Virus record (IMG/VR): IMGVR_UViG_3300031862_000785
Span: 1 to 59,668 of that record
Source of the DNA: a virus
Taxonomy: Duplodnaviria; Caudoviricetes
Length of the DNA stretch: 59,668 nucleotides
Direction: 5' to 3' (one strand)
Part shown: positions 1 through 59,668 of the stretch, piece by piece
Numbering within the stretch: position 1 is the first letter of the stretch
Layout of the letters: each line of letters begins with the position of its first letter
Program-made: the position numbers and the translations under genes
Notes under the pieces: generated by a model
Seen by the model: only the letters and a program-made list of their open reading frames with translations
Told to the model about the DNA's origin: nothing
The model's database searches: none

Positions 1-180
1 TGCGACTTGGTGCCTTCCCCTCGAGTGACGCCGTAAGCACGGAAGGACTCCCGCGGCGCTGGTGAATGCTCGGTCGTCGCCGCATGGGCTTATCCGTCGC
101 ACGTTCGTCTGCGGGAAGTTGCTCCGCAAACGGCCTCCTATATGTTCAGCCGTGCTCAGCGAACCCGGCCGCGAACTGGC

Positions 181-414
181 CTATTCTGTTTGTCGCTCAG
201 CCGCCGTCTCGCTCTCTTGCCAACGCCGCAGGCTGGTGCCTGGCTCATAGCCGCCCTCGATGTCGCCCTCGTAGACGAGGAGGGCGTCTTTCAAGAGCTT
301 CGCCAGGCTCATGCCGTGGCTCTCGGAGAGCGCCCGCATCCGCTCCGCAAAGTGGCCGCGGATCGCCACCGTCAGAAGGTCGGGGTGCGCACGAGGGCGC
401 GAACGGCGCGCCAC
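181..414 (-). CDS. Small putative ribbon-helix-helix/CopG-like DNA-binding protein
   Basis: GTG at 414 within ORF 181..729; LLTVAIRGHFAERMRALSESHGMSLAKLLKDALL has a beta-helix-helix pattern. Confidence 0.45.
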   Translation of the reverse strand: MARRSRPRAHPDLLTVAIRGHFAERMRALSESHGMSLAKLLKDALLVYEGDIEGGYEPGTSLRRWQESETAAERQTE

Positions 415-563
415 GTGCCCCTGTGTGCGGCTTTCGGCCCCGGCCTGCGGCTGTGCCTCGGCTGCCTGCGCTTCGCGCCGCTGTCGGCGCGTCTGTGCCC
501 CACGTTGCGCCGCTTCCCGTCGGCGCTGCCGCTGCTCCTCCAGCCGGGCTTCCGTTCGCTCTG

Positions 564-797
564 CTACTGCTTCTCGCTGCCTTCGTCTTGGCATTCTTCC
601 TTCTCCTCTCTTTTCCAGTCGCGTTTCGCTCTCCCGAGGACGTCCTCTATCTTCTCGATGACGTCCGGCGGAGGCGGTTTGAAGACCGCGTTCACGGCCT
701 TGTAGATGGCCTCCCGAATGCGCCGCCACAAGGCGTCATCGGGGTGCCCCTTGTCCTCATCATGGTTGTCCCTGCCCATCGGCTCCACCCACAACAT
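564..797 (-). CDS. Hypothetical protein
   Basis: ATG at 797 overlaps the upstream stop; AGGAG RBS. Confidence 0.5.
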   Translation of the reverse strand: MLWVEPMGRDNHDEDKGHPDDALWRRIREAIYKAVNAVFKPPPPDVIEKIEDVLGRAKRDWKREEKEECQDEGSEKQ

Positions 798-1021
798 CAC
801 TCTCCTAACCTCCTGGCCACCGCGATGAGCGAGGCCGCTCGACTGACGTTCACCCACCCGTCTTCGAAGCGCTTCTGGCGCTTGACCGTGCGGCTGGTCA
901 GCATATAGCGAGCCGACCCGTTGGGATGGACGAGGTAGGTGTGCTTCTGACCCTCCTTGCGGCTGTAGCCCTTGCTGAGCAGGTGCCGCTCGATGCGTTC
1001 CTTCGCCTCGATAGCGGTCAT
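797..1021 (-). CDS. Hypothetical protein
   Basis: 74-aa ORF, GAGGAG RBS, coupled to neighbours. Confidence 0.6.
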   Translation of the reverse strand: MTAIEAKERIERHLLSKGYSRKEGQKHTYLVHPNGSARYMLTSRTVKRQKRFEDGWVNVSRAASLIAVARRLGE

Positions 1022-1698
1022 CGGTTGCTCCTCACTTCAATCCTCTGGCGCTTCAGCGCGGCAGCAATCTGCGACACGTGCTCCTCCCCGAGAAGCGACC
1101 TCAAGCCCGGTTCCACCTCCAGCCACTCATCCAAGGTCACCTCGTTACCCATGTACCAACGTGTGAGGAGCCGATACTTCTCGGCGCACAGCATCCAGTT
1201 GAGCACGGAGATGGTCGGGTCCAGCGCCGCCATCGCCATCTGGGGGTTGTCGGTCGGGTCGTAGAGGGCGACCCGGGTGATGGCCTCGGTCGGAATCACC
1301 CCGGCATGGGCGCAGGTTCCCAGGGCTTGCAGGGACTCCTTCCAAAGCCCGTCCCATCGCCCAAGCGACAATACCAGGCGGTTGAGGTCAGCCCAGGACA
1401 TCTCGCGGCAACCCGGTTCCTGTCGTTTGAGCACCTGTGCGATGAAGTCTTCATCGGGTCGCAGCAGGCGCTCGTCCAGAGCAGCCAGCCTCACCTCCAC
1501 CAGCGCGTGCCGCTCGCCTTCCGCCGCGGCTCCGGCCGCGAAATAGGGTGCGTATCCCTCGGCGAGATATACTCGGTCAGAGGCCGACGGCACGGTGCCC
1601 CATGTGCTTGGCCGCTCGCCGCGGCGCGGCATGATTCCGTCCTGCAGAATCGCCTTCACCGCGCCCTCCGCTGTCCCGTGATACAGAAACTCTCGCAT
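1018..1698 (-). CDS. Putative ADP-ribosyltransferase-fold protein (Tpt1/PARP-like)
   Basis: ATG at 1698 overlaps the GATase stop; LYHGT...ILQDGIMPR...RVYLA...YFA resembles the ART-fold signature. Confidence 0.55.
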   Translation of the reverse strand: MREFLYHGTAEGAVKAILQDGIMPRRGERPSTWGTVPSASDRVYLAEGYAPYFAAGAAAEGERHALVEVRLAALDERLLRPDEDFIAQVLKRQEPGCREMSWADLNRLVLSLGRWDGLWKESLQALGTCAHAGVIPTEAITRVALYDPTDNPQMAMAALDPTISVLNWMLCAEKYRLLTRWYMGNEVTLDEWLEVEPGLRSLLGEEHVSQIAAALKRQRIEVRSNR

Positions 1699-2405
1699 CA
1701 CAGGCCCTCCCATGCGAGGTCGGCCGTGGCTTCCAGGCGGTAGATCACACCCGGCTCGACCCATGCGAAGCTCGCCAGCAGCCCCGCCTCGCACAGCGCC
1801 TTCTCCGCTATCTCCTCCGTGGACGCCCACCAGACAGCGGGCATATCCTCGACGCGAAAAGCAACCAAGGGCATCTCCCCGTTGGTCCAGGCGAGCATCG
1901 CGTGGGCAGTGCCGTTGATGGCGAGCACCGACTGCTTGCCGCCCAGCGCCAGGCACACGTCCGGCCCCTCGACAACGCCGTATCGGTCGAGAGCCTGCGC
2001 CAGGATTTCCGAGTCGCACTGCGACCTCATCTGCAGGCCGAGGATGGCTGCCTTGCGTTCGTGCTGCGGGATGAACCCGTTGTGTACCAGCGCCCAGTCG
2101 CCCGCCAGGTGGGGATGATTGTTGCCGTTCACGGCGGGCGCTCCGGTCGTGGCGAGCCGGGTGTGGCCGATTGCCATGACCACGCTCTTGCGGCGGAGAG
2201 CAGCAAACTCTCTGCCCAGAAAAAGGTCGCGCGCCGGCCCCGGTTGCCGCTGCCACAGCAACTCGCCGCCAGAGGTGAGCGCGGCGAAGCCAGCCGCGTC
2301 CACTCCGCGCTCCTCGGAGGCAACCGACAGTTCTACCATCAGGCGGTGGGCGAGCGCCCACTCGCGGCGGGTGAGGTTGCCTGCGAATCCGAAGACCCCG
2401 CACAT
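1698..2405 (-). CDS. Class II glutamine amidotransferase (Ntn hydrolase)
   Basis: Begins MCGVFG (catalytic Cys2); RGVDAAG, GHTRLAT, HP, HNG and DSE motifs. Confidence 0.9.
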   Translation of the reverse strand: MCGVFGFAGNLTRREWALAHRLMVELSVASEERGVDAAGFAALTSGGELLWQRQPGPARDLFLGREFAALRRKSVVMAIGHTRLATTGAPAVNGNNHPHLAGDWALVHNGFIPQHERKAAILGLQMRSQCDSEILAQALDRYGVVEGPDVCLALGGKQSVLAINGTAHAMLAWTNGEMPLVAFRVEDMPAVWWASTEEIAEKALCEAGLLASFAWVEPGVIYRLEATADLAWEGL

Positions 2406-2406
2406 C

Positions 2407-2604
2407 TCACGTCTCCAGCATGTCCGCGATAAACTGGACGGCCTCGGCAACCTCCGCCGGCCCGTAGGCGCCTGGCTGAATGCTCAGGGGATATGGGTTG
2501 CTCAAGCTTTCCTCATCGAAGTCAGGGATGATGAGGTCGCATCCACCGACTGCCCGGAGCTGCTCGGCTGCCTCTCGAAGCAGGGTCACAACAGTCTTTG
2601 TCAT
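2407..2604 (-). CDS. Hypothetical protein
   Basis: 65-aa ORF with GAGGAGG RBS inside the operon. Confidence 0.6.
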   Translation of the reverse strand: MTKTVVTLLREAAEQLRAVGGCDLIIPDFDEESLSNPYPLSIQPGAYGPAEVAEAVQFIADMLET

Positions 2605-2622
2605 GTTCTTTTCCTCCTCGCA

Positions 2623-3570
2623 TCATCGGGCGTCCGCCCGGTCGTACTTGCGGGCCAGCCTCTTCAGTTCTGCCTTTACTGGCTTGAGGTCAGCCAGGTC
2701 TGCAATCCATCCCGCCATCTCGACCTGCGGCTTGCCGACATCCCGGCGGCCCAGCGTCCATCCCGCCAGGTAGAAGAACCGGTTGAGTTCCCGCAGCCCC
2801 TTGCCCCTCACGTGGTAGGTGCGCTCGCTGGCAAGCGCGTCCCAATCCATCTTCGCGGTCTCGGTGGCTCGCTCGCAGAGGGCGAGTGCCATCTGGATGT
2901 GGGCCACCATCTTCGTCCACTCGACCGTTCCGGCTCCGTGGCGGAACTCCACCGTGGCCTTGCGGGTGAACAGGTTGGTCAGGTTCAGGGTGTGGTAGCG
3001 AGCCAGTCCGTAGACCGCATCCTGGAGTGCTTCCCGCTTGCGAGTATCGGGAGCGCGGCGCACCCTGTCGGCGGCGTTCTTCTGCGCCTTGATGCTGCGG
3101 GCGTAGCCGCCGTTCTCTCTGCGGTGGGTTCCGGTCGAGGCGTAGAGTGCCGTCTCGTGCATCGCCACGTGGTAGAGGAGCTTGGCCACCCACTCGGCGA
3201 CCTTGGTGAAGCTCTCGCCGGCGACGGCCTCCGCTGAGCAGTGCACGTGGAGCCCCGCTGTGGTGTTCACGACTGCCCCTAGGCCCTTGAGCGTCTGCGC
3301 CACCTGCTTGACCTGTTCGATTCCGGCCCGCCCATGCAGTATGGGGCTCACAATCTCGACGGGGACGTAACCGCGCCGGTCGGTGCGCAGGCTGCCGTCC
3401 CGCTCTGCTGTCCACCCTTGGGGGAAGGGCGAGGGGAGCGGGTGGCCGTGGTGGTAGGAGCCGATGCTGATGCCCAGGTCGTTGATCGCCCGGTCAGGAA
3501 AGAAGCACTCGATCTCCACTCCCCATCGGTAGGCTTCCGCCTTGCTGCTCGTTATCTGCGTCTGCGCCAT
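2623..3570 (-). CDS. Putative amidoligase (COOH-NH2 ligase, Amidoligase_2-like)
   Basis: WGVEIE, DGSL, EIVSPIL, AGLHVH, RYHTLNL and TVEFR motifs. Confidence 0.88.
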   Translation of the reverse strand: MAQTQITSSKAEAYRWGVEIECFFPDRAINDLGISIGSYHHGHPLPSPFPQGWTAERDGSLRTDRRGYVPVEIVSPILHGRAGIEQVKQVAQTLKGLGAVVNTTAGLHVHCSAEAVAGESFTKVAEWVAKLLYHVAMHETALYASTGTHRRENGGYARSIKAQKNAADRVRRAPDTRKREALQDAVYGLARYHTLNLTNLFTRKATVEFRHGAGTVEWTKMVAHIQMALALCERATETAKMDWDALASERTYHVRGKGLRELNRFFYLAGWTLGRRDVGKPQVEMAGWIADLADLKPVKAELKRLARKYDRADAR

Positions 3571-3607
3571 TCTGGTGCCTCGCTATCACACACCTGTTTG
3601 CCATGAC

Positions 3608-3636
3608 ATTCATGCCTGCTTTGGCCGGAAAGTCAA
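3608..3636 (-). promoter_or_regulatory. Putative promoter of the amidoligase operon
   Basis: TTGACT-N17-ATGAAT, lying just after a terminator and upstream of the ATG. Confidence 0.5.
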
Positions 3637-3671
3637 GGTCCAAATGAGTGGTTTCTTGGCGAGGTGAGGCG

Positions 3672-3706
3672 GAAAGAAAGACCCCGCCGCGGCTGAGCGG
3701 GGCCTG
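3672..3706 (-). terminator. Intrinsic terminator ending the late/lysis operon
   Basis: Minus strand GGCCCCGC-loop-GCGGGGTC followed by TTTCTTT. Confidence 0.65.
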
Positions 3707-3731
3707 TTCTCCTGATTCCGCCGCGGCTGAC

Positions 3732-3983
3732 CTACTCGGTGAGCGCGTCAAGGCCCCAGACGAACACTGGCAGGCCCTCGGTGAAGCGCGCCTGCTCCTC
3801 GGGCGAGAGCCGCCCCAGCCACCGCTGCACCCCGGGATCATCCAGGATGGCGACCGAGGCCGGCTGGTAGGACTCGCTGGTGACTGCGGGGTCGCTTGCG
3901 TGAACCGACTTCAGGTTCTCGAACAGCGTGCCCAACCTGATCGCCAGATACAGATACTTCATCCATGCCCACAACTTGATCAC
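3732..3983 (-). CDS. Hypothetical protein (lysis region)
   Basis: 83-aa ORF with AAGGAGG RBS. Confidence 0.6.
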   Translation of the reverse strand: MIKLWAWMKYLYLAIRLGTLFENLKSVHASDPAVTSESYQPASVAILDDPGVQRWLGRLSPEEQARFTEGLPVFVWGLDALTE

Positions 3984-4004
3984 CTCCTTTCTTCTCTGCG
4001 TTCG

Positions 4005-4481
4005 TCACCCCAGCGCTACCGGGGTGTAAAGCTCCTGCACTTTGCAGGCGAGGTTGAACGAAGGGCGCACCGGGCCGATGGTCACTCCGTAACGACTGCC
4101 CCGCGCCTCCAGGAGATAGCCGTTGCCGAGCGAGATCGCTACGTGTCCGATCTGGTGAGGCTTGCTCGCGTAGGCGCTCGCGGATCGGATGAAGAGCAGC
4201 GCGCCAGGCAGTTTGACCCCGGCCTCGAACGGGATGGACACGGAGCGCTCCCACTGGAACCCGGCGCCGTCGAAGACATTGATCGGCGTGACTCGACCCT
4301 TCGAATCGGTGACCTGCTCAATGCCGACCTGGGCGAGCAGATGCTGAACCAGTTCGGAGCAGTCCCAGGTCTTGAGCGACTCTTCAGGCTGCCCTTCGCT
4401 TCCGAGCACGTACGGCTTGCCGACTTCCTTGAGCGCCAGCACCAGCAGGTGGGCGGTCTTCGTTGGCCGCCAGGGCTTCAT
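4005..4481 (-). CDS. NlpC/P60 cell-wall peptidase, probable endolysin
   Basis: GKPYVLG, WDCSELV (catalytic Cys), PGALLF and GHVAI motifs. Confidence 0.85.
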   Translation of the reverse strand: MKPWRPTKTAHLLVLALKEVGKPYVLGSEGQPEESLKTWDCSELVQHLLAQVGIEQVTDSKGRVTPINVFDGAGFQWERSVSIPFEAGVKLPGALLFIRSASAYASKPHQIGHVAISLGNGYLLEARGSRYGVTIGPVRPSFNLACKVQELYTPVALG

Positions 4482-4741
4482 CCGTTTTCACCATTCAGTC
4501 GGCGGCATACCTGCTCCAGACCATCTTTCACCTGAAGCAGCGCCTCAGTCGTGTGACGGGCGTGGTTGACGACGAACTCGTTGTGCTCGCGACGCATCTC
4601 CTTGCGCTCCTGCCGCTCGGCCTCGCGCTCCAGTCTGCTCGCCCGCATCTCCGCGATGAAGGCGCGCACCATGGGCACGAGCACGGCCAGCATCATGAGC
4701 GCCACCAGGCCGGTTGCGCCGTATTCCAAGAACTGGTTCAT
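4478..4741 (-). CDS. Holin-like membrane protein
   Basis: One N-terminal TM segment, charged C-terminus, directly upstream of the peptidase. Confidence 0.55.
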   Translation of the reverse strand: MNQFLEYGATGLVALMMLAVLVPMVRAFIAEMRASRLEREAERQERKEMRREHNEFVVNHARHTTEALLQVKDGLEQVCRRLNGENG

Positions 4742-4747
4742 CTGGCT

Positions 4748-5086
4748 CTACCCCACGGCGTCGAGATACACGGTCAGGTTGCAGTTCGCTCCTGCCGCCT
4801 TCGCCTGAACTCGCAGCCAGCGATCAACCTTTGTCATGCGATACGCCGCGCTCGCTCCGGCCGCGAGGGTAGGAATCCCCGTTCCCGTCAGGTCTTCCGC
4901 GAACCAGGGGCCGCTCGCCGTCGGCCCGACTTCAATCTTCGCGTCCGCCAGCGCCGCGCCGCCGGCCGCGTTGCTGAGGGTGACGGTCTTCATCGGGTAC
5001 TCGCCCAGGTCGCGCGGTGGAAGGATGACCTCCAGTGCGGCCTGCGAGACCCCGTTCTTCGTGACGCTCTCGTGATAGGTGGGCAT
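4748..5086 (-). CDS. Hypothetical beta-rich virion protein
   Basis: MPTYHES start at 5086 with AAGGAG RBS, inside ORF 4748..5473. Confidence 0.65.
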   Translation of the reverse strand: MPTYHESVTKNGVSQAALEVILPPRDLGEYPMKTVTLSNAAGGAALADAKIEVGPTASGPWFAEDLTGTGIPTLAAGASAAYRMTKVDRWLRVQAKAAGANCNLTVYLDAVG

Positions 5087-5091
5087 GTGCG

Positions 5092-6270
5092 TTATCTCCT
5101 TCGTCTGCGAATGACCGTAGTGATGTCCGCCAGGTTGTCGTCCAGAGCCTGGATGGTCGCGCTCGCCTTGTTGCTGTAGGCGCTGTCGCCGTAGTCGTTG
5201 TAGGCCCTGACGCGGTAGTAGTAGGTGCCAGGCGGTACGCCCTCGTCCGCATAGGAAGTAGCGTTCTGCCCGGCCGTGCCTATCTGGGAATAAGAGCCGC
5301 CTTCGGGTTTGCGCTCGACCTTGTAGCCGGTCTCGTCCGTCGCGTTGTCCGTCCACGCCAGGTTGACCGTCGAGGCCGACGGCGTGGCCGAGAGGCCGGT
5401 GGGCGCAGCCTGGATCGCGGTGGTGCTGGCCTCGTTGCTCCAGGCCGAATCGCCGTCGGCGTTGTAGGCGCACACTCGGTAGTAGTAGGTCGCGTTGCCG
5501 ATAACCGCCGTGTCCGCGTAGGTGGTGACGTTCGCCCCCACCGTGTCTATCTGGCTCCAGGTGCCGCCTGCCCCCAACTTGCGTTGTATCTTGAAGCCCG
5601 TCTTATTGTTGGAGTTGTCAGTCCAGGAAAGGTCGATCCGGTTCGCGCCGTTGGGCGCTACCGACAGATTCGAAGGAGCCGCCGGCGCGGCCAGGTAGTC
5701 AACCACCAGGGCAGGTTTGTATTGCTCGCCCTGAGCGGAATCGTCCGACTCGTAGATGCTCCACTTCAGGTCGCTCTCCACCTCGCACTTGAGAATGACC
5801 CCGCAGTTCGGGTAGGTGCCGTTCAGCCAGTCCTTGAGCAGTTGCGTGATGTCGTAGTAATCAGTGCTCCAGTCGCTCGGGTTGTCGGGGCTGGAGATGG
5901 TCACCACCGCGGGCGAAGCGAAGTCGCCGCCAGCCGCGCCCCAAGCTGTGCCGGTCTGCCGGCTGTTCCAGGTGACCTGCGCCTCGACCCAGGCAGCGGT
6001 CAGCCGGTGGCAGGAGATGTTGTAGGCGGCGTCGCTGTGGTTGTTGAGCGCCCCGTTGAAACTCACGCGGACACGCGCCTGGACGATCTGGGATGCCTGC
6101 TGCGGGATGAGCTGCACCAGGTCGAACTCGACCAGAGCACGGTAGTGATAGTTGGCGATGGTGGCGTGCCAGCGCACCGCGATATCGGCATGGCTGCCGT
6201 GGTTGTAGTCCGGCTGGCCCTGCTGGATGTCGGCTGCTTTCGTTGACAGCAGTATCTGCTGGCTTGCCAC
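5092..6270 (-). CDS. DNRLRE-like domain plus two fibronectin type III repeats (tail/adhesion protein)
   Basis: RALVEFDL, W.EAQVTWN, DITQLLKDW.NG..PN.G; two FN3 repeats (WTDN...GFKIQRK/GYKVERK...YYYRV.AYN..GDS). Confidence 0.8.
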   Translation of the reverse strand: MASQQILLSTKAADIQQGQPDYNHGSHADIAVRWHATIANYHYRALVEFDLVQLIPQQASQIVQARVRVSFNGALNNHSDAAYNISCHRLTAAWVEAQVTWNSRQTGTAWGAAGGDFASPAVVTISSPDNPSDWSTDYYDITQLLKDWLNGTYPNCGVILKCEVESDLKWSIYESDDSAQGEQYKPALVVDYLAAPAAPSNLSVAPNGANRIDLSWTDNSNNKTGFKIQRKLGAGGTWSQIDTVGANVTTYADTAVIGNATYYYRVCAYNADGDSAWSNEASTTAIQAAPTGLSATPSASTVNLAWTDNATDETGYKVERKPEGGSYSQIGTAGQNATSYADEGVPPGTYYYRVRAYNDYGDSAYSNKASATIQALDDNLADITTVIRRRRR

Positions 6271-6271
6271 T

Positions 6272-6526
6272 CTACACTCCCGTCTGGCGGACCGGGCCGA
6301 GCATGGCGATGGGCTTTCCGGTCTCGCCGCTCACCATGAGAGCCACGCTCTGTCCATCCATCGCCTGCGCGTCTCCGGCCGCAGGCACCTCGTACTCGCT
6401 GCCTGCTATCTGGACCCGATAGCGGCCGCTGCCGAGGTAGCCCGCGACCGTCCCGATCGCTGCCCGGTCACCCTTCTGCGCCAGTCGCTTGATTGCCCAA
6501 TAGAGTCTGCTCACTCGGGTGTCCAC
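6272..6526 (-). CDS. Small OB-fold-like tail protein
   Basis: GTG at 6526; GTVAGYLGSGRYRVQIAGSEYEV. Confidence 0.55.
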   Translation of the reverse strand: MDTRVSRLYWAIKRLAQKGDRAAIGTVAGYLGSGRYRVQIAGSEYEVPAAGDAQAMDGQSVALMVSGETGKPIAMLGPVRQTGV

Positions 6527-8649
6527 TCCACGGTCCCGTGGTAGCCGTCCCAGTCGATGAAGAGGCCCCACAGCTTCGGGCCGGGGACTCGATGTGGCGC
6601 CGTCCACCAGGAGATGTCGGCGCCCGCGGTGGAGAGATCATCGCCGCCGCTCTCCACGTCGCCCTCATCCGCGTTGAAGATGTGGCAGTAGTCGTTGAAG
6701 CCGCCGCCATGCATTACCAGGACTTCCTGGTCTTCGTCCCAGGACAGCCGAGGCGGCTCCTCGCTGTAGGGCCAGCCGTCGCTCGCACGCACAGGGCTAC
6801 CCATGCTGACACCGTCGTCGCTCACGAAGAGAGGTGCGTAATACCACTCGTCAGGCGTGGGGTAGCCGCCCGATTCGAGGTAGCACAGGTGCGGCTCGCC
6901 TTCGTAAAGCAGGATGGTTCCCAGGCGGAAACTGCGGCCGCTCTCTGTGATCAGACTGACCTCGCTGCCCCATACACCGCCGGTCGTGCGCCGCCGCGCA
7001 GAGAGACCCCAGGAAGTGCTCTGGTAGACCGCGGCGGCCAATCCGCCGCCGAGCGCCACAACGCCGCAGCGGTCTCCGAGCCACGACCACGGATACCAGC
7101 CGAAGACCTTCTCCCACGTCACGCCGCTCGCCCAGGAGCGCGGCGCGTTCGAGTGGCCCACCGCCAGACAGCGATAGGACTGGTTCGTGGGACTGTTGGG
7201 CGGAGGCGCGCCGATGCCGTCGCCGGTGTCGTCGATCCACTCTTGGTCGTTCTGGTTGTTGTTGATCGTCCCGACCAGGCCATAGACGCCACCGTCGGCC
7301 TGGGTGCGGTAGATGCGGCGCGCGATGGTGCCTGGTGGCCCCTGGTCGATGTTCCAGACGCGGGTGCGCTTCGCCGGAAGAGTGTTCGTGGTCGGCGGCT
7401 GCGGCCCGCTGGATACCGGGCCGAACACCTCGATGTAGTCCGTGTTCCAGTCGGGCTGGGTATGGATCAGGTAGCATGGGCCTCCTGCGGAAGTCGCATA
7501 GTAGACCTTGCGCCCGCCGTTGCGCAGGGAGCGCGGAATCGCCATGCGGATGGAGCGGTTGTTGGTGGGCAGGTTATAGGCTCCATAGCTGCCTGGCGTG
7601 GTCTCGCCATCCCCTGAGCTGCTATCGCTCTTGTAGAAGGTCACCTTGAAGTAGTGGTAGCCAGCCTGGAATGTGCCCACGTTCGGATTGGAGAACTGAC
7701 TGGGCGCGCCGGAGAGAGCGGCCTGCGCGCGAGTCGTCACCTGCCGGTAGTAGCCGCATCCCAGCTCGCTGCTCGCCGACGGGTAAGCAAGAGCGTAGCG
7801 GTAGTTGCCAACCAGGAGATCATCGCCGTAGAGCAGATCCACCCACGGCATCTGCACAGTCACCTTTGGCGAAGTGACGAGCCAGAGATAGCCATCCGGG
7901 GCGATCTCCAGGCCGTTGTAGTCGGGCGTGTAGCCCGGGCCGAAGCCATCCACGTATGGCAGACCGAGATCAACCGGCGAGTCCAGGCTGAGCGCGCCGG
8001 TATCGGGGTTGATCGTGCCCTTCACGCCTTGGAGGGCGTTCGCGGTCTGCTGCCCCGCTTCCCAGAGAAACTGGCGGTGCCACCAGGCGAACAAACTGTC
8101 CTGATCGTCCACCAGCAGGCAGGGAGTTCTCCAGCCCGGGCCGCTGGTGCGATAGTAGGGATCGCCGATGTAGGGGAAGTCGATGTGCGCCTTGCTTGCC
8201 CAGCCGGACGGCGAGAGCAGGTTATCCTTGTCCCCGCGGTAGAAATGCAGGCGGAAGACATCGCCCAATGCTTCACACACCGCAGTCCACGCGTGCCCCT
8301 TGCTGTCGACGGCGCAGCAGGGAGCGGAGTTGTCATACTGACCGTTGTCGAAGCTGGCGGTGATGACGCGGCCCCACGCGCCTGTCCAAGTCGGCAGAGA
8401 TCTCCCCGACGGAAGAACCAATGGTGGCCGCGGCCGTACGTTGCGAGCAGTCACCAGCGTGCCCCGATCAAGCCGCAGCCAGGGAACGCGCTCGCCAACC
8501 GCGGGCGCGGCATTGCCCGCCACGAGCACCCGCTCCTGGCGATTCTCCAGGCGCACCTCGCTTGGGCCGAGCGCCTGCGCAACCTTGCCCCAGCCGCAGG
8601 TTCGGTGAGCGGAAAGGATGCGCTGCACTATCGAGGACAGGCGGCTCAC
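6511..8649 (-). CDS. Putative tail fibre/receptor-binding protein
   Basis: W/G/Y-rich beta protein downstream of the hub gene; GTG at 8649 with GGAGG RBS overlaps the upstream stop (alternative starts 8664, 8688). Confidence 0.65.
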   Translation of the reverse strand: MSRLSSIVQRILSAHRTCGWGKVAQALGPSEVRLENRQERVLVAGNAAPAVGERVPWLRLDRGTLVTARNVRPRPPLVLPSGRSLPTWTGAWGRVITASFDNGQYDNSAPCCAVDSKGHAWTAVCEALGDVFRLHFYRGDKDNLLSPSGWASKAHIDFPYIGDPYYRTSGPGWRTPCLLVDDQDSLFAWWHRQFLWEAGQQTANALQGVKGTINPDTGALSLDSPVDLGLPYVDGFGPGYTPDYNGLEIAPDGYLWLVTSPKVTVQMPWVDLLYGDDLLVGNYRYALAYPSASSELGCGYYRQVTTRAQAALSGAPSQFSNPNVGTFQAGYHYFKVTFYKSDSSSGDGETTPGSYGAYNLPTNNRSIRMAIPRSLRNGGRKVYYATSAGGPCYLIHTQPDWNTDYIEVFGPVSSGPQPPTTNTLPAKRTRVWNIDQGPPGTIARRIYRTQADGGVYGLVGTINNNQNDQEWIDDTGDGIGAPPPNSPTNQSYRCLAVGHSNAPRSWASGVTWEKVFGWYPWSWLGDRCGVVALGGGLAAAVYQSTSWGLSARRRTTGGVWGSEVSLITESGRSFRLGTILLYEGEPHLCYLESGGYPTPDEWYYAPLFVSDDGVSMGSPVRASDGWPYSEEPPRLSWDEDQEVLVMHGGGFNDYCHIFNADEGDVESGGDDLSTAGADISWWTAPHRVPGPKLWGLFIDWDGYHGTVEWTPE

Positions 8650-10274
8650 GAATCCCTCCAACATTCGAAATCCACGTCGTGCGCCCACACGCCCGCGCCC
8701 TCGTCGTAGTGGGTGCGAATCCCCGTGATGATCGCGTCTGCCAAGTCAGGGCAGTCGCCGGGCAGATTGGTGAGGGCGACCTTCTGGCCTTTGCGGTAAG
8801 AGAACGGCCGGGGCCAGAACAGGCTCACCGTGTAAAGCCACTTACCGCTCTCGGCGGCCAGGTCATCGGCGATAGCCTGGCAGATCGTGCCGCCAACCAG
8901 GTTCTCGTTGCGATAGACCTTCGGGATGCTGCCTCCGCCGTCGGCAGTGCCCTGATACTGCGCGGTGTGCTCGGTCTTCTTCAGGTCGCCCGGCGCGCTC
9001 TTGTCGGGCTTCTCGTCCCACTTGCCCTCGGGGTCAGGAGCCTGGCGCACGCTGGACTGCAGCACGCCCGGCGACTGCTCCCATTTCGGGAAGCCCTTCT
9101 TCACCGTCTCGGTACCGTCGGCGGCGACCTTGAACTCCGTGGTGACGGTGCGCACGTCGGTGGGAGTGATCTGCTCGAAGCGGGTGACCACATGGCTGGT
9201 CTTTTTCAGCGTGCCGTCGTCCTGATACTCACTGGTGCGTTCGTCTCGCAGCACCAGCCGCCACTGGCCGTCATAGCCGAACGAGATCTCCTTGCGGCCC
9301 CGCTTCGGCGTCGCTTTGTGTAGGTCGCGCTCCTCCAGCACCTCGCTCTTCTTCAGCACCCGCCCCAGCCAGTGGCCCTCGGCGTCTGTCACGTCCTCAT
9401 AGGTGAGGTCTTCGGTCTCCCTGGTGATCACGACGAACTCGCCGTTGCCCTGGACAATGCCGGTCTCCACTACTCGGTGAGTAGGCGATTCCTCCGTAAT
9501 GCGAACGCTCGCCTGCGGCTCGCCCTCCCCGGTCTCGCCGGAGCCGGCCTTCGATTCCTTCGTCTCATGCTCGTAGGTGGTGAGATAGACGTAGGTGGCC
9601 CCGTAGACCGTGACCTGGCCCACCGCCGGCTGCCGGGCGCGGCGGATGCTCCTAACCTGGCCCAGGGAGCAGTCAATCGTGCCGGCGTTGGGGCCATTGC
9701 CGCGCCGTCGCACCACGAGGTTCTCTCCGTCAACGTAGGCGTCGGCGTAGTAGCGCTGGTTGGCGCGCAGCGGCTCCAGCAGGCGGCTGATGGCCTGGCT
9801 TGCTGACTCCTCGGGCTGGAGCGTGAATGAGGTGAGCGTGTAGTTCGGCGCGTCCCAGATCAGCCACAGCCCCACCAGCTGGGCGATGGTCTTCGCCAAG
9901 CTGCGCGCTGATGGGTACGCGAACTCCTTCGGCTCATCATCGGGCCAGGTGCCGAAGCCATATCCCTCCTGCGCCCGCTCCTCGATCAGCAGCGCCGCTT
10001 TGTCCCGCCCGTGAATCCGCGCCCGCCAAGAGGATTCGGTTGCCTCCAGCGCGCACTCGTCCACGCGGAAGAGGCCGTAGTCGAGCAGCCCGGAGCCGTT
10101 CAGCCCCAGGCGCACGCGGATCAGGTCGCCCTGGTCGAGGGTGCGCCAGGCCTGCGCGACAGGCGAAGCCGGCGCGGCGGAGTCCTCCTCGACCAGGGAG
10201 AGGTCGAGCGAATCCGCGAGGTTCCCCAGGCGGGAGTCGATCTCACAGGTTATCGGTTTGACAGTGATCGCCAT
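8646..10274 (-). CDS. Baseplate hub/Tal-like tail protein
   Basis: Position after the tape measure; G.FRVDE...IHGRD.AALL pattern of hub proteins. Confidence 0.6.
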   Translation of the reverse strand: MAITVKPITCEIDSRLGNLADSLDLSLVEEDSAAPASPVAQAWRTLDQGDLIRVRLGLNGSGLLDYGLFRVDECALEATESSWRARIHGRDKAALLIEERAQEGYGFGTWPDDEPKEFAYPSARSLAKTIAQLVGLWLIWDAPNYTLTSFTLQPEESASQAISRLLEPLRANQRYYADAYVDGENLVVRRRGNGPNAGTIDCSLGQVRSIRRARQPAVGQVTVYGATYVYLTTYEHETKESKAGSGETGEGEPQASVRITEESPTHRVVETGIVQGNGEFVVITRETEDLTYEDVTDAEGHWLGRVLKKSEVLEERDLHKATPKRGRKEISFGYDGQWRLVLRDERTSEYQDDGTLKKTSHVVTRFEQITPTDVRTVTTEFKVAADGTETVKKGFPKWEQSPGVLQSSVRQAPDPEGKWDEKPDKSAPGDLKKTEHTAQYQGTADGGGSIPKVYRNENLVGGTICQAIADDLAAESGKWLYTVSLFWPRPFSYRKGQKVALTNLPGDCPDLADAIITGIRTHYDEGAGVWAHDVDFECWRDS

Positions 10275-10283
10275 TCGTGTCGC

Positions 10284-10529
10284 CTATAAGAAGGTCACCT
10301 CGGCGGTCGGCGCGAGCACCTTCGCCTGCGCTTCGGCTTCAAAGTTCTGGTTCACGACGTTCGCCAGCAGCAGGACGCTGTCAGTCAGCAGCGGCATCAC
10401 ATGCGCTTCCAGCGCCACTGAGTCAGTAATCCGGTCGTTGAACACCTCCATATCCAGTCGCACCTGGTCGGTGAGGCGAGGGATGACTGAGGCCACCAGT
10501 TCGAGTTGGTCGGTCAATCCAGGCATCAC
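10284..10529 (-). CDS. Hypothetical tail-region protein
   Basis: 81-aa ORF coupled to the upstream gene; repeated LTDQ/ITDS/LTDS units. Confidence 0.6.
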   Translation of the reverse strand: MMPGLTDQLELVASVIPRLTDQVRLDMEVFNDRITDSVALEAHVMPLLTDSVLLLANVVNQNFEAEAQAKVLAPTAEVTFL

Positions 10530-11236
10530 GCTTCCTCAAACTGCACATAGGCCCGTCGCGGATTGCCTACCTGGGTCGTCCCGCCAGGCACGTTGTAGCG
10601 CATCCAGCACGGGGCGTAGTCGCCCACCGCCATGTTGCCGATGGTGATGTTGGCGGTTCCCCAAGTGCCCGGCGAGCCAGAGGTGTTGAGCGTCGGAGCA
10701 TTCGCCCCCAGACTCGCATCGGGAATCTGGTCGAGATAAGAGGTCGTGCTGTTGTCGTTGATGGTGGTGACCAGTTTCTTCTGCCCGCCGCCGACCGCGC
10801 TGCGATAGATTTTCCGCGCTGTCGTGCCGCTCGGCCCAATAGGGATGTTGCTGAGCTGCACGCGCTGGTTACCGGAACTGGTCGTGATCTCCGCCTGCGT
10901 CCCTGGCGTCGTCCCGCCGTTGGCGGTTACGAAGGTGATGCCGTACTGGTAGAGGCCGATGCCGAGTTCCGTTCCGGCCGCCAGCGTCAGCGTCGGCGCG
11001 CCGGGAGGACTCAGGGGCGCGTCCTGGGCGATCTGGAGGAAATTCAGGCCGTCATTCGCCCCGCTCTGCACGCGCCGGAAGCGGCAGTTCTGCAGGGCCT
11101 CGGAAGCCGTGGACGTGTTCTTCCACCAGACGCGGCGCGGCGTGGTCTGCGCGCCGTCGAGGACGCTCCCCTCGTCATAGGAGCTCTGGGCGGGGGTTAC
11201 CCCGTCGCTCTCGTACTTCGTGACCTGCTTTGCCAT
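10526..11236 (-). CDS. Tail protein with FN3-like domain
   Basis: YQYGITFV...IPIGPSGTTARKIYRS...INDNSTTSYLD; GGAG RBS. Confidence 0.7.
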   Translation of the reverse strand: MAKQVTKYESDGVTPAQSSYDEGSVLDGAQTTPRRVWWKNTSTASEALQNCRFRRVQSGANDGLNFLQIAQDAPLSPPGAPTLTLAAGTELGIGLYQYGITFVTANGGTTPGTQAEITTSSGNQRVQLSNIPIGPSGTTARKIYRSAVGGGQKKLVTTINDNSTTSYLDQIPDASLGANAPTLNTSGSPGTWGTANITIGNMAVGDYAPCWMRYNVPGGTTQVGNPRRAYVQFEEA

Positions 11237-11300
11237 CGTCTCCCTCTCTCACATTGCCCGCGTTTCGCCGCACGTTGCCCTGTGTGCGGCGGTTCGCCCG

Positions 11301-11675
11301 TCAGGCGACCACCTGCACCACATCCAGCAGCATCTCACCCCGGTACGCGTCGTGGCCCCGGATGCGCTCCGGACTCAGCGCGCGGAAGAAGACTCGATAC
11401 TCGTGTCCCTTGTGATCGACCCACTTCCAGACCTGAGCAGTCACTGCGAACTTGGCCTTGAGCGCGTCCAACGTCACTTGCGTCATCCAGTCCGTCCGCA
11501 GCCTGATTTGCCGGTCAACATCCTTGGCCCCGAAGTCCTGCCACACGCGGCTGCCGCCGAAGGTGGCATGCGATGAGGCCCGCCGCTCTGTGGGCCCGTC
11601 GTCATAGGAGACCGGGTCCTCGTCCAGGTAGGTCTTCTCGGTGTCATCAGGCTTGCTCATGTAGCAGGCAGCCAC
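11301..11675 (-). CDS. Putative distal tail protein
   Basis: 124-aa ORF immediately downstream of the tape measure gene. Confidence 0.55.
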   Translation of the reverse strand: MAACYMSKPDDTEKTYLDEDPVSYDDGPTERRASSHATFGGSRVWQDFGAKDVDRQIRLRTDWMTQVTLDALKAKFAVTAQVWKWVDHKGHEYRVFFRALSPERIRGHDAYRGEMLLDVVQVVA

Positions 11676-11678
11676 TGG

Positions 11679-14600
11679 TCAGTCCCTGGCGTAGGTGTGT
11701 TCGCGTTCCAGCATCTCGGCGAGCTGGTCGGCGATGCGGCTGATGTCCGTCCCCGCAGTGACCTGCCGACCGCCGATGTAGAAGTTGTAGGTGCGCGCCG
11801 CCGCAGGCGTAGGCCCTGCAGCCGCTGCTGCGCCTGCAAGCGCGGGCTGGAGTCTCACGGAGGCGAGCGCCTGCAGCCGCTGCTGGAGGGCGTCGAAGAC
11901 CTGCTGGGCGACCTGCACGATCTGCCCGCCGGTCTGGGAGAGCTGCTCGCGCAGGGTCTTCTGCTCAGTCTCGATCTGCTTGAGGGTCTCCGCGTGCTGG
12001 CGTTGACGCTCCTCGAAGGCGGCTCTGTCCTGCGCCGCCAGTTCCTCCTTCGCGCGCTTCATCTCGGAGAAGGTTGATTCGAGGGCCGCGGTCGCCGCAG
12101 GCTCGGGCATTTCCCCGGCCTGCGCCATCTCCAGGATCAGTTGGCGCTCGCGCTCCAGAGAGTCCAGTCGCTCCTGCGCGCTGAGCTGCTCTTGGGCGCG
12201 TCGCTGCTGCAGCGCGGCAAGCTCGTCGGCCGCGATGCGAGCCATTGTCTCCTGGTCTTCCTCGCCCGTGATGCGCGCGAGATCACGTCGGTGCTGGAAG
12301 CTCAGGTCAATCAGGGAGAGTTCGTATTCGTGCAGGCGGCGGCGCTGCTCCAGTTCCTCCTGCGACCACTGCTTGCGCGCATCGGCGAGCTTCTTTTCGT
12401 CCGCCGTCAACTCGCGCTGGATGCGCTGGCGCTCGGAGAAGATGGTCTGCGCCAGGCGCAGTTCTTCTTGTTGGAAGAGTCGGCTCTGCCCGGCCTCGGC
12501 CCGGGCCGCGTTTACCTGGCGAATGAGTTCGAGAACGCGGGAGAGCTGCGCGAGATACTCACCAGTCTGCAGGCGGTCGGCCTGACGCATCCCCTCAAGC
12601 GCAGCGATCCACGAAGAGACGATCTGGTCGGCGCTCTGCTCGAAGATGCGAGCGCGCTCCTCGGCCTCCTGCTTCGCGAGTTCAGCCGTCTTGGCAGCCA
12701 GGAACTGCCGCCGGGCGATCTCCGCCTTCGCCGCGTCCTCGCCTGCGGCGATCAGTTGGCTCTTGATCGCCTGGGCTTCGGACTCGATTTGCTGAAGGCG
12801 AACGCGGTGGATGCGCTCCCTGGCTCCGGCAATCTGGTCTTCATGGCCGATCAGCGCCTCGACCAGCTTCTGCTCGGCCTGGAGAACGATGTCCTTGCGC
12901 TCTCGCTCGTAAGCGGCAATGGCCGCGAGCCGGTATTGCCTGGCCGCTTCCTCTGCCTCCTCGCCTCGACCCGCGGCCAGGTACTTCTCCTTGACCGCCT
13001 GGGCTTCGAGTTCGATCTGGCGCATCCGCGCCTCGTGGTTGCGGCTCTGGAGTTCCAGCAGCTTGATCTCGGCTTCCTGGATGTCCTTGCTGGCCTCTCG
13101 CTCTGCCGCAGCCCGGGCCGCTGCCGCCCACCGCGCCGCCTGCGCCCTCGCTTCCTCGGGCTTCATCCCGGCCTCGGCCAGGTCTTTCTCCAGCGTCTGC
13201 GCCTCCTCGGCGATCTGCTTCATGCGCGCCGCGTGCGCCTCGCCGCGGAAACGCGCCAGTTCCTGCTCGATCTGCTTGAGCTTGGCGGTGCGGGCTTCCT
13301 GGCTTTGCTGGGCCTTCTCTGCTCCCTCGACCTTCTGCTTGTACTGGTTCATCTGCGCGAGGAAGCGATCCATGTCCTGGGTGCGATAGCCCGCCCACTC
13401 CATCATCCGGCTCCAGAAAGAAGGCGTATTGATCTCCTCCAGCCGCACCTTGACCTTGAAGGCGCGCCTGTCCAGATCGAGCAGCGTCTGGGAGAACTCC
13501 TTGCCCATGCGATCGGCCTCGGAGAACTGGCGGTAGAGCAGAGTCAGGCCGACGGTGATCGCGGCGAATCCCAACGCCCCGCCCCGCAGGCTGGAAAGCA
13601 GGGCCGCGCCTGCAGCCTTCGCGCCGGCTGCCAGCTTGCCCAGCGACAGTCCGGTCAGGTTGATCTGCACGTTGGCGCTGGCCATGCTCGTCATCATCTG
13701 GCGCATCGCGCCGACCAGTCCGCCGGAGAGAACTACGGCCTCTTTCAGGTAGGCGTTGTAGAGGATGAAGGCGGCTGTGAGCGAGGCGAATCCGGCCGCC
13801 AGCAGCGCCACCACCGCGAGGATGGTGCGCAGAGGCGCGGGGATCGCCTCGGCCATCTGCACCACGGTCTTCAGCACCTCCGCCAGCGCCTTGAGCACGG
13901 GCAGGAAGGTCGACCCCACCTGCACCATGAAGGCTCTCATACCAGCCCAGGTCTTTGCCCATTGCACCTGGAAGGACTTGCTCTGCTCGGCGAAGGCGGC
14001 GGCCGACGCCCCGGTCGCCTGCGCCATTGCCTGCACGTCCTCGGAAAACTCCTTTCCTCCCTGCGAAGCAATGGCCAGCGCACCCCTCAGAGCGCGCACG
14101 TTCGGAAAGAGTTGAGCCATGGACTCGGTCGCCATTCCCGAGCGCTGCGCCACCAGGGCCATGACCTCCGCGTCGGAGGCCCCGGCCTTCTGCATCGCGT
14201 CCAGGTCATCCGCACCCAGCTTCAGCGCAGCGGCCATCTCCTGCACTACGCCGCCCAGCCCCTTGGCGGCGAGGTTGGTGGCGGTCAGCTGGATGCCGAG
14301 CTTGGTGGCGGCAGCCTTGGCCTGCTCCGACGGCGAGATGAACGACAACAACACCTGGTTCAAGGAGGTGACCGCCTCTGCTGGCACGACGCCGGCGCGG
14401 GTCATAGTGGCGATAGCCGCACCCACATCCTCAATGGGAACCTTCGCCTGCGCGGCGGTGGAGATCACGTCACCGATGTTCTGAGCGAGTTCCCCGAAAG
14501 TCAGGACACCCCGCTCCACCGTCTTGAAGAGCACGTCCGAGACTCTCCCAGCGTCATCCGCGCTAAGTCCATAAGCGTTGAGCACGGCGGTGATCGCTCG

Positions 14601-15023
14601 GCTGGCAGTGGCGGTGTCAGTGATCCCCGCAGTGGCAGCAATTGCAGAAGCCTCCAGCACCTTCAGGCCCTCCGCGCCGTTGAAACCGGAGGAGGCGATG
14701 TCGTAGAGGCCGCGAGCCAGGACTTCAGGAGCCTGCCCTACCTTGCCGGAGAGCGCGAGCACAGATTCCGACAACGCGCGGAAGGCGGGTTCGCTCTCCT
14801 TCAGGATGGAGTTGACATTGCGCATCTCGGCCTCGAACTCTGCCGAGGCCTTCACTGCCAGCGCCATGCCGCCGGCCACCGCCGCGCCGAAGCCGGCCAG
14901 CATCGCGCTGGCCCTCATGGTTGCGCCGCTGTATTGCTCCAGGAGGGAATTGGCCTTTCCCAGCCCCTCCCGGAAGTTGGTCATGTCCAACCGCAGTTGC
15001 GCGGTGATGGCTCCGACAGTCAT
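11679..15023 (-). CDS. Tail tape measure protein (TP901-like)
   Basis: 1114 aa, Ala-rich; FEAEMRNV, GLYDIASSG, LNAYGL...VSDVLFKTV.RG core; hydrophobic segment; long coiled coil. Confidence 0.93.
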   Translation of the reverse strand: MTVGAITAQLRLDMTNFREGLGKANSLLEQYSGATMRASAMLAGFGAAVAGGMALAVKASAEFEAEMRNVNSILKESEPAFRALSESVLALSGKVGQAPEVLARGLYDIASSGFNGAEGLKVLEASAIAATAGITDTATASRAITAVLNAYGLSADDAGRVSDVLFKTVERGVLTFGELAQNIGDVISTAAQAKVPIEDVGAAIATMTRAGVVPAEAVTSLNQVLLSFISPSEQAKAAATKLGIQLTATNLAAKGLGGVVQEMAAALKLGADDLDAMQKAGASDAEVMALVAQRSGMATESMAQLFPNVRALRGALAIASQGGKEFSEDVQAMAQATGASAAAFAEQSKSFQVQWAKTWAGMRAFMVQVGSTFLPVLKALAEVLKTVVQMAEAIPAPLRTILAVVALLAAGFASLTAAFILYNAYLKEAVVLSGGLVGAMRQMMTSMASANVQINLTGLSLGKLAAGAKAAGAALLSSLRGGALGFAAITVGLTLLYRQFSEADRMGKEFSQTLLDLDRRAFKVKVRLEEINTPSFWSRMMEWAGYRTQDMDRFLAQMNQYKQKVEGAEKAQQSQEARTAKLKQIEQELARFRGEAHAARMKQIAEEAQTLEKDLAEAGMKPEEARAQAARWAAAARAAAEREASKDIQEAEIKLLELQSRNHEARMRQIELEAQAVKEKYLAAGRGEEAEEAARQYRLAAIAAYERERKDIVLQAEQKLVEALIGHEDQIAGARERIHRVRLQQIESEAQAIKSQLIAAGEDAAKAEIARRQFLAAKTAELAKQEAEERARIFEQSADQIVSSWIAALEGMRQADRLQTGEYLAQLSRVLELIRQVNAARAEAGQSRLFQQEELRLAQTIFSERQRIQRELTADEKKLADARKQWSQEELEQRRRLHEYELSLIDLSFQHRRDLARITGEEDQETMARIAADELAALQQRRAQEQLSAQERLDSLERERQLILEMAQAGEMPEPAATAALESTFSEMKRAKEELAAQDRAAFEERQRQHAETLKQIETEQKTLREQLSQTGGQIVQVAQQVFDALQQRLQALASVRLQPALAGAAAAAGPTPAAARTYNFYIGGRQVTAGTDISRIADQLAEMLEREHTYARD

Positions 15024-15424
15024 GCGCGCTTCTCCGCCTCCGCCCGAGCTACGGCGGACGAGTCTCGTCGCCGATCAGTCAGCCCCATTGATCGCGCCAG
15101 TTCTTCGGGCTCCGGTCGTCTCTCCACGCCCGCCTCCCTGCGCAGCCTGCGCACCGCAGAGCGCAGCGCCTGGAAAGCCTTCTTGCCTCCCTGCGAGGCG
15201 GCCGCCGCGATGTACGTCAACTCGGCCTCCTCGGCCAGCCGCAAGGCTCGTCTGCGGCGAATGCAGTCGGCCCACACCAACGCCTGCGCCGGGGTCACGT
15301 GCCAGAGGATGTACTCGTGCGTCCATCCATACTCGCTCTGCAGCAGATCGAACGCGCCCGCCCAGCCCAGACTTACGGAATCGCCGTCGTCTTCGCGAGC
15401 TGGAGGGCGCGCCCCACGTTTTTT
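15020..15424 (-). CDS. Tail assembly chaperone GT extension (reached by -1 frameshift)
   Basis: The -1 frame from the slippery site reads RGARPPAREDDGDSVSLGWAGAFDLLQSEYGWTHEYILWH straight into ORF 15020..15298. Confidence 0.75.
   Translation of the reverse strand, partial: KKRGARPPAREDDGDSVSLGWAGAFDLLQSEYGWTHEYILWHVTPAQALVWADCIRRRRALRLAEEAELTYIAAAASQGGKKAFQALRSAVRRLRREAGVERRPEPEELARSMGLTDRRRDSSAVARAEAEKRA
15034..15064. repeat. REP-like hairpin, family A
   Basis: Minus strand TCCGCCGTAGCTCGGGCGGAGGCGG, in the 3' end of the GT chaperone gene. Confidence 0.55.
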
Positions 15425-15786
15425 CGGATGTCCGGAAGCTGATTGACCTCCAGCGCGGCGGCAATGATCTGGGCCGCCTGCGCCAGGGTCAGGTGCTCGT
15501 CAAGGTAGGACTCCTCGACCCCGAAGAGCCGCTGGAAGAGTCGCCCGACGGCCTCGCCCAGGATCGGGAAGATCGCCTCCAGGTGCTCGTCGGGTTTGGC
15601 GAGATCAATCTCTGGATGCTCTCGCGCCACCCGCTGCGCTATCGCGCCCAGATCGGCGGCAATGCGCTTGAAGTCGCCGATCACCAGGGGACGCACCACG
15701 ATCTCGCGCTCGCCCACCTGGAAGCGGCGCACCTGGGGCATTACGACTTCATCTGGCGTCGGTGGCTTGATGTCTGTGTCTGTCAT
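15373..15786 (-). CDS. Tail assembly chaperone G
   Basis: MTDTDIK start at 15786 with GGAGG RBS; lies between tail tube and tape measure. Confidence 0.8.
   Translation of the reverse strand: MTDTDIKPPTPDEVVMPQVRRFQVGEREIVVRPLVIGDFKRIAADLGAIAQRVAREHPEIDLAKPDEHLEAIFPILGEAVGRLFQRLFGVEESYLDEHLTLAQAAQIIAAALEVNQLPDIRKNVGRALQLAKTTAIP
15418..15424 (-). other. -1 programmed ribosomal frameshift slippery heptamer A AAA AAC
   Basis: CGA AAA AAC in the G frame, X XXY YYZ phase. Confidence 0.8.
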
Positions 15787-15855
15787 GCTCTTCGTTGCCT
15801 CCGCAGGTCTATGACCGGGGACAGCCAGGCGATGCTGCGAGCCGCCTGTCGTAGA

Positions 15856-15881
15856 CACTCCATAGCCTTGGCGACGGAGTG
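15856..15881. repeat. REP-like hairpin, family A
   Basis: CACTCCATAGCCTTGGCGACGGAGTG, intergenic. Confidence 0.6.
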
Positions 15882-15923
15882 CGAAGCCCGGCTGCCCCCG
15901 GCTCATCTGGTCATGCGTTCACG

Positions 15924-16742
15924 CTACGCCGTGTACTCCTCCCACCGTCCGACCTGGTCGCCGGCGGGCCGGCTGGTATCCGCGAGCACTGTGAGCTGGA
16001 TGGGCAGGTCAACCTGCTCCTCCTTGCTCCAGGAGAGCGTGCCCGAGGCCAGCACCGCGCACCGGTAGAAGGTGAGGGCGAACTTCTTGCCCGAACCGGC
16101 GGGCAGCACCAGCATCACCGACTTCTCGGTGATAGCCGTGTCGCCGCCGAAGGTCAAACGCCGTCGCCCGGTGCCCAGGTCCTCGATGGAGGCCGAGATT
16201 CCCCACACCTCCTTGATATGCTCGAGCGTCACTTCCGCCAGCGGCACCGCGAGCGAGAACGTCTCGCCCGCCTTGATGGTGCGCACCGGCAGCAGCGACT
16301 GATCCACCTCGATGTCCGAGGTCTCGAGGCCGTACTCGACATCGAGGGAGCCGTGGGTGTGGCCCATGAACAGCCCCTCGATATAGAGCTCCTCCACCGC
16401 TCCCTTGATCACGTCATCGGGCGCGAACGCGCCAGCGGCATAGAAGAAGAGCGCCTGGGCGACGGAACCGTCCGGCGTGGTCTCTCCGGAGTCGGAGACG
16501 CCAACGTCGTTGAGGCCGTTGTCCCAGCCGTCGGTGTTGGCCGCGTCGATGGCGATGGTGAGTTCCGTCGCCGAGACGAAGGTCACCCGCGCTGGGTCAA
16601 CGTTCTCCCAGGCGGTCTGGCCGTGCTTACGGTGGTAGACCTTGGTCTCGCTCGGCGCGTCCAGGAAGCCCGTGCCGATGACCTTGATCGCCGAGTCTCC
16701 CGCTTTCGCGTAGCTCGGGTATACGTCGGTGATGGTTGCCAC
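15924..16742 (-). CDS. Major tail tube protein with N-terminal IPT/TIG-like domain
   Basis: ITDVYPS...GD..IKVIGTGF...VTFVSATELT, then a tail-tube fold (GHTHGS, VDQ, LAEVTLEHI). Confidence 0.8.
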   Translation of the reverse strand: MATITDVYPSYAKAGDSAIKVIGTGFLDAPSETKVYHRKHGQTAWENVDPARVTFVSATELTIAIDAANTDGWDNGLNDVGVSDSGETTPDGSVAQALFFYAAGAFAPDDVIKGAVEELYIEGLFMGHTHGSLDVEYGLETSDIEVDQSLLPVRTIKAGETFSLAVPLAEVTLEHIKEVWGISASIEDLGTGRRRLTFGGDTAITEKSVMLVLPAGSGKKFALTFYRCAVLASGTLSWSKEEQVDLPIQLTVLADTSRPAGDQVGRWEEYTA

Positions 16743-16763
16743 GTCATTTCCTCCTTGCCCCGC

Positions 16764-17165
16764 CTACGAAGACGGCCTCCGCAGGTCGAGGGCGATGTTG
16801 AAAGATGCGAGGTGCGCAGTCTGGTTGGCTGCCTGCTCCGTGCCTGTGTATGCGGGGCTGGCCACCGCCTCGATGGTGAGCGCCCACAGGCCCCCGCCGA
16901 GGTCCAGGTTCTGCTTGCGGTGCAGCCTGCCGTAGAGGCTGTAAGCCTTCCGCAGGGCTGCATCCGGAGTCGCCGCCCGCGCGAAGAGCATTACTGTGGG
17001 ATGTTCGCGCTCCGTGTAGCGGTCGGGCGGATAGCCTCCGGTGGCGTGCAGGCTGACGCAGGCAAGCGGCGAGGAGGGCCGGTGGAGCTTGAACAGATCT
17101 GTCCCAACCGTTCCCTCGCCCTGGCTCTCCAGGTAGACGGCCAGTTGATCAATGAGCAGACTCAT
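16764..17165 (-). CDS. Tail terminator/neck protein
   Basis: LAVYLES.G.GTVGTDLF...TGG..P...P.V, in the usual synteny. Confidence 0.7.
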   Translation of the reverse strand: MSLLIDQLAVYLESQGEGTVGTDLFKLHRPSSPLACVSLHATGGYPPDRYTEREHPTVMLFARAATPDAALRKAYSLYGRLHRKQNLDLGGGLWALTIEAVASPAYTGTEQAANQTAHLASFNIALDLRRPSS

Positions 17166-17665
17166 GCGAGCGCCCCTCGCAGATGGTCGTTCAGGTTGCC
17201 CTGGTAGCGGTCGGCCTGCTCCTTGAGGTTGTCCTCCAGGTACTTGGCCTTCCCGCCCTTGGGATGGTTGAAGTCCAGGCGCTCGTGCTGAACGAGCGCA
17301 TATGGTGTGTTGAAACCCACCTCGCCTACCACCGCGTCTCCCATGCCGCCCTCGACCACCTTGCGCTCCACCATCTCCGGAGCCTCGGGCTGTCCGCTAA
17401 CCTCACGGAAGCCGCGTCTCGCGACGGCCCTGCCATTCGCATAGACCGCGGCCGAGCCGCTTGCCCGCAGTGTCCCCTCGTCAACCGGAGCGTCTCGCAT
17501 GGCGCGGCCAAGCAAGTCCTCGGTGTTCTCGATCATGCCTTTGACCGCGGCCTGCTGGACGCGCTGCCACACCTCGCCGTCACGAGCGAGCTGGCGCGAG
17601 AGTTCCTCCAGCCCCTTGAGGGCGACTCCGAACTTGCCGTAGGTTTGGCGGCGGATGGTGGGCAT
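17162..17665 (-). CDS. HK97 gp10-like neck protein
   Basis: APVDEGTLRASG, FNTPYALVQHE, HPKGGKAKYLE. Confidence 0.8.
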   Translation of the reverse strand: MPTIRRQTYGKFGVALKGLEELSRQLARDGEVWQRVQQAAVKGMIENTEDLLGRAMRDAPVDEGTLRASGSAAVYANGRAVARRGFREVSGQPEAPEMVERKVVEGGMGDAVVGEVGFNTPYALVQHERLDFNHPKGGKAKYLEDNLKEQADRYQGNLNDHLRGALA

Positions 17666-17669
17666 GGGA

Positions 17670-17855
17670 TTATCCCTTGGGGACAAAACTCCCGAAGCGC
17701 GCCTTGATCAGGTCGCGCACGGCCTCGATAGCCAGCACCGCCGCGCCGGCCCACCAGGCTTGCACCGAGTGGATGTCGGCCGCCCACACGCCGAGAGCGG
17801 CGAGCGCGCCGACAACAAGGCCCTTGCTCAGGGTCAATTTCCAGTTGAGTCCCAT
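17670..17855 (-). CDS. Small two-TM membrane protein (holin-like)
   Basis: 61 aa, two hydrophobic helices, GGAGG RBS. Confidence 0.6.
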   Translation of the reverse strand: MGLNWKLTLSKGLVVGALAALGVWAADIHSVQAWWAGAAVLAIEAVRDLIKARFGSFVPKG

Positions 17856-17877
17856 CTTGCGTTTCCTCCCTTTGAGC

Positions 17878-18183
17878 CTACAGGTAGGCCCGCTTCAGAG
17901 CCGCCTCGCCTCCCAGCCCGCGGGAGACAGAGAGCGCAATCACAGTCAGGTAGGTGGAGCCGTCGGCCGAGAGCTGATCTCCGACGGCCAGCACCGCTTC
18001 CGGGTCAAGGGTGACGGTGACTTCGGAGATCACCTGCTCTCCCTCGGCGTTTCGTACCAGGCGGCGCTTTTCCAGCCAGCGGCCAGCCAACTTGGCCGGA
18101 GTGCCGAAGGTGGGCTGGCCGTAGCCGTCCACCCCGGTCCGCGCACAGCACCAGATGTCCTGAGCAAGGTAATCGCCGACCAT
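17878..18183 (-). CDS. Head-closure (head-tail adaptor) protein
   Basis: DGYGQPTF...RLVRNAEGEQVIS; synteny. Confidence 0.7.
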   Translation of the reverse strand: MVGDYLAQDIWCCARTGVDGYGQPTFGTPAKLAGRWLEKRRLVRNAEGEQVISEVTVTLDPEAVLAVGDQLSADGSTYLTVIALSVSRGLGGEAALKRAYL

Positions 18184-18185
18184 AG

Positions 18186-18213
18186 TCCTACGAAGCCTCC
18201 TGGCGAAGTAGGA
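18186..18213. repeat. REP-like hairpin, family A
   Basis: TCCTACGAAGCCTCCTGGCGAAGTAGGA, intergenic. Confidence 0.5.
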
Positions 18214-18750
18214 TCACCTCGCGCTCCCTGGCGACCACTCGCCTTCGGCTCTGTCCGAGGTGGCGATGACGCCACCCTTGCAGATGTAGGGAGCGAGAAG
18301 AGAACGCGCCTCCGCGTTCTCGATCATCTGGCCGGCTGCGCCCGGCGCATACGACTCGCTCAGGCCGTCGACGGAGAACGAGGTGACGCCAGCTGCTTGC
18401 AGGGCGCGTCTGCGCTCCTGCTCCGCTCCCCGCGCCAGTAGCGCGAGTGCTTCCTCGCACTGCGCGTCCTTGACGGGCTGTGGGATCACATAGTTGCCCA
18501 CTTCGTCAGTATCTCGCTTGCGGGGGAAGGTCAGGCGTTGCCGTGGATCGGTAAACGCCGGCCCGCCGCCGTCCCAGAAACGATGGCGCTCCAGGTGCCG
18601 GCAGGCGGTGAGCAGCGCCTTCTCCTTGTCTGCGCTGCTCGCGCCGCTCCACGCATCGACGCGCAAACGGTCGGCGAAGTAGGTTTCCGCCTCCGCGAGG
18701 GTGACGTAGGAGTTGCTGTTCTCGCCGCCAACCGCCGCGTCAATGGCCAC
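18214..18750 (-). CDS. Head-tail connector protein (DnaT-like family)
   Basis: NSYVTLAEAETYF...KEKAL..A...Q.L.FPR...IP..VKDAQCE.A. Confidence 0.8.
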   Translation of the reverse strand: MAIDAAVGGENSNSYVTLAEAETYFADRLRVDAWSGASSADKEKALLTACRHLERHRFWDGGGPAFTDPRQRLTFPRKRDTDEVGNYVIPQPVKDAQCEEALALLARGAEQERRRALQAAGVTSFSVDGLSESYAPGAAGQMIENAEARSLLAPYICKGGVIATSDRAEGEWSPGSAR

Positions 18751-18753
18751 CTG

Positions 18754-19116
18754 CTACTCCTCGACTTCCTCCACCAGGCCGGGCGTGCAGAAGAGCAGGT
18801 GGATGGCATGCGCAGCCGCGAAGGGTTTCGGCGTGGGCGGCACGACCAGGATGTGCTCTCCGTAGCGCCATCGCACGTCCTCGCCAGTCTTGCTGCGCAG
18901 GTTCACGGTAAGGCCGGAGTTCGCGGCTTTCTCCAGGGCGTCCGTGCGCGCCGGCTCCTCCAGCGCCATCAAGGCGGTGAGCCTGCCCGGCTTCCCGCTC
19001 GTTGGCACGGGCGTTCGTTCTGCCGTCGCGACCGCCGCCTCGTTCACAGTCGGCTCCTGGACTGCGGCGGGATCGCTCTCGCCGTCCCCAGGCAGGACAC
19101 TCGTTTCCTTTCGCAT
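18754..19116 (-). CDS. Hypothetical protein
   Basis: 120-aa ORF with GGGAGG RBS. Confidence 0.6.
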   Translation of the reverse strand: MRKETSVLPGDGESDPAAVQEPTVNEAAVATAERTPVPTSGKPGRLTALMALEEPARTDALEKAANSGLTVNLRSKTGEDVRWRYGEHILVVPPTPKPFAAAHAIHLLFCTPGLVEEVEE

Positions 19117-19136
19117 GTTGACCTCCCAGAGTTACT

Positions 19137-19162
19137 CCGGGGCCGGGCTGAGCCGGCCCCGG
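19137..19162. other. GC-rich intergenic hairpin after the capsid genes
   Basis: CCGGGGCCGG-gctgag-CCGGCCCCGG; no clear U tract. Confidence 0.45.
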
Positions 19163-19166
19163 TCGT

Positions 19167-19469
19167 TCACTTGCCGATCGCCAGCCACTCCACGTCCACC
19201 GCGACGGTCGCCGCGATCAGCGTGCAGTCACTGGCCGCCGTGGGCTTCCAGCAGTAGAGGTTGATCTGGCCGGCGGCCGCGCCCAGGCCCCAGGTCGCCA
19301 GGGCGACCTCAAGTCCTGGAGCGGTTGATCGCTTGATCGAGACCAGCACATCCTCCACCTGGGAAAGCCCGGTGGCGATGTTGGTGGCCGACCCGGTGAC
19401 CGATGTCACCCCGCGGGCGATCTTGCGCCCGTCCCGACAGTCAGAGATGATCCGCGCGACGCTACTCAT
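19167..19469 (-). CDS. Putative capsid decoration protein
   Basis: 100-aa beta-rich ORF directly after the major capsid gene; GGAGG RBS. Confidence 0.55.
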   Translation of the reverse strand: MSSVARIISDCRDGRKIARGVTSVTGSATNIATGLSQVEDVLVSIKRSTAPGLEVALATWGLGAAAGQINLYCWKPTAASDCTLIAATVAVDVEWLAIGK

Positions 19470-19479
19470 CGGTCACCTC

Positions 19480-20391
19480 CTACTGCGCCAGGTCTTGCAG
19501 GCTCCCCATGCGGTAGGGGTTCCGGCAGACCAGCTGAGCGTAGTGGGTGATCCAGATCACGTCGGAGTCCTTGGTCTTCGCCATGGGCTTGGCCTCGAAG
19601 TCCTTGAGCACCATGTACTCCAGGAGCTCCTCGTTCACGAAGTCCATGCGGGTCTGCGGATAACCGGGCACCTTGATGAGCGGGACGCCCTCGAAGTCCA
19701 GCGCCTGGTAGCCACCGGTCAGGCTGGTCGGATTCTGCTGGCGGCGCTCGGCCCGCAGCAGGTCGCCGTAGCGGTACCACTGGGTCGAGCCAGCGTAGAT
19801 CGCGGTGACCCGACCGCCCCGCGCTTCCACGGTGGACTTGACGGTGCGGATCAGCTCCTCGGTGAGGTTGCGCGGGGTGCCGCCGTTGGCGCTGACGTAG
19901 GCCTTCCACCAGGTGTAAGTCCCGCGGTCAAGACCGGCGTAGGTGCCGGTGTCGGCGATCGCGGCGAACAGCCCCGTGACGTCCTTGCCGGAGTTGCCGG
20001 TGCCGTCTGACATCAACTGGGTGTTGATGTTGCCCCGCATGTCCGACAGACCCAGATCGAGTTCGGTTCGCAGCGCGGGCACGATCATCCCGCCAGCGTC
20101 ACCGACTGCCTGCGCCAGGCCGGAGACCTCCACCTCGACCTTGTTCAGCTTCCAACCGAGGAAGGCTTTCTTGAAGCCCTGGTTGCCGGCGCCGGCCCCG
20201 GAGTCGCCTTCCGCGTACGAGCCAGCCGAGGCGTTGCCAGCATAGCGCACCGGCCAGCGGACTCCCTCTCCTGCCCCCTGCTTCTGCTGGATGCGGGTCA
20301 GGAGGAAGGTGTTGGTGAACAGGGCCTCCACCCACGGCCCCTTGTAGAGCTGGACGATCAGTTCGGCCAGCGTGGTTGTGGTCGCAGCCAT
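19480..20391 (-). CDS. Major capsid protein (HK97 fold)
   Basis: 303 aa after the scaffold; DGTGNSGKDVTGL, TYAGLDR..YTWW, GYQALDFEGVP. Confidence 0.88.
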   Translation of the reverse strand: MAATTTTLAELIVQLYKGPWVEALFTNTFLLTRIQQKQGAGEGVRWPVRYAGNASAGSYAEGDSGAGAGNQGFKKAFLGWKLNKVEVEVSGLAQAVGDAGGMIVPALRTELDLGLSDMRGNINTQLMSDGTGNSGKDVTGLFAAIADTGTYAGLDRGTYTWWKAYVSANGGTPRNLTEELIRTVKSTVEARGGRVTAIYAGSTQWYRYGDLLRAERRQQNPTSLTGGYQALDFEGVPLIKVPGYPQTRMDFVNEELLEYMVLKDFEAKPMAKTKDSDVIWITHYAQLVCRNPYRMGSLQDLAQ

Positions 20392-20409
20392 TTCTCACTC
20401 CTTCTTTAG

Positions 20410-20435
20410 CCCGCCATAGCCTTAGCGACGGCGGG
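20410..20435. repeat. REP-like hairpin, family A
   Basis: CCCGCCATAGCCTTAGCGACGGCGGG, intergenic. Confidence 0.6.
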
Positions 20436-20444
20436 TGTGCCGGG

Positions 20445-21284
20445 CTAGGTCACGCCGGTGCGCAATGCCTGCTCCAGGCGATCTCCGGCCTCGGCGAGAT
20501 TCTTGGGGGACGGCGGGCTCTGTGGAGCCGGGTTGCTTGCCGCCCCCACGCTCTGCGGTTTCGGTTGCTGCTGTGGCTGGGAGACCAGGTAGGGCTTCTC
20601 CTTGACCAGCGTCTCGACGACCTCGTCGATCCCCGTGACCTTGCCCTCGTCATCCACCTGCACCGCGCCGAAGGGGGGCAGCGACCTGGCGATGATGAAG
20701 GCGACATCGGGATCGACGACGCCCTTGGACTGGGCGGCGAGCAGGAAGCGAGCGCGGATGGCGTCGTCCTTACGGCCGGATGCCTCTTTCTCCCGCGCCT
20801 GGCGCTCCTTCTCATAGAGCTCCTTGAAGCGCTCCTGCTCTTCCAGGGCCTTGCGCTCGGTCTCTTCCTGCGCGGCGGCGATCTCGGCCAGCCGTCGCTC
20901 GGCGCCCTTCGCGCGGGCAGTCAACTGGGCAATGCGATCCCGCACCGCGCCGGTGAACGTGTCGTCGCTCAACTCCAGGGTGCCGTCCTTGACCAGGCGG
21001 TCAATCTGCTCCTGGGTCAGTTTCACCTGGATGCCCTTCGCCTGTGTCGCCGGCGTTTGCGATTGTCCCTGGGCACCCTCGGCTTGCTGTCCCTGGGCAG
21101 GTTGCTGTCCGCCTGTGCTGGACTGGCCTGTCTGCGCGGCGGCCTGGCCCGCTTGCCCGGCGCTTGCCGACTGAGCGGCGTTAGCGCCCTGGGCGGCCTG
21201 CTCTGAGCCGACCGACTGGGCGTCGGCCTGACCCTGGCTGCCAGTTCCTTGCTGTCCCTGCTGGTTCTCGGTTCCTTCGCTCAT
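20445..21284 (-). CDS. Capsid scaffolding protein
   Basis: Q/G low-complexity N-terminus, coiled coil, LVKEKPYLV motif. Confidence 0.85.
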   Translation of the reverse strand: MSEGTENQQGQQGTGSQGQADAQSVGSEQAAQGANAAQSASAGQAGQAAAQTGQSSTGGQQPAQGQQAEGAQGQSQTPATQAKGIQVKLTQEQIDRLVKDGTLELSDDTFTGAVRDRIAQLTARAKGAERRLAEIAAAQEETERKALEEQERFKELYEKERQAREKEASGRKDDAIRARFLLAAQSKGVVDPDVAFIIARSLPPFGAVQVDDEGKVTGIDEVVETLVKEKPYLVSQPQQQPKPQSVGAASNPAPQSPPSPKNLAEAGDRLEQALRTGVT

Positions 21285-21343
21285 GGTCTCCCTCCGGTTT
21301 AACGCCCCGCGGCGGGTGCGCCGGATATCGCTCCGGCGAGCGG

Positions 21344-21691
21344 TTATCTCATGCCCTCCGGCGGCTCCTCATCCATTGCGCCGTAGTGCTTGCGGACGTG
21401 GGCCAGCGCTGCCACCCGCGCCGAGCGAGGCCACTTCACCCCGCCGCGCGCGCCGGACAGCGCGGCTGCGAGCGCATGCACGCCGTTGCGGTTCACCACC
21501 AGGGTGTCTCCCTGGAGTTCGTGGTGCGGCCCGCCCCACTCGCTGCGGTTCTCCAGGTCAGGCACGTAGGCAAAGGCTTCCCGTATCACGGCGGCGTCGC
21601 CGTTCTCAGCAAGCCGCCGCGCCAGGGCGGCCTTGTCCACGTCGCCCCACGCCTTGTCCGAAACCGTCGAGTTGTCAATCCGGATCGCCAT
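21344..21691 (-). CDS. Head-region hypothetical protein
   Basis: W..VDK...AFA...PHH...VNRNGVHALAAAL.GARGG...AH..KHY, a pattern seen in phage head morphogenesis genes. Confidence 0.65.
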   Translation of the reverse strand: MAIRIDNSTVSDKAWGDVDKAALARRLAENGDAAVIREAFAYVPDLENRSEWGGPHHELQGDTLVVNRNGVHALAAALSGARGGVKWPRSARVAALAHVRKHYGAMDEEPPEGMR

Positions 21692-21706
21692 CTCCAGCAT
21701 CTCCTG

Positions 21707-21810
21707 AAAAAGCAAAGAGGCGGGCTTTCTCTGAGCCGCCTGGGGCTACCAGGCACAGCTCTCAGAAAGCCCGCCTCTCGTTATCGAGTCGGCGGTATGC
21801 TATTCAGTTC
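21707..21810 (-). ncRNA. Structured leader/attenuator (copy 1) upstream of the head operon
   Basis: GAATAG-N8-CGA-CTCG(ATAA)CGAG, then a 15-bp stem (21716-30/21764-78) and TTGCTTTTT. Confidence 0.6.
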
Positions 21811-21815
21811 ACCCT

Positions 21816-21843
21816 ATTCTATCGCACCCGGGCCAGGTGTCAA
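21816..21843 (-). promoter_or_regulatory. Sigma70-type promoter
   Basis: TTGACA-N16-TAGAAT. Confidence 0.7.
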
Positions 21844-21935
21844 TACCCTCTTCCCGCGGCCTGTGTCCCGGGCGGGGTGGTCTGCTGCGTGCCAGCGCCT
21901 TGCTGTCCGCCCCTGACCTGATCCGAGGGGGCTTG

Positions 21936-22163
21936 TCAATCCTCGCCGGCGCCCTCCGCCATGACAAGCATCTCCTCCATGCGCATGAGCTGGGCGCGCT
22001 CCAGGCCGCCTCGGGCTCGCCGGAGATAGCGCTGGAGGGTCCGCCGGGCCTCCGGCGTCCCAGCGGCCCGCAGAATCGCGGCGCTCGCCTCTTCCATGAA
22101 GCCGGGCCGGATGCGGTGCCCTTTCCTCCTTCCACGCAGTAGTTCGTCGATGAAATCGGACAT
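21936..22163 (-). CDS. Small helical protein, candidate MuF immunity protein
   Basis: 75 aa, starts 2 nt after the MuF stop codon. Confidence 0.5.
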   Translation of the reverse strand: MSDFIDELLRGRRKGHRIRPGFMEEASAAILRAAGTPEARRTLQRYLRRARGGLERAQLMRMEEMLVMAEGAGED

Positions 22164-22165
22164 GC

Positions 22166-25100
22166 TTACGGCCTCGCTTGCTGTAGTGCCAGGGCCTCTT
22201 CAGCGAAATTCACCACCACGTTGTGGTCTGGCGAGTGGCCTACGATGGCTTCTATCTCCACTGCCGTTCTCACCCCATGCTTCGTCTTTCCGTAGTAACT
22301 CTCCATGCGCTGCGATAGCTCCCAGAGCCGCTGGTCGCGAGGGGTGCGGTAGGCCAAGTCCAGGTAGAGCTTCGGGTCAATCCCGCGCATCGGCTCAAAC
22401 ATGGAGCGCCCGGCATAAGGCCCGCCGAGAGCCTTGGCCAGGGCCTGCTGATAATCGCCATAGCTTGCCATCCCGGCAAAGTCGCGCTTGTCCAGGCCGG
22501 AGGGAAACCCCATGATGCGCTCGAAGAGCTTCGGCGCCGTCTCGTCGGCCCCCGCGGCGGTAAGGCCTTCCTCTATCCACCTCTGCGCCGCCGTCGCGTA
22601 CTCGTGGGTCTTGATTGCCCCGTCCATCCCCATAGCATGGGTTGCCTCATGCACCAGGGTGTTGAAGGAAGAGGTCATTTCCATCTTCTGGTTCCGGGAA
22701 AGCTTTGCCCAGGAAGCTGCATCGTGCTTCAACATCGCATCCAGGCGATTCCTCGCCTCCGAGCCGATGCTGATGGCGCAGTCCCAGTCCTTGTGCCCGC
22801 CGAAGGCGCCTCGACCGGTGCGCAAGTCTCCATTCCATCCATGCTTCGCGCCCACCATCTCAGCCAGCTCATCGCAAGTGCGCCCCGTCAGTTCCAGGTC
22901 TGTCTTTGGCTTCGTGAGCTTGGGCGGAGCAGCGATGGGCCGAGCGGCGGCCACGGCCTGTCCCGTGCGCTTGCCGCGCTCCGCCACGCCGAAGAAAGCC
23001 GGCCCGCTGATTGCCCGATAGCCCGTTATTGCCCGGGCCGCCTCGGTGAGGGAGCTATAGACGCGGCCCTCGTAGTAGACCTTGCCTCCTTCGAGGATGT
23101 TCACAACATGTCGTTGGCCCTTGAAGGTGCGCTCCAGGACGGTGCCCGCGGGCAGAGCGCGCAGCTCTGGCTCCGGGATGGACACCCGCGTGGGTCTGAG
23201 GCGCCCTCGCGCCGCGGCAACCCCTGCCCGCCCCGCCCGCACAAGCTGCCGCTTTCCCGCGGCCCGGGCGACGCCGGGGAACTCCTTGCGGAAGCGCCGT
23301 TGGAGTTCGGCAGGGGACTTGTTCAGGAGGTCGGGCGAGATGATGCCCCGCTTCTTCTCGTCGTCGGTTGCGAGGCGTTCCACGAATGGCGTGAGCACGT
23401 GAACGCAGTTGTGCACCACGAGTCCCTCCACGACGTAGCTGTTGTCCTCCAGCACCTCAAGGTTGAAGACCCGACAAGTACGCCACCGCTCCGGTATGTA
23501 AGAAGTAGGCGCCCACTGCGTGTCCCTGGGTGCCGCGGGAGGCGACCCGTGACCATGCACTGCCTGATCTGTGGGAAGGCCATGAGCGTCAACGCCTCGG
23601 CGAAGCAGCGGCGACGCACCTGCGGTTATGCCTGTCGGGCTGAGTTGCAGTTCCGGCGTTCGCTGGCCCGCATGGAGGAACTCGTCGGCGAGCCACTCGA
23701 GCGCTACCTGCGACGCCGCTACGAGAAGGAGTGTTGCTCCATCAACGACCTCGCGCGCGAGCTCACCGGCGGTGACGTCCACACCATCCTCAAAGCCATG
23801 CGCCGACTTGAGGTGCCAGTCCGCCCCAGAGGCCATCAGGTCAAGGGCCTCACCAAAGAGACTTCTGACCTCTATGACCTCCACTCCCTTCGGATGCAGG
23901 TGTGCAATCCCTCGCAGCTCCGCCACACCCAGATCGCGCGAGCGCGCGGCCAGGCGCTGCGGAGCCGCCGCCGGCCTTCCCCCTCGGAGAAGAAACTCGC
24001 AGATCTGCTCGCCGGAAGCCATCTGACGGAGCGATGGCGCTTCCAAATGCCGTGGCGTGGCTACGTGCTCGACTTCGCGTTCCCGGCCGTTCTTCTTGAC
24101 GTGGAGCTCGATGGGAAGAACCACTGGAACTCCGACCGGCGCGCCCGTGACCGAAAGCGAGATGCTTTCCTGGCCGAGGAGGGATGGAAGGTGGTGCGCA
24201 TCAGCACGAAGCGCTTCGAGTCCAACCCACGGAAGGTCTTGGCCGAAATCCTGGCCCTCCTGGCCGACCGCCAGCGGGACATGGTGGCGAGCAACATGCC
24301 CAGCCGCTATCCAGCCCCAGGGGCACAGGAATGGGTGTTCTGGTGTCGCTGACACCTGCGATTCGCCGGCCATGAGCGTGACGACCGGCCCCTCGTAGGG
24401 ACGGGCGAACACTTCGGTGACGGCCCTGTAGCGACCGCGGTGAGTGAGCACCTCGTCGCCAACGCGTACCTTCTCAATCGGCACCAGGCCGTGGCGGGTC
24501 GTGACACGTTGGCCTGGCAACAGGCACCGCGGGTGAAAAGGCGGGCCGCCGTTGATGGCGGTGATCGGCGGATACACGGGGTGCGGCCCGTCGAGAGAGA
24601 CGACGGCATTCTCATAGTAGCGGCAGAAGTCTTCCGCGTTGTGCGCCGATACCTGGGCGAGGGTAACGCCGTGCTCGCGCAGGCGGTTGATGGTGCCCTG
24701 GGTCATCGCCTCGCGCGTGGTCGTGCGCGCCACCATTTCGGCATAGCGGTCGAGGGGCCACTGCCGCCCTAGCGCGTCCACGAACGTCGGCCTGCCCGCA
24801 GCAATCAGCCGCTGCTCCAGTTCGCGGCTGACCTCAATACGAGCGCGGCCGGCGGCAATCCCCCTGGCAACAGCGAGCATCCCCTCCCGTCGGAAGACGT
24901 CGTCCACGCGGCGGCCTATCTGCACGAGTGCCGCGCTTGTGGTCTGCAGCATAGACTCCATGATTGCCCGCGCGGCCTCTCGGTGCACCTGGGAGAAGAC
25001 TTCTCGCTCGCGGCGGCCTACTACCGTTGTTCCGCGTCGGCGCAGGTTGATTCCCGCGCGGCGGATGTTGCGAACTCCTTCGTCGGCGAACTCAAGCCCG

Positions 25101-25351
25101 ATGTCGTAGGCGCGGGGGATGTTGAACTCTATCCAGGCAGCAGCCTCGTCTCCGAGATCGGCGAGGATAGTCTGATACTGGCGCAGCAGGGCGACGGCCC
25201 GGCCTCGCTGCCCGGCGAGCGTCGCCGCGTCCGCGAGCACGTCCATCATGTCTGCCGCCCCGTCCCGATAGAGAGCAGCCAGAGAGTTGATCTCGCCGGT
25301 GAATGCTCGCCGGAACTCCTCAACTCGGCGACGGCCGATGGGTGGAGGCAC
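22166..25351 (-). CDS. MuF/minor head protein with intein, DUF2924/RAMA-like domain and C-terminal zincin metallopeptidase
   Basis: Follows the portal; GRQWPLDRYAEMVARTT, C..Y.N, PPFHPR|C..HVL; HEATH...WIEEG near the C-terminus. Confidence 0.85.
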   Translation of the reverse strand: MPPPIGRRRVEEFRRAFTGEINSLAALYRDGAADMMDVLADAATLAGQRGRAVALLRQYQTILADLGDEAAAWIEFNIPRAYDIGLEFADEGVRNIRRAGINLRRRGTTVVGRREREVFSQVHREAARAIMESMLQTTSAALVQIGRRVDDVFRREGMLAVARGIAAGRARIEVSRELEQRLIAAGRPTFVDALGRQWPLDRYAEMVARTTTREAMTQGTINRLREHGVTLAQVSAHNAEDFCRYYENAVVSLDGPHPVYPPITAINGGPPFHPRCLLPGQRVTTRHGLVPIEKVRVGDEVLTHRGRYRAVTEVFARPYEGPVVTLMAGESQVSATPEHPFLCPWGWIAAGHVARHHVPLAVGQEGQDFGQDLPWVGLEALRADAHHLPSLLGQESISLSVTGAPVGVPVVLPIELHVKKNGREREVEHVATPRHLEAPSLRQMASGEQICEFLLRGGRPAAAPQRLAARSRDLGVAELRGIAHLHPKGVEVIEVRSLFGEALDLMASGADWHLKSAHGFEDGVDVTAGELAREVVDGATLLLVAASQVALEWLADEFLHAGQRTPELQLSPTGITAGASPLLRRGVDAHGLPTDQAVHGHGSPPAAPRDTQWAPTSYIPERWRTCRVFNLEVLEDNSYVVEGLVVHNCVHVLTPFVERLATDDEKKRGIISPDLLNKSPAELQRRFRKEFPGVARAAGKRQLVRAGRAGVAAARGRLRPTRVSIPEPELRALPAGTVLERTFKGQRHVVNILEGGKVYYEGRVYSSLTEAARAITGYRAISGPAFFGVAERGKRTGQAVAAARPIAAPPKLTKPKTDLELTGRTCDELAEMVGAKHGWNGDLRTGRGAFGGHKDWDCAISIGSEARNRLDAMLKHDAASWAKLSRNQKMEMTSSFNTLVHEATHAMGMDGAIKTHEYATAAQRWIEEGLTAAGADETAPKLFERIMGFPSGLDKRDFAGMASYGDYQQALAKALGGPYAGRSMFEPMRGIDPKLYLDLAYRTPRDQRLWELSQRMESYYGKTKHGVRTAVEIEAIVGHSPDHNVVVNFAEEALALQQARP
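23408..24526 (-). mobile_element. Intein (373 aa, residues 276-648 of MuF)
   Basis: Block A CLLPGQRV...IEKVRVGDEVLTH; block B ATPEHPF; blocks F/G VFNLEV.EDNSYVVEGLVVHN, followed by +1 Cys. Confidence 0.93.
23549..24352 (+). CDS. DUF559/Vsr-like homing endonuclease encoded antisense within the intein
   Basis: GGGAGG at 23537-42, GTG 23549 (or ATG 23555); CxxC..CxxxC, HTH-like segment, then SPSEKKL..FQ..YVLDF..VELDG..HW..RD..RD..L...GWKVVRI. Confidence 0.85.
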   Translation: MTMHCLICGKAMSVNASAKQRRRTCGYACRAELQFRRSLARMEELVGEPLERYLRRRYEKECCSINDLARELTGGDVHTILKAMRRLEVPVRPRGHQVKGLTKETSDLYDLHSLRMQVCNPSQLRHTQIARARGQALRSRRRPSPSEKKLADLLAGSHLTERWRFQMPWRGYVLDFAFPAVLLDVELDGKNHWNSDRRARDRKRDAFLAEEGWKVVRISTKRFESNPRKVLAEILALLADRQRDMVASNMPSRYPAPGAQEWVFWCR

Positions 25352-25452
25352 GCTTCAACGCTCCTCACGACAGGCACTGACACTGGGTCCACAGCCCCGA
25401 AACCGGACTGCGCGCGGCACATGTCGGATCACACAGATCCACCACATGCAGC

Positions 25453-26952
25453 TCACCCCTCTGCCCCGGCCTCCGGCTGCTCCTCTGTGCGGGCTTCCTG
25501 CCCCTTGCGACCGCCAGCCCCGGTGAGAGCCACGGCCTGCCCGGTTTCCTCGGCGATCCGCGCCACCTCGGCCTCGACCGCGTCCGGGCCGTCCAGGCGG
25601 CGCACTGAGGACTCGACCGAGGTGTTGCCCGAGGCCAGGCGCTGGCTCTCGATCTCCACCATCTCCACCATGTCCTCTGGCAGCCCATCCGCCCACTGGA
25701 TGGTCGGCTCGGCAGGCTCGTATTCGCCGGACCCGTGAGTCACATCAAGAACCTGGGCGGTGAGGAGCGCCGCTTTGAGCGCGGTATCGTAGTAGAGCCG
25801 CTTGCGGTTGATCTTTGCCAGGGTGCGCAGCAGTCGAAGCCGCAATGCCCGGCCGCTTTCGGCGACTCCGAACTTGTCCAGCCCGAAAGCCGACGGCGCG
25901 GTCTCGGAGAGCATGAAGAGCAGGTCGAGCAACTTCTCGAACTGTGTGAAGGCCGCGGTCAGGTGGGCGTCCCAGGTGATGTAGGAAGGAGGCTGATCGC
26001 CCGGCCCCAGCTCGATGGTCTCCATGTGGTCGAACCGAATCTTCCCATCTTCGTCCACGAAGCCGGGCGGCACCACGATCTTCGGAGCCACGTGCTTATC
26101 CAGCACTTCATCGATCTGGGAAACGCGGTTATTCAAGGACTCGAAGAGCGACTCAAGGCCCTCATAGTCGCTGATCCCCCAGAACCGCGAGCCGTACCGG
26201 AAGTTGGGGACGTGGAAGATCGGGATGTGATCCAGGCCGGTCTGTTCCTCTTCGGGCAGGTCCTGATAGGCTTCGAGGGTCTTCAGGGGAATCTGCTGGA
26301 GCGCCTTGCCGCCAATCGTGATCGTCGCGGCCTGGCTTCCCGCGACGGACAGAGTGGAGACGCTGCCCAGATCGAAGAGCTGGTGGCGGATGACGCCTGG
26401 CTCGTGCACCTCGGCTCGCAGGTAGGCGCGCTTGGCATCCTTGGGATCGCGCTTCACCCAGGCAAGGGTGACGCGGATCACCTTGCGCACATCATCGTCA
26501 TCCAGTTCGGGGAAGTAGATGCTGGCGGGGACCTCTTCAATGATCGACTCTGGTTGCTCTGCTTGCGGAGTCCGCTTCCCCCAGCGCACCTTGTAGACTG
26601 CATCCCCCCGGAACGAGTTGGACAGGGCCGATTCGTAGTTGACGGCGTGCAGGTTATTGCGACTGACGACCTGGGCCAGCGCTTCCTGCGCCTTCTCATC
26701 CTCCTGTGTTGCCAGGCCCGCCTTGAGCGAAGCCGAAAGGAAGTCTGGCTGCTCCCCGAAAAGCAGGTCAGCGGAAAGCCGCGAGATCAGCCCGGCGAAG
26801 TTGGCCACGATATAGCGCTTCATCTGGTAGGGCTGCGGCACCACGGCAAAGACCAGCTTGTGCTGCCCCAGGAACAGCCGCTCATACCGCTGGTAAGTGG
26901 CGATGCGCTCCTGGTGCCCCTTGGGCGGGTAAGTGCTCAGGTCAAGTGCCAC
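25453..26952 (-). CDS. Portal protein (SPP1 gp6-like)
   Basis: 499 aa; NFAGLISRLSADLLFGE, HVPN, WGISDY, ESGRALR; AAGGAG RBS. Confidence 0.9.
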   Translation of the reverse strand: MALDLSTYPPKGHQERIATYQRYERLFLGQHKLVFAVVPQPYQMKRYIVANFAGLISRLSADLLFGEQPDFLSASLKAGLATQEDEKAQEALAQVVSRNNLHAVNYESALSNSFRGDAVYKVRWGKRTPQAEQPESIIEEVPASIYFPELDDDDVRKVIRVTLAWVKRDPKDAKRAYLRAEVHEPGVIRHQLFDLGSVSTLSVAGSQAATITIGGKALQQIPLKTLEAYQDLPEEEQTGLDHIPIFHVPNFRYGSRFWGISDYEGLESLFESLNNRVSQIDEVLDKHVAPKIVVPPGFVDEDGKIRFDHMETIELGPGDQPPSYITWDAHLTAAFTQFEKLLDLLFMLSETAPSAFGLDKFGVAESGRALRLRLLRTLAKINRKRLYYDTALKAALLTAQVLDVTHGSGEYEPAEPTIQWADGLPEDMVEMVEIESQRLASGNTSVESSVRRLDGPDAVEAEVARIAEETGQAVALTGAGGRKGQEARTEEQPEAGAEG

Positions 26953-26974
26953 TACATATCTCCTTTCCGCTGGG

Positions 26975-27055
26975 AAAGCAAAAGCGAGCCGAGGTCCTGT
27001 CAGGGAACCTGCGGCTCGCCTCCGGTTATCCGGTCGCCGAGCGTCTATTCGATTG
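26975..27055 (-). ncRNA. Structured leader/attenuator (copy 2) upstream of the portal
   Basis: GAATAG-N8-CGA-CCGG(ATAA)CCGG-AG, then GCGAGCC..GGCTCGC stem and TTTTGCTTT. Confidence 0.6.
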
Positions 27056-27060
27056 TCAGC

Positions 27061-27089
27061 ATTTTATGCCCGGGGTCTCCCAGCGTCAA
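27061..27089 (-). promoter_or_regulatory. Sigma70-type promoter
   Basis: TTGACG-N17-TAAAAT. Confidence 0.7.
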
Positions 27090-27817
27090 GCAGTGGTTGT
27101 GCCACAGAATCTCTGTTGCAGCAACTGAAAGTCCTCCTCCAGCCGATCATGATAGTCGGGAAGATATTCGAGGATGACGTTCCCTTGCCAGCCATACCCG
27201 ATCAAAGCTTCCACAACCTGCAGGCACTCGTCATCGATTGGCAGGTGATGCGTTCTGTGGCCGCCCTTGCCGGAGAGATGGACGGTGGAGACATGCGGGT
27301 GGTACTCATGCACGATCCGCCACACCACTTCCGTGTCATGAAGGTGGGCGACATCCAGCGTCATCGGGCGTGCAAGTCGCATGATGTCGTCGACGCTGAA
27401 AAGTCGCTTGCCTCCCATGAAGGTTTCCAGACAGAAGCTCACCGAGTAGGCCGCCTCGATTCCCCGGCAGGTTTCCAGTACCCTATGCTGGGTTTCGGGC
27501 ACCGGCCGATCCTTCTGAAACCTGCTGGGATGAACGGTGATCTCGCGGACTCCGAGGAGGCTGGCGAATCGGCCCACCTCCTCCGCCCAGATCCGGAAAC
27601 CTGGGTCGGCGAGCCTGCCCTGTGGAGCATGAACGCTGAGGATCGGCGTCCGCCATTTCAGGAGTAAGCCAGCGAGTTCGGTGAGGTGGGGATGGATCAG
27701 CTCGTAGTCGGTCATCTTGTATGGCAGCGCGAGTTCGATGGGAATCTGACACTCGCGATAGCGCGGGGTGAACTGCTCGAGCGTGTTGAATGATTGCCTG
27801 ATCCCGAATCTGATCAT
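27086..27817 (-). CDS. Xylose isomerase-like/AP endonuclease 2 TIM-barrel protein
   Basis: Metal-ligand motifs IELALP, SVHAP, TVHP, LET, TLDVAH, VHLS, HLP, LEY. Confidence 0.8.
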   Translation of the reverse strand: MIRFGIRQSFNTLEQFTPRYRECQIPIELALPYKMTDYELIHPHLTELAGLLLKWRTPILSVHAPQGRLADPGFRIWAEEVGRFASLLGVREITVHPSRFQKDRPVPETQHRVLETCRGIEAAYSVSFCLETFMGGKRLFSVDDIMRLARPMTLDVAHLHDTEVVWRIVHEYHPHVSTVHLSGKGGHRTHHLPIDDECLQVVEALIGYGWQGNVILEYLPDYHDRLEEDFQLLQQRFCGTTTA

Positions 27818-27818
27818 G

Positions 27819-28676
27819 TTACGTCGGGGAATCCTCCCAGAGCCTGACTTCCAGTTGCTCCAGGAGCGCATTCAGGCGCTCATAGGCATCGCGAGTCACG
27901 ATGGCACGCTCCTCCGGATCGGCGATCTCAAGAAACTCAGCGACCGCGACCGGCCCGAAATGCTCAGGTGAGAGGAACTTGCTCCGTATCTTCGACAAGC
28001 CTTCAGCCACCAGCCGCTTGTCGACATGAGGCCGGAAGGCCTCCACCAAGGCAGCAACACCTCCTGGGTAGTTGGCGACGCAGTAGAAGATGTCGTAGCA
28101 ATCCTTCTCCTTGCGCCGGTCATGAAGAGCCATCCCCTTCATCACGAGGAAGGCCACTACGTCTGCGACCTTCACGGTCACCGTGTCAAGCGCACCGTTC
28201 GGCAGCCGTCCCTCGACGCGAACCTGGACGCAGTGGTCGAAGACCAAGTCAGCCCCACGTGCTTTGCGGGCTCGGACATCCTGGACGACCTGCGTGCGGC
28301 GGCCCTTCCCGGTCCCCCCGTACTCTCCGGCCAGGAGATCAACTTCGACCTCGACCGGCGGGCCATCTCCGATGGTGACCACCTTGAAGAATCGGAAGGG
28401 CTGCTCGTGGTCTTGTCGGTAGCCGCGCGCCTCAAGCGCCTTGAGGAACGTGCTGTAGGTATCGTCTGAGATGTGCGCAAAGTCTATGGCCAGATCCACG
28501 TCCAAGGTGCCCGCTGGCTCTGTGTCTGCATCGCGGAGGATCAGGTGCGGCACCCAGCCGCCGATGACCGCGATGTGTTCGCGGAACTCGCCGAGCATGC
28601 CGAACAACTCGATGAGCACCGAAAAGGCCGCGTCTACTGCTCTGGCTGCGTAGTCTGATCTGGTTCTGGGTTCCAT
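27819..28676 (-). CDS. AbiEii-like nucleotidyltransferase toxin
   Basis: VIGGW...GTLDVD, VDLL, MKG.A..DR..EKD.YDI. Confidence 0.8.
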   Translation of the reverse strand: MEPRTRSDYAARAVDAAFSVLIELFGMLGEFREHIAVIGGWVPHLILRDADTEPAGTLDVDLAIDFAHISDDTYSTFLKALEARGYRQDHEQPFRFFKVVTIGDGPPVEVEVDLLAGEYGGTGKGRRTQVVQDVRARKARGADLVFDHCVQVRVEGRLPNGALDTVTVKVADVVAFLVMKGMALHDRRKEKDCYDIFYCVANYPGGVAALVEAFRPHVDKRLVAEGLSKIRSKFLSPEHFGPVAVAEFLEIADPEERAIVTRDAYERLNALLEQLEVRLWEDSPT

Positions 28677-29866
28677 CGCGGCCTAATGCGCCTTTCGTAG
28701 AGGAAGTCTGCGGCCTCTTCGCCACGGCCCTTGTAGCTCTTCAAGTCGAGGTAAAGTTGGATGTCCGACACGACCTTCGCTCCCCCGACGTCCTGGAGAC
28801 CATAGAAGACGCCCTCATCGTAGGGGCGGAGCAGGATCACGTTGGCCCCCGTGGGGACCGCCTTCAACTCCAATGCCGCTGCAATCTCATTGAACTTGGA
28901 GAGCCTGCGCAGCAGGTCGAGCTTCAAGTCCTGCTCGATATCCTCTCGGTCGTCCTTGGTGAACCCGGCCCGGCCGACTAACTGCCAGGCCTTGTGTCTG
29001 ATGAGCTGAACGGCATAGTCCTCGAGTCTCTCATCAACGAATGCAAAGGCGCGGTCATAGCGAGCGAAGGGGGCAACCCGGCTTGCACCCGAGAACAGGG
29101 CCAAGCCGTAGCGCATGCCTCTCCGTTCACACTCCGCGGCAAGGCGCTCCTCCACCTCTGGAATGCGGAGCATCGAGTACAGAGACCGCACGTCGTTCAC
29201 TTCGTAGGTGTAGGCCTGCGCCCAATCGCGAAGGAGGTCTTCAGGTTTCGCCAGCCAGAAGCGGCGGCGCTCTTCGCCCAGCAGGTCTTGTTCGAGCAGC
29301 GCCCGCTTCAAGTTGGACGTCTGCGCAAGACTGATCCGCGCTTCGGCCGCCAAGTCGCGGACATACCATCGCCGGGCAGGGTCAGCGAGTAGAACACGTA
29401 AGACCCGCGTGGACCGCGGTGAGAACAACGCCCTCCGAAGTCTCCGCACGGGCGAGGGATTGGGATATCCGGTCTTCTCAATGAACACCTGGTCAAAGGC
29501 GAGCAGAACATTCCCAGCCAGATCGAGACAGCCGACCCCGAACTGCTGGCAGAGAGCCCGGCCCCGGTCGCTTATGTAGGGAGCAGCCACCACCCCGTAG
29601 GCATCTGGCACACTCGCGACATAAGCCTTGAGCTGCTCTCCGGCATCACGCAGGGTCCTCGGAAGACCCTCTGTCTTCACCTCCACCAGGAGCCGGCGCG
29701 CTCCGACGGGCGTCTGAATCTCCACCACCAGGTCGGAGACGCGCCCGGGCGCGATGGGGACCTGCTGCTCGATCCGCAACACATCCACGAATGGCACTTC
29801 CTCCAGCACCTCACGAAGGCGCTGGGCGGTCTCTGCTGTCAGATTTCTCTCTTTGATCGCTGGCAT
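28634..29866 (-). CDS. AbiEi-like type IV antitoxin carrying a 44-aa insertion
   Basis: DLVVE..LLVEVK, APYIS, LDLAGN, wHTH, then GANVILL.PYD.GV and VVSDIQLYLDL...GRGEEAA. Confidence 0.8.
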   Translation of the reverse strand: MPAIKERNLTAETAQRLREVLEEVPFVDVLRIEQQVPIAPGRVSDLVVEIQTPVGARRLLVEVKTEGLPRTLRDAGEQLKAYVASVPDAYGVVAAPYISDRGRALCQQFGVGCLDLAGNVLLAFDQVFIEKTGYPNPSPVRRLRRALFSPRSTRVLRVLLADPARRWYVRDLAAEARISLAQTSNLKRALLEQDLLGEERRRFWLAKPEDLLRDWAQAYTYEVNDVRSLYSMLRIPEVEERLAAECERRGMRYGLALFSGASRVAPFARYDRAFAFVDERLEDYAVQLIRHKAWQLVGRAGFTKDDREDIEQDLKLDLLRRLSKFNEIAAALELKAVPTGANVILLRPYDEGVFYGLQDVGGAKVVSDIQLYLDLKSYKGRGEEAADFLYERRIRPRWNPEPDQTTQPEQ

Positions 29867-29934
29867 GGTCTGCTCCAACCTGACGGTGAACAAAGTCGCC
29901 CTGGCGAACTGCCAAGGTGTTTCGGCAAGTCGCC

Positions 29935-29983
29935 AGTTTCACCGTCTCGGTGAAACTATACCATATACCGAAACAATGGTCAA
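29935..29983 (-). promoter_or_regulatory. Moron promoter with overlapping operator palindrome
   Basis: TTGACC-N17-TATAGT with extended -10 TG; perfect inverted repeat AGTTTCACCG-N3-CGGTGAAACT at 29935-57. Confidence 0.75.
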
Positions 29984-30046
29984 GATAGCTGGAGCAGGGT
30001 GGGCCAGGAATTCGGGAGCCAGGCATGCAGGCTCGCGTGATTGCCG

Positions 30047-30307
30047 TCACCTGACGAGCTTGATCTTCTTCACCGCCGCCTCCGACAACCGCAGCCGCAC
30101 CAGGTCTGGGTCGCCCGCGTGCACGTCGAGTTCCTCGATGGTGCAGTAGGGATTCTCGGCGAAGAAGTCCAGCAGCGCCGCCTGGGCGGCGGAGACGACT
30201 CGCAGCTCACAACCGGCGGGCAGTTTCACTGGCAACTCGCCGCTGATCTGGAGGAGGGCCTCTCCCAGAGACTTGAGACTCGTGGCTGGTGCTTTCAACG
30301 TTTGCAT
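30047..30307 (-). CDS. Small protein with a DUF2292-like motif
   Basis: LLDFFAENPYCTIEELDVHAGDP...KKIKL resembles the repeats in 53921..54235. Confidence 0.55.
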   Translation of the reverse strand: MQTLKAPATSLKSLGEALLQISGELPVKLPAGCELRVVSAAQAALLDFFAENPYCTIEELDVHAGDPDLVRLRLSEAAVKKIKLVR

Positions 30308-30317
30308 TGCCTCTTCC

Positions 30318-31943
30318 CTACCATCCCGCCGGTCGTTGAGTCGTGCCGCGAGACACACCCCGCTTGCGCGCTTGCCAGGCGATCCCGGCTGCCATCACCC
30401 GGTCGTCGAACTTGCCCTCCTGCGCCTCCTGCGAACCCGTGTCTGTCGTGACGAAGGTTAAGCACTCGTCGACCAGGTCGGGCGAGTGAACCAAGGGATG
30501 CTCGCCTGCGATTGCCGCCGCCAGGTCATCTACCAGGATGGGCTTGGTGGCCTGGTCGGTGGGCCAGCCGAGCATGGGCTTCCCTTTGCCCGTCTGGTCG
30601 TAGCGCACGTGGTAGTAGAGCCGCGGGTAGCGGCAGACGTTGCGCAGCGTGTTCAGCGTCGAGTGCCCGTGGTTGTTACGCTCGACCGCTACCGTCGCCA
30701 GGTTGTAGAAACGGCCCAGAGCGTCCAGCAGGCAGCCGAAGCGATCCGGCGCAATGCGCCCGTGGAGTTCGGCGACTTGCTCCCCGGTCTCCCGGTCAAC
30801 CACACAGGCACAGGAGGCGTCGCCGCCGGCCAATCCCTCGCCCACGTCCGCACCGACGACGTAGAGCCGCCCCTTCTCGGGTCGCTTCCACACCGACAGC
30901 CGGGCCGGCGCAACCCCGATGTCCTGCCCTCGCGCATCCTTGAGGGCAGCCAGCATCTTTGGCGCGGGCTCGGCGACGATGCGAGCCTGGATTGCCAGCA
31001 GCGACTGGGTGTCGAAGCAGCAGCGCCCGCTGGCGAGGAAGCAAGTCACATCATCCTCAGGGTATTCGGCCTTGAAGCGGTCTCGAAGCTGCCGCTGCTT
31101 ATCGCGCCGCCAACGAATCTGATCGTCGTCGAGGCTCCACGCGCGTTTGAGCCGCGTCTCCTCCTGGCTGAGGTCGGTCAGTGGCTCGCCCGCGATCCGA
31201 TAGGCCGGGTCTTCCCACCAGACATAGAACGCCGTCGCAAAGTCATTGCCGCCGCTTTTGGCCTCGGTCCAAAGGCTGTGAAAGAAGTTGCCCATCCCAT
31301 TTGCGGTGGACTCGATGACGATTCGGCCACCGGTGGGAACCGCTTCCGTCAGCGCAGTCAGGGCTTCTTCAGGCTTCGGCCAGAAGGCGAACTCCGAGCA
31401 GTGCAGGTTGTTGATGGTCTGGCCCCGTCCGAACGTCAGGCTGCCGGCGGTGCCCACGTAGAACTGGCTGTTGATCTTCGGCCACAGGAACTCTCTGCGG
31501 TTGGAGAAACGAGGCGGCCCTACTCGTCGGCGCTCCTCCTCTGGCAGCCGCTCCCAGAACAACTGCACGATGCGGAAGATCTTCTCGCTGGAATCGGTAT
31601 CGTGCGCCACGATCACCGAAGTCGTATTCAGTCGCAGCAAGGTGTCCGCGAAGAACAAGCCGCAGATCAGCGTCGTGAAGCCGAGCTGCCGCGGCTTCAG
31701 AATCATGTCCCGAAGCGTGCGGTGAGCCCAGTAATCTACCTGGGCCGCGTTGAGCAGGAACGGAATCACTCGTCTATCCTTCGTGCGAATCCACAGGTTC
31801 GCTTCGATCCACGGCCTGGGATTCCGCCGCTCCTCCAGCAGGGCCGCCAGCCGGGCCTCCAGCGCCTCTCGCACACGCGCGGAGGAAGGTAAGGGCAGAT
31901 TCGGCCTCGCTGTCGCTGAGTTGTCGCAAATCGAGGTCACCAA
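30318..31943 (-). CDS. terL: Terminase large subunit
   Basis: LKPRQLGFTT (Walker A), LHCSEFAFW (Walker B), IESTANG, GADVGEG, VERNNHG, DDRVMA; start uncertain. Confidence 0.93.
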   Translation of the reverse strand: MVTSICDNSATARPNLPLPSSARVREALEARLAALLEERRNPRPWIEANLWIRTKDRRVIPFLLNAAQVDYWAHRTLRDMILKPRQLGFTTLICGLFFADTLLRLNTTSVIVAHDTDSSEKIFRIVQLFWERLPEEERRRVGPPRFSNRREFLWPKINSQFYVGTAGSLTFGRGQTINNLHCSEFAFWPKPEEALTALTEAVPTGGRIVIESTANGMGNFFHSLWTEAKSGGNDFATAFYVWWEDPAYRIAGEPLTDLSQEETRLKRAWSLDDDQIRWRRDKQRQLRDRFKAEYPEDDVTCFLASGRCCFDTQSLLAIQARIVAEPAPKMLAALKDARGQDIGVAPARLSVWKRPEKGRLYVVGADVGEGLAGGDASCACVVDRETGEQVAELHGRIAPDRFGCLLDALGRFYNLATVAVERNNHGHSTLNTLRNVCRYPRLYYHVRYDQTGKGKPMLGWPTDQATKPILVDDLAAAIAGEHPLVHSPDLVDECLTFVTTDTGSQEAQEGKFDDRVMAAGIAWQARKRGVSRGTTQRPAGW

Positions 31944-32343
31944 GCAACACCTCCTCCGGAACCTTCTTCATCAGTCCAAGGGACTGCAGGATGCGCAGCC
32001 GTTCCCCGATGGATTTGAGAACGAGATTGAGATAGCCCACCCGCGCCAGCGAGCCGTCGGGAGCGGCCATGCAGTCGGTCCAGGCCTGCCGCACGATGGC
32101 GTCCAACTCCGAGACCGCCTGCAGACCGGCGTCCACCACCGCTTTCTCTGAAGCCGCCGAAAGGGCCACCGCGGACTGCCCGCGCGCTCGCATCGCCGCC
32201 AGGTCGCGGGTGATGGTGCGCCGAGAGATGTTCATGAGCTGGCCGACCTCGTGTTCGGTCAGTTTGCGCACCACGCGCAAGTGCCAGACCCGTTCTTGCC
32301 GGCGCGCAATCGCCTCCCGTTCTTCCGGCGTCCCTCGCGGCAT
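31774..32343 (-). CDS. terS: Terminase small subunit (HTH)
   Basis: N-terminal HTH (TEHEVGQLMNISRRTITRDL), directly upstream of terL. Confidence 0.7.
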   Translation of the reverse strand: MPRGTPEEREAIARRQERVWHLRVVRKLTEHEVGQLMNISRRTITRDLAAMRARGQSAVALSAASEKAVVDAGLQAVSELDAIVRQAWTDCMAAPDGSLARVGYLNLVLKSIGERLRILQSLGLMKKVPEEVLLGDLDLRQLSDSEAESALTFLRACARGAGGPAGGPAGGAAESQAVDRSEPVDSHEG

Positions 32344-32380
32344 CAGCTCATCACCCCCCTGGGCGCGTCATTTTGCGCCA

Positions 32381-33718
32381 TTATCCCGCCTCCGGGCGCC
32401 TGGGAAACCGCGCCCCGTCGCCCGCGCGGATCGCCTCCTTGCCCGTCATCCGTTGCCAGCGCTCGATGGTGACGTCGCAATAGGCCGGCTGCAATTCGAC
32501 CGCGCGGCAGCGTCGTCCCAGCCGTTCGGCCGCGATGAGCGTCGTGCCCGCGCCGCAGAACGGCTCCAGGATGAGACCGCCCGGATCGGAGTGCAACTTC
32601 AGGCACCGCTCCGGCAACTCCACCGGAAACATCGCCGGGTGCACGTCGTTCGCGGGCACCGTGTTAATCTTCCAGACGCCTGCATATCCCCAGGCCTTGC
32701 GCTCCCCCTGGGTCAGCCGTTGCACGAAGCGATGCTGCGCCCGGGCGAAAGCCGTGACGAAGGCGTAGGGTCGCTCCTCGGGCATTTCCAGCGTGGCGGT
32801 CTCATCCGCGAAGGTCGCCACATATTCATACTGCTGTGCCGGTTTGTTGGAGACGAGGTGATAGGGCCCCACCCCGAAGTTCAAGCCCTGCTTCTCCCAG
32901 ATGCGAATCCAGATGGGCCGCATCCCCGCCTGCATGAAGAGTTGAATGGAATAGGCGAGCGTGGGCTCGATGAACTGCGTGCCGGTGGCATATAAGTCCA
33001 CCATCTGCCAGCAGACGATCTCGGCATACCGGCCCAGGTTCTCGATTACCGGCTTGACGGTCTCGAACCAGGGCGCGATGCCCTTCTCTTCATATTCCTT
33101 GCCCACACCATACGGAGGCGAGGTGATAGCCAGTTGGGCTTTGCTGCCTTCCAGAAGTAACTCCAACGTGTCCGGATCGCGGGCATCCCCGCAGATCAGC
33201 CGGTGCTCGCCCAGCTCCCAGATGTCTCCACTCTGGGTGAAGGGCTCGGCTGGCGGCTCACCCGGGCCCGGGTCGATCATCCCGGATTCCTGTCCGGTCT
33301 CCAGACGGGAGAGAAGCTCACGCAGCGAATCTTCATCCCAGCCGGTGGAATCCAGCGTGCCCGCCTGCTGGCGCTCCTGCAGCAGTCGAGCCAGGATCTG
33401 CTCGTCGTCAACTGCGAGACGGACTGTCTCGTTGTCATCGAGCAGGTAGGCTCCCGGATTGCTGCCGGTATAAACCTTGACCGCCACTTCGAGCCAGCCA
33501 GCAGCCTTTGCGGCCACGAGCACCCCATGCCCTGCCAAGATCACACCCTCCGGTGTCACCACGATGGGCTTCTGCTGGCCGTGGCGCAGCAGACTCGCTC
33601 GCAGCACCTGTATCTGCTCCGGCGGATGCGAGCGGTAATTGCGAGGGTTGGCCTGCAGGCGCGCGATAGGCCAGAGTTCCACTTCGTATTCGATGTCGGC
33701 TGCTGCTCGCTCAGTCAT
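32381..33718 (-). CDS. ParB-like domain fused to an N4-C/N6-A DNA methyltransferase
   Basis: NPRNYRSH, ILAGHG; GDIWELGEHRLICGD, TSPPY, HPAMFP, EPFCGAGT. Confidence 0.9.
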   Translation of the reverse strand: MTERAAADIEYEVELWPIARLQANPRNYRSHPPEQIQVLRASLLRHGQQKPIVVTPEGVILAGHGVLVAAKAAGWLEVAVKVYTGSNPGAYLLDDNETVRLAVDDEQILARLLQERQQAGTLDSTGWDEDSLRELLSRLETGQESGMIDPGPGEPPAEPFTQSGDIWELGEHRLICGDARDPDTLELLLEGSKAQLAITSPPYGVGKEYEEKGIAPWFETVKPVIENLGRYAEIVCWQMVDLYATGTQFIEPTLAYSIQLFMQAGMRPIWIRIWEKQGLNFGVGPYHLVSNKPAQQYEYVATFADETATLEMPEERPYAFVTAFARAQHRFVQRLTQGERKAWGYAGVWKINTVPANDVHPAMFPVELPERCLKLHSDPGGLILEPFCGAGTTLIAAERLGRRCRAVELQPAYCDVTIERWQRMTGKEAIRAGDGARFPRRPEAG

Positions 33719-34385
33719 CGCCTGTCTCCGCCTCTGCCCTCTCTTCTGAACAAGCCTGCCCCGATACGAAGTGGCTGCAGATCGCCGCCAGGCATTCCCC
33801 CCGCCGTGCGCCTTTTCCCAGTTGCTGTTTCGCCTGACGCATGGCCGCCTCGAAGTAGTCATGCTCCTTGCCCAACAGCACGACCGTCACCGGAACAGGC
33901 GCTTCTGCCGCCTCCCGCATGGCCTGTTCCTCCAGCTTGCCTTGCAGGTCGGCCGGAAGCTTCAGCAGCTCCAGCGAATCCCGCAGTTGGCTCTCCGACC
34001 AGGGCAGCATGTTCGCCAGGTCATCCACCGAGTAGGTGCGGTTCAGATTATGCACCAGGTTGGCGAGCCGGACCGGGACCGGCTGGCCGCGCAGGTAGTT
34101 GAGTTGCAGTCCTCTGACTTTCGCTTCTTCAGGCGAGATGTGCCAGACCTCACAGGGCAACTCCTCCAGGCCGAGGTCGCCGGCTGCCTTCCACCGGTGG
34201 TAGCCGTCAACCAGCAGGAACTCGCCTTCGCGGTCTGGATCGGGCATGACCTTGAGCGGCTCCATGATGCCCTTCTCCCGAATGCTCTCCACCAGCTTCG
34301 GATAGTTGGCTGGGTCGAACGCGTTGGCGTTCCAGTCATTGGGTCGAATGCGCTCTCGCAAGATCATCTCAGGCACGGTCCACAC
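33711..34385 (-). CDS. ParB/Srx-like domain protein
   Basis: PNDWNAN, SIREKG..EP, LVDGYHRW, NYLRG. Confidence 0.85.
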   Translation of the reverse strand: MWTVPEMILRERIRPNDWNANAFDPANYPKLVESIREKGIMEPLKVMPDPDREGEFLLVDGYHRWKAAGDLGLEELPCEVWHISPEEAKVRGLQLNYLRGQPVPVRLANLVHNLNRTYSVDDLANMLPWSESQLRDSLELLKLPADLQGKLEEQAMREAAEAPVPVTVVLLGKEHDYFEAAMRQAKQQLGKGARRGECLAAICSHFVSGQACSEERAEAETGDD

Positions 34386-34713
34386 CTCCCGAAAGCAGAC
34401 TCTCCAGGTCGTCCGTGATCAACAGACCCAACGTGACAGCCTCCTCATGCTCTCGCCGCGCTCCCTTGCTCTGCTCCCAGCCGGGCAGCAGTAGGATAGC
34501 GTCACAGGCTGCCAGCCACTCCATGCCCAGCCGCAGGAAGTCGTCGTAACCACACGTCTGCTCCCACCCAGCGGTCATCGTGTGCGGGCAGAACGGCGTG
34601 TGCCCTGCCTTGAGTAGCCGCTGCGCAGCCAGGCTCGCACGTCGAATGTTCTCCAGGCGCGACTCATCGCGTCCGTCTTGTGGGGTGTAGGGGCCTGCCA
34701 CGTAGACCTTCAT
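34369..34713 (-). CDS. DUF4406-like (nucleoside deoxyribosyltransferase-fold) protein
   Basis: VYVAGPYT...CDAILLLPGWEQSKGARRE. Confidence 0.85.
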   Translation of the reverse strand: MKVYVAGPYTPQDGRDESRLENIRRASLAAQRLLKAGHTPFCPHTMTAGWEQTCGYDDFLRLGMEWLAACDAILLLPGWEQSKGARREHEEAVTLGLLITDDLESLLSGGVDRA

Positions 34714-35747
34714 CTCAGCATCTCTCCAGCGAGTATGATGAACTCGCGGTTCGCCTCCCGCTTTGCCTGGGTGGCCACCGCGTTCATGTGGGAGTAGGCG
34801 ATCTCCACTGCTCGCGTCGGACGGAAGCGCTCGACCGCCCCCCGCACCGCACCGAGGTCGGCCACCGCGTTCCCGTAAGAGATCACCCAGAGCGGGTAGG
34901 CTCCACACTGCTCCAGCAGCGAAGCGAAGTGGTTCAGCCCATTGCGCTCCGAAAACGCGCTCGTCTCATGGCGCTCTCCCAGTATCTCGTCCAGGACGCG
35001 ATATTCCTCCTCGTAGGAAAGCGTGCCGCTATAAGGCGGGTCGAGGTAAAGCACCTCTGCCCCCTCGCCGGCGCGGATGGTCTCCAGCGCATCGCCCTTC
35101 ATCGTCTGGCACGGCTGTGAGCCACGCGCTATCGCCCGGTTGATATCCTTTGCCAGCGCCCGCACTGCCGGCAGCGGGTGGCTCGCGTTGGCGGCGATAG
35201 CGTGCTTGTAGGTCGCCTTGATGTCGTCCCATCGCTCTTCTGCAAAGGGCCGGTTGAAGGCGCCCGGTGACGAAAACTTCGAGTGCGGCCGCAGCCAGTA
35301 GATGTACTTCACCAGCAGCAAGCGCAGCAACGCTTTCTTCATCTCGTCCTCGACCTGCTCGACAACCACAAAGGCATTGTCGAGAAAGCACGCCGCGGCC
35401 AGCGCGAAGCAGTCCGGCACATAGCGCTCCTCGATCAGGTGTCGGTTGCCCTCGGCTGGCACGAACAGCCGCAGCAGGTCTTCCTGGTTCAGCTTCACGC
35501 CGTCATTCTCAATCAGCGCCTTCCCGATAATCACGCTCCGCTCGGCCAGATCGGCACACAGCACGCCGAAGCCCTGCGCCTTCGCGTATAGGCTCACGCT
35601 GCCTCCGCCCAGGAACGGGTCGACCAGCCGCAGCGACGGCCATGTCTCGCGCGGATGCACCCGCGCTATCTCTCGGAAGATGCGCGGGCAAAGCCGCCTC
35701 TTCCCGCCGAAGTATGGTGGCAGCGCCTCAAAACCACGCCAGGGCAT
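34710..35747 (-). CDS. D12-class N6-adenine DNA methyltransferase
   Basis: PYFGGK, DPFLGGG, YLDPPY. Confidence 0.88.
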   Translation of the reverse strand: MPWRGFEALPPYFGGKRRLCPRIFREIARVHPRETWPSLRLVDPFLGGGSVSLYAKAQGFGVLCADLAERSVIIGKALIENDGVKLNQEDLLRLFVPAEGNRHLIEERYVPDCFALAAACFLDNAFVVVEQVEDEMKKALLRLLLVKYIYWLRPHSKFSSPGAFNRPFAEERWDDIKATYKHAIAANASHPLPAVRALAKDINRAIARGSQPCQTMKGDALETIRAGEGAEVLYLDPPYSGTLSYEEEYRVLDEILGERHETSAFSERNGLNHFASLLEQCGAYPLWVISYGNAVADLGAVRGAVERFRPTRAVEIAYSHMNAVATQAKREANREFIILAGEMLR

Positions 35748-35959
35748 CAGGCCGCCCTCCGCATCGCAGGTTGGAACAGATCGCAGCGCACTTCCTCGAA
35801 ATCCATCGCATCCAGCCACTCCTGCGGCAGCGCGTGCGGCTCGCCATCCATGCGGTGGCGCAGACAGGTTGCGTAGACTGCTCCGTTCACATGCACCCTC
35901 GGCCCCTGGTACCTGCATCGTGCACATTCGGTTTTCCGGTTGCAGCGTCTATTCATCAT
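35747..35959 (-). CDS. Small Cys-rich hypothetical protein
   Basis: CARC..C..C pattern; coupled to both neighbours. Confidence 0.5.
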   Translation of the reverse strand: MMNRRCNRKTECARCRYQGPRVHVNGAVYATCLRHRMDGEPHALPQEWLDAMDFEEVRCDLFQPAMRRAA

Positions 35960-36284
35960 CGCCGCCCTTGACGCTCGGATCGCTACCATGCGCCAGCCAG
36001 ACCAGCCCGCACAGAGCGTAGCCCGCGATGTCGCTCAGCAGTTCTCGCCACTCTCCTTCCGGTGCCTCGCCGCGCTCCACGAAGGTATCGAATCTGGCCA
36101 GCTTGTCCTCCAGCCGCACCAGCAGGCCGGCGAGCCCGCGCTTCCGCCAGCACTTGAGAGCATCGGCACCGGCGTAGGCCGCATTGCGCTGACTCACCAG
36201 CATCGCTACGGCCTCAGTCTGTGCAGCCAATGCGCGCTTGAACTCCCTCCGACTCATTGCCGGGTTGACCTCAGTGCGTCGCAT
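35949..36284 (-). CDS. DUF1599-like nucleotide-modification-associated protein
   Basis: RNAAY...GLLVRLEDKLAR...L.DIAGYAL. Confidence 0.7.
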   Translation of the reverse strand: MRRTEVNPAMSRREFKRALAAQTEAVAMLVSQRNAAYAGADALKCWRKRGLAGLLVRLEDKLARFDTFVERGEAPEGEWRELLSDIAGYALCGLVWLAHGSDPSVKGGDDE

Positions 36285-37893
36285 TCTCGAAGGCTCCAGC
36301 CAGCGACCGCTGCGCGGTCCGTCGTTTCATCTGCGCCTGATACTCATCGCAGATATCGATCCCAATCCACCACCGCCCCAGTTCCTCCGCCACCTTGAGC
36401 GTGGTGCCGCTGCCGGCAAAAGGATCGAGCACCAGCGCCGGACGTGTCGGCCAGCGCTCGAGGATCTCCGCCGGCCACCTGTCTGCTTCTATCTCTCCCG
36501 CGCCGGCGCACTCTGGGCACGGTTCGTCCACAGGTTCTCTCTGCAGTCGCACCAGGTGCGGGTTGTTCGCCTGGTAGGGCGACTTGTTCTGCTCGGCGGT
36601 GTTCGGGCCGGCCTCCGGATATTCCAGAGCTTGCCCGGTGCCGCCGCACTGTTCGCAGGTGACCACGACTTCCTCCGGCTGCCCATGACAGGTGCAGGTC
36701 GGCTGCCAGCCGAGCGTTGTGACGCGATACCTCGCAACCTTGCCGAGAGTGCTGGACTCGTCGCGCTCCTGCCCACCCGGCGGCCGACCCTTGGTCGAGT
36801 AGTTTCCGCCCGGCCCGTTCGGATAGCCGGTGTTATCGATCTCCCGTTGAGTCTGCCGCTGCCAGGGCGCGCCGCAGTCTGCACAGACCTTCGGCGGTGA
36901 TCCGGCCAGGATGCAGCGCCGGGGCAATTCGGGAGGGAAGACCGCAAAGTGCGCGCCGGGATAGCCGACGGTCGAGAATCGCCAGACTGAGCGCAGGTTT
37001 GCCCCAAGCGGATTCGGGCCCTTTTCCCGGATGCGACTCTTCGTATCACCAGGAGACTGAGCGAGAGTTCCCGCCGCGTCCTTCTGGTGGCGAGGGACGT
37101 AAGGTTCCCACGTCGTCTGTTCCGAATACGGTTCGCGCACCGCATCTGCGTCGTAGAAGTAGCGCTCGCTCTTCGCGAGCAAGAGCACGTATTCGTGTCC
37201 TTCGGTTGGACGATCCTTCACCGACTCGGGCATGGGGTTCAGCTTGTTCCAGATCACCACGGATCGTATCCACCACCCGTCCGCCTGCGCCGCTAGTGCC
37301 ACCCGAAACGGGATGAGACACATATCTTTCGGTTTGAGTGACGCGTGATTGCCCGTCATCGGCGGCCGATCGGTGAAGCCATCCCACGCCGCCCGGGGAA
37401 TGCGCTCCTGGTGCGAGGACCGCTGTCGCCCGCGTCGGCTGCCGTAGTTGCCCCAACTCCCGAAGAAGGTGTCGCCCAGGTTCCACCAGACCACTCCGTC
37501 GGGGCGCAGCACACGGCGGATCTCGCGCAGGACGTAGACCGTGTGCTCCACGTACATCTCTGGCGTGGGCTGCAGGCCGAACGGCCCGCGCCAGGCGCCG
37601 CACTTCGCGCACGCGGAGTCCTCTCGCCAGCGGGCCGCTTTCAGCCGCGCGGCGTTGCCTTCGCCGGCCTCACTGAAAGCCTCCCTGCTGCCCCTGGCGA
37701 GCGACTGCTCGGCGTAGTAGCGGCGCGAGGCCCACTCGTGCTCGCAGTCGGGATCGCCGCCCCACACCGCCTCCTGCTGGCCGTCATAGCGCCGTAGCCC
37801 CCAGTAGGGCGGGGACGTGACAACACACTGGACGCTCTCTGCCTCCATTTCTTGCAGCACATCCACGCAATGGCCTATTCGGACTTCCCGCAT
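36271..37893 (-). CDS. N4-C/N6-A DNA methyltransferase (beta class) with Cys-rich insertions
   Basis: VTSPPYW, RRVLRPDG, HFAVFP, LDPFAGSGT; several CxxC pairs. Confidence 0.92.
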   Translation of the reverse strand: MREVRIGHCVDVLQEMEAESVQCVVTSPPYWGLRRYDGQQEAVWGGDPDCEHEWASRRYYAEQSLARGSREAFSEAGEGNAARLKAARWREDSACAKCGAWRGPFGLQPTPEMYVEHTVYVLREIRRVLRPDGVVWWNLGDTFFGSWGNYGSRRGRQRSSHQERIPRAAWDGFTDRPPMTGNHASLKPKDMCLIPFRVALAAQADGWWIRSVVIWNKLNPMPESVKDRPTEGHEYVLLLAKSERYFYDADAVREPYSEQTTWEPYVPRHQKDAAGTLAQSPGDTKSRIREKGPNPLGANLRSVWRFSTVGYPGAHFAVFPPELPRRCILAGSPPKVCADCGAPWQRQTQREIDNTGYPNGPGGNYSTKGRPPGGQERDESSTLGKVARYRVTTLGWQPTCTCHGQPEEVVVTCEQCGGTGQALEYPEAGPNTAEQNKSPYQANNPHLVRLQREPVDEPCPECAGAGEIEADRWPAEILERWPTRPALVLDPFAGSGTTLKVAEELGRWWIGIDICDEYQAQMKRRTAQRSLAGAFENATH

Positions 37894-38228
37894 ATGGTCT
37901 CAGCGAGCTTGTTGTGAATCCGACAACGCAGGTGATCTCGCTCTCGGAGCAACTCGACAACCCTGTCTTCGAGCAAGCGGATGGTGGCGTCGCGCTCGCG
38001 GCACCCCAGACACGCCGTGCGCCAGAGCCTGCCACAGAGGAACGCCACTGGCAGCCCGCCGCATACGAGCGCGGTGATCACCCAGGCCGCCGCAGGCGAA
38101 AGGATGAACGCCCAGAAGTGCCAGTAGATATAGCCGAACACGTAGAACAGCATGAGAGCGAGGAAACCGGTTTCGGCGATACGCCCCCACCGCACACGAC
38201 GAACTGTCCTCCGGAATGTGGTCTGCAT
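37875..38228 (-). CDS. Two-TM membrane protein
   Basis: MQTTFRR start with GAGG RBS; two hydrophobic helices then a coiled coil. Confidence 0.6.
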   Translation of the reverse strand: MQTTFRRTVRRVRWGRIAETGFLALMLFYVFGYIYWHFWAFILSPAAAWVITALVCGGLPVAFLCGRLWRTACLGCRERDATIRLLEDRVVELLRERDHLRCRIHNKLAETICGKSE

Positions 38229-38242
38229 AATGTCCTCGTGTG

Positions 38243-38274
38243 AAGAAGAACAGCCCCGGCCCGAAAGCCGGGGC
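38243..38274 (-). terminator. Intrinsic terminator after sbcC
   Basis: GCCCCGGC-TTTCGG-GCCGGGGC followed by TGTTCTTCTT. Confidence 0.6.
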
Positions 38275-38287
38275 GAGTCGCAGCAGT

Positions 38288-40609
38288 TTATGCGGCGACC
38301 AGGTTCACGCGGCTGCCTTCCGCGTTCTTCGTGACGTCGAAGCGGAAGGGGAACAAGTCCTTGAGTTCCTCCACGTGGGTGATGACCAGGATGGTGGCGA
38401 AGCGCTCGGCCACCTTCTGGAGGCACTCGACGAACAGCGCTCGCCCTTGCACGTCGAGGGGAGCTGCTGTCTCGTCCAGAACAAGCAGTTCGCACCGCGC
38501 GCCGGCCCGGCTGGCCAGCAGCACGGACAGCGCGATGCGGAGCGCGAGGTCGACGCGCATCGCCTCGCCGCCGGAGAAGTTCTCGTAGGAACGAGCGCCG
38601 CGCTCGTCGGCGATGATGATGTCCAGCGTCTCCTGGAGCGTCTTCGCCTTGGTCTCCCGCTGAGAGCGCAGCTCCAGGGACATGCGGCCGTCGCTCAGCA
38701 CCGACAGCACGTCGTTGGCGACCGCCTCAAGGTCAGGCACGGCCTTCTCGATAAGGAGAGCCGGGATGCCCTGCTTGCCGAAGGCCTGCGCCAGCACTTT
38801 GAGCACCTGCAGGCGGCGCTCGTTCTCGCGCAGTGCAGCCGCAAGCTCCTCGGCTTCCTTGGCTGCTTGTTCAGCAGCTCGCAGGCGCTCCTCGAGGCTT
38901 CCGCGCTGCTGTCGGAGGGACTGGACGCGAGCCTGGAGATCGCCAATCGCTGCCCGCGTCTCCTTGAGGCTGCGCTCCACCTGGGCGAGCATCGCGTCCC
39001 AGTTGCGCTGGGGTCCGAGTTCCTTCTCCAGGGCCGCCTTGCGCTCCGCGATCTGCTTCGCCTCGGCCTGAATCGCGCCGAGGTTGACCTGCACCTCAGC
39101 CATCTGGGCTTCAGCGCGTTCCACTCCCCGCAGAGACTGCTGGAGTTCCTGGAGCCGGCCAGCCTGCCGCTTGGCCTCGGCATGCTCCTTCGGGTCGTAA
39201 GCGATCTCCACGCGCTGCTCAGCGATCTCTCGCAAGCGCGCCGCCTCTTCGTCTCCGGCCGTGTGCGCCTGGAGTTCTTGGATCCGGCGCTCGTCTTCAG
39301 ACCACGGCTGCTCCGACTGCAAATCTCGCTGGCGGCTTTCAAGCGTAGGCAGCGCCGATCTCGCTTCACGGGCCTGGGCAATCAGCGGGCACTTGTCTCG
39401 GATGGCGAGGAACGACGGGCGCGTTGCTTCGTCCACCGGATTGGCGCAGGGCACCTTGTCCAGCACTTCGCTCTGCTTGGTGAGCAGCGCGACCTGCTGC
39501 TGCAAGCTCTTGCCCTCGCGCTCGTGGGCACTGCGCAAGTGGGCCACGCGCTCTTTGAGCGCCTCGACCTTGCGGGCGTGCTCCGCCACCGCCGACTGTT
39601 GGCGCTGGCGAAGCAGTTCGGTCTCGTGGAGCAGGCGCTCATCCTCCTGGCGCTTTGCCTCGAGTTCCTGCGCGTAGATATGCGCCTCTTCGGCCCGCCG
39701 CAGGCCTTCGAGGATGGCCGGCTTGTCTTTCGCAGTCCGCCGCAGCGACTCCAGCCGGGACGCAGCTTCGCCTATGCCCGCTTGCGCCCGTTGCGCCCGG
39801 GCGGCAAGATCGTCAAGTTCCTTGCGGCGAGCGCGGTCGGCCTCACGATCGGCCAGCAGCGCCTCTTTCGCCTCCTGCGCCTGGGCAAGCTCGCCCTCGA
39901 TGGCCGCCGCTTGGCGCGCCACGTCGCCCTGTGTCGCCTCGTTCTGAGCGATCTGCTCCCGTAAGCCGTCTACCGCAGCACCCGCCGCACGTAGCGCCTC
40001 GTGGCGCGCTTTCTCGCCTTCGATCCGCGCCGCCAGGTCGCGCCCCATCTGCCGCGTCATCTCGGCACGGCGCTCCCAGGCGGCGAGGTCGAGGATATCG
40101 GAGAGCACCTGCTTGCGCTCCGCAGGCTTGGCTTGACTGAAGGCGGCGACATTGCCCTGATTGGCGCAGGCCGTGACGGTGAACAGGTCGTCGGTCAGGC
40201 GCAGCATCTGCTCGATCCGTCCCTGGGTCTCGGCCACGCTCTTGCCGTCCAGCACTGTCCAACCATCGCCGTTCGATCCGCCTTCGCCAAGGCTTTGGCG
40301 GGCAAGCATCTGGAAAGAGAGCAACGTGCTGCCGCTCCCCTTGCGACTGCGCTGGCGAGACACCAGGTAGGTACCCTGGCCCAAGGCAAAGGCGAACTCG
40401 ACCCGGCAAGCCTGCTCGCCTTCCGTGATCACGCCGTCGAGACCGCCGCGGGTGTGGCCGAAGAGGGCAAAGCGCATCGCGTCCACAACGCTCGACTTCC
40501 CCGCGCCGTTCCGGCCGCTCAGCACCGCGAGGGTGACGCCGTCGAACTCGATGGTGTGCTCGCCGCGATAGGACAGGAAGTTGTCGAGGGTCAGCCGGAC
40601 CGGTCTCAT
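38288..40609 (-). CDS. sbcC: SbcC/Rad50-like SMC ATPase
   Basis: GRNGAGKSS, coiled coil, FSGGE signature, LVLDE, ITH. Confidence 0.92.
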   Translation of the reverse strand: MRPVRLTLDNFLSYRGEHTIEFDGVTLAVLSGRNGAGKSSVVDAMRFALFGHTRGGLDGVITEGEQACRVEFAFALGQGTYLVSRQRSRKGSGSTLLSFQMLARQSLGEGGSNGDGWTVLDGKSVAETQGRIEQMLRLTDDLFTVTACANQGNVAAFSQAKPAERKQVLSDILDLAAWERRAEMTRQMGRDLAARIEGEKARHEALRAAGAAVDGLREQIAQNEATQGDVARQAAAIEGELAQAQEAKEALLADREADRARRKELDDLAARAQRAQAGIGEAASRLESLRRTAKDKPAILEGLRRAEEAHIYAQELEAKRQEDERLLHETELLRQRQQSAVAEHARKVEALKERVAHLRSAHEREGKSLQQQVALLTKQSEVLDKVPCANPVDEATRPSFLAIRDKCPLIAQAREARSALPTLESRQRDLQSEQPWSEDERRIQELQAHTAGDEEAARLREIAEQRVEIAYDPKEHAEAKRQAGRLQELQQSLRGVERAEAQMAEVQVNLGAIQAEAKQIAERKAALEKELGPQRNWDAMLAQVERSLKETRAAIGDLQARVQSLRQQRGSLEERLRAAEQAAKEAEELAAALRENERRLQVLKVLAQAFGKQGIPALLIEKAVPDLEAVANDVLSVLSDGRMSLELRSQRETKAKTLQETLDIIIADERGARSYENFSGGEAMRVDLALRIALSVLLASRAGARCELLVLDETAAPLDVQGRALFVECLQKVAERFATILVITHVEELKDLFPFRFDVTKNAEGSRVNLVAA
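40277..40306. repeat. REP-like hairpin, family A, in frame in sbcC
   Basis: Minus strand CTTGCCCGCCAAAGCCTTGGCGAAGGCGGA encodes LARQSLGEGG. Confidence 0.6.
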
Positions 40610-41829
40610 GCGGCACCTCCTTCTTGCAGCGCCTGCTCCACGGTGCGCGCTTCGGCAATGAGAGCCTCCGTCATCGGTTGAAGGTCGGGGCGCTGCTCGA
40701 GCCAGGCCTTGAGCGTATCCTCCAGCGCCATCTCGGACGAAACCTCGACGGCCCTGCGGCGCACAGCCTCAGCACGCTCAGTCTCGACCTGGTATTCGTG
40801 CACGCCGGCTGCTTCGAGTTCGCGGCGCAGCGCGTTGAAGTCCACATCATTGGCCTGAGGGATTCGCACCCGCACGATTGCGCCGGCCAGCTCCTCTGCT
40901 GGAGGCAGGGCCGCGCCGTCGCCGAGTTCCACGGTGATGAATCGGCGGTAGGGCGTGCTGATGCGTTTGACATCCCCGATACCCTGGGGCTCGAGGGACA
41001 CAAGGAGATAGCCTTTCTCCTCTCCCTCTTCCCCGAAGGTGACCGCTTCGGGAGAGCCGCAGTACCAGACGTGCGGCAGCCCGCCGACCATCTGCGGCTT
41101 GTGAATATGGCCGAGGGCGAAGTAGCAGAAGGGGAGAGCGGACAGATCGTGGGCGTTCAGCGTCCATTCCCCTCCGAGCATCATGAGTCGGTTCTGGCCG
41201 CCCGCCTGCGCCAGGTCGACCGAGAAGTGGCCCAGCAGTATCGCGGGAATGCCAGGAGTGAGCTGCGCGGCCAGTCCCCGCAGGCAGTCCATCATCTTCT
41301 CCCGCACCAGCTCGTTGAGCTGGCCCGGGTCGAGTTTGCGGTTCTCTTCACTCGCAAGCAGCAGCTGCTTGTTGGGCCAGGGCAGGCACGCGATCTGAAG
41401 GTCAGCCTGCTTCGCCGTGCACGACCGCAAGAAGTCGCGCTGTTCGGTCTCAAGATGCTGGAAGAACAGCAGCGTTGGCTGGTCGATTACTGCCAGCCCC
41501 TCGGTCTCCCGCAGCAGGTCGAGGGCATGCTGTTCCACCGGAGACCGGGGTGCGTCGTGGTTGCCAAGCAACAGCACCACGGGCACCCCGGCCTCCAGGG
41601 CCGGCCCGACCGCCTCGCGGAAGAGCCGCACTTCCGTGGGCGTGGGCCGACAGCCGTGAAACGCATCGCCGGCGTGAAGGATCGCCTGCGCCCCCCGAGC
41701 GAGACCATCCTCGACGGTGAACCGCGCGCAGCGGTAGAAGTCCATGAGCCTCGCGTTCAGGCCAGTCTCTGAGTCGAGCCTGCTCCGTTGCGAGGAGAGG
41801 TGCCAGTCCGCGGTGTGAACGAGCTTCAT
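40606..41829 (-). CDS. sbcD: SbcD/Mre11-like nuclease
   Basis: HTADWH, HAGDAFH, GNHD, ALGHIH, YCGS. Confidence 0.92.
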   Translation of the reverse strand: MKLVHTADWHLSSQRSRLDSETGLNARLMDFYRCARFTVEDGLARGAQAILHAGDAFHGCRPTPTEVRLFREAVGPALEAGVPVVLLLGNHDAPRSPVEQHALDLLRETEGLAVIDQPTLLFFQHLETEQRDFLRSCTAKQADLQIACLPWPNKQLLLASEENRKLDPGQLNELVREKMMDCLRGLAAQLTPGIPAILLGHFSVDLAQAGGQNRLMMLGGEWTLNAHDLSALPFCYFALGHIHKPQMVGGLPHVWYCGSPEAVTFGEEGEEKGYLLVSLEPQGIGDVKRISTPYRRFITVELGDGAALPPAEELAGAIVRVRIPQANDVDFNALRRELEAAGVHEYQVETERAEAVRRRAVEVSSEMALEDTLKAWLEQRPDLQPMTEALIAEARTVEQALQEGGAA

Positions 41830-43079
41830 CGCGCGTCACCTCTCTCGCCCTTGCCGCGACGCTTGTTCTGGCACTTGAAGCAGTAGTTCGCGCCGTTGAA
41901 AGCCTGTCGGCCTTTGGCGCTCTGGCAGTAGGCGACTACGTTCGCAGGCAAGTTAGCGTTGCAGTCATCACAGTGGACAGCGTCCGGTTCCTCTTGAGGG
42001 GTCTCGACCGAGTCCTCGGCAACAGCGGGTTCCTCAGTTGGCCGGCTATCCGCCACGTGCGTTTGTCCATTGTCGGGGGCCGGCTCGTCATCCACAGCAG
42101 CCGTTGCTTCCTCCGCCCTGACTTCAGCATCTGTGAAGTCCGGCTCGCCGGCCAGTTGCTCCACGACGTGTGCGTCCACAGCAGCAGCGCGCACTGTTGC
42201 CGCGGGTGCCTCCTCGTGCGCCGGGCCGAAGATCTCTGCCCCGCTGGCGAGCGCCTTCTGGGCCAGCGCCTGGCGAACCGCAGGGTCAGCGAAGTCCGGC
42301 GCGAGCTCGGTGCGCACCACCACAAAGGGCCGGGCCATCTCCTCGCGCAGGTAGGCCTGCCGCAGGTGACAGATCGCCCTTACCAGCCGCAGCAGGGACT
42401 TGGTCTCGGCCAGGCCGTAGCGCTCGGTGATGACTTGGTCGAGGCGGTCCTCGACGTAGCCCTCCAGGTCGAGGGACTTGCCCTCCTCCTGTGCCTTGGC
42501 GAGGCGCTTCTTCCCGTCGCGAACGATCTTGCGCCGCTGCGCATCCAGGTTCCACTCGTAGGAAGCCTTGACGATGCGCCAGCCGGTGTCGGTGCGCACC
42601 GCGCCGATTTGCTGGTAGGCGACGTCATAGCGGGAGGGACAGTCTCCGCACCGCACCGCCTGGCCGGTGGCGCGAGCCATGTCGATGCAGCGCTCGCACG
42701 CATCCGGCTTGATGCGGCGGGAGTTGTGGGGGTCAATGACCAACCCGGTTGCTGAGGCAATCTTCAGCAGGCCAGGTTTGGCCGGGGCGACGTGAGTGGG
42801 CAGGAGTTCGCCCGTCCGGCGATCCCTCGTCCACTTCGTTCCCGGCGCGGCGTAGCAGTCGCCCTTGTTGGTGTCCGGGTCGAGCCGCACCTCCACCGCG
42901 CGGAAGCGCAGGTAGGGAGCGGCCGTGTCCAGTCGCAGGACGGGGGAGAGGATGTTGTAGGCCTGCGAGTCATAGCTCGACAGGTCCAGGCTTGCCCGTC
43001 CTTCGGCGTGGCCGTTCTCCCCCAGGGGTTCTTGCCCGCCCGCCGCTTGACCGGGGGCAGGCGCTAGAGTGGTACTCAC
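41826..43079 (-). CDS. Phage protein, possibly a ssDNA-annealing recombinase, with C-terminal Zn ribbon
   Basis: GTG at 43079 with AGGAGG RBS; AETKSLLRLVR...PFVV; CDDC..CFKC; upstream of sbcDC. Confidence 0.55.
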   Translation of the reverse strand: MSTTLAPAPGQAAGGQEPLGENGHAEGRASLDLSSYDSQAYNILSPVLRLDTAAPYLRFRAVEVRLDPDTNKGDCYAAPGTKWTRDRRTGELLPTHVAPAKPGLLKIASATGLVIDPHNSRRIKPDACERCIDMARATGQAVRCGDCPSRYDVAYQQIGAVRTDTGWRIVKASYEWNLDAQRRKIVRDGKKRLAKAQEEGKSLDLEGYVEDRLDQVITERYGLAETKSLLRLVRAICHLRQAYLREEMARPFVVVRTELAPDFADPAVRQALAQKALASGAEIFGPAHEEAPAATVRAAAVDAHVVEQLAGEPDFTDAEVRAEEATAAVDDEPAPDNGQTHVADSRPTEEPAVAEDSVETPQEEPDAVHCDDCNANLPANVVAYCQSAKGRQAFNGANYCFKCQNKRRGKGERGDAR

Positions 43080-43266
43080 AGCATGACCTCCTGTTTCTGC
43101 CGGAGGGCAAGCTGGAGATGTGTCTGTGGCGAGCGTTTCTGCCATGCTTGCTAACGCCCTTCCGGCTTTAGAATCGGCTGGAGCGGCGCTCGCAGCCGTT
43201 GCATGAATGTTTCCTTGGAAGGGCGCAACAGTCAAGGCCACAGGCGAAGAATCTTCAGGCACTACC

Positions 43267-43295
43267 TTGCCAAATCGGGCATTGTGCGCTAACAT
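43267..43295 (+). promoter_or_regulatory. Promoter of the repressor gene
   Basis: TTGCCA-N17-TAACAT; a divergent TTGACT lies at 43230-35 on the minus strand. Confidence 0.6.
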
Positions 43296-43328
43296 GGCGA
43301 GCGCAATCGTCTCGAAAGGACGCGAAGC

Positions 43329-43769
43329 ATGGAAACCTACAAGCGGATCGGCGAGCGGATGAAGGCGGCGATGGGCGACGCCAGGCTCACCAGCGACCAG
43401 GTGGCCCACCATTTGGGAGTGACCGGCGGGGCGGTGCGCCAGTGGACGAACGGCCTGGCCCGCATCAACCTGGAGGCGCTCATCTCCTTCGCGCGCTTGG
43501 TGGGCAAGCCCCTGGACTTTTTCGTGTCCGAGGAGGCGCTCTCCGGCCAGGCGGCCGGCTCCGAACGCGCCCGCGCCATCAACCGCGCCTTCCAGTACGC
43601 GGTCAGCCACCCCACCTGGAAGCCGGCCGGCTCCGCATTGCACCCTGCCTTCCCACGCGGCGAGGACGACACCAGGGGCGTCGAGGACCGGCTCAAGGTA
43701 ATCGAGCTCTTCGAGCAGACCATGGGTCTGCGCATCCTGGAGGAGAAGTATCGCTCCCCTGCCCGATAG
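43329..43769 (+). CDS. XRE-family HTH repressor
   Basis: IGERMK...LTSDQVAHHLGVTGGAVRQWTNG...L..FA..V..PLDFF; AAGGA RBS; divergent orientation. Confidence 0.85.
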   Translation: METYKRIGERMKAAMGDARLTSDQVAHHLGVTGGAVRQWTNGLARINLEALISFARLVGKPLDFFVSEEALSGQAAGSERARAINRAFQYAVSHPTWKPAGSALHPAFPRGEDDTRGVEDRLKVIELFEQTMGLRILEEKYRSPAR

Positions 43770-43802
43770 GTTGTATGTGCTCGCCGCTGTCATGGCTCTC
43801 CA

Positions 43803-44537
43803 CTAACTACCTACGGGAAAGCGCGCGAAAGTGTCGGGATCGCCTTGCGGATTTTCGCTCCGGCTCACCCGGCGGAGCCACGGCTGTTCGACATTGTGGT
43901 TGTGGAGGCGCAATCGGCTGCCCCGTGGGCTGATGATCTCGATAAACTGACTGGTGATCTCGCCCACCCGATCATCGCTGTGGAGAAAGCAGACCAGGCC
44001 GTAATCCTGCCCGCAGGGGAAGCTGTAGCGGCCGCGGTTCTGGTAAAGCTGCATCTCCGACCATCCCGCCGCCAGCGCGCGGTCACGGATGGCGTCAACC
44101 TTGGCAACCGCCTCGGCTGAGGCAGGTTCTGTGAAACGCCAGTCACCATCTGTCGGGTAGACGTGCGGAGGCGGGGGCGTGGGCTCCCCTGGCTCCTTCA
44201 CCATCGGAGGCGAGTAGCGCGTCGGGTCGAGCGACTTCATCGCCTCCAGAAGAGCCTGCTCGCCGAAACGCTCAACTGCCCAGAAGTGAACCGCATTGAA
44301 TCGGTCGCGCAAGTCTTCATACTGCCTGGAGGGAAGCCGGCCCCTTTCGTAGCGCTTCTGTGCCAGCGCCATCCTGGAGCGCAGCCAGGCATAGTACTCG
44401 GGGTCGAGCCGACGGAACCCGCACGGCTCGCAGATCTCGTCCTGGTCGGGCCGAACGGGAGCCTTCGCCTCCCAGGTCTCCAGGTTGGTGGCGACATAGA
44501 GGTGCGCTCCGTCTCGAATCCCGGCCTCGGCGCTCAT
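43803..44537 (-). CDS. Hypothetical protein
   Basis: 244-aa ORF with GGAGG RBS, coupled to the upstream gene. Confidence 0.65.
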   Translation of the reverse strand: MSAEAGIRDGAHLYVATNLETWEAKAPVRPDQDEICEPCGFRRLDPEYYAWLRSRMALAQKRYERGRLPSRQYEDLRDRFNAVHFWAVERFGEQALLEAMKSLDPTRYSPPMVKEPGEPTPPPPHVYPTDGDWRFTEPASAEAVAKVDAIRDRALAAGWSEMQLYQNRGRYSFPCGQDYGLVCFLHSDDRVGEITSQFIEIISPRGSRLRLHNHNVEQPWLRRVSRSENPQGDPDTFARFPVGS

Positions 44538-44869
44538 CTCAGGCCCGCCTCCTCGAAGTCAGCCAGAACCAGCCGATAGCGAGCGCTCTTGCGATGCAAG
44601 TCTCTCTGCACCAAGACCTGCCATGGTCCGAACCGTTCGCCCCTTTTCGCCGCCAGCGCTCTGCCCAGACGCGTCTGTTGAGAACGGCGCGAGCCATCTC
44701 CGAGCACCTTGCCGAGTCGAGGGCGCTTGACGGCCAGTTCGAGCAAGTCGTGCGCCGCCGTCCAGTTGTCGCGATAGGCATCCCACCAGTCGGCGATGAA
44801 TCTCTGCCACTCATCGCCTTGCGCGCTCAGGAACAGAGGGCATCGAAGACAGTCACCCCTCATGGACAA
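44534..44869 (-). CDS. Stand-alone paralog of the primase C-terminal (wHTH-like) domain
   Basis: About 51/81 identical residues to the primase segment at about 45250-45493 (manual alignment). Confidence 0.75.
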   Translation of the reverse strand: MSMRGDCLRCPLFLSAQGDEWQRFIADWWDAYRDNWTAAHDLLELAVKRPRLGKVLGDGSRRSQQTRLGRALAAKRGERFGPWQVLVQRDLHRKSARYRLVLADFEEAGLR

Positions 44870-47865
44870 TCCTCCTCGTCGTCGGAAAGGTCTGCGAGAT
44901 CGACCGGCTCCTCGACCGCCCGGGCGGTGCTGGCGTCCCCGCGGAACCTCGCGGAACCTGTTGCGGAACTTCGCGCCTCAACATCCGCGTCGAATTTCGC
45001 TTCTGATGCCTCTGGAAGGCTCTCTGACATATTTGCGGAACGTTGCGGAACTTCTACGGGGGTCCGCCCCGCGCACGCATGCGCACACACACACGCGCAT
45101 GCGCATGCGTGAGGGGAGGGTAGGGCAGAACATCCGCAACGTTCCGCGAGTGGCAACAATCCCTCGTCAGCCCTGGCATTTTCCTGCGGAACCAGCGGGT
45201 GTGAAGTTCCGCACAACGTTCCGCAAGTTCCGCAATCGCCTGCCGGATCGAGCCGATAGCAGGCGCCTTTGGTGTGCGCATCGCGGCGCATCAGCACGCG
45301 CCACTCTCCAAACTGCCGGTCGCGAACCGCTGCCAGGGCCCTGCCAAGGCGGGTCTGCTGGGAGCGAAGCGACTTGTCGCCGATGACGCTGCCGAGGAGG
45401 TCCCGCTCCAGGGCGATCTCGAGCAAGTCTTTTGCGGACACCCAGTTGTCGTGGTAATCATCCCACCAGGCGGCCACGAACTCCCGCCATTCGTTCCCCT
45501 CGGCGTCAGCGGTCTCGTAGAGTTCCTCGGTGTTACCCAGGAAGTGGTCAATGCCGACGTTGCCCAGGATACCGCCGACCACGCGAGACCAGCCTTCGAA
45601 GGAGCCGAGCACTCTTTGTCCCTGGGGCTTTCCGGCGGCGATCCAGGTTTGCACCAATACCAGGAGAGCATGCACCAGCCGCGCCCGGTTTGCTCTGATC
45701 CATTCCCGCAGAGGAGCGTGTTTGAAGGCGGTGCGCTCCCAGGGACGGTCAGTTCTGGGGTCAAGGCGAATGCGGGCGCAGCGCCGGGCGATCTCCAACG
45801 AAAGGCGGGGATTGTTGGCCGTCACCAGCCAGGTGGCGCGGTTGGGCAGGTCGATCATCCGCGTCTGCCCAAGAATCCGGTCCGACCAGACCTCGGCTGT
45901 GAGCGCTGCGGCCAGCTGCGCCGACTCAATGCCGGTGCGGATGTTATCGAGAAGAATGACTGGCTGCGCCCGGGCGAGCAGGGAGGTGATCTTCTTACGC
46001 GCCTCCTCTTCGTCCGGCGTGACCGTGGTTGGCTCGCAGCACCGTCCCAGAGCGATCAGTGCCACCACGTCAGCGAGCAGCCCCTTGCCGGAACCAGGAG
46101 TGGGCGCCTCGATCAGGTGAATGGGAGTGCACCCGTCCACCATGCGCCGGATGAAGGGAAGCAACAGGGCGGCCACGGCATGGGCGCGATCCGCCTCGGA
46201 GGCGAAAGGAAAGTCGACGAGCAGGTCAGTGAGCAGCAGATCCCTGGCTGTGCCAACCTGCTCCGGCGTGGGCCGCTCGGGCACTGCTTCTACGGAGAAG
46301 CCGGGAAGGCGGTGATACCAGAGTCGGGCCGCCGCATGATACCCAGATTCACTGATCATTTTGCCTTCCCGGCCAAAGACCGGCGCGCACACCACGGCTT
46401 CCAACTGGGGAACCTGCTCGTCGGGGTAGGCAAGCATGTCCCGCGCGACGTCGCGTACCGGGCTGACGCTGGTCACTCCGGTGTCAGTTATCTTCACCCA
46501 GTCGGCAGAGCGGGCCAGGAACCCGTAGATGGCGGCCTCATCGGTCGCCTCGATGCGGCAGCCATCGTCTGCGTGCTGAAGCCGGACGAGCGCGCCGGAA
46601 CGCACGAAGAGCGTGGGCGGGCGATTGGCCGCATGCACTGCGCGCCAGGCGTCAGCAACAACGTCGCGCAGTTGGCGGTTGTTGACCTGGATCGTCGGGC
46701 GACCGTGCGAACTTACCTGCCTGGGGGAATCTCGCGGCAGAACCGGCAGTGGCACGCCCGACATCTCGGCGACACGGGCACAGGCGGCGCGGAAGTCGGC
46801 GGCCTCACCCCGCTCGACCAGGAAGTCAAACACCGACAATGACCTGCCGGAGATGAAGGAGTGAAACTCGCCGCGCTCGGCTTGCCCTGATCCATCTGCC
46901 ACGCCAGCGGAGGGATCACGATCTCCCGTCGGCGACCACGGATCACGGCACTGCAACCAGCCTTCAGCGCATGTCTTCCCGGTCAGCCACTGCCCGTAGA
47001 CCGCTTCCAGAGGCAACGCCGCGAGCGCTTTCTCTCGCCACTCGCGCCAGGCCTGGTCACTCGTCTCGTCAGACTTGCGCTGTCTCGGGCTCGCACGAGT
47101 CTGCTGGCTGCCGGACTCCTTTATCCGAGCGATAACTGCCTCGACCTGGGACTCGTCAACCGTTTCGAACTCTTCCGGTACGAACGGAACCAGCTCGCCC
47201 TTCTCATTGGGTCGGTGAAACTGGTTCGCGGCTCCGTTTGCTTCCGACCACCAGGGCAGCCAGACCAGGTTTCCGAAGCCATTGCGCCCGATCTTTGGCT
47301 GTTTCGGGAAGACCTCGATCCCTCGACCGGTCTGTGGCAGCGCTCGCTCTCCGTTGGCGAGGGTTACCTCTTCGGGCAGCAGCACCTTCGCCATCGCCCG
47401 CGCCTTGCGCGCAGACACAGGCGGATCGAAGAAGCACCACAGGTGCCAGCCATGTCCACCGCCCGACCGTTCCAGGTAAGGGCGCAGGCCTGCTGACTCG
47501 AAGATCCGATAGACGGTCAGTGCAGTGCCGGTCGAGTCAGCGAGCGCCTCCGCGTGGTCGCCGCCGTCGAAGTCCAGGCAGAGCCAGCGGGTTGTGCCAT
47601 CCGGCGCGGGAGCGTAGGCCCCGATGCGAAAGTGGCCCTTGACCACGCCCTCGCCGCGTGAGTTGCGATAGTGGACGGTTACCTTCGGCGCTTCGCTGCC
47701 TTTGAGATGGGCAAGCAGCAACTCGTCGAGCTGGCCGTCTGCCCTGGCAGGAGAAGGTCGTTCCCACGGAGCAAGAAAGGCGACTGTGTCAGTGCGACAC
47801 AAGAAGTAGCGGCGCAGCAGTCCAAGGGCCTTTTCCGAAGGGGGCACAGCCCTACTCTCGCTCAT
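44860..47865 (-). CDS. AEP primase fused to an SF3-like helicase (replication initiator)
   Basis: LCLDFD, ERSGGGHGWHLW, EVFPKQ, GNLVWLP; PGSGKG, LLDN, TANN. Confidence 0.85.
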   Translation of the reverse strand: MSESRAVPPSEKALGLLRRYFLCRTDTVAFLAPWERPSPARADGQLDELLLAHLKGSEAPKVTVHYRNSRGEGVVKGHFRIGAYAPAPDGTTRWLCLDFDGGDHAEALADSTGTALTVYRIFESAGLRPYLERSGGGHGWHLWCFFDPPVSARKARAMAKVLLPEEVTLANGERALPQTGRGIEVFPKQPKIGRNGFGNLVWLPWWSEANGAANQFHRPNEKGELVPFVPEEFETVDESQVEAVIARIKESGSQQTRASPRQRKSDETSDQAWREWREKALAALPLEAVYGQWLTGKTCAEGWLQCRDPWSPTGDRDPSAGVADGSGQAERGEFHSFISGRSLSVFDFLVERGEAADFRAACARVAEMSGVPLPVLPRDSPRQVSSHGRPTIQVNNRQLRDVVADAWRAVHAANRPPTLFVRSGALVRLQHADDGCRIEATDEAAIYGFLARSADWVKITDTGVTSVSPVRDVARDMLAYPDEQVPQLEAVVCAPVFGREGKMISESGYHAAARLWYHRLPGFSVEAVPERPTPEQVGTARDLLLTDLLVDFPFASEADRAHAVAALLLPFIRRMVDGCTPIHLIEAPTPGSGKGLLADVVALIALGRCCEPTTVTPDEEEARKKITSLLARAQPVILLDNIRTGIESAQLAAALTAEVWSDRILGQTRMIDLPNRATWLVTANNPRLSLEIARRCARIRLDPRTDRPWERTAFKHAPLREWIRANRARLVHALLVLVQTWIAAGKPQGQRVLGSFEGWSRVVGGILGNVGIDHFLGNTEELYETADAEGNEWREFVAAWWDDYHDNWVSAKDLLEIALERDLLGSVIGDKSLRSQQTRLGRALAAVRDRQFGEWRVLMRRDAHTKGACYRLDPAGDCGTCGTLCGTSHPLVPQENARADEGLLPLAERCGCSALPSPHACACACVCAHACAGRTPVEVPQRSANMSESLPEASEAKFDADVEARSSATGSARFRGDASTARAVEEPVDLADLSDDEEDCP
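44941..45233. repeat. Iteron-like GCGGAAC array, putative replication origin
   Basis: GCGGAAC at 44941, 44951, 44963, 45035, 45045, 45186; inverted GTTCCGC at 45141, 45206, 45218, 45227; alternating purine-pyrimidine tract at 45071-45111. Confidence 0.7.
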
Positions 47866-50063
47866 CGCCTACTCCCGTCACGCTGGCCGAGAAGTGAGAG
47901 GAAAGTCTTGCGCTGTTCGAGGTGTCGCCGCTGGGCGCAGTTGCGCAGGCCCCAGCGGTCGCCGATCACGATAGCCACCTCCTGCGCACGGGTCACCCCG
48001 GTGTAGAAGAGGTTCCGATGGTGCATGAACGAGTGGGCCTTGTGCACCAGCACGATGGCGCAGGGAAACTCGGAGCCTTGGGCCTTGTGGATGGTCAAAG
48101 CGTAGGCAAGCGACAGGTCAGAGAGGTGGCCGGACTCAGGGGTGACGGTCACAGCCTGGCCATTGAAGGAGACTTCCATCGCCCCGTCGCTTTCAATTGC
48201 GGTCACGCGACCGACCGCGCCGTTCATCACGCCCAGGTCGTAGTTGTTCCGAGTCTGGATCACCTTGTCGTGCAGCAGGAAACGCGGGCGGCGCCCGGGC
48301 CTGGGAGCGGAGACATCGACTGCCCACAGCTTCTTCTGGACCAGACGCTGCAACTCGACGTTGAGCGCCTCGACGCCCAGAGGCCCTTTGCGCGTCGGGG
48401 TAAGTACCTGCACATCTTCCACCAGGTCGAAACCCAGCCGCCCAACGAGCACTGATTCAAAGAGGTCGAGCAGGAAGCGCTGCACATCCCAGACATCGGT
48501 GAACTGATCCACCAGGTACCAGGGGCGGCGGCTCCCGCCGTCGTCCGCGGCGGTCGTGCGCACCTCGCCTTGCAGGATAGCGATGGAGTTCTCTTTGAGC
48601 ACGCCCGCCTGGCGCACGATCTCGTCGAGGATGACGGTGGGCACTGCGCGCGTGTCGATCAGGTCGCGCAGGACGTTGCCCGGCCCAACGGGCGGGAGTT
48701 GGTTGTGGTCGCCTACCAGCACGACGGCGGTTCGCTCCAGGTCCAGGGCCTGGAAGAGGTGCCAGGCCAGAGGCACGTCCACCATCGAGACCTCGTCAAT
48801 GATCACTACGTCGGCCGCGATAGGGTCTTCCGCCGTTCGCCTGAATTCCCGGCCGTCATAGCCGAGCAGCCGGTGGATAGTGAATGCCTCCTGGCCGACC
48901 ACCTGCTCCAGCCGCTTCGCCGCCTTGCCGGTTGGCGCACAGAGCACCACTCGAAGGTCGCACTTGCGGCAAAGGCGGGTCATCGCCGCGATGGTGTAGG
49001 TCTTGCCACTGCCCGCGCCGCCGCAGATGAGGGTGATCTGATGGCGCAGCGCGGTCAGCACGGCCTGGCGCTGGCCGGCGTTGAGGTCGGGCGCATTCTC
49101 GTCCACCAGACCTTCCAGGTCGTCTTCGCCCGCCAGGTGGCAGTTCGCTTCGCCCCCGCGCCGAAACACCTCCCCGAGTTGCTCCTCCATCGCGCGCAGG
49201 TCAGGCCTGGCCACCAGAAACCGCCCGCCGTAAGAGGCGCACGAGAGCTGCTTCTCTTCGATCAGGGAATCCAGTGACTGCTCGATCCGGGCGCGGCTGT
49301 CGAGAGTGTCCATCACCAGCAGCGCGTTCGCCTGGTCAATCAGCTCCTCGTACTCGACCCAGCAGTCCCCTTGCTCGACGCGCTCTTGCACGCAGTGCAG
49401 GACGCCAGCGCGAATCCGGGAGGGATGATCCTTCGCCGAACCCATCTTGCGGGCGATCTTATCCACCCGCTTGAAGGCGAAGCCCGGCACCTCGCGGGCG
49501 ATCAGGTAGGGATCAGTCTGGAGCAGGGCCACCACGTTGTTGCCGAACCGCTCGACCAGCGTCTTCACCTGGTGGTGGGTGAGGCCGAAGGCCGCCAGCC
49601 AGGTGAGCGCACCGTTGACGGCCTTGGTGCGCAGCCACTCGTCTCGCAGCGATTGCACAACCTCGAGGGGAACATGAACCGCCTCGGCAATGGCTTCCGG
49701 CTCCTCGGAGAGCACCCGGTCGAAGTCCTTGCCGAAGCGCTCAGCGATCTGGCGCGCCTTGACCGGGCCGATGCCCTTGATGTCGGGATGGTTGGCGAGG
49801 TAGTTGGCCAGCCCCTCGGCATCGAGCCTGGTGTCGTACTCCAACGACTCGACCTTGAGTTGCCGGCCGTACTTCGGATGCTCTTCCCAAACACCGTGCA
49901 GTATGACCGGTTCATACTCGCGGATCATGACCGGTCCTGCGAATGAGATGCTCTGCCCCTCCGTGGTGCGAAGCCGTCCGGCGGAGAAGCGCGGGCTGGA
50001 ATAGAAGACTTCCTCAACGCGGCCCCGTACCGTGGCCGCTGGTTCTCTCAAAGCACTTCGCAT
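47862..50063 (-). CDS. recD2: RecD2-like SF1B helicase
   Basis: HhH IKGIGP, GGAGSGKT, APTGKAAKR, IDEVSM, GDHNQLPPVGPG, TIHKAQGSEF, YTGVTRA. Confidence 0.93.
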   Translation of the reverse strand: MRSALREPAATVRGRVEEVFYSSPRFSAGRLRTTEGQSISFAGPVMIREYEPVILHGVWEEHPKYGRQLKVESLEYDTRLDAEGLANYLANHPDIKGIGPVKARQIAERFGKDFDRVLSEEPEAIAEAVHVPLEVVQSLRDEWLRTKAVNGALTWLAAFGLTHHQVKTLVERFGNNVVALLQTDPYLIAREVPGFAFKRVDKIARKMGSAKDHPSRIRAGVLHCVQERVEQGDCWVEYEELIDQANALLVMDTLDSRARIEQSLDSLIEEKQLSCASYGGRFLVARPDLRAMEEQLGEVFRRGGEANCHLAGEDDLEGLVDENAPDLNAGQRQAVLTALRHQITLICGGAGSGKTYTIAAMTRLCRKCDLRVVLCAPTGKAAKRLEQVVGQEAFTIHRLLGYDGREFRRTAEDPIAADVVIIDEVSMVDVPLAWHLFQALDLERTAVVLVGDHNQLPPVGPGNVLRDLIDTRAVPTVILDEIVRQAGVLKENSIAILQGEVRTTAADDGGSRRPWYLVDQFTDVWDVQRFLLDLFESVLVGRLGFDLVEDVQVLTPTRKGPLGVEALNVELQRLVQKKLWAVDVSAPRPGRRPRFLLHDKVIQTRNNYDLGVMNGAVGRVTAIESDGAMEVSFNGQAVTVTPESGHLSDLSLAYALTIHKAQGSEFPCAIVLVHKAHSFMHHRNLFYTGVTRAQEVAIVIGDRWGLRNCAQRRHLEQRKTFLSLLGQRDGSRR

Positions 50064-50494
50064 GCAGTTTGAGCCTTTCGATGGAATCGAAGCAGATAGC
50101 ATTCGGTGAACAGGCGAGCCACTTGCCGGTCGGAGCAGAAGAACACGGGAACGCCGTAGTCAATCACGATGGAGACCACTGCCCCCAGCACCGCGCTCGG
50201 GTGGGCGCCGGAGTGGTAGCAGCTTGCCACGACCTCCGCCAGGTCGGCTTCGACCACGATGCAGGCCGCCTCGTACTCCCTCAGCCGGAGCAACTCGCGG
50301 CGGAATCGGTCTCTGCTCCGGATCACGGTGGTAACGAGATCATCCAGCGTCTTGCGCTCCACCGCGACTCGATCCTCAAGCCCTTCGAGGGAGTAGTCTC
50401 CGGCGGGGAGCGCGCGGCGCACCACCGCCACGCGCTCCGGGTCGAAGGAATAAGCCTCCTGCTCACGGCTGTCGATCACGATCACGGCTGACAT
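50048..50494 (-). CDS. ERCC4-domain nuclease
   Basis: IDSREQ, L.AGDYS, VERKT..DL. Confidence 0.9.
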   Translation of the reverse strand: MSAVIVIDSREQEAYSFDPERVAVVRRALPAGDYSLEGLEDRVAVERKTLDDLVTTVIRSRDRFRRELLRLREYEAACIVVEADLAEVVASCYHSGAHPSAVLGAVVSIVIDYGVPVFFCSDRQVARLFTECYLLRFHRKAQTACEVL

Positions 50495-50495
50495 G

Positions 50496-50981
50496 TCAGA
50501 ACGGGTTCAGAGCGTCCTGGGCGGCCGCGTCGTATCCCTGGCCCTCATCCTCGGTCACGATGCGCCGGTTGAAGTAGACGTTCTCGCTCTCGTCCTTCGT
50601 GCGCTTGGTGATCTCGAGGCGGACGTCCAGGAGCCTCTCCAGGTTGGCCGGCAGTTCGGAGAGGCGCGCCAAGTCGAGTCCGCAGGTGTGCAGGTCGGTC
50701 TTCAACCACTTGAGGTTCTCGCGGCTCGCCATCACGCTGTTGCGCCAGAGCAGCCGGCCCTTGTGCTGGGGGCCGAGCACCCGCAGCGTCCACTTCAGCA
50801 TGGGATTGCCGGAGCTCTGAGCGCGGGTCAGTTCGACCTTCTCGACAACGACCTGATACTTGCCATCGGGCAGCGGTTCGAAGTCGCGTTGCTCGATCGG
50901 CGCCTCGGCGAAGTCATCGTCGAACTGCGCCAGGTCGATACCAGGGCCATAGGTTGCGGCATCGGATTCGTAGGTGCTCAT
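50496..50981 (-). CDS. DUF669-like ssDNA-binding protein
   Basis: PLPDGKY.V, SSGNPMLKW, acidic tail ending NPF. Confidence 0.8.
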   Translation of the reverse strand: MSTYESDAATYGPGIDLAQFDDDFAEAPIEQRDFEPLPDGKYQVVVEKVELTRAQSSGNPMLKWTLRVLGPQHKGRLLWRNSVMASRENLKWLKTDLHTCGLDLARLSELPANLERLLDVRLEITKRTKDESENVYFNRRIVTEDEGQGYDAAAQDALNPF

Positions 50982-50984
50982 CGG

Positions 50985-51830
50985 TCACTCTCCTTGTGAG
51001 TGGGTTGTTTGCCCGCCGAGGCGGGCTTTCGGCCGCGAACTGTCCGCGGCCGGTTTGGACGCAGTAGGGGCTTTGCCAAGCTGCTCCGGGCTCGGAGCAC
51101 GATCGCTAGATTGCTGTGCCGGAGCCTGAGCGGGCGCGCCCTGGTTGAACGCCTCGACGAACTTGCTGAAATCCAGGTCAATTACTTCGGGCAGGCGCCC
51201 GGTGCGGTCGCCGGCCTCGTAGTTCACGTGCGGCTTGGTGCGCATCACCCGCCGGCCCGCCACGCTGCCATCGGGGCCTGCGGTCATCTCAAGGTCGCAG
51301 TAGAGAATCAGGTCAACCATCCCCAGCACGACCTTGCGCACCTTGTCGGGAAGGGTGGGGACGATCCGGGTGTGCTTGCCGGTGCGAGTCTCGATCTCCC
51401 GCTCCTGGGAGTGGGAGACCAGGAAGAGACCGTAGGGCAGCAGCGAGACCTTCGTGAGGACGCGGTGAAACTCGTTGTTGATCAGGGCATAGCCCTTGCC
51501 AAATCCCAGGTCGCTCTCATGGTCGATCTTGAACTTGGCGCAGATGTAATCGGCGCACATCCGGTAGGCGTTGTCCACGGTGTCGATGACCACCGTCCTG
51601 AACGGGTGCTTGCCCTCGGCGATCTCGCGGCAGGCCAGCAGAAACTCTTCCCACCTGGTGATCGGCACCTGGAACACCTCCAGGTTGTTGAGGCCGGCCT
51701 CGGTCGCCAGGAAGACCGCTCCCTCGGCCTGCGAACACCAGGTCGACTTCCCGATCTTGCTCGGCCCGTAGACCAGCACAGTCAGGTCGGCCAGGTTCTG
51801 TTTTGGCAGGGTTCTTTCAGTTGGAAGCAT
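50985..51830 (-). CDS. AAA_24/Sak4-like ATPase
   Basis: YGPSKIGKST, TVVIDTVD, GKGY, LVSH. Confidence 0.85.
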   Translation of the reverse strand: MLPTERTLPKQNLADLTVLVYGPSKIGKSTWCSQAEGAVFLATEAGLNNLEVFQVPITRWEEFLLACREIAEGKHPFRTVVIDTVDNAYRMCADYICAKFKIDHESDLGFGKGYALINNEFHRVLTKVSLLPYGLFLVSHSQEREIETRTGKHTRIVPTLPDKVRKVVLGMVDLILYCDLEMTAGPDGSVAGRRVMRTKPHVNYEAGDRTGRLPEVIDLDFSKFVEAFNQGAPAQAPAQQSSDRAPSPEQLGKAPTASKPAADSSRPKARLGGQTTHSQGE

Positions 51831-51846
51831 CTCGGTTCTCCTCTCG

Positions 51847-52782
51847 TCAGAATGCAGGAACCTCGCTCATGGAAGGCCCCCGCTGTTCCCGCAGCTCTTC
51901 GTGCGGGGGAACGCGCTGGTAGAAGTTGTCAATCACGTTCGGGCTGCCGCCGGAGCGACAGAGCGAAAAGTATGGACACGGCCGGTAGTGGTGAAAGCAG
52001 AAGGCGGTGTTCTGGTACCAGGCGTTCCGCCGCCTGGCGTCGAGGAAGGCCTGGGTGAGTTCCCACAACTCGGCGCGCAGCACGGTGAACTGGTCGCGGG
52101 AGAGATAGAGCATCTCCCGGTGAAACATCGCCGGCTGAGCATACTTAGCTGCCAGGCGATCCGCGAACTCGGCCTCGCTCTCCGTGCGGCGCTGCTTCAG
52201 CCGCGCCTTGAGCAGCAGGTTGTAGAACACGCCGGTGATGCGAATGCTGAGCGCCTGCTCCAGGTAGTAGGCGTAGAGCGTGATCTGGAAGTCGGTCCAG
52301 AGGCGCTCCAGGTAACCGCCGTCAAGAGCAGAGGCGGTCTTGTGCTCCAGCACGAAGTGCTCGTCTCCGACGCGGACGAGACCGTCCACCTTGCCGGCGA
52401 GCACGAAACTGCGAGAGCGCGCCCTGGTGGCCGGGTTGATGATCTCGCCTTCGAAGGTGTGCTCGAGAGCGAGAACCTCGAACTCCTCGGCCGGGTAGCG
52501 ATTCGCGTAGCCGGCCATCATCGCTGTGCCCAGACGCCAGTCCCGGCGCTGCTCATCATCCTGGACTCGGGCCGGCAGCCTCTGGTCGACGTGCTCCAGC
52601 ACCGCTGCGAGGTCGCGGTCGCGGTGCCAGATCTCCAGGCACTCGTGGACGAGAGTCCCGAAGCCGAGGCGCGGGTCACGCCTGATCGGCGCAAGCTCGC
52701 GCATGTAGCGCCAGTAGCAGGCCTTCCGGCAGTTGCGAAACAGACTCCACATCGAGTAGGTGGTGGTCATGCGAGGCGTCAT
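51847..52782 (-). CDS. PD-(D/E)XK (RecB/Cas4-like) exonuclease
   Basis: FRNC, GTLVH, GKVDG..VLEHKT, Q...Y, C..C..C cluster. Confidence 0.85.
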   Translation of the reverse strand: MTPRMTTTYSMWSLFRNCRKACYWRYMRELAPIRRDPRLGFGTLVHECLEIWHRDRDLAAVLEHVDQRLPARVQDDEQRRDWRLGTAMMAGYANRYPAEEFEVLALEHTFEGEIINPATRARSRSFVLAGKVDGLVRVGDEHFVLEHKTASALDGGYLERLWTDFQITLYAYYLEQALSIRITGVFYNLLLKARLKQRRTESEAEFADRLAAKYAQPAMFHREMLYLSRDQFTVLRAELWELTQAFLDARRRNAWYQNTAFCFHHYRPCPYFSLCRSGGSPNVIDNFYQRVPPHEELREQRGPSMSEVPAF

Positions 52783-53129
52783 CGGCGAGCCTCCGCCACC
52801 AAGGCGTCCTCGCGCTGGCGTCCGACTCGCTCGATGCGGAAAGCTTCCTCTCCGAACTGCCGGATGAGGAAGTTGGTGAAGATGCGAGCCACCGTGTGGC
52901 CCGCCTCCGTGCGGGCGTCCACCACGAGGGCGCGCTTGTCATCGTCGGCACAGAAGGAAACATCCAGGCGGATACAGGAGCGGCCGTGAAGGCCCTCCGC
53001 CGCGAAGATGGAGAGCAGAAGCGACTCGTGCACCTCCTTCATGCACGCGCCGGGTTCGAAGCGAAAGCGGTAGATCTCCGGTGTCATCGGTCTCTCCATC
53101 CTGGTTGGGCTCAACCTCGCCCACTTCAT
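52779..53129 (-). CDS. Hypothetical protein
   Basis: 116-aa ORF coupled in the operon (start may be the internal MTPEIY). Confidence 0.65.
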   Translation of the reverse strand: MKWARLSPTRMERPMTPEIYRFRFEPGACMKEVHESLLLSIFAAEGLHGRSCIRLDVSFCADDDKRALVVDARTEAGHTVARIFTNFLIRQFGEEAFRIERVGRQREDALVAEARR

Positions 53130-53131
53130 AC

Positions 53132-53752
53132 CTACGGGATCTCGCGCGAAAGTGACGGCGCCGGCTGGAGGTACTCGCGGAGCCCCGCCTCTTCGAAGAT
53201 CGCCCGGAGTCTGGAGCGCGGCCCGTAGAGGGTGGTGCGGGGAACTCCCAGGGCAGCCGCGACCTCCGAGATGGTGGCGCTCATCAGTCGTCGGCAGAGG
53301 TCTTGCTGCCCCGGGGGGATGTGGGCAAGGAGGCGCTCCAGGTCAACCTTCCGCGCGACCTCATCTTCCAGGGACAACTCGCCGACGCTGTGCTGGCTGC
53401 GAACGGCGTCCTCATGGGCGATGTCCTCGATGGACACCTCGTCGCCCTCAGCGGTCTGGACGGTATCTGAGAGCGAGCAGACGTTGAGCCGGAAGTCGCG
53501 GCGAGCAGTGCGGCGGGCATCCAGAATGTCGGCGGCCTTGTGTTCGACGATTCGGGTGACGAACGCCCCGAGTCTCCCGCGCGTGGGGTCGAACTTAGAA
53601 AGCTGCTCCAGGACGTGAAGAGTCAGGTCGCCTTCGATGTCCTCGCCTTCGTCCCTGGTGACACCGGCCTTGCCGATCAGTCGAGATGCTGTGCGCCGGA
53701 TGATCTGAAATGCCTCTGCGTCGAGTTCCTTGCGGCTGGAATCGGAACCCAT
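53132..53752 (-). CDS. ECF/sigma-70-like factor
   Basis: Region 2 (EDIEGDL...KFDPTRG..AFVTRIV) and region 4 HTH (TISEVAAALGVPRTTLY). Confidence 0.8.
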   Translation of the reverse strand: MGSDSSRKELDAEAFQIIRRTASRLIGKAGVTRDEGEDIEGDLTLHVLEQLSKFDPTRGRLGAFVTRIVEHKAADILDARRTARRDFRLNVCSLSDTVQTAEGDEVSIEDIAHEDAVRSQHSVGELSLEDEVARKVDLERLLAHIPPGQQDLCRRLMSATISEVAAALGVPRTTLYGPRSRLRAIFEEAGLREYLQPAPSLSREIP

Positions 53753-53817
53753 CCTTTCCTCCTCGCGGCCGAGGAGGAGCCCGTGGCGGGTGCCGCCCAG
53801 CTCCGGGGAAGCATCGA

Positions 53818-53900
53818 GAAACGATCAGAGGTCGCTGCGAGTTCGCCGGCTTGGCGACACCCACAACGACCTCCGCTCTGCGGCCAGTACGTTGTCTGGT
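53818..53900 (-). ncRNA. Structured leader (divergent copy 3) upstream of the sigma gene
   Basis: CCGC(AGA)GCGG-AGG, then a 15-bp stem (53859-73/53828-42) with three G-U pairs and an apical TCGCC/GGCGA stem. Confidence 0.5.
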
Positions 53901-53920
53901 GACGGAATATGGCCCCGGTC

Positions 53921-54235
53921 TCAGACCGGAACCGGAACACTCATCTGAAACGGAAGCCCGTGCTTGACAGTCAGCACCTCGATCACGCCGTTGCCCATCT
54001 CGTCGAGCGAAGCGAAGAACTCCACGGCGTGGATCTTCAGGATGAAGTCCCCGGCCTCGCGCTCAGGGCGGGGGCCGTTCTCCTTGCCGAACGCGACATC
54101 GCGCACAGCGCGTGGCAGGGGATCGAAGACCGGCTCGCCGCCGACGATCAGCAGGTTCTCGATCCGGCCGAAGCCGAGTTCCTGGCAGATCTCAAGCAGG
54201 CGCTGCCGGGCAGGGGAGAGATCGCTTTTTCGCAT
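53921..54235 (-). CDS. Small protein with two DUF2292-like repeats
   Basis: LLEICQELGFGRIENLLIVGGEP and FFASLDEMGNGVIEVLTVKHGLP; GGAGG RBS. Confidence 0.7.
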   Translation of the reverse strand: MRKSDLSPARQRLLEICQELGFGRIENLLIVGGEPVFDPLPRAVRDVAFGKENGPRPEREAGDFILKIHAVEFFASLDEMGNGVIEVLTVKHGLPFQMSVPVPV

Positions 54236-54369
54236 ACGCCACCTCCGTGACTGAGAGTTGTGGAGCCGTCTGGCTCCTGACTCTCATGGTCGCAGAGGTG
54301 ACCAGAAAGAGGGGTGGGCGGAAAGTGGGTTTACTGCGGGTTTAGTGTGGGCGCGCCGAAGCGGGAGGC

Positions 54370-54404
54370 AAGACGAGAAAGGGCCGCCTTGCCCGGCGAC
54401 CCTT
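54370..54404 (-). terminator. Probable intrinsic terminator
   Basis: AAGGGTCGCC-loop-GGCGGCCCTT then TCTCGTCTT. Confidence 0.5.
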
Positions 54405-54433
54405 CCAACGATTGTGCGCACCTGGTGGGATGA

Positions 54434-55477
54434 CTACACCAGAGCGAGATCGGGCGGGAACAGCCGGAGCCGATGGCCCACGCGGTGTCGCGTTTCGATC
54501 AGCCGGGTGCCGGCACCGGCCTCCGCAGCATCCAACGCGCGGCGGAGTTCCTTTACCGTGTCGTGTATCTGACGGCGGTAGATCATCATCTTAACGCTTT
54601 CGCCGGGCCAGAACATGGCGTAGATCGTCTCCCGCTTGACCCAGCCTTCATCGCCCCCGGCTGCCTGCCGCGCAAGGAGCACGAGGAGTTGGAAGGCACG
54701 TGGCGGCATGGACAGAGCGACACCACGGAAGTAGGCCTGGTGGCCCGCCACATTCACTAGGAGCACGGCCTCCGCAGCCAGCAGCGGTTTCGGGCGCGAT
54801 AGGGCTTCGGTCCTCCAGTAATCGCAGATCGTCTCGGTGACCGCTTGCGTGTCCAGCTTGAGACCATCGTGGTCGAGGTTCAGCATCCGGCAGAGCGGAA
54901 GCACCTGGGTTCTCTCATTGAACACGCCGTCCGCGGGAGCCTCCGCAAGGGTGAGGACGACAGACACTGCGCTCCCTCGGAACGCCGTTCGCTGGTCGAA
55001 GACTTCCCGCGCATCGCTCCATCCGACTCCGCGGGCAAGGAACATGTCTCCGTCGCCTTCCCTGGCCACTACCTTCCCCAACGACCACAGTCGCCCAGTT
55101 ACGCGCTCCTCGACATTTCCTTTCGCGCCGAGTTCTTCGGCGACGATCTCTGCCAGGGGGCCAAGGTCAACCTTCCACTGCCTTAGCCGCTCCAGGGGGA
55201 TAGCTACCCGTCCGATATCGTCTCGCTCCTCACAAACGACATATGCTCGCGGAGGCTCCCCCTCTCCGGCATCGAGGAGTTCCACCTCTGCCAGGCAACG
55301 CTGCTCGCACCCTGGGCAAGTGGTGGAGGTCGCGTAATCGCCTTGCCTCAGCACGCCTGATGAGCGCAGTGCTGCCAGGTGTTCACGAGGCCAGCGCGCG
55401 ACGTCCTCAGTCTCGAATGATGTACTGGACGCTACGTCGGCGCTTTGCAGAACCGTCCTGAGTGCGTCCTGAGACAT
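54434..55477 (-). CDS. Hypothetical protein with Cys motif and C-terminal OmpR-like winged helix
   Basis: CPGC...C...C; FQLLVLLA...V.RE.I...W...VKELRRAL...IETRHRVG.RL. Confidence 0.7.
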   Translation of the reverse strand: MSQDALRTVLQSADVASSTSFETEDVARWPREHLAALRSSGVLRQGDYATSTTCPGCEQRCLAEVELLDAGEGEPPRAYVVCEERDDIGRVAIPLERLRQWKVDLGPLAEIVAEELGAKGNVEERVTGRLWSLGKVVAREGDGDMFLARGVGWSDAREVFDQRTAFRGSAVSVVLTLAEAPADGVFNERTQVLPLCRMLNLDHDGLKLDTQAVTETICDYWRTEALSRPKPLLAAEAVLLVNVAGHQAYFRGVALSMPPRAFQLLVLLARQAAGGDEGWVKRETIYAMFWPGESVKMMIYRRQIHDTVKELRRALDAAEAGAGTRLIETRHRVGHRLRLFPPDLALV

Positions 55478-56633
55478 CGATGTTCCACCTCCTCAGCAGC
55501 TCTCGGGCGATATCATCTTCTGGGTCATGCTTCAGCGAGCACGAGTTCGGATGGGAGACGCGGATCGTGAGTCGCTTCCGTGAAGCTGCTTCTGGGCGAA
55601 ACACAAGTTGGATGCTGGCACGGTCGGCGACTACCAAGTCGGAGGGGATTCCCTTCGCCTTGAGGACAACCTGCAGCAACTCCCGAACCCCCCCGGGGTC
55701 TTTTCTCGTGTTAGCCTCCAGCGTGATTCGCCGGTTCGCCTCCCCCATGATACGCACCCGAAGTGACTGAAGTAACGCGCAGTCCACCCCGTCTTCCGGC
55801 TGCAGCACGAACTGGAAGTCAGGACGCAGAATGCCGTTGAGTTCGTAGCTGATGCCCTGGTCGTCGAGGCCCGACAAATCGACGCCCAGGATCGCACGGC
55901 CGAAAACCAGCCGCAGCTCTCGCTTCGTGTCGTGGGAACCTCGCGCGTGTAGGTCGAGCCAGCGGTCCTTCTCATCGTAAACAAAGATCACCTCGAACGC
56001 GGGCCGCTGAGTCTGGGGCCTGAGCATATGCTTGATGTCGTACACCAGCCGGCTTTCGGCGTAGTCTTCCGGATGGGCGAACCAGTATAGCCTGCTGTCC
56101 CTTCGGTAGTGGTCCACTTTGCAGTGGTGACCGCGGCCCTCCGCCCTGCTGTAATACTGAGATAGGTCGCTCTCCAGGCGCCGGGTCCCCTCCCGGCTCG
56201 TGTCCGGCTTGCACTCGGGCAGGTCACGTGACCGATCCCAACTGGCCAGTCCAGCGGCGTAGTGGAGCTGCTGGGCGACCCGGAACACCTTGGGATGATG
56301 GAGGAACGTCCAGAAGGCGCGTTCCAGGTGACCCCCCATCTTCGCGAAGTCCTCGGCCAACTCGACGCGATGGTGTCGGTCCCTGCCCTCGTCTATGAGT
56401 GTCTTCGTGCCACCCTCGTCGGCCATCCCGTATACTCGCCGGAAGTCGGTGTCTATCTCCCGCCTGATCTTCTCCGGCGCGCTGTCAATCGCTCGCTGGA
56501 TATGTTCAATCTTCCGCTCGCTGAGATGCTTCCATGGAATATCTTCTCCGATCCCACGCTTCGTCAGATACTGCTTCAGCAGCGTGTTCGGAGCCTGCCG
56601 CAAGAACGACTTCGGAGAGTATTGCCTCGACAT
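55407..56633 (-). CDS. Hypothetical protein
   Basis: MSRQYSPK start at 56633 with AAGGAGG RBS. Confidence 0.7.
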   Translation of the reverse strand: MSRQYSPKSFLRQAPNTLLKQYLTKRGIGEDIPWKHLSERKIEHIQRAIDSAPEKIRREIDTDFRRVYGMADEGGTKTLIDEGRDRHHRVELAEDFAKMGGHLERAFWTFLHHPKVFRVAQQLHYAAGLASWDRSRDLPECKPDTSREGTRRLESDLSQYYSRAEGRGHHCKVDHYRRDSRLYWFAHPEDYAESRLVYDIKHMLRPQTQRPAFEVIFVYDEKDRWLDLHARGSHDTKRELRLVFGRAILGVDLSGLDDQGISYELNGILRPDFQFVLQPEDGVDCALLQSLRVRIMGEANRRITLEANTRKDPGGVRELLQVVLKAKGIPSDLVVADRASIQLVFRPEAASRKRLTIRVSHPNSCSLKHDPEDDIARELLRRWNIDVSGRTQDGSAKRRRSVQYIIRD

Positions 56634-56978
56634 GCTCGCCCCTCCTTGCCAGCAGCAGTATAGCACTCCATCAGGCGAGCAGGAAGCACTAAACCCCGTG
56701 GCGATGGTCTCCCGCGGACTTACCACGCAAGCAGCAGTGTCGCAGAATAGCGCCGCAAGGCTCGTGCAGGCTGGTAGAACAGTGAGGGCGGTATTCCCTG
56801 CCACTCAGGAACAGACAGGCGCCAGGCTGAGTCGGCGCTTGGCGTTGCCCCGGAATCCGCCCCTGAAGCCCCTGTGTGCCGCAAGAAGGGAGAGGTAGGC
56901 GTCCTTTTGCCCCACCGACCGGCTGTCCGCCCGCAACAGGGCCAGTGGGCGCTCACGCGGGCAAGCGCAACGCGGCCG

Positions 56979-57394
56979 CTATCGGGGCGGGAACCCCCAC
57001 TTCTTCCGCTGCTCGGTCCAGTAGGGTGGGATGTCGAGCAGGCGAGCCAGAGAAAGCCCACTGGGTTCGTCGCCCCGCATGATTGACTCGACGATATCCG
57101 GGGCCAGCAGGGACAGACGAAGAATCCGCGCCACGTAGGAAGCGTCCATTCCCATAGCGGCCGCCATCTCTGCGACGCTCGCGTAGCGCCCACTCTCGAT
57201 CAGTTCCTTCCACCGATGCGCTCGTGCGATGGCCACCACCAGGGGCTTGTTGGTTCGACAGGGTGTGGACGGCTCGGATGCCTGGCAGCCGAGGCTGATG
57301 ATCTCCTTGCGCCCGCCTCGGCGCTTGAAGGTCAGGGGAATCCGAAACACCAGGTGGTCGCCCTCCTCGACAAGCTCTGGACTCTGGATTTCGG

Positions 57395-57398
<4 letters not shown>
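56979..57398 (-). CDS. Recombinase-associated HTH protein
   Basis: KRRGGRK, AIARAHRWKELIESG.YAS..E.A...G.D.SYV.RILRL.LLAPDIVE.I. Confidence 0.8.
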
Positions 57399-58980
<1,582 letters not shown>

Positions 58981-58984
<4 letters not shown>

Positions 58985-59454
58985 CGCGCTCTCTCACCTC
59001 CGTTAGGTGGCCGCAGGCCAAAAAAGGCGCGGCCGTTCCAGTGGGTGCCCGTGATGGCCTTGGTGATGGCTGTCAGCGACCGATAGCGCCGCCCTTCGAA
59101 CTCGAAGCCCTTCACGAGCACCGTCACCTCATAACGCTTGCCGTTCCACTCACGCACCAGGCGAGTGCCGGCTGTCGGGAGGTCGCGGTCGCGCTTCCCC
59201 TGCCGCCCGTTCCCGCCGATGGCACCGTCCTCATTCAGCTTTGCCTCTCGCAGGACGTCGGCCATCTGGCTACGGGTAGTATCAGACAGACCGCCGTGGG
59301 CGAGCTCCTGGAGGCGGTAGGCCAGCCGCTTGGTCAGGAAGGTGCGGTTGTACCCTGGCGGCTCGCTGCCGTACAGTTCCCGCCACCGATCTTGCAGGTC
59401 TCGGGCCGACAGGCGCCTCAGATCGGCAATCTGCTTCAGGATGCTGTTACTCAT
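58981..59454 (-). CDS. DUF2924-like protein
   Basis: LAYRLQE..HGGL, GTRLVREWNG, YRSLTAI.KAITGTHWNGRAFFGL. Confidence 0.9.
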
Positions 59455-59668
59455 CTATCTCTGCCTCCGACTCGGGTTCGATACATTCATCCCTCGGAAC
59501 GCCGAACAGCTCAAGACCTTTCTTTCTCGCGTCCACCTTCGCCAAGGCTGCGGCGGATGAATCCGTGCGCCGCAGTCGGAGACGCAGAAAGCCGGTGGCG
59601 AGCAGGCCTGCCACCTCCTCCAGGCGTTGGGCCGGGGTCATTGACTCGGGTTCGAGCGAGTTGCGCAC
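59447..59668 (-). CDS. Small hypothetical protein upstream of DUF2924 (may be 5' truncated)
   Basis: MTPAQRLEEVAGLLATGFLRL; overlaps the DUF2924 start. Confidence 0.55.
   Translation of the reverse strand: MRNSLEPESMTPAQRLEEVAGLLATGFLRLRLRRTDSSAAALAKVDARKKGLELFGVPRDECIEPESEAEIDE
59531..59560. repeat. REP-like hairpin, family A
   Basis: Minus strand TCCGCCGCAGCCTTGGCGAAGGTGGA. Confidence 0.55.

Follow-up and report, generated by a model that had tools for sequence, protein, structure and literature searches.

Two leaders in front of the portal and capsid operons

The window analyzed in this work, i.e., the whole stretch of 59,668 nucleotides, harbors two operons of prophage structural genes preceded by leaders A and B, all on the minus strand. 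The portal gene (25453..26965, with the RBS AAGGAG at 26965-26960 and a GTG start at 26952; 499 aa), assigned by its matches to SPP1_portal (3.3e-11) and phrog_533 (7.9e-49), follows leader B (27089 to 26953). The rest of the portal operon (21936..25351), lying between the leaders, includes the gene of a minor head protein (22166-25351) with an intein-like insertion inside and a 75-aa basic ORF (21936-22163). Leader A (21843 to 21701) precedes the capsid operon (19480..21705; RBS AGGAG at 21705-21701), which begins with a 115-aa ORF running from the ATG at 21691 (or 21700) to 21344, the former start being favoured because homologues begin MPIRIDN, and continues with the scaffold gene (21284-20445) and the major capsid protein gene (20391-19480). 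A gene pair encoding an amidoligase and a glutamine amidotransferase is conserved in these phages.

A preceding sequence-only reading of the locus had described one promoter-leader-terminator layout in front of the portal and head operons, and every feature it listed is present on the minus strand. Each leader combines a near-consensus promoter with a 5' motif resembling CAAYYGAAUAG, a hairpin of 4 bp and, last, a strong intrinsic terminator. The promoter of leader A (21816..21843; TTGACA at 21843-21838, N16, TAGAAT at 21821-21816) matches the sigma70 consensus at 11 of 12 positions and that of leader B (27061..27089; TTGACG at 27089-27084, N17, TAAAAT at 27066-27061) at 10 of 12, in line with their earlier description as near-consensus. 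Relatives keep the entire leader A promoter, spacer included, and the interval 15000-34000 contains three promoter-like sites, two of them being those of the leaders (expected 1.8 ± 1.5). Transcripts are predicted to start at about 21809 (A) and 27054 (B). The conserved 5' motif reads GAACUGAAUAG in leader A (21800..21810, with GAAUAG at 21805-21800) and GACAAUCGAAUAG in leader B (27045..27057, with GAAUAG at 27050-27045). The shared GAATAG-N8-CGA noted previously proved to be part of GAATAG-N8-CGAC, whose only two zero-mismatch occurrences in the window are at 21805-21788 and 27050-27033 (59 matches at up to two mismatches versus 38.3 ± 6.6 expected). The pattern CGAC-NN-GATAAC-NNN-AGGCG gave three matches at up to two mismatches versus 0.11 expected, both exact ones being the leaders.

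The segment downstream of the 5' motif can fold into a putative antiterminator composed of an outer helix P1 and an inner hairpin P2. In leader A (21771..21795) the P1 5' arm CCGCC (21795-21791), followed by GA, faces the 3' arm GGCGG (21775-21771) and encloses P2 (21788-21777; CUCG-AUAA-CGAG, followed by A), this P1+P2 fold being the MFE structure of the isolated segment (-13.6 kcal/mol). In leader B (27014..27042; isolated segment MFE -9.9 kcal/mol) P2 (27033-27022) is CCGG-AUAA-CCGG, and P1 pairs UCGGC (27040-27036) with GGCGA (27020-27016), with one G.G mismatch in this common register; the shifted register, GCUCG (27042-27038) with CGAGC (27018-27014), forms five perfect pairs and covaries in relatives (GCUCG/CGAGC versus ACUCG/CGAGU). 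The P2 stems of the two leaders thus differ by the two compensatory pair changes reported in the sequence-only reading and share the AUAA loop. That reading had overlooked P1 and proposed no specific factor.

The intrinsic terminator of leader A (21707..21778; hairpin 21778-21716, U tract 21716-21707) shares sequence with the P1 3' arm and with the 3'-terminal bases of P2, and that of leader B (26975..27024; hairpin 27024-26979 with a G+C core at 27021-26982, U tract UUUUGCUUU at 26983-26975) overlaps the P1 3' arm. In relatives identical to leader B the terminator is a 38-nt hairpin of -25 kcal/mol with a U-rich tail. A 97-mer containing the leader A terminator hairpin folds at -50 kcal/mol (z = -6.5), and the leader folds, compared with shuffles, reach -58.4 kcal/mol for 113 nt of A (z = -6.3) and -42.1 kcal/mol for 104 nt of B (z = -3.5). 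On the 3' side of both terminators comes UUUGCUUU, followed by the RBS and the start codon. The idea that UUUGCUUU reflects base pairing between the 5' motif and the U tract was rejected on helix lengths, the mean longest helix being 5.26 nt, compared with 5.65 nt for shuffled motifs and 5.10 nt for permuted partners.

Conservation and covariation of the leader in related phages

Portal-guided searches yielded 24 viral and 57 metagenome loci. The covariance model built from the relatives (R1) gave exactly two matches in the window, with 48.6 and 46.9 bits against 13.0 bits for the next best, these two scores arising partly by construction, as near-identical copies were in the model seed. Among the relatives it recorded 83 matches in 71 loci, all 83 on the gene strand. 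Two matches each were found in the window, in the complete 83.9-kb record G006 and in the records G001, G004, G005 and G008, the positions in such two-copy records always being in front of the portal gene and in front of the capsid operon. The nearest cultured phages by portal protein (Paenibacillus, Bacillus and Clostridium phages) show about 35% identity, and Paenibacillus phage Unity lacks a leader of this kind. In the genome contigs, no locus was recovered with the portal profile. A scan with the P2 pattern returned 61 stretches, one of which is a real leader, on a 5-kb contig (L134) of a MAG labelled Candidatus Hebobacteria. Outside the leaders, neither a third copy nor an antisense partner of the P2 module was found at up to one mismatch in the window and eight phage records. 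The proposed check of the leader against Rfam and phage genomes resulted in covariation and conservation among relatives and in no Rfam match: Rfam 15 gave no match at gathering score in the window and none at E ≤ 1 in five related loci, and the four weak matches in 21600-27200 (E 0.043-9) did not fall on a leader. A literature search covering the openings of abstracts returned no account of such a leader.

The anatomy was compared in 67 distinct leaders from related uncultivated phage contigs. In all 67 the isolated P1-P2 segment forms a P1-closed hairpin (-7.0 to -15.3 kcal/mol) and the terminator stem begins with the 5 nt of the P1 3' arm; the terminator hairpin that follows is of -24.5 to -49 kcal/mol, and 66 of the 67 have at least five U within the 10 nt after it. 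The 5' motif has the family consensus CAAC(C/U)GAAUA(G/C) over 59 distinct aligned rows. A promoter match of at least 9/12 lies within 130 nt upstream in 60 leaders, with a distance from -10 to P1 of 14-27 nt in 49 of them and above 30 nt in 11, where, in the cases inspected, an extra 5' hairpin acts as filler. Record G007 contains four modules, each directly before a terminator, two of which have no promoter-like site. The P1-P2 module is separable from the promoter.

Covariation was computed on 48 distinct sequences against 500 shuffles. Paired cells amounted to 94.0% (77.0 ± 1.3 in shuffles, none of which reached this value; 31.7-53.9% with a slid partner), and the covariation score was 0.545 versus 0.222 (also reached by none). 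Two of the five global covariation measures were not above shuffles: double-change pairs (4 versus 3.9; 447 of 500 shuffles reach this number) and further pair types (14 versus 12.2; 48 of 500). Three P2 pairs displayed 21-24 double changes each (AU/UA/CG/GC), and the P1 pair 28-54 was CG in 37 sequences, UA in 9, UG in 2 and unpaired in none. The GGCG of the P1 3' arm was fixed by the selection regex, so the support for P1 consists of its 5' arm and of this one covarying pair. Variation of the P1 5' arm is almost exclusively C<->U; such changes keep pairing with G, which is a signature of RNA rather than DNA. G.U-type pairs are present in P2 and frequent in P1 (UG in 10 and 20 of the 48 sequences at two P1 pairs). 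The P2 loops are AUAA in the window and ACAUC, NNGCA, CGAC or CAA in relatives (3-8 nt long, mostly 4-5), and the junction nucleotides around P1 and P2 show no conservation. P1 comprises just 5 bp and is much weaker than the terminator.

Phage-specific P2 hairpins and the orfX gene

At least 12 types of P2 were distinguished across the phages. Among the 17 contigs bearing both leaders, which represent 10 distinct combinations, the P2 copies differ on average by 1.0 edits within a genome versus 5.9 between genomes (0 of 20,000 permutations). Portals may be 93-96% identical to that of the window, yet both leaders carry another P2, that of class 2 in loci L006 and L008 and of class 3 in L021. These patterns support the view that the small hairpin, being the same within and different between genomes, would act like a phage-specific recognition element, although short-tract gene conversion between both leaders could add to the identity within a genome. 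The four P2 stems of G007 are similar, not identical (CAUC/GAUG versus CGUC/GACG; loops ACGCA, ACGAC and GCGCA), from which it follows that any recognition cannot be strictly sequence-specific. That a genome-specific trans-acting factor reads P2 appears to us somewhat better than an even chance.

The best candidate for such a factor, judging by sequence comparisons, is the product of orfX (30050..30307, minus strand), an 86-aa ORF of the class-1 type that starts 10 nt after the terL stop (longest ORF 30047-30358). In most phages orfX adjoins leader B; in the window an AbiE-like insertion separates them. All 11 loci matched by tblastn with the window orfX belong to class 1. Across 36 distinct combinations of P2 and orfX, the median orfX identity was 87% for the 92 pairs whose P2 are similar (edit distance ≤ 2); for the 538 pairs with differing P2 it was 0, with no value above 62%. 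In those class-1 loci whose terL is only 82-83% identical, orfX is still 76-87% identical, and in class-2, -3 and -4 loci no orfX similarity was detectable despite identities to the window of up to 95% for terL and up to 96% for the portal. Linkage alone accounts for part of this association, given the adjacency of orfX to leader B; the orfX type also matches leader A, which is 4-7 kb distant. Other candidate readers were rejected: the 75-aa basic ORF is 97% identical in the class-2 locus L006, a sigma-r4-like/terS-like ORF (31774-32343) is 99% identical in the class-2 loci L008 and L025, a sigma-like ORF (53132-53752) is absent in the complete genome G006 and has 44% identity in class-1 G008, and neither the 115-aa first ORF of the capsid operon nor a ParB-like ORF nor a methylase follows the P2 class.

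The model of the main OrfX family consists of a helix and a beta hairpin (pLDDT 78.6). Its homodimer model passes its controls, with a score of 0.46 versus 0.00 for the best of three controls; 20 of 30 proteins that had been solved as pairs of one chain attained this mark, as did 1 of 23 solved as single chains, counts that hold only roughly since our own alignment was used. At least 97% of the contacts agree between the dimer runs, and the partner pLDDT is at least 68. No relation of the window OrfX type to the main family was detectable (hhalign probability 0.15%), and its model is poor (pLDDT 52). OrfX is not basic and bears no RNA-binding signature. No Pfam family scored above cut-off for 10 OrfX variants; one of them gave DUF2292 (PF10055) at E = 0.071, with 13.2 bits against a cut-off of 22, and the other nine gave nothing. 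The motif G-x-V-x-V-x-F-x2-G-x-P...ER presumably resembles that of DUF2292 / YezD-like small proteins. No match was found among PDB sequences, nor a structural one (best Foldseek E 2.9, best VIA-align Z 3.4).

Proposed switch, competing explanations and known systems

Since P1 encloses P2 and uses the first bases of the terminator 5' arm, the leader has the design of an antiterminator/terminator switch, and, as the opening five bases of the terminator are able to pair with the 5' arm of P1, P1+P2 and the terminator would be mutually exclusive. We consider it probable that the leader is an attenuator with competing structures. Each element would serve as a transcription attenuator acting in cis at the start of a late operon, in which a strong sigma-A/sigma-70-type promoter gives rise to a transcript opening with CAAYYGAAUAG, followed by the 5-nt P1 5' arm, P2, the long G+C-rich terminator and the U tract, P1+P2 being an imperfect hairpin of 25-29 nt. 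By default the terminator would win, with transcription presumably stopping at the U tract and an RNA of about 80-105 nt being released; the terminator would additionally shield the operon from upstream transcription. According to the sequence-only reading, initiation would be constitutive and the attenuated transcripts might also act as sRNAs. Late in infection, a phage factor might recognize the genome-specific P2, probably together with the conserved 5' motif, and lock P1, thus removing the bottom of the terminator stem, adjacent to the U tract, so that polymerase would read through into the portal or capsid genes. We infer both the direction of this switch and the protein nature of its reader. 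Control of the late operons by local antitermination dependent on a phage-specific factor, with nut/boxB-like logic and RAT-type mechanics, is a reading that we hold, on the basis of sequence comparison and folding, to be slightly more likely than not.

OrfX is the prime candidate for this factor, its identity with the reader being, overall, a tentative assignment. Encoded immediately after terL, it would be made along with the terminase, so a feed-forward cascade could lead from the terminase operon through OrfX to the portal and head operons. In the fullest form of this proposal, which we hold slightly more tentative still, OrfX proteins would be a new family of small dimeric hairpin-binding antiterminators with at least 12 matching protein-RNA types and a hairpin "address" before every late-operon terminator, the protein gene and both leaders having been exchanged together, with an apparently non-homologous replacement in the lineage of the window; orfX would be translated as part of the terminase mRNA, in relatives up to the GAA-UAG of the leader, which would tie the opening of both operons, portal and capsid, to terminase expression.

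An unlikely alternative, although the best of those considered, is processive antitermination as in nut/boxB, put or LoaP leaders, in which the hairpin, with or without a protein, would modify polymerase to ignore this and later terminators, P1 being incidental. The conserved linear motif followed by a phage-specific hairpin mirrors boxA-spacer-boxB, and the hairpin is common to both genome copies, as in nutL/nutR; in these two respects the nut/boxB-like interpretation of the sequence-only reading is supported. Its processive aspect is not supported: P1 is formed between the segment behind GAAUAG and the initial 5 nt of the terminator 5' arm, and its 5'-arm changes preserve pairing, which points to local hairpin competition, and the module always directly precedes and overlaps a terminator, one for each of the four in G007. 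Loops are as a rule not GNRA-like (AUAA, ACAUC, NNGCA). As had also been stated earlier, no homologue of N, Q or NusG (KOW domains included) was found, here in a Pfam scan of about 66 window ORFs, which very divergent arginine-rich peptides of the N family could escape.

A little less probable is a transcriptional riboswitch of the ON type, in which a small molecule or an ion, perhaps a metabolite specific to the phage or to the infection, would bind in a pocket of the 5' motif and P1 and stabilize the antiterminator, P2 being a variable peripheral stem. The P1-versus-terminator competition and the conserved single-stranded CAAC(C/U)GAAUA correspond to the architecture of small riboswitches, the internal loop and P2 are variable, like peripheral elements, and the amidoligase and glutamine amidotransferase pair would fit such a view. 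It leaves unexplained, however, why P2 matches within genomes and switches jointly among near-identical phages and why the orfX type follows that of P2; besides, the junction nucleotides are not conserved and Rfam holds no match.

About equally improbable is a factor-independent attenuator or insulator, which would end the upstream operon and by a fixed low read-through set the portal-to-capsid stoichiometry, P1/P2 tuning terminator efficiency. In relatives the leader B terminator is the only one after terL/orfX, and the orfX stop codon lies within GAA-UAG, 3-5 nt before P1, so that a terminating ribosome would mask P1 and favor termination of upstream transcripts. Nevertheless, terminators as strong as these, with their U tracts, would leave essential structural genes nearly silent, and no reason is given for the matching of P2 within genomes or for orfX co-variation. 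Clearly less probable than all these is a DNA-level site, with the P2 palindrome as the operator of a phage-specific dimeric DNA-binding protein, possibly OrfX, acting as a roadblock or activator just past the promoter: at the DNA level P2 forms an inverted repeat, covariation would be mimicked by symmetric changes in its half-sites and the OrfX dimer model is symmetric, but G.U-type pairs occur, all 83 matches have one orientation relative to transcription, the loops are asymmetric, the window copies differ in half-site while sharing the loop, and copies exist inside operons far from promoters. A sigma-dependent pause or Q-like loading at GAAUAG was rejected, as the motif is not -10-like, its distance to the promoter varies and promoter-less copies exist.

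If the proposed local antitermination is true, a whole group of uncultivated temperate phages would control the timing of its structural genes in a way not described for phages, with a hairpin-specific factor opening every late terminator locally, unlike with a late sigma or activator or processive N/Q. The leader would be a new cis-regulatory RNA family absent from Rfam and a sequence signature marking late-operon starts in metagenomic phage contigs, and the reader a new family of small proteins whose many natural specificity variants would be attractive as orthogonal transcription switches. Since a tiny ORF co-varies with two RNA hairpins distant from it, reporter fusions could test the idea directly, with no need of the host.

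Among the known systems, ON riboswitches of the pbuE adenine type are of similar size and have the same P1-versus-terminator design, but here there is neither a conserved junction or pocket nor an Rfam family, and P2 is genome-specific. The put sites of HK022 are likewise cis-acting structured RNAs just past promoters, and the two copies in a genome are alike in fold and differ by compensatory changes; put, however, consists of two stem-loops without terminator overlap, and, since its action on polymerase requires no phage protein, uniformity would be expected among phages that share a host, whereas the present hairpin varies between close relatives.

The lambda Q system relies on the binding element qut in the promoter and on a -10-like pause element in the initially transcribed region. 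Late control by Q at PR'-tR', with its short 6S transcript, is outlined in PMC7547250. The likeness consists in a strong late promoter with a terminator close behind it, before structural genes, and in the short RNA expected in the "off" state. In the present leaders, by contrast, GAAUAG lacks T at position 6 and is not a -10-like pause element, the promoter distance is not fixed, and the specific element is in the transcript rather than in promoter DNA; the four G007 modules, one per terminator and two of them without promoters, argue against a Q-type mechanism.

In lambda nut, a boxB hairpin with a GNRA-like pentaloop follows an upstream boxA consensus, and from a single site per operon N makes polymerase read processively through distant terminators. 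Shared with it are the conserved linear motif followed, early in the transcript, by a small hairpin specific to the phage, the two same-hairpin copies per genome, and the different hairpins in different phages, presumably each with its cognate factor. The differences are that the motif is not boxA, that loops are mostly not GNRA-like, that there is no N homologue, and that the hairpin is enclosed by a terminator-overlapping helix within a module present at every terminator, which indicates local action.

In passive antitermination of the BglG/LicT-RAT type, the bound protein stabilizes an antiterminator hairpin and prevents the terminator from forming. The leaders differ from the RAT, ANTAR, HutP and GlpP systems in their sequence and loop rules, in their location in a phage late operon and in a candidate reader, OrfX, that belongs to no described family; ANTAR leaders, moreover, consist of two tandem hexaloop hairpins, not of one two-part hairpin. 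No Pfam match to CAT_RBD, PRD, ANTAR or HutP domains was obtained in the approximately 66 ORFs of the window. The resemblance to BglG/SacY/LicT-RAT, ANTAR, HutP and GlpP control lies in the architecture of the RNA, an imperfect hairpin of 25-29 nt whose 3' side doubles as the beginning of the 5' arm in an intrinsic terminator, an overlap of the RAT type found in all 67 leaders.

Organization of the late region and its two leaders

The window is a complete provirus record of 59.7 kb from IMG/VR with 65% G+C, in which almost all genes are carried by the minus strand. On this strand, the gene order around the leaders begins with a terS-like ORF containing a sigma-r4-like HTH (31774-32343), followed by terL (30318-31943), the small ORF orfX (30050-30307), an insertion (27086-29983), leader B (27089-26953), the portal gene (25453-26952), the gene of a minor head protein with an intein-like insertion (22166-25351), a basic ORF of 75 aa (21936-22163), leader A (21843-21701), an ORF of 115 aa, the scaffold (20445-21284) and the major capsid protein (19480-20391), after which the tail genes come. 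The insertion between orfX and leader B has a lower GC content (0.59-0.62) and comprises an AbiEi-like gene, an NTP_transf_8 (AbiEii-like) gene and an ORF of 261 aa; a promoter specific to it (TTGACC-17-TATAGT, with TG) precedes two hairpins (29955-29899), and among the relatives examined it was found only in G005 and G008.

The insertion in the minor head protein (about 370 aa, residues ~277-648) is missing from all relatives and starts with a Hint/intein domain. A 265-aa ORF on the opposite strand within it (23555-24352, plus) matches DUF559 (1.1e-15) and REase_MTES_1575; the endonuclease-like gene of the intein apparently runs antisense to the frame of the intein, without that frame being interrupted. 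The minor head protein also contains a second DUF2924-like segment, while a serine recombinase with a DUF2924 partner is encoded at 57395-59454 (minus). Elsewhere on the minus strand lie an amidoligase and glutamine amidotransferase pair (1698-3570), kept in most relatives, and a gene of a sigma-70-like protein (region 2, phrog_1740; 53132-53752), missing from the complete relative G006.

The sequence-only reading had proposed that the portal and head operons are preceded by leaders of one layout, and both copies match that description. Their sigma70 promoters, which it had called near-consensus, agree with the consensus at 11/12 and 10/12 positions, and the 19 kb scanned contain only one further promoter-like site. 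GAATAG-N8-CGAC has exactly two zero-mismatch occurrences, and a longer motif around the hairpin has three at no more than two mismatches (0.11 expected). Both leaders fold far better than shuffled sequences (z = -6.3 and -3.5), and the compensatory changes claimed for the small 4-bp hairpin, designated here P2, are indeed present as two compensatory pairs separating copies A and B.

At the capsid-operon promoter (21816-21850, and the A-type leaders of L002, L006, L012, L021, L024 and L105-L108), the spacer and the upstream flank GGGTATTGACAYCTGRCCCGGGTSCGRTAGRAT are also conserved. Since this promoter and its flank are kept across phages whose leaders differ, a putative protein-binding site overlapping the promoter is suggested.

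Structure and distribution of the leader RNA

A scan with the exact pattern detected both copy types in two more viral records, and a third contained copy B; all these copies are near-identical to those of the window. Searches guided by the portal yielded 24 loci from viral records and 57 from metagenomes, their portals being 57-97% identical; the same kind of search in 185,579 species genomes found no locus. In almost every locus a promoter, a short leader, a strong terminator and an RBS are arranged in the same way 5' of the portal gene and of the capsid operon, despite quite different leader sequences.

Lining up the leaders of relatives revealed a second helix, P1, absent from the sequence-only reading. 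The five nucleotides following GAAUAG-N2-4 (CCGCC, CUGCC, CCGCU, UCGCC, CUUGCC) can pair with the opening bases of the terminator 5' arm (GGCGG or GGCGA), and these paired arms enclose P2. Window copy B has one mismatch in the common P1 register; in a register shifted by 2 nt it pairs as GCUCG/CGAGC, for which relatives have ACUCG/CGAGU. The conserved 5' motif has the consensus CAAC(C/U)GAAUA(G/C) (59 distinct rows).

Covariation was assessed on 48 distinct aligned segments at nine pairs named in advance. Paired cells amounted to 94.0%, compared with 77.0 ± 1.3% after shuffling (0/500 shuffles reached the observed value) and 31.7-53.9% when the partners were slid, and the covariation score was 0.545 against 0.222 (0/500 shuffles). 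Each of the three P2 pairs displayed 21-24 double changes. In P1, pair 28-54 varied (CG 37, UA 9, UG 2), the remaining positions showing C-U exchanges only or being invariant; as GGCG of the 3' arm was fixed by the selection regex, the support for P1 rests on its 5' arm. Neither the number of pairs with double changes nor that of further pair types exceeded the shuffles (447 and 48 of 500, respectively, reached the observed value).

Further properties were determined for 67 distinct leaders, three weak hits having been dropped. In 67/67, the P1-P2 segment taken alone adopts the predicted fold (-7.0 to -15.3 kcal/mol). Terminator lengths range from 35 to 77 nt (-24.5 to -49 kcal/mol), and in 66/67 at least five U follow within the next 10 nt. 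A promoter matching at least 9/12 positions is present in 60/67, and in 49 of these 60 P1 lies 14-27 nt past the -10 element; in the other 11 the distance exceeds 30 nt, owing, where inspected, to an extra hairpin inserted before the conserved 5' motif.

The covariance model R1, built from the alignment of the 48 segments, recognized two window sites and no others (48.6 and 46.9 bits, the next candidate scoring 13.0). In 71 related loci it gave 83 hits, always on the strand of the genes, and two hits each were obtained in G006, a complete record of 83.9 kb, and in G001, G004, G005 and G008. No Rfam family matches the leader, and those parts of the literature that our search reached contained nothing similar. 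The leaders constitute a cis-regulatory RNA family that is real and conserved and has apparently not been described before.

At L198:3920-3973 and L199:6207-6260, leaders carry yet another type of hairpin, CUGAU-CAG-AUCAG; the genes after them have no detectable similarity to any window protein, so the module may extend past this phage group. The nearest cultured phages infect Firmicutes, have about 35% portal identity and do not possess the leader. One leader-bearing contig belongs to a MAG of Candidatus Hebobacteria (Armatimonadota), which, together with a relative of the OrfX protein in an Armatimonadota MAG, weakly hints at hosts in this phylum.

Specificity of P2 and its candidate reader

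P2 occurs in at least a dozen types, among them C(UC/CG)G-AUAA (class 1, that of the window), CAUC-GCGCA-GAUA, AUCG-CAA-CGAU, CUCG-ACAUC-CGAG, CAUC-GCGCA-GAUG, CAUC-GAGCAA-GAUG, CAUC-CGAC-GAUG, CGUU-ACGCA-AACG, CGUG-AGCA-GACG and GAUCG-CUGCAA-CGAUC. In the 17 contigs with both leaders (10 distinct combinations), the P2 modules differed on average by 1.0 edits within a genome and by 5.9 between genomes (0/20000 permutations). Where the copies of a genome differed, the changes either compensated each other within the stem (window, G007) or affected the first positions of the loop alone; outside the modules the two leaders of a genome are unrelated, both in the 5' spacer and in the whole terminator. 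Such matching is expected of a genome-specific trans factor but not of a universal ligand, host polymerase or an attenuator that is fixed. Moreover, phages with portals 93-96% identical differ in P2 type in both leaders (class 1 in the window, class 2 in L006 and L008, class 3 in L021), hence the leaders were either exchanged or co-evolve as a matched set. Just upstream of functional class-4 capsid leaders lie degenerate, leader-like remnants (L084:4005-4055, L042:10491-10541), in which a promoter and a class-7-like hairpin are present and the terminator is missing; they look like relics of leader replacement.

A small ORF occupies the post-terL position in every related locus; orfX of class 2, for example, lies at L008:3480-3704 and that of class 4 at L011:2038-2271. 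With orfX of the window, tblastn matched 11 loci, 11/11 of them class 1. Pairs of loci with similar P2 (n = 92) had a median OrfX identity of 87% (minimum 41), compared with 0 (maximum 62%, two pairs at 60% or above) for pairs with different P2 (n = 538), the comparison covering 36 distinct combinations. The OrfX sequence type follows the P2 type, cutting across the backbone phylogeny: in loci of classes 2, 3 and 4, whose terL and portal reach 95% and 96% identity with those of the window, respectively, no similarity to the window OrfX is detectable, yet class-1 loci with terL of only 82-83% retain 76-87% in OrfX. Several other candidate factors either kept 89-99% identity across the P2 class switch or were missing from complete genomes.

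In relatives lacking insertions (L025:4633-4869, L011:2038-2274, L021:5627-5884 and others), the orfX frame opens at the stop codon of terL, spans the promoter of leader B (-35, spacer and -10) and closes in GAA-UAG of the conserved motif, where a terminating ribosome would cover the 5' arm of P1. Since orfX adjoins leader B, linkage explains part of its association with P2. Insertions of 0.7-2.9 kb separate the two in the window, L006 and L046; the independent part is the match of orfX with leader A, 4-7 kb off across conserved genes.

The main OrfX family (18 diverse members) shares the motif W..L..A..RE....GGFGE.TV...F.DG.P....V.ER.P.YRL and has 50 relatives among 5.8 billion proteins, all unnamed or hypothetical, one being the above protein of the Armatimonadota MAG. 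This main family matched no Pfam family above threshold and no PDB entry by sequence or fold. Its model consists of a helix and a beta hairpin (pLDDT 78.6), and a symmetric homodimer model passed its controls (0.46 vs 0.00; the 0.46 mark is reached by 20/30 known one-chain pairs and 1/23 single chains), with at least 97% of contacts agreeing between runs at pLDDT of at least 68. The OrfX type of the window has no detectable relation to this family, and its model is poor. OrfX is a concrete candidate partner of the leader RNA, with putative RNA binding.

Proposed mechanism and relation to known systems

Beyond the observed anatomy and co-variation, we infer the following order of events. Transcription of the terminase operon would yield OrfX together with TerL; both late promoters would fire, their transcripts stopping at the leader terminators after ~80-105 nt. 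OrfX or another phage-specific factor would then bind P2 on the nascent RNA together with the 5' motif, keeping P1 closed, whereupon the terminator would lose the five base pairs adjoining the U tract and polymerase would proceed into the portal and capsid operons.

The 26-kb record G007 contains four modules (L130:3201, 4771 and 9081; L131:10620). One precedes the scaffold gene, one lies between scaffold and capsid, one precedes the tail tube gene and one follows the tail fibre genes. All four overlap a terminator of their own, and two are devoid of a promoter-like site; among their P2 stems, an A-U pair is replaced by G-C in a compensatory manner. As a unit of the RNA, the module can be separated from the promoter. 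Of the hairpin-dependent, nut/boxB-like read-through envisaged earlier, the trans factor fits the genome-specific P2; a processive mode of action fares less well, because the presence of a separate module at each terminator favours local antitermination and also argues against loading of the Q type. P1 with P2 and the terminator have five nucleotides in common and are therefore mutually exclusive, which is the design of classical antiterminator/terminator systems. In kind, the leader family is a novel form of the attenuation and antitermination systems already known.

Follow-up and report, generated by a model that had tools for sequence, protein, structure and literature searches.

An endonuclease gene on the strand opposite a MuF-gene intein in a sediment provirus and related phage loci

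The MuF Gene and Its Intein

The stretch of DNA analyzed here (the window, 59,668 nt) comes from a sediment provirus and carries on its minus strand a gene for a MuF-type minor capsid (head morphogenesis) protein (22166–25351). The gene was recognized from the list of open reading frames (ORFs), its translation and profile matches to Phage_min_cap2 (1.5e-18) and DUF2924 (2e-14); Phage_Mu_F matched weakly (0.065). The translated precursor is 1061 aa long, including an intein, and is predicted to be 688 aa once spliced. No stop occurs across the 1061 codons, and the host gene is unbroken, unlike those described as fractured genes. The intein itself is contiguous and stop-free (373 aa; 23408–24526, minus strand) and is placed at the conserved PPxHx(N/R/K)-C motif of MuF (hyphen at the junction). 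It is flanked by an N-extein (24527–25351, minus strand), whose translation has GGPPFHPR at its C-terminal end, and by a C-extein (22166–23407, minus strand), which begins CVHVL and was found by translation and profile search to have a DUF2924-like segment and a HEATH motif.

The splicing blocks, which are those of a class 1 intein with a HINT splicing domain, are confined to the two ends of the intein. The N-terminal splicing half (residues 1–87; 24266–24526, minus strand) starts with the nucleophile Cys1, directly after GGPPFHPR, and includes block B (TPEH, residues 61–64, 24335–24346), whose H64 is invariant in all eight aligned inteins. It was matched by the Pfam family Hint_2 (5.5e-07). 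The C-terminal splicing half (residues 343–373; 23408–23500, minus strand) ends in VVHN followed by Cys+1, with H372 and N373 invariant in the eight-intein alignment, and TIGR01443 (intein_Cterm) scored 20.7 bits against a cut-off of 15.6 when the whole MuF protein was searched. Between the halves is a spacer of 255 residues (88–342; 23501–24265, minus strand), which is the antisense of the endonuclease gene described below and for which the Pfam and NCBIfam profile search returned no domain. The AF2 model of the intein is rich in beta structure, with pLDDT values of 71–91 for residues 1–87 and 83–89 for residues 343–373, but below 50 throughout 88–342. In this model, the two halves are predicted to form the HINT fold. 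These results agree with the original prediction, which had described a 373-aa intein with intact Cys1, TPEH and HN/C blocks and a center without a recognizable domain.

An Endonuclease Gene on the Opposite Strand

The plus strand of the spacer region has an ORF for a protein of 267 aa with a GTG start (23549–24352), whose codons are in register with those of the intein frame. A Shine-Dalgarno-like GGGAGG (23537–23542, plus strand) lies 6 nt before the GTG, and in the related locus L006 its counterpart is AGGAG, 7 nt before the homologous GTG. Profile searches of both strands identified the plus-strand product as a DUF559 protein (PF04480, 1.1e-15; 57.9 bits against a cut-off of 20.6), with further matches to MTES_1575 (1e-09) and PF18741 (38.8 bits against a cut-off of 38.2). 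The gene stops at 24350–24352, just beyond block B, and its last codons are antisense to ATPEHPF. All of these elements had been anticipated from the sequence: a zinc-finger/HTH/DUF559-like gene with its own ribosome-binding site, in register with an equally open intein frame and overlapping block B at its 3' end.

The AF2 model of the protein (pLDDT 83.5) has two recognizable parts. Residues 1–86 (23549–23806, plus strand; pLDDT 86–97) consist of a zinc ribbon (CxxC...CxxxC) and a helix-turn-helix-like part, and are kept in L006, L007, L020 and L021; a treble-clef DUF2116 match to this region was weak (0.11). The L008 endonuclease does not have this N-terminal part. Residues 134–238 (23948–24262, plus strand) are a DUF559/Vsr-like nuclease domain, for which the matches in PDB were 3hrl (TM 0.81; profile 3.4e-11) and the homing endonuclease I-Bth0305I (3r3p; TM 0.76; profile 1.2e-4). 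Vsr (1cw0) reached a TM of 0.40, normalised to the target. Residues D175, E186, D188, H192 and D201/D205 make up a D...ExDGxxH...D motif, which we take to be catalytic, and are invariant in an alignment of five endonuclease sequences. When nine sequences were aligned, D175 was the only one of these residues to be invariant, with L020, L021 and L024 deviating. The L021 endonuclease is without the G-K-x of the ELDGKxH motif.

Selection in the Overlap

In register, the codons TTA, CTA and TCA of one strand are stops on the other, and none of the three is present in the endonuclease gene of the window. For the window alone this could be fortuitous, as the chance of an open antisense frame given the provirus's own codon usage (P0) is about 0.18, or about 1 in 6; the open plus frame extends over 582 codons. 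The findings that go beyond chance are the domain match, a reversed codon-position signal and the recurrence of the layout in other loci.

The reversed signal was apparent in base composition, as the minus-frame GC3-GC1 drops to between -0.07 and -0.20 across about 23550–24390. It was also observed in the substitutions between the window and L006. In the N-extein these were dominated by third positions (59/47/139 at minus codon positions 1/2/3), whereas in the center of the intein the counts were 99/28/36. The endonucleases of the two loci share 76% identity and the spacers about 56%. Composition, the substitution pattern relative to L006 and structure prediction all point to the plus strand as the selected one in the middle of the intein, where the plus-strand protein is the one under purifying selection. 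The spacer needs only the absence of stops; in the logic of this overlap, an uninterrupted frame is all that is required of one product, and the function resides in the other.

Other pairs of loci gave mixed results. The pattern recurred in L007 and L020, for which the substitutions at plus positions were 100/101/151, and identity was 0.42 for the plus strand versus 0.28 for the minus strand. The pair L008 and L023 (65/36/69) gave no clear plus-strand signal, and the window and L021 have diverged too greatly for the codon-position pattern to be read. Based on the lack of a clear signal in L008/L023 and the absence of the N-terminal part from the L008 endonuclease, some members of the family may be decaying.

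Related MuF Inteins and Codon Avoidance

When the MuF gene was compared at the DNA level with 50,697 phage records there were no matches, and tblastn of the endonuclease against the same records gave no match at 1e-5. At E ≤ 1, there were 16 weak matches, none of them to an actinophage by name, and the best was to Vibrio phage 1.265.O. A word-based protein search over the intein region was covered in full length only by the window's own protein and that of L006, the other 32 of 34 matches covering 16–27% of the query. Scanning genome contigs with the intein of the window returned L001–L003, which have only the first splicing block in common with it and no antisense DUF559 gene; the first splicing block was matched there in an ORF resembling a helicase, in a secreted-type protein with an intein-like domain and in a Rhs/PT-HINT-type protein. 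These three loci were rejected.

Over all searches, among them a survey of MuF inteins covering 80 of 275 confirmed matches, an antisense DUF559 gene inside the intein was found in at least 15 distinct loci, including the window, with GC contents of 42–67%. Vibrio phage 1.265.O (L110), whose host is Vibrio cyclitrophicus, is a cultured member of this family, and its endonuclease gene (L110, 2806–3543, antisense to NVP1265O_07) is unannotated. The 13 contiguous, in-register members were all found to have no TTA, CTA or TCA codons (summed expectation about 58). The effect was most evident in members of 42–54% GC, in which 5–14 such codons were expected and none was found (P0 2e-3 to 2e-8). Single-locus P0 values were 2e-8 for L110, 1.2e-5 for L076, 2.3e-5 for L024, 7.4e-5 for L023 and 2.3e-3 for L031, based on reference codon sets that were small for most loci (422–1877 codons) and chosen by a simple ORF rule. 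As a control, 15 sense in-frame inserts had these codons 158 times in 3714 codons. The absence of these codons from members in which 5–14 would be expected indicates that, across the family, selection and not merely GC content keeps the intein frame open. The earlier proposal that the overlap was tolerated because TTA, CTA and TCA are rare at this GC is sufficient for the window (P0 0.18), but does not extend to the family, in which the frame is actively kept open.

One low-GC relative, L005, is built as a fractured gene. The ORF of its N-terminal part terminates within the antisense endonuclease, its C-terminal intein half (37 aa) begins at a separate ATG located 30 nt past the start of the endonuclease, and its endonuclease has 9 TTA/CTA/TCA codons versus 10.5 expected. 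By analogy, the C-terminal half and C-extein of the window might have an internal translation start of their own and be ligated through trans-splicing, with the open frame being incidental at 65% GC, for which the P0 of the window alone would leave room. We consider this very unlikely for several reasons. The window is stop-free, so that a full precursor is made whenever the MuF gene is translated; no start codon with a ribosome-binding site was seen before the C-terminal half in the window; and family-wide avoidance of TTA, CTA and TCA is sensible only if read-through matters.

The survey also revealed related MuF inteins that have a nuclease of the same superfamily in frame (18 of the 80 loci: L033, L035, L045, L098 and 14 more), mostly in low-GC phages. 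They share the insertion site (HPN-C...HN-CRC) and have related splicing blocks, but their nuclease is a sense-strand domain of the intein polypeptide and TTA, CTA and TCA are used freely. Mini-inteins are present at the same MuF site as well. The original prediction envisaged the inverted insertion of an endonuclease gene into a mini-intein, which is plausible given those mini-inteins, although the in-frame relatives make inversion of a resident domain a live alternative. In an endonuclease tree the in-frame (sense) genes were grouped apart from the antisense genes (support 81–92, not starred). This tree came from a quick search with SH-aLRT only, and the long free-standing branches (L009, L028 and L080) are unreliably placed; it gives no direction between the two routes. 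In L048 and L049, an apparent second intein (C...TPDH...HN-C) around an antisense DUF559 gene had no Pfam families on the sense strand and is not claimed here.

Intein-Less Alleles and Support for the Layout

An independent sediment metagenome (run X2) contained three related MuF contigs that skip a net 1119 nt at 23408–24526. The boundaries of the intein were confirmed to the nucleotide, as exactly 1119 nt are missing from these contigs. In the same run the depth of the exteins was several-fold higher than that of the intein. A mobile element should give rise to just such a polymorphism of presence and absence.

The endonuclease region is also represented by contigs from three other runs; the stretch 23503–23703 is without cover in the four runs. 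One of these contigs runs from the 3' end of the endonuclease gene through the N-terminal splicing half into the N-extein, with 2 differences. The possibility that the layout was produced by a local assembly inversion, or that the endonuclease ORF is spurious and long only by virtue of GC-rich DNA, was considered, as long antisense ORFs are common here (e.g., the 582 open codons of the plus frame). Contigs from different samples, 14 besides that of the window, show the same layout, among them the record of a cultured phage. The DUF559 score is well above its cut-off, and the endonuclease model has a pLDDT of 83.5. An artefact is refuted as far as present data go, and we regard its probability as negligible.

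Proposed Homing Cycle

We consider that the locus is probably a mobile MuF intein with a homing endonuclease encoded apart from it, by an opposite-strand gene whose codons coincide with those in the middle of the intein. This arrangement, a contiguous intein with an opposite-strand endonuclease gene, was the core of the original prediction and was supported by every test run. The late minus-strand message would be translated through about 255 antisense codons, giving an unfolded spacer, and the HINT halves (87 and 31 residues) would fold together and splice in cis, yielding the 688-aa MuF protein with its HPR-CVH junction restored. A plus-strand message, if transcribed, would use its own Shine-Dalgarno sequence and GTG to produce the zinc-ribbon/HTH/Vsr-like nuclease (DUF559, EDxHD-type). 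This nuclease may cut the intein-less MuF alleles of co-resident phages, and repair from the intein-bearing copy would then spread both genes.

Alternatively, the intein could be fixed and immobile, with the plus-strand ORF decaying or re-purposed, for example as an anti-competitor nuclease or a regulatory antisense RNA. The N-terminal truncation in L008, the incomplete motif of L021 and the L008/L023 substitutions would fit such a state. For the window, however, this seems unlikely, given that the plus-frame protein is clearly constrained relative to L006, D175, E186, D188 and H192 are invariant in the five-sequence alignment, the fold matches that of a proven homing enzyme and alleles without the intein are found alongside in a habitat of the same type.

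Relation to Known Systems

The layout is not new. Full actinobacteriophage inteins with an anti-sense VSR-like homing endonuclease were reported in a 2025 preprint (Gosselin, Arsenault and Gogarten, bioRxiv 10.1101/2025.01.02.630785), which was missing from the prior knowledge listed with the original prediction. As described there, those inteins resemble that of the window in being contiguous, with an antisense VSR-like/EDxHD-type gene between the splicing blocks, an in-frame middle that is predicted to be structureless and a nuclease core that matches Vsr and 3R3P. Their model was matched over residues 144–267, a length like that of the window endonuclease, and the hosts that those inteins invade include minor capsid proteins. 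Their inteins are from actinophages, whereas ours is from a sediment provirus, and the two are compared here by layout and not by family or insertion site. In the preprint passages compared here there is no mention of TTA/CTA/TCA avoidance, of GC content, of antisense inteins in fractured form or of inteins with a VSR-like nuclease in frame.

A different endonuclease frame was described earlier for the cyanobacterial DnaX intein, whose LAGLIDADG endonuclease is encoded out of frame or in antisense (Gorbalenya 1998; Gogarten 2002; both as cited in later preprints), given as a +2 ORF by Phillips, DeSimone and Gogarten (bioRxiv 10.64898/2026.09.14.751524). According to these accounts, that system shares with the window a constrained nuclease frame and a relaxed intein frame in the overlap, and intein-free and intein-bearing alleles together in populations; it differs in nuclease family, in host gene and in belonging to cellular genomes. 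Fractured genes, in which a free-standing Vsr-like or GIY-YIG endonuclease gene lies between the halves of a split intein, are comparable in that a phage intein has a Vsr-like gene at the position where endonucleases are inserted, and a free-standing endonuclease gene invading a mini-intein was part of the model proposed for them (Dassa et al. 2009, PMC2677866). In that account the endonuclease gene is on the host-gene strand at all loci, whereas in the window it is on the opposite strand and the host frame is unbroken; only the relative L005 is broken. I-Bth0305I (PDB 3R3P) is described as the prototype EDxHD homing endonuclease (Taylor et al. 2011, PMC3239194). It shares the catalytic-domain fold of the window endonuclease, but is encoded by an intron, and as far as tested the two have no relationship in their N-terminal DNA-binding parts.

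The intein of the window is a natural example with clear boundaries, alongside which empty alleles exist. To its layout the relatives add evidence from codon avoidance, with a sense control, that the overlap is under selection, as well as fractured and in-frame forms at the same site, and a cultured member. They make questions raised by the 2025 preprint testable, namely splicing of the precursor, expression of the antisense nuclease and continued homing. There is also a lesson for annotation, as gene callers give only the long intein-bearing ORF and the endonuclease is missed. To our knowledge, genomes of any kind rarely encode a pair of proteins on the two strands of the same codons.

Expression of the Endonuclease

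An AT-rich patch upstream of the endonuclease gene (23493–23505, plus strand), with a similar patch in L006, had been put forward as a candidate -10 region. It was not borne out by a promoter scan of 22900–24800, which gave 0 consensus sites upstream of the plus-strand ORF. In the single metatranscriptome run, whose contigs are strandless, one contig fell on the region (24252–24389) and may be DNA; the five pieces from this run indicate presence at most, not transcription. It is conceivable, though in our opinion doubtful, that the antisense layout was selected as a strategy rather than being a tolerated accident, with nuclease and intein co-adapted at the codon level and a transcript of its own freeing the timing of the nuclease from late capsid expression. 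If so, the nuclease could act early in a mixed infection or from a prophage, and convergent transcription could restrain it; independent expression, for example in the lysogen, and sense-antisense control had been suggested in the original prediction. In L007 and L021, a perfect TATAAT was observed at the homologous place, 6–9 nt before the ATG, which is a hint of leaderless, independently promoted messages.

The MuF Intein and the Gene Opposite It

The window, a 59,668-base provirus record in IMG/VR to which DNA in sediment metagenomes is related, has a minus-strand MuF-type ORF of 1061 codons (22166..25351) that matched Phage_min_cap2 (1.5e-18), DUF2924 (2e-14) and, weakly, Phage_Mu_F. As the original prediction held, this gene carries a 373-residue intein with intact splicing blocks (23408-24526). 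Preceded by GGPPFHPR, the intein opens with Cys, carries TPEH at residues 61-64 and closes with VVHN, next to a Cys; in line with an intein, the minus-strand protein matched Hint_2 (5.5e-07) and TIGR01443, a model of intein C termini. The plus-strand ORF (23549..24352; 267 residues, GTG start) was likewise confirmed as a DUF559-like endonuclease, with Pfam matches to DUF559 (1.1e-15, far over the cut-off) and MTES_1575 (1e-09), and the expected GGGAGG ribosome-binding site is present 6 nt upstream of the GTG. Both frames were found to read identical triplets, as proposed, and the plus ORF stops just past intein block B. The DUF2924-like segment lies, together with a HEATH motif, in the MuF C-extein (22166-23407), and the MuF protein of a related locus, L021, has the same C-terminal architecture but is longer (1275 codons).

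The antisense layout is no artefact. When contigs from four other runs were compared with window positions 22900-24900, three DNA runs proved to contain parts of the endonuclease region, and one 597-nt contig, with 2 differences from the window, extended from the endonuclease gene interior across the N-terminal splicing half to the N-extein. In sediment run X2, three contigs 88-95% like the window connected 23403, 23404 and 23408 to 24530, 24525 and 24531, with 7, 1 and 3 letters between the ends, respectively. The intein boundaries are fixed by these alleles because each has a net loss of 1119 nt, the exact intein length. By manual reading, two of the three still encode HPR|CVH at the junction, with changes that are silent, and the third has an altered residue on either side of the insertion point (23403-23408 / 24525-24531) and could be a cleavage-resistant empty site. 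Extein depth was several-fold over intein depth in X2 and in another of the runs, X3, by crude contig depths. This alternation of occupied and empty alleles is what characterizes a mobile intein.

Coding Strand in the Overlap

GC3 exceeded GC1 in the minus frame across most of both exteins and both splicing halves, the remaining extein parts being about equal, and the difference was reversed (-0.07 to -0.20) at minus-frame codons ~320-600 (~23550-24390). Substitutions were counted in a comparison of the window with L006, a relative from a metagenome; the two endonucleases are 76% identical. Differences at minus codon positions 1/2/3 numbered 59/47/139 in the N-extein, 9/7/22 in the N-terminal and 4/6/13 in the C-terminal splicing half, and 99/28/36 in the intein center, where minus position 1 (plus position 3) takes most of them. 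The plus-strand pattern was seen again in the L007/L020 pair of relatives; the L008/L023 pair was ambiguous and the window/L021 pair saturated.

The predicted endonuclease fold (mean pLDDT 83.5) comprises a zinc-ribbon and helical parts for DNA binding as well as a nuclease domain of alpha/beta type. This domain matched the DUF559 protein 3hrl (TM 0.81), I-Bth0305I, a homing endonuclease (0.76), and Vsr (0.40), and a profile search likewise gave the PDB entries 3hrl (3.4e-11) and 3r3p (I-Bth0305I; 1.2e-4). Disorder was predicted solely in the last 12 residues of the endonuclease, those antisense to block B. The intein was predicted to fold at residues 1-87 and 343-373 only (pLDDT 71-91), with residues 88-342 below 50. 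Because composition, substitutions and structure prediction, three independent lines, all favor the plus strand in the intein middle, the overlap would consist of a working protein opposite a minus-strand spacer, and in the predicted models the folded parts of the two products hardly overlap on the DNA.

Relatives and Their Layouts

Relatives were sought by endonuclease scans, a C-terminal splicing-block scan and a scan of named phages. The contiguous in-register layout occurs in at least 13 loci (window, L006, L007, L008, L020, L021, L023, L024, L030, L031, L034, L076 and L110) at GC 0.42 to 0.67. L110 is the cultured Vibrio phage 1.265.O (MG592630.1), whose gene NVP1265O_07 is annotated merely as a "hedgehog/hint domain protein"; its 697-aa MuF protein (L110:2368-4461) has an Ala1 intein at aa 256-596, and the antisense DUF559 gene (L110:2806-3543) is without annotation in the record.

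At least one locus, L080, also a Phage_Mu_F protein, has a contiguous layout in another register (L080:2463-3575); it is stop-free at GC 0.58, and its endonuclease contains 9 TTA/CTA/TCA codons. The layout is fractured in at least one viral contig, L005 (GC 0.44; L005:4683-5678), where the portal-MuF ORF stops within the antisense endonuclease gene and the 37-aa C-terminal intein half has its own ATG 30 nt past the endonuclease start, in the frame of the N-part. The third antisense frame of that gene, which is out of register, contains an ORF of 180 codons (L005:4784-5326, minus strand; 44% GC phage) that may be due to chance. The host of every antisense member is a MuF or portal-MuF protein, and all except L080 share the insertion motif PPxHx(N/R/K)|C...HN|C.

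From the splicing-block scan, 80 loci of 275 confirmed matches were examined with our own DUF559 profile, which found the domain in 26. Among these, it was antisense within the intein in six, antisense upstream of a mini-intein in two (L048 and L049), and in frame on the sense strand, within inteins at the same MuF site, in 18 (L033, L035, L039, L040, L045, L050, L066, L068, L079, L091, L093, L094, L097-L099, L101, L105, L106). Some of the other 54 are mini-inteins at that site. The 18 sense inteins have the site HPN|C...HN|CRC and a GC of 0.32-0.55 (<0.46 in most), and all four submitted to Pfam returned Phage_Mu_F, Intein_splicing and DUF559. In L048 (2025-2954) and L049 (961-2253), a multi-zinc-ribbon DUF559 gene lies antisense in a 1360-codon MuF-like ORF, with a 131-aa mini-intein downstream of it, at the HPN|CRC site. 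The sense strand around this DUF559 gene gave zero Pfam matches; by eye it reads C...TPDH...HN|C, resembling a second antisense-endonuclease intein elsewhere.

In a quick tree of the nuclease part (46 rows), a branch (support 81) set all 18 sense copies apart from the antisense copies, every one of which lay across from them (support 92), and free-standing DUF559 genes were interspersed among both. This would fit few orientation events, and is compatible with either separate captures of free-standing genes or an inversion.

Maintenance of the Open Intein Frame

In register, a minus-strand stop requires TTA, CTA or TCA in the endonuclease gene. The chance of having none (P0) was calculated from Leu and Ser codon usage in other ORFs of the same contig; the values are rough, as reference sets were small for most loci and the selection rule simple, and came to 0.18 for the window, 0.06-0.57 for other scored members at GC 0.59-0.67 excluding L020 (P0 = 1; reference ORFs without any such codon), and, at lower GC, 2.3e-3 for L031 (GC 0.53), 7.4e-5 for L023 (0.54), 2.3e-5 for L024 (0.45), 1.2e-5 for L076 (0.45) and 1.9e-8 for L110 (0.42). 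The original explanation, that the overlap was tolerated because these codons are rare at this GC, is adequate for the window but fails for the family, in which the 13 contiguous in-register loci contain 0 versus ~58 expected. The control, fifteen sense in-frame inserts, some at GC 0.44-0.55 and counted without 3 near-duplicates, contains 158 in 3714 codons (6-17 each), and the fractured L005 endonuclease has 9 versus 10.5 expected. Unlike the exact P0 values, this antisense-versus-sense contrast is not rough. Codon usage thus shows active maintenance of the open intein frame in the family, and this speaks for read-through of the MuF precursor and its splicing in cis.

Known Systems

The observation is real, its mechanism is well supported in outline, and the element is of an already known kind. 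Dassa et al. (2009; PMC2677866) describe Vsr-like endonuclease genes that separate the halves of split inteins and in every case share their strand, in contrast to the fractured, opposite-strand arrangement of L005, and state that nucleases of this type were not known from within inteins. Gosselin, Arsenault and Gogarten (bioRxiv 10.1101/2025.01.02.630785, October 2025 version) describe 63 actinophage inteins with non-canonical endonucleases, including "anti-sense VSR-like" ones in full inteins, with the same structural findings as here; they list minor capsid proteins among the hosts and cite earlier antisense LAGLIDADG cases. In-frame sense DUF559/Vsr-like MuF inteins may be undescribed so far, since that preprint knows of earlier reports of intein-linked VSR-like endonucleases from split inteins only. 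Frame-dependent selection is reported for a DnaX intein in a 2026 preprint (bioRxiv 10.64898/2026.09.14.751524), and a hidden out-of-frame HNH gene in an insert of a phage methylase in a 2025 paper. To this our data add natural alleles that lack exactly the intein, a test of codon avoidance set against a control, forms at one MuF site that are in frame or fractured, and a phage in culture in which the mechanism can be tested.

Possible Expression Signals

A promoter scan of 22900-24800 found no consensus promoter for the plus ORF. The window and L006 genes both start with GTG, preceded at 6-7 nt by a Shine-Dalgarno sequence. The endonuclease ATG of L007 and L021 (63-65% GC) comes after a perfect TATAAT, at a distance of 6 and 9 nt, respectively (L007:2973-2995, L021:3972-3994). 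These features are hints of expression signals for the endonuclease genes, and the TATAAT may hint at the promoter of a leaderless message; in both loci it is the product of two adjacent Ile codons of the spacer frame of the intein.

Follow-up and report, generated by a model that had tools for sequence, protein, structure and literature searches.

The window analysed here is the whole 59,668-nt stretch of a viral record (IMG/VR IMGVR_UViG_3300031862_000785; Duplodnaviria, Caudoviricetes). No cultured relative of this phage was found; its terminase reached at most 32% identity within the phage collection. The window encodes an AbiE-like pair of genes, a putative antitoxin and its partner nucleotidyltransferase, and the antitoxin contains a short segment related to phage sigma factors. 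A resident sigma gene lies elsewhere in the same window (Table 1).

Table 1. Position of the cassette, of the inserted segment and of the resident sigma gene in the window.
Feature	Position	Strand	Remarks
Partner nucleotidyltransferase, AbiEii-like putative toxin, 285 aa	27819..28676	(-)	Intact; 43-nt overlap with the antitoxin ORF
Chimeric AbiEi_2-family putative antitoxin/repressor, 419 aa	28634..29893	(-)	N-terminal PD-(D/E)xK-like domain, winged helix, C-terminal AbiEi_2 domain
Insert, 132 nt, 44 codons	28889..29020	(-)	Antitoxin residues 292-335; first two helices of sigma region 2
Hexamer CTCGAG (Leu-Glu)	29021..29026	(-)	Adjoins the insert; microhomology (0-6 nt) or co-imported
Promoter-like site TTGACC-17-TATAGT	29935..29983	(-)	10/12, TG extended; consensus match only
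Resident ECF-like sigma gene, 206 aa	53132..53752	(-)	Paralogue-class relative of the donor, not the donor; 83/132 nt over the segment

The cassette and its chimeric antitoxin

The cassette resembles AbiE, as presented by Dy et al. (2014, PMC3985639) and Arrowsmith et al. (2026, 10.64898/2026.01.19.700257), in being an operon of two genes in which a regulator gene lies upstream of, and overlaps, the gene of a polymerase-beta-type nucleotidyltransferase. The likeness extends to the regulator, in which a winged helix is followed by a C-terminal domain passing Pfam AbiEi_2, to a palindrome in the promoter region, and to the predicted binding of the toxin by the C-terminal domain. Unlike AbiE as presented there, the antitoxin family has about 360 residues with an additional N-terminal PD-(D/E)xK-like domain, the toxin matches the AbiEii and NTP_transf_8 models weakly, the cassette is flanked by the terminase and portal genes in a temperate phage, and this copy alone has 44 foreign residues in the C-terminal domain. 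The palindrome, a perfect 10-nt one (AGTTTCACCG N3 CGGTGAAACT) located between the promoter-like site and the antitoxin start, is a candidate operator for autoregulation.

The toxin scores 24.6 bits against NTP_transf_8, under the cut-off of 26.3, and its matches to the PADLOC AbiEii models have E-values of 1.2e-3 and 3.3e-3; PF08843 is precomputed on some of its relatives. It keeps the residues G39, G40, D59 and D61 (G39 G40 ... D59 x D61), which are invariant in 84 sequences, and differs by 6 residues from the copies at the insert-less loci L003 and L004.

A shorter version of the antitoxin, of 410 aa and beginning at a start codon further downstream, is also on record. Foldseek places winged-helix regulators such as CadC, HlyU and NolR in the middle of its model, with probabilities of 0.99-1.00 and weak E-values of 0.017-0.037, in agreement with a winged helix in this region. 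Pfam AbiEi_2 (PF09952) is matched with 34.4 bits (cut-off 21) over residues 335-403 only, equivalent to profile positions 78-142, whereas the insert-less homologue P0003 covers positions 2-142. The insert thus interrupts the AbiEi_2 domain at profile position about 77/78.

An earlier reading of the window, made from the sequence alone, had proposed that a 44-codon sigma-factor fragment was inserted in frame in this antitoxin. We observe the same: the 132 nt are in frame and translate exactly to DYAVQLIRHKAWQLVGRAGFTKDDREDIEQDLKLDLLRRLSKFN. The gapless 23/44 identities to the resident sigma protein, which had been counted by hand, become 24/46 by BLASTP, again gapless (E 7e-12). When the sigma protein was searched against all six frames of the record, the insert was its sole second match (E 1e-9), and the insert itself occurs only once in the window at up to 3 mismatches. 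The resident protein belongs to a recognisable sigma family (Pfam Sigma70_r2, 25.2 bits with a cut-off of 24; PHROG 1740 'RNA polymerase sigma factor', 1.9e-12), and among its relatives the sigma protein of the sister provirus G002 scores above the Sigma70_r2 cut-off (24.8) and P0122 just below it (23.7). The insert alone, searched as 44-aa and 48-aa pieces, matches no Pfam family at E<=1, Sigma70_r2 (PF04542) included, and the whole chimeric antitoxin matches no sigma family at E<=0.1. We assign the insert to sigma region 2 by homology to members of that region, namely the resident protein and the best donor protein, to which 39/44 residues are identical.

The insert does not contain the complete helical bundle of region 2, as the donor helix 61-80 and everything beyond it are missing. 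Compared with the region 2 of ECF-type (group 4) phage sigma factors, it is 67-97% locally identical to residues 12-55 of sigma-like proteins of 165-210 aa. Unlike these proteins, it comprises the first two helices only and, lacking the later helices of region 2 as well as region 4, it is unable to act as a sigma factor. Other kinds of inserted element were considered. Inteins require Cys, Ser or Thr at their splice-end positions, and the first residue of the insert is Asp and its last Asn, with Glu next to it, unlike the termini of an intein. Neither terminal inverted repeats nor a target duplication, as expected of a transposable element, occur at its ends, and no Rfam match for a structured RNA was found in the whole window.

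Uniqueness, donor class and junctions of the insert

Homologues of the antitoxin numbered 821 at E<=0.001, of which the best 119 (345-384 aa, the window's own protein excluded) were aligned. The spacing between the anchors F283 and L341 is exactly 15 residues in all 119, at identities down to 45%, as against 59 residues in the window. An insert of any kind at this site is present in 0/119, and the segment is not a normal element of this AbiEi subfamily. The nearest insert-less proteins, P0003 and P0004, are identical to the chimera at 363/375 and 359/375 positions when the insert is left out of the count, and P0003 reads exactly AFVDERLE-EIAAALEL, the sequence that removal of the 132 nt had been expected to restore.

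The same holds at the DNA level. Both sister provirus loci (2/2) lack exactly the 132 nt, with flanks that are 96.2% and 95.7% identical, and BLAST alignments of the whole record are interrupted at 28888/29026 and 28888/29019. Contigs from three other sediment studies (runs X2, X3 and X4) are likewise insert-less, each skipping 137 nt and having 5 other letters in their place, for a net difference of 132. A metagenome scan with a 48-residue query gave 15 loci, in all of which the match stops at or before residue 46 of the query and does not enter the AbiEi flank. When viral records were scanned with the antitoxin, 2 loci were obtained, neither with the insert, and a genome scan for the insert gave one 20-residue match to an unrelated Bradyrhizobium contig.

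We considered whether the insert could be an artefact, for instance a chimeric contig, and regard this as extremely unlikely. In run X1, the probable source of the window, a different assembler produced a 3509-nt contig that covers positions 28300-29600 with 0 differences and a mean depth of 136.6, so that both junctions, which according to the sequence-only reading had to be spanned, are crossed by an independent assembly; this was checked on contigs and not on raw reads. No insert-less contig was found in this run, where a rare insert-less form is possible since contigs drop rare variants. The insert-bearing form comes from this single run, probably the window's own source, which, together with the reliance on contigs, is what speaks for an artefact. 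Against it, the junctions have only 0-6 nt in common with sigma genes, far under any assembly k-mer, and a k-mer graph would presumably need spanning reads to create them. Moreover, the insert matches the resident sigma gene at 83/132 positions and any retrieved donor locus at 112/132 at most, meaning that it was not copied from another retrieved contig, and a record of the chimeric protein exists on a contig of 89,953 bases. On this contig evidence, misassembly was ruled out.

The insert corresponds to codons 12-55 of a phage ECF-like sigma gene of the 199-aa class. As the same reading had argued, the donor is a relative and not a copy of the resident gene: the sigma allele of the sister provirus G002, whose AbiEi is insert-less, is identical to the insert at 112/132 nt, including an exact stretch (EDIEQDLKLDLLRRL). 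A sigma contig of run X3 differs from the insert at 2/83 positions, and the match continues through the CTCGAG hexamer. The donor class consists of the 199-aa sigma alleles that occupy the same locus in sister phages. In total, 22 sigma-like proteins (165-210 aa) match the 44 residues, with local BLAST identities of 67-97% over 66-100% of the segment; including G002, the segment starts at residues 7-12 in 23/23 donors. All residues of the insert are present in the donor set, with no private changes, and the ratios of synonymous to nonsynonymous codons against the donors (6/8 to 13/9) reflect divergence between sigma alleles and not change after insertion. Donor-type proteins align to RpoE of Rhodobacter sphaeroides (PDB 2Q1Z), and the captured piece coincides exactly with helices 12-28 and 35-51 of the donor model. 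A small conserved ORF, encoding a protein of about 100 aa, follows the sigma gene in 44/56 sigma loci.

At the left junction, donor sigma genes have CTCGAG or CTCGAC immediately before the segment. The insert-less alleles have CCTGAC (L003 and runs X2-X4) or CCCGAG (L004) at the hexamer, and the P0003 protein has Leu-Glu; the site is polymorphic among them, with Pro, Leu or Ala followed by Glu or Asp. Of the five bases before the junction, 3 differ from L003 and 1 from L004. The left edge of the insert, as far as it can be placed by alignment, is ambiguous by up to 6 nt, and microhomology of 0 to 6 nt may have been used there. The right junction shows no homology to the donor.

Predicted fold and toxin interface

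The AlphaFold2 model of the chimeric antitoxin has a pLDDT of 88.2 and a pTM of 0.81. The insert follows a strand (282-287) and is modelled as a helix (292-306), a loop and a second helix (313-340) that runs into a native helix, with a pLDDT of 55-78 by blocks, compared with more than 90 in the remaining domain. The model puts the insert on a loop at the surface of the domain that neutralises the toxin, and outside the interface predicted for the toxin.

This interface comes from a complex prediction of antitoxin residues 225-419 with the toxin, which scored 0.61 against 0.00 for the best of 3 controls, a mark reached by 116/157 solved complexes and 2/215 mismatched pairs, although the pass may partly reflect likeness to a homologous AbiEi-AbiEii pair whose complex is already reported in 10.64898/2026.01.19.700257. 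The contact agreement was at least 21% and the partner pLDDT at least 81, with one of the three runs scoring 0.00. The predicted contacts involve antitoxin residues 239, 241, 243, 280-281, 344, 346, 348-351 and 389, none of which belongs to 292-335. The insert ends 9 residues ahead of the predicted contact loop 344-351.

Passenger, damage or sensor

We think that the insert is probably a recent capture of a sigma fragment by illegitimate recombination in a single lineage, and that the captured hairpin is a tolerated passenger. Of the two alternatives left by the sequence-only reading, a recent recombination scar fits all of the findings, namely one lineage, clean DNA edges, no private residue changes and a donor allele that circulates in sister phages, whereas a decoy or sensor gained no positive evidence. 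Some observations go against a passenger. A complete structural unit of the donor was captured in the donor's own frame and without private changes, and an adaptive or young graft would look alike. The recipient loop has one and the same length in all 119 homologues, so that an addition of 44 residues there may not be innocuous, and the insert ends close to the predicted contact loop, 9 residues ahead of it. The sequence basis for neutrality would be a single insert-bearing sequence.

Rather unlikely, in our view, is that the insertion damaged the antitoxin domain and that the cassette is decaying, or that the toxin is restrained by other means. The AbiEi_2 profile is split, and the recipient loop has an invariant length in the 119 homologues; in Streptococcus agalactiae AbiEi, according to PMC3985639, the C-terminal domain is sufficient for neutralisation. 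Nevertheless, no stop codon interrupts the antitoxin frame, the domain outside the insert is modelled with high confidence and keeps its predicted binding to the toxin, and the lysogen is abundant. The toxin, which is full length, also shows few differences from its sister copies and keeps its invariant nucleotidyltransferase residues.

An adaptive graft, in which the sigma 2.1-2.2 hairpin is shown beside the toxin-contact loop as an integrated decoy or sensor, seems to us improbable. Here, either the RNA polymerase core or a factor that binds sigma, brought in by a superinfecting sister phage of the 199-aa class, would bind the hairpin and thereby alter the hold of the antitoxin on the toxin or the operator. 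The first two helices of region 2 are the part of a sigma factor that contacts the beta-prime clamp helices. It is exactly these helices that were captured, next to the predicted contact loop, and their source is the allele class of rival sister phages instead of the resident sigma gene. The insert-bearing lineage is abundant in its sample, and the small conserved ORF that follows the sigma gene might encode a partner that binds sigma. These points are met by others: the insert is known from a single lineage in a single sample, and the whole segment is internal to no long non-sigma protein among the 22 other matches and the best 150 of 362. The predicted toxin interface contains no insert residue, the insert itself is modelled with modest confidence, and two helices cut from their bundle may lose their binding surface. 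Bait or sensor domains are integrated in some immune proteins, such as plant NLRs with integrated decoys and the fused toxin-antitoxin CapRel. Only an idea is in common with them, a piece of a pathogen-relevant protein inside a defence protein. In those proteins the integrated domain recurs across lineages and binding has been demonstrated, unlike this insert, which is a singleton with a hypothetical binding role and has no conserved counterpart among the 119 homologues. If the hairpin did bind RNA polymerase or a sigma partner, a defence protein would have gained a sensor in one step.

Highly improbable is a more specific version in which the prophage antitoxin serves as a detector of rival sister phages by displaying the core-binding hairpin of their sigma class beside its toxin-holding loop. 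Only upon infection by a competitor would a factor that recognises the hairpin tug at the antitoxin, so that the nucleotidyltransferase is released; the candidates for such a factor would be the RNA polymerase core under re-programming or the small conserved product of the ORF behind the sigma gene. If true, the integrated decoy would have a counterpart in bacteria or phages, seen at its birth.

Returning to the tolerated passenger, we infer that break repair or template switching placed the 132-nt piece, equivalent to sigma codons 12-55, in frame in a loop on the surface of the antitoxin C-terminal domain, using 6 nt of homology at most on one side and none on the other, most likely while two sister phages occupied one cell. 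The product would have passed a strong filter, in which an antitoxin that was frameshifted, misfolded or did not hold the toxin would release it. As a failed antitoxin frees the toxin, the survivor would be expected to be an in-frame, self-contained helical hairpin pointing away from the toxin-binding face, and the insert was presumably tolerated because it is in frame and folds by itself. The chimeric protein would then most likely still be an ordinary AbiEi-type repressor and antitoxin.

New protein architectures are thought to come from gene fragments that land in other genes, and the cases in bacteria and phages are almost always seen long after the event. Since we describe a single event in one sample, its value is illustrative rather than general. 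As an illustration, it offers a clean case from nature in which part of a domain was captured by illegitimate recombination, and a natural test of insertion tolerance in the AbiEi C-terminal domain, with a selective filter that is unusually clear because a broken antitoxin releases the toxin. One can still see the allele that received the insert, the population without it, the class of alleles that donated it and the two junctions. In the literature searched, we found no precedent for a sigma region 2 in AbiEi or for an in-frame insertion by illegitimate recombination with microhomology in phages.

The phage setting resembles the mosaicism that related temperate phages acquire when they exchange sequence by illegitimate or relaxed recombination, as described in PMC5499656 and PMC8136500. 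Annealing proteins such as Sak4 are associated with this mosaicism and promote recombination between divergent DNA, according to PMC5499656, and our phage also encodes such a module, with a Sak4-like annealing protein, an exonuclease, an SSB and SbcCD. Unlike the usual mosaicism described in these sources, where whole genes or modules are replaced at homologous positions, the captured piece is a sub-domain fragment placed ectopically and in frame in an unrelated gene. The sigma locus itself is mosaic between the sister phages.

The insert and its place in the antitoxin

Translation of the minus strand gives the 44 residues described by the sequence-only reading, and its central observation, a sigma-factor fragment inserted in frame in an AbiEi antitoxin, is borne out (see table). 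As that reading also reported, the insert aligns without gaps to the resident sigma, the window's own 206-aa sigma-like protein (here with 24/46 identities over residues 10-55, E 7e-12), and it is the sole second match when the whole record is searched in six frames with that protein. The resident sigma remains under the NCBIfam sigma70-ECF cut-off (31.8 vs 42.9). The antitoxin matches AbiEi_2 with 34.4 bits (cut-off 21) from residue 335 onwards only, equivalent to profile positions 78-142, whereas its closest insert-less relative spans positions 2-142, so the insert splits this domain near position 77/78.

Features of the window discussed in the text
Feature	Coordinates	Strand	Basis or remark
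Sigma-derived insert, 44 residues	28889-29020	-	Translation; antitoxin residues 292-335
Chimeric antitoxin ORF, 419 aa	28634..29893	-	Pfam AbiEi_2
Extra N-terminal domain, antitoxin residues 1-145	29459-29893	-	Foldseek, PD-(D/E)xK-like
Nucleotidyltransferase (putative toxin), 285 aa	27819..28676	-	43-nt overlap with antitoxin ORF
261-aa ORF overlapping toxin gene end	27086-27871	-	Weak CbiR match
Large terminase	30318-31943	-	
Three DNA methyltransferase-like genes and SbcC-/SbcD-like genes	32381-37893 and 38288-41829	-	
116-aa ORF after sigma gene	52779-53129	-	No family match
Resident sigma-like ORF	53132..53752	-	Sigma70_r2, 25.2 bits (cut-off 24); PHROG 1740 'RNA polymerase sigma factor'
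Sigma allele loci in sister proviruses	window 53132-53752; L005:1501-2121; L006:1501-2100	- (window)	Two allele classes

Antitoxin homologues at E<=0.001 number 821, and the best 119, not counting the protein of the window itself, have lengths of 345-384 aa. When these are aligned with the window protein, the spacing from F283 to L341 is exactly 15 residues in 119/119 relatives vs 59 in the window protein, which rules out the insert as an ordinary part of the AbiEi_2 subfamily and makes it unique among the aligned sequences. With the insert set aside, the nearest proteins, P0003 and P0004, share 363/375 and 359/375 residues, P0003 reading AFVDERLEEIAAALEL across the insertion site. The antitoxin loci of the sister proviruses G001 and G002 (L003 and L004) lack exactly these 132 nt, with flanks 96.2% and 95.7% identical; whole-record BLAST to the two proviruses gives 88.0% and 86.1% identity overall, with alignments stopping precisely at 28888/29026 and 28888/29019.

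An assembly artefact is very improbable. Every sampled word of the stretch is present in run X1, the probable source of the window, and with a different assembler this run yields a 3509-nt contig that covers 28300-29600 with 0 differences at a mean depth of 136.6, a comparison made at contig level. Because the junctions share at most 6 bases with the sigma genes at one side and none at the other, a k-mer graph should be unable to make these joins without junction-crossing reads. Runs from three other studies (X2, X3, X4) each contain a form in which 137 nt are missing and five different letters stand in their place, a net loss of 132.

The AF2 model of the antitoxin (mean pLDDT 88.2, pTM 0.81) shows an N-terminal alpha/beta domain, followed by a winged helix and the AbiEi_2 domain. 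The first resembles EndoMS/NucS-type PD-(D/E)xK nucleases (Foldseek E 3.2e-4 for 5gkj and 6.7e-4 for 2vld) and is absent from canonical AbiEi, which has two domains. It also holds a D...ExK-like stretch (DLVVEIQ...LLVEVKTEG). The insert follows strand 282-287 and is predicted to form a helix (292-306), a short loop and a second helix (313-340) that merges into the native helix EIAAALEL, with block pLDDT values of 55-78 vs >90 around it. In the model of P0122, a donor-class sigma-like protein (pLDDT 70.5), the captured piece coincides exactly with helices 12-28 and 35-51, which match the beginning of region 2 in RpoE (PDB 2Q1Z). The insert thus represents a whole hairpin of two helices and corresponds to the first half of sigma region 2. 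It includes neither the other half nor any part of region 4 and so cannot act as a sigma factor; it is homologous to sigma region 2, yet not a sigma domain.

Junctions and donor of the captured segment

On the gene strand the junctions read GAGAGACTCGAG, then the insert, then GAGATT. At the position of the window's CTCGAG, insert-less alleles have CCTGAC (L003, X2-X4) or CCCGAG (L004), and P0003, from its protein sequence, encodes Leu-Glu. Directly before the segment, donor genes carry CTCGAC, or CTCGAG in locus L052. Two histories both fit the left junction: the recipient may already have had CTCGAG and been joined via up to 6 nt of microhomology, or 137 nt of donor may have been swapped in for 5 nt. 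The right junction shows no homology to sigma genes. Terminal inverted repeats and target duplications are absent, and the residues at the two ends are not those of an intein; there is no second copy in the window and no Rfam match. This pattern is the mark of illegitimate recombination and speaks against a mobile element.

The resident sigma gene is ruled out as donor because only 83/132 of its bases agree with the insert, compared with 112/132 for the 199-aa allele of G002 (which has EDIEQDLKLDLLRRL exactly as in the insert), in line with the earlier view that the donor is a relative and not an exact copy. G002 combines an insert-less antitoxin with this allele, which occupies the same place as the 206-aa allele of the window and G001. 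A search with the 44 residues returned 22 other proteins, all sigma-like and 165-210 aa long, whose BLAST matches cover 66-100% of the segment with a local identity of 67-97%. Together with the G002 sigma they form a set of 23 donors, in all of which (23/23) the segment starts at residues 7-12, preceded by Leu/Ile-Asp/Glu in 22 and by Leu-His in one. The best donor matches 39/44 residues, and each insert residue is found in at least one of the 23; private changes are thus absent. Loci from metagenomes agree with the insert at 111/132 and 105/132 bases, and a sigma contig from X3 has just 2 mismatches over 83 positions and continues through the six bases preceding the insert.

The two sigma classes are alike in their first 33 bases (30/33) and have a common downstream gene, with very different sequence between, so that this locus is itself the product of mosaic replacement by recombination among these phages. 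The captured segment begins exactly where the two alleles start diverging. Relatives of the 116-aa ORF lie directly downstream of the sigma gene in 44/56 sigma loci fetched; the ORF could encode a partner of the sigma protein or an anti-sigma factor.

Toxin binding and consequences of the insertion

The putative toxin is full length, with 6 residue differences from the L003 and L004 copies, and its motif G39 G40 ... D59 x D61 is invariant across 84 sequences. It matches the NTP_transf_8 and PADLOC AbiEii models weakly, and some relatives have precomputed PF08843. By the tests applied, the locus probably belongs with AbiE-type pairs and would work like them, although its antitoxin represents a longer, three-domain family. 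The AbiEi C-terminal domain is reported to suffice for neutralisation in Streptococcus agalactiae AbiE (PMC3985639), and AbiEi is reported to bind AbiEii directly (2026 preprint, 10.64898/2026.01.19.700257). When antitoxin residues 225-419 were modelled in complex with the toxin, the three runs gave scores of 0.64, 0.61 and 0.00 (median 0.61; best of three controls 0.00), a mark of 0.61 being attained by 116/157 solved complexes and 2/215 mismatched pairs; contact agreement was at least 21% and partner pLDDT at least 81, and likeness to solved relatives may contribute to this pass. The predicted interface (residues 239, 241, 243, 280-281, 344, 346, 348-351, 389) includes 0 residues within 292-335, those not named there being simply uncertain.

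The simplest account is that a sigma-gene fragment of a sister phage was recently captured through illegitimate recombination, with toxin-antitoxin logic acting as a filter: survivors would have to be in frame, self-folding and intact at the toxin-binding face. We consider the insert probably a tolerated passenger. A young passenger of this kind is consistent with the absence of private substitutions, the near-identical flanks, the confinement of the insert-bearing allele to a single sample, the intact toxin and the interface that is still predicted. Against an innocuous insert stand the constant loop length in the 119 relatives and the end of the insert only nine residues ahead of the predicted toxin-contact loop. 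That the insertion damaged the antitoxin or that the cassette is decaying is unlikely. The sequence-only reading had offered a recombination scar or a decoy/sensor; the former fits, and an adaptive decoy or sensor is slightly less probable than damage. The finding is of moderate interest as things stand, and would be of high interest only if the hairpin binds something.

Literature searches that paired AbiEi with sigma factors, or that looked for phage cases of illegitimate recombination with an in-frame insert, brought up no precedent. Among the best 150 of 362 matches from 1.84 billion representatives, the whole segment always lies close to the N-terminus, in proteins no longer than 471 aa, and three long proteins match over 17-23 residues only, in repeated stretches. 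The insert is therefore a new form of a known phenomenon, a clean case of sub-domain capture that can be dated by its context.

Cassette and phage setting

The phage is a temperate tailed one, and its genes for the large terminase and the portal (25453-26952) flank the cassette. It also encodes a serine integrase, SSB, SbcCD, an exonuclease and an annealing protein of the Sak4 kind. The antitoxin gene is preceded by a promoter-like sequence and by a perfect palindrome of 10 nt, both consensus matches only. None of 50,697 deposited phage records contains a relative of the large terminase that is more than 32% identical, so the phage belongs to an uncultured lineage. The cassette (27783-29893) shows 96-98.6% nucleotide identity across the three proviruses vs 86-88% genome-wide, which suggests that it was recently exchanged or is strongly constrained. 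The sole match of the 261-aa ORF is the cobamide-remodelling phosphodiesterase CbiR, a weak one (E 5.2e-6, 26 bits vs a cut-off of 105); this ORF is found in G001, and the stretch 27104-27782 does not align to G002. One of the three methyltransferase-like genes is fused to a ParB-like domain, and the group lies beside the SbcC-/SbcD-like genes.

Follow-up and report, generated by a model that had tools for sequence, protein, structure and literature searches.

The stretch of DNA analysed here (the window) is an entire IMG/VR provirus record of 59,668 bases, rated 100% complete, with a G+C content of 65% and nearly all of its genes on the minus strand; it represents a complete temperate phage. 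In minus-strand order, the first genes encode a DUF2924 protein, a large serine recombinase, and a protein with a weak ParB-HTH match, followed by a phrog_37634 protein, a winged-helix protein, and the small protein P1. P1, a 168-nt spacer, an ECF-like σ factor gene, and a gene encoding a 116-aa protein are consecutive; downstream of these are genes for a PD-(D/E)XK nuclease, AAA_24, DUF669, and ERCC4 proteins, a RecD2-like helicase, and an AEP primase, and then SbcC-like and methyltransferase genes and ORF 30318–31943, which, following the first-pass annotation, is taken to be the terminase large subunit gene. The order continues with a second small protein gene (P2), an inserted moron, ORF 25453–26952, taken on the same basis to be the portal gene, and the scaffold and major head genes. 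A second σ gene at 43803–44537, hinted at by a 51-nt repeat, was rejected, as protein similarity was absent.

P1 (53921–54235, minus strand) is the first gene of the module formed by P1, the spacer RNA, the σ gene, and the 116-aa gene, and encodes an acidic protein of 104 aa with two tandem helix plus β-hairpin repeats, as judged from its open reading frame and an AlphaFold2 model. The first-pass annotation had described an amino acid pattern present twice in P1 and once in P2, and this was confirmed by scanning all six frames of the window for IE.L.[IV]..G.P; the two copies in P1 (IENLLIVGGEP and IEVLTVKHGLP) and the one in P2 were the only three matches, compared to an average of 0.005 and never more than 1 in 200 residue shuffles, for a pattern that was defined after the fact. 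The described spacing LL-x9-IE held from IE onward only, with LL-x10-IE found in the first repeat of P1 and in P2 and FF in the second repeat. Both the repeated pattern and the AlphaFold2 model (pLDDT 91.6, pTM 0.84), in which the helix and β-hairpin are present twice (H8–20/E23–31/E34–36 and H68–80/E83–91/E94–99), support the suggestion that P1 arose by internal duplication; as modelled, P1 is a pseudo-dimer of two helix plus β-hairpin units. Both repeats are kept in the family alignment, as FGRIExLxVxGGEP and GDGVIEVLxVKHGLPF.

A full HMM search identified 1836 representatives of the P1 family at E ≤ 1e-3 and 1292 at 1e-10, and a word search for relatives identified 29 clusters. P1 presented no match in Pfam, PHROG, or NCBIfam, and its model resembled no known RNA-binding fold in searches with Foldseek against the PDB (best E 0.62), VIA-align (wide; best Z 2.7), and BFVD (best E 0.45); the ESM Atlas contained only “hypothetical protein” clusters, viral or from Planctomycetota. 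PDB sequence searches with the P1 alignment (A1) and the P2 alignment (A2) gave no match below E 1. Counted from their sequences, P1, P2, and the small proteins that accompany type D leaders (see below) are slightly acidic. Prediction of a complex between the σ factor (A7) and P1 (A1) gave a score of 0.00, which speaks neither for nor against their pairing.

Early leader RNA between P1 and the σ gene

The spacer between P1 and the σ gene (53753–53920, minus strand; all of its elements are on this strand) is a strongly conserved, structured RNA of 168 nt, designated here the early leader, as supported by alignments A3 and A4 (70 distinct sequences) and by covariation. Its 5′ module (53826–53906) consists of ACCAGACA, a small hairpin (Pa), and a long hairpin; this region represents the only match above noise in the window (80.8 bits) to R1, a covariance model of the leader 5′ module, and folds with an MFE of −43.7 kcal/mol (z −4.5 as compared to shuffles). 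The small hairpin CCGC(AGA)GCGG-AGG and the long stem reported directly after P1 are thus both present. Pa (53873–53883) has the sequence CCGC-AGA-GCGG and extends, with the following AGG, from 53883 to 53870; like a RAT element, Pa shares nucleotides with the base of the long hairpin, through its 3′ GG and this AGG. Pa covaries, with 99.3% of its cells paired and a third pair that is GC in 43, AU in 26, and UA in 1 of the sequences; the two pairs flanking Pa were 97.9% paired.

The long, terminator-like hairpin (53828–53872) contains an invariant GUGGG (53860–53864) in its 5′ strand and has a tail that is U-poor in the window. Its inner half was 86% paired and its outer part 63–71% paired in the alignments, where the low counts result from slips of register; the outer part was therefore judged from single-sequence folds, and in 12 of 12 leaders folded singly the MFE fold combined the local long hairpin with a hairpin over the σ Shine-Dalgarno sequence. 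A U tract is found 3′ of the long hairpin in 31 of the 70 leaders (~44%) and is borderline in the window; as 39 leaders lack such a tract, antitermination cannot be the general mode and termination can only be part of the control. The RNA is larger than described and its universal features act on translation, which weakens the proposal that the early leader is an antitermination element. It is not a third, divergent copy of the late leaders described below, as had been suggested; R1, run with filters off, missed 26973–27050 and 21706–21805 up to E 10.

A downstream strand of the early leader (53788–53797), GGCGGCACCC, pairs with GGGUGUCGCC (53853–53862). In the alignment, this long-range helix (GUGGGUGCC/GGCACCCAC, columns 46–55/135–145) was 92.3% paired, compared to 30–54% when slid, and presented compensatory changes at three pairs; RNAalifold, applied to the spacer alignment, chose Pa together with the long-range helix. 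Jointly, Pa, its flanks, and the long-range helix were 94.8% paired, compared to 30–54% with the partner slid, with compensatory changes at 11 of 16 pairs and a score reached by 0 of 500 shuffles. Because the locked GUGGG strand has a perfectly complementary partner downstream, the long-range helix and the middle of the long hairpin are mutually exclusive. Near the 3′ end, the σ Shine-Dalgarno sequence GAGGAGG is paired with UCCUCCUCG in a second hairpin (the SD hairpin, 53757–53778), the halves of which were 91% and 70% paired, with compensatory changes present. The downstream strand can also pair with the σ start region (64.6% of cells paired, compared to 26–38% when slid), and this pairing covaries between leader and coding sequence. 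The GUGGG strand and the downstream strand each have two exclusive partners, suggesting a switch with a default state that closes the σ start.

Unpaired letters of the early leader are invariant across phyla. Rfam 15 yielded no match in the entire window at gathering scores and none within 53753–53920 at E ≤ 10. We are confident that the early leader is a real, new, and widespread RNA switch located 5′ of a phage σ gene. Two further candidate features were rejected, namely a leader peptide starting at the invariant GUG, the length of which varied from 4 to 271 aa with all three frames used, and pairing of the leader GGAGG with an anti-SD strand (60% of cells paired, compared to 40–60% when slid).

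The σ gene (53132–53752, minus strand) encodes a phage ECF-like protein that matched Sigma70_r2 with 25.2 bits (cut-off 24) and phrog_1740 at 1.9e-12; weak helix-turn-helix matches for region 4 were found at residues 159–176, and the TIGR02937 score (31.8 bits) was under the cut-off of 42.9. With region 2 and region 4 both represented, the gene 3′ of the early leader belongs to the σ70 family and is ECF-like. The start of the gene for the 116-aa protein (52779–53129, minus strand) abuts the σ stop; this fourth member of the module had no family match in Pfam, PHROG, or NCBIfam.

We surveyed 80 P1 loci from species genomes, with flanks of 4 kb only. More than 10 phyla were named in the titles of these records, including Planctomycetota, Acidobacteriota, Myxococcota, Desulfobacterota, Chloroflexota, Ignavibacteria, Verrucomicrobiota, and Bacteroidota; these labels are those of the record titles, and binning of prophage contigs can err. 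By tblastn, a σ homologue was found 3′ of P1 in 74 loci, a homologue of the 116-aa gene in 53, and the recombinase 5′ of P1 in 29, and P2, terminase, and portal genes were found in 0 of the 80 loci within the 4-kb flanks. Of the 74 loci that contain both genes, 72 have a spacer of 137–209 nt between P1 and the σ gene, and the remaining two have spacers of 84 and 95 nt. R1 matched directly 3′ of P1 in 78 of the 80 loci; the two exceptions are one locus without a match (L009) and one that is cut (L030). A near-isogenic provirus (G156) presented only 43% identity to the window in P1, 44% in the σ factor, and 55% in the 116-aa protein, compared to 87% in the next gene, suggesting that P1, leader, σ gene, and 116-aa gene are replaced together and behave as one module.

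R1 also matched a second site, 4–6 kb upstream, in many prophages, preceding a small gene and then, where checked, a DUF2924 gene. At this second site the downstream part is shorter, and a promoter-like motif is located ahead of the RNA; the promoter-like motif TTTCG..GGTATGTA was absent from the window and present in 3 of 74 loci. Among 151 Planctomycetota genomes, R1 was found in 13 and P1 in 6, with R1 present in all six P1 genomes; in the seven R1 genomes without detectable P1, the R1 copies precede a different operon (the small gene, then DUF2924 where checked). P1 and the early leader are likely linked, through synteny and module swapping, in a manner that is not exclusive; that P1 binds the early leader is a possibility to which we give somewhat less than an even chance.

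Late leaders and the small gene between terminase and portal genes

P2 (30047–30307, minus strand) encodes 86 aa with one pattern copy (IEELDVHAGDP) and is located between the terminase large subunit gene and the leader of the portal gene. Its family is narrow (59–95% identity; three IMG/VR loci), and its AlphaFold2 model is poor (pLDDT 59), too poor for comparison with P1. The moron (27086–29983, minus strand) between P2 and the portal leader contains an AbiEi/AbiEii-like pair, named as in the first-pass annotation, and a gene encoding 261 aa, and has its own promoter, TTGACC-17-TATAGT (29955–29983). In a natural relative (L082/L111) the moron is absent, and P2 is followed by ~235 nt with a type A leader of promoter, hairpin, and terminator, and then by the portal gene, confirming the expectation that removal of the moron would bring P2 next to the portal leader; another relative (L107) carries a different insert, of 516 aa, at the same spot.

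The window contains two late leaders, in both of which a host-type, σ70-like promoter is followed by the sequence GAAUAG, by a small hairpin between two strands (strand 1 and strand 2), and by a strong terminator. The portal leader (26973–27089, minus strand) has the promoter TTGACG-17-TAAAAT (27061–27089), GAAUAG (27045–27050), strand 1 GCUCG (27038–27042), the hairpin CCGG-AUAA-CCGG (27022–27033), strand 2 CGAGC (27014–27018), the terminator (26984–27020), and a U tract (26975–26983). The second leader (21706–21843, minus strand), located before the genes for a 123-aa protein, the scaffold, and the major head protein, has the promoter TTGACA-16-TAGAAT (21816–21843), strand 1 CCGCC (21791–21795), the hairpin CUCG-AUAA-CGAG (21777–21788), strand 2 GGCGG (21771–21775), a terminator, and a U tract. 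In both, strand 2 represents the 5′ strand of the terminator and is shared with the antiterminator, and the terminators lie ~70–100 nt past the promoters. Folded without strand 3, as in the nascent transcript, the portal leader formed the antiterminator at −17.0 kcal/mol (z −3.3), compared to −34.0 kcal/mol for the full terminator; the corresponding values for the second leader were −15.6 kcal/mol (z −3.8) and −52.6 kcal/mol (z −7.1). The two small hairpins of the window have the same AUAA loop and flanks and differ in two base pairs, which are compensatory, thus favouring recognition of an RNA shape over a DNA operator.

All 18 loci that cover the portal start share this upstream layout. The pairings in relatives, read by eye, fall into eight leader types (A–H), in which the letters of the small hairpin and of the strands vary and the complementarity of strand 1 and strand 2 is kept (e.g., GCUCG/CGAGC as compared to CCGCC/GGCGG). 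The late leaders are, in our view, quite likely antiterminator/terminator switches that are read by a phage-specific factor.

The small gene between the terminase and portal genes changes with the leader type. P2 was found only with type A; type D leaders accompany a protein of 76–78 aa (..GGFGELVVSIKFHKGQPQELHVIERKPHYRL..), types E to H accompany small proteins related to it, and type C accompanies another protein. Two loci with terminase (95%) and portal (94%) proteins nearly identical to those of the window (L108 and L109) have a type D leader and a small gene without profile similarity to P2; across types D and G, identity to the window was 88–95% for the terminase and 91–96% for the portal and 123-aa proteins. 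Using the 123-aa protein to locate the second leaders of relatives, we found portal and second leaders of types D and D in G162 (L107, L132) and G161 (L109, L134), G and G in G160 (L123, L133), F and F in G157 (L117, L137), and H and H in G158 (L120, L136); the window has type A at the portal leader and type B at the second leader. Thus, in six of the six phages for which both leaders were read, one phage-specific hairpin is common to both. In the fragments covered, which are 17–70% complete, no gene other than the small gene was variable; a co-varying gene could be located elsewhere in these genomes. As the second leader, ~5 kb away, changes with the small gene, hitch-hiking is unlikely and a phage-specific reader of the hairpin acting in trans is implied.

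A functional link between small proteins and leaders, as proposed in the first-pass annotation, is supported by the joint change of hairpin type and portal-side small gene in six of six phages. Support for cognate pairs of protein and hairpin at the late leaders is indirect but good, and the adjacent small protein, which is P2 in the window phage, is the more probable reader of the late leaders, an assignment that we make with some reserve.

Relatedness of the small proteins

BLASTP identified no match between P1 and P2. Profile comparison, by which the two had been expected to prove related, was marginal; hhalign gave 37.5% probability (P 3.5e-4) over 44 columns for A1 and A2, leaving the relationship suggested and not established. 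The alignment of portal-side small proteins (A8, 11 members) gave 27.5% with A1 and 0.1% with A2. Against an alignment of 13 true DUF2292 members from 11 of 251 genomes (A10), the probabilities were 36% for A8 (P 3.8e-4), 10% for A1 (P 3.1e-3), and 0.2% for A2. These weak profile matches, all below 40% probability, always cover the same element of helix, FG, strand, and GxP. DUF2292/YezD proteins (PF10055) are small and have a helix followed by FG-x-V/I-x-I/V-x-V-H-D-G-x-V, where A8 and the first repeat of P1 align.

In searches with PF10055 itself (cut-off 22 bits), P1, P2, and the six A8 members scanned (of 11) had no match at E ≤ 1, and 1 of 30 P1 relatives matched (E 0.03). A six-frame search of the window yielded none, with the B. 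subtilis control recovered, and no match was found in three P1-positive genomes (G001, G019, and G024). Membership of P1 and P2 in DUF2292/YezD, to which a resemblance was first noted by eye, is thus not borne out by the Pfam model; given the weak profile scores and the absence of a Pfam match, “DUF2292-like” denotes a resemblance and not membership. To our knowledge, DUF2292 has no known function, and a literature search on DUF2292/YezD gave, among the titles listed, one mention, in a genome announcement. It is conceivable, and we suggest it only speculatively, that the helix plus β-hairpin proteins of 70–104 aa, distantly tied to DUF2292/YezD, represent a new class of fold among regulators that bind specific RNA hairpins, in which single units (P2 and A8) open late terminators and the tandem P1 opens a widespread, unlisted RNA switch before a phage σ gene. 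Such proteins would form an exchangeable, allele-specific developmental cascade in temperate phages across many phyla, and DUF2292 would gain its first function.

Proposed regulation and comparison with known systems

The best explanation of these observations as a whole, for which we see about as much chance of being right as of being wrong, is that development of the phage is gated at the transcript level by pairs of protein and RNA. In its default state, the early leader locks the GUGGG strand in the long hairpin and hides the ribosome-binding site of the σ gene in the second hairpin; pairing of the downstream strand with the region of the σ start codon also occurs in many relatives. P1 may bind Pa with its flanks, a region shared with the foot of the long hairpin, and tip the leader to its open form, so that the σ gene would be read through and translated only once P1 has accumulated. 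In the nascent late leader, strand 1 and strand 2 can form an antiterminator around the small hairpin, as an alternative to the terminator. P2, possibly a single-unit relative or an analogue of P1, would bind the hairpin of the late leader and stabilize the antiterminator, resulting in read-through into the portal and head genes. The resulting cascade would lead from P1 to the σ factor, to a middle operon ending with the terminase gene and P2, and to the late operons.

The early leader may, on the other hand, act autonomously (by sensing a host metabolite as a riboswitch does, by sensing temperature, or by refolding slowly as a timer) or may answer a factor other than P1, in which case P1 would act on a protein such as the σ factor, host RNA polymerase, or the 116-aa protein, in the role of an anti-σ factor or co-factor; we consider this unlikely but well worth keeping in view. 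The same 5′ module precedes another operon, with another downstream part, in seven genomes without P1, and one sensing part combined with several expression platforms has the look of a riboswitch. Invariant unpaired letters across phyla also fit such a switch, as does P1 itself, which is acidic, better conserved than the σ factor, and without a known RNA-binding fold. However, P1 adjoins the leader in 78 of 80 loci, the invariance of GUGGG is partly explained by its three pairing partners, and neither a ligand pocket nor a known riboswitch family was matched; the late leaders, where a small protein with a like motif is also encoded upstream of a hairpin leader, provide a parallel.

Two other explanations concern the late leaders. 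The gap between terminase and portal genes is a typical place for small structural and packaging genes, and the small genes found there, including P2, could encode packaging or head-completion proteins that hitch-hike with the leader, the late leaders being opened by another phage factor (the σ module or an unseen gene) or by the host. The poor model of P2, the lack of profile similarity between P2 and A8, and the mostly fragmentary relatives agree with this explanation, which we regard as improbable, since hitch-hiking accounts for the leader next to the small gene and leaves the distant one unexplained, and the leader ~5 kb away is in step with the small gene in six of six phages with structural genes that are 91–96% identical. 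Even less probable, in our assessment, is that the small hairpins are inverted repeats in DNA bound by dimeric proteins, either a roadblock repressor or a loader similar to λ Q. They are indeed palindromes located 25–40 bp past strong promoters, and the DNA site from which λ Q works belongs to a constitutive late promoter that precedes a terminator; yet the stems in the window differ while staying complementary (CCGG/CCGG as compared to CUCG/CGAG), and the helix of strand 1 and strand 2 always encloses the hairpin, competes with the terminator, and covaries across types. Compensatory stems and an enclosing covarying helix matter in RNA only.

If gating by protein–RNA pairs is the right reading, it would represent a common and unnoticed way of timing development in temperate phages; our literature searches found nothing on this phage system. 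Its parts are new, in that no family or fold in the searched libraries matched the proteins and no Rfam family matched the leaders, and its design is a competition between RNA folds. Naturally occurring alleles of different specificity (types A/B, D, and G) are present in near-identical backgrounds and provide ready material for swaps, and matched pairs of protein and hairpin that do not cross-react would serve as parts for gene circuits. DUF2292 gains a first testable lead.

The anatomy of the late leaders is shared with the targets of BglG, SacY, and LicT, where the RAT, a short imperfect hairpin, shares sequence with the 5′ strand of an intrinsic terminator; this overlap is present in the late leaders and kept in all eight types. 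In those systems, a protein that stabilizes the hairpin causes read-through at that one terminator, which the late leaders would match. The proteins described here differ in having neither CAT nor PRD sensor domains (Pfam identified no CAT RNA-binding domain in P1, P2, or 6 of 11 A8 members), in being phage-encoded, and in consisting of 70–104 aa with a helix and β-hairpin, and the leaders differ in controlling late morphogenesis genes. The text available from a 2025 review of RNA-binding antiterminators lists CAT, ANTAR, and HutP classes and does not contain the word “phage”; it describes HutP as the first gene of its operon, with its RNA target in the spacer before the next gene (PMC12591593). 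As described in that portion of the review, the order of regulator, RNA target, and next gene matches that of P1, leader, and σ gene. HutP itself, a hexamer activated by histidine, binds NAG repeats, and a family match to HutP was absent here; in contrast to the hutP-hutH spacer, the early leader also hides a ribosome-binding site and often lacks a U tract. The target of ANTAR proteins consists of two small hexaloop hairpins, whereas the leaders described here have one small hairpin with a loop of 3–6 nt, and Pfam identified no three-helix ANTAR domain in P1, P2, or 6 of 11 A8 members.

Activation of late genes by overriding a terminator is the textbook mode of λ, in which a constitutive host-type late promoter (PR′) is followed by a close terminator (tR′) that is overridden by a phage factor (Q), and phages that are alike in other respects swap specificity alleles as modules. 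λ Q is loaded from DNA, N depends on Nus factors, and with either protein the polymerase becomes processively resistant to termination; PHROG scans identified no similarity to Q or N. The likeness to λ late control consists of a constitutive promoter, a close terminator, and swapped specificity modules. Unlike in λ, the RNA described here supplies its own antiterminator fold, which points to a local competition between structures.

An additional copy of the 5′ module from the early leader

The 5′ module of the early leader RNA, which includes a small and a long hairpin, was also found as a second copy 4–6 kb upstream of P1, the 104-aa protein whose gene precedes this leader. Second copies are located at positions 620–697 of locus L030, 344–423 of L050, and 266–333 (minus strand) of L039, and paired matches to the module are present in genomes G001, G002, G003, and G005. 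The downstream part of the second copy is shorter, and the copy precedes a small gene (product MQDPxDPAAMTPEER...), downstream of which a DUF2924 gene is found where this was checked. Seven Planctomycetota genomes without P1, among the 151 searched, also carry the second-type 5′ module. Because the end of the window falls within a small gene of the MQDPxDPAAMTPEER type, any second copy belonging to the window itself is cut off.

A promoter-like motif, TTTCGnnC-N9-CGGTA(T/G)GTA, was identified 5′ of second-type leaders and, in three loci, also 5′ of the 116-aa gene that follows the sigma factor gene; occurrences include L050:303 and L050:5054, L039:367 (minus strand) and L039:4765, L034:4943, and loci L103 and L104. 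This motif, which was not found in the window, may represent the promoter type of the phage sigma factor itself.

Sequences flanking P1

The region 5′ of P1 (54236–54433, minus strand) contains, immediately past the winged-helix gene, a G+C-rich hairpin followed by UUUCUCGUCUU, as well as a second hairpin (GAGAGU..ACUCUC) just 5′ of the P1 ribosome-binding site; no sigma-70-like promoter could be identified in this region. Directly 3′ of the P1 stop codon, many relatives present a GGGG-YYGGCY-CCCC hairpin (columns 10–25 of the leader alignment, A3), followed by an A+T-rich stretch and then an ACCWGACA box; this hairpin is absent from the window.

Repeats, insertions, and module exchange

Two gene junctions in the window share a 51-nt direct repeat (75% identical), with one copy (53121–53171) at the junction where the sigma factor gene ends and the 116-aa gene begins, and the other (43800–43850) at the end of gene 43803–44537; the proteins encoded by the sigma factor gene and by gene 43803–44537 show no similarity. 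Another site, located after the small gene that follows the terminase gene (P2 in the window) and ahead of the portal leader, represents an insertion hot spot, which holds an AbiE-like pair and a 261-aa gene with their own promoter in the window (27086–29983), L081, and L083, holds a 516-aa gene unrelated to the AbiE-like insert in L107 (1192–2742), and is empty in L082/L111.

Between the recombinase gene and P1, the genes encoding a 347-aa Trans_reg_C winged-helix protein (54434–55477) and a 465-aa phrog_37634 protein (55407–56804), homologues of which were found in 6 and 4 of the 80 P1 loci, respectively, are variable cargo. In provirus G156, late proteins are 93–98% identical to those of the window and the gene after the P1-leader-sigma-116aa set is 87% identical, while the set itself (locus L152; G156:3288–6367) is just 43–55% identical, a difference that reflects exchange of this module.
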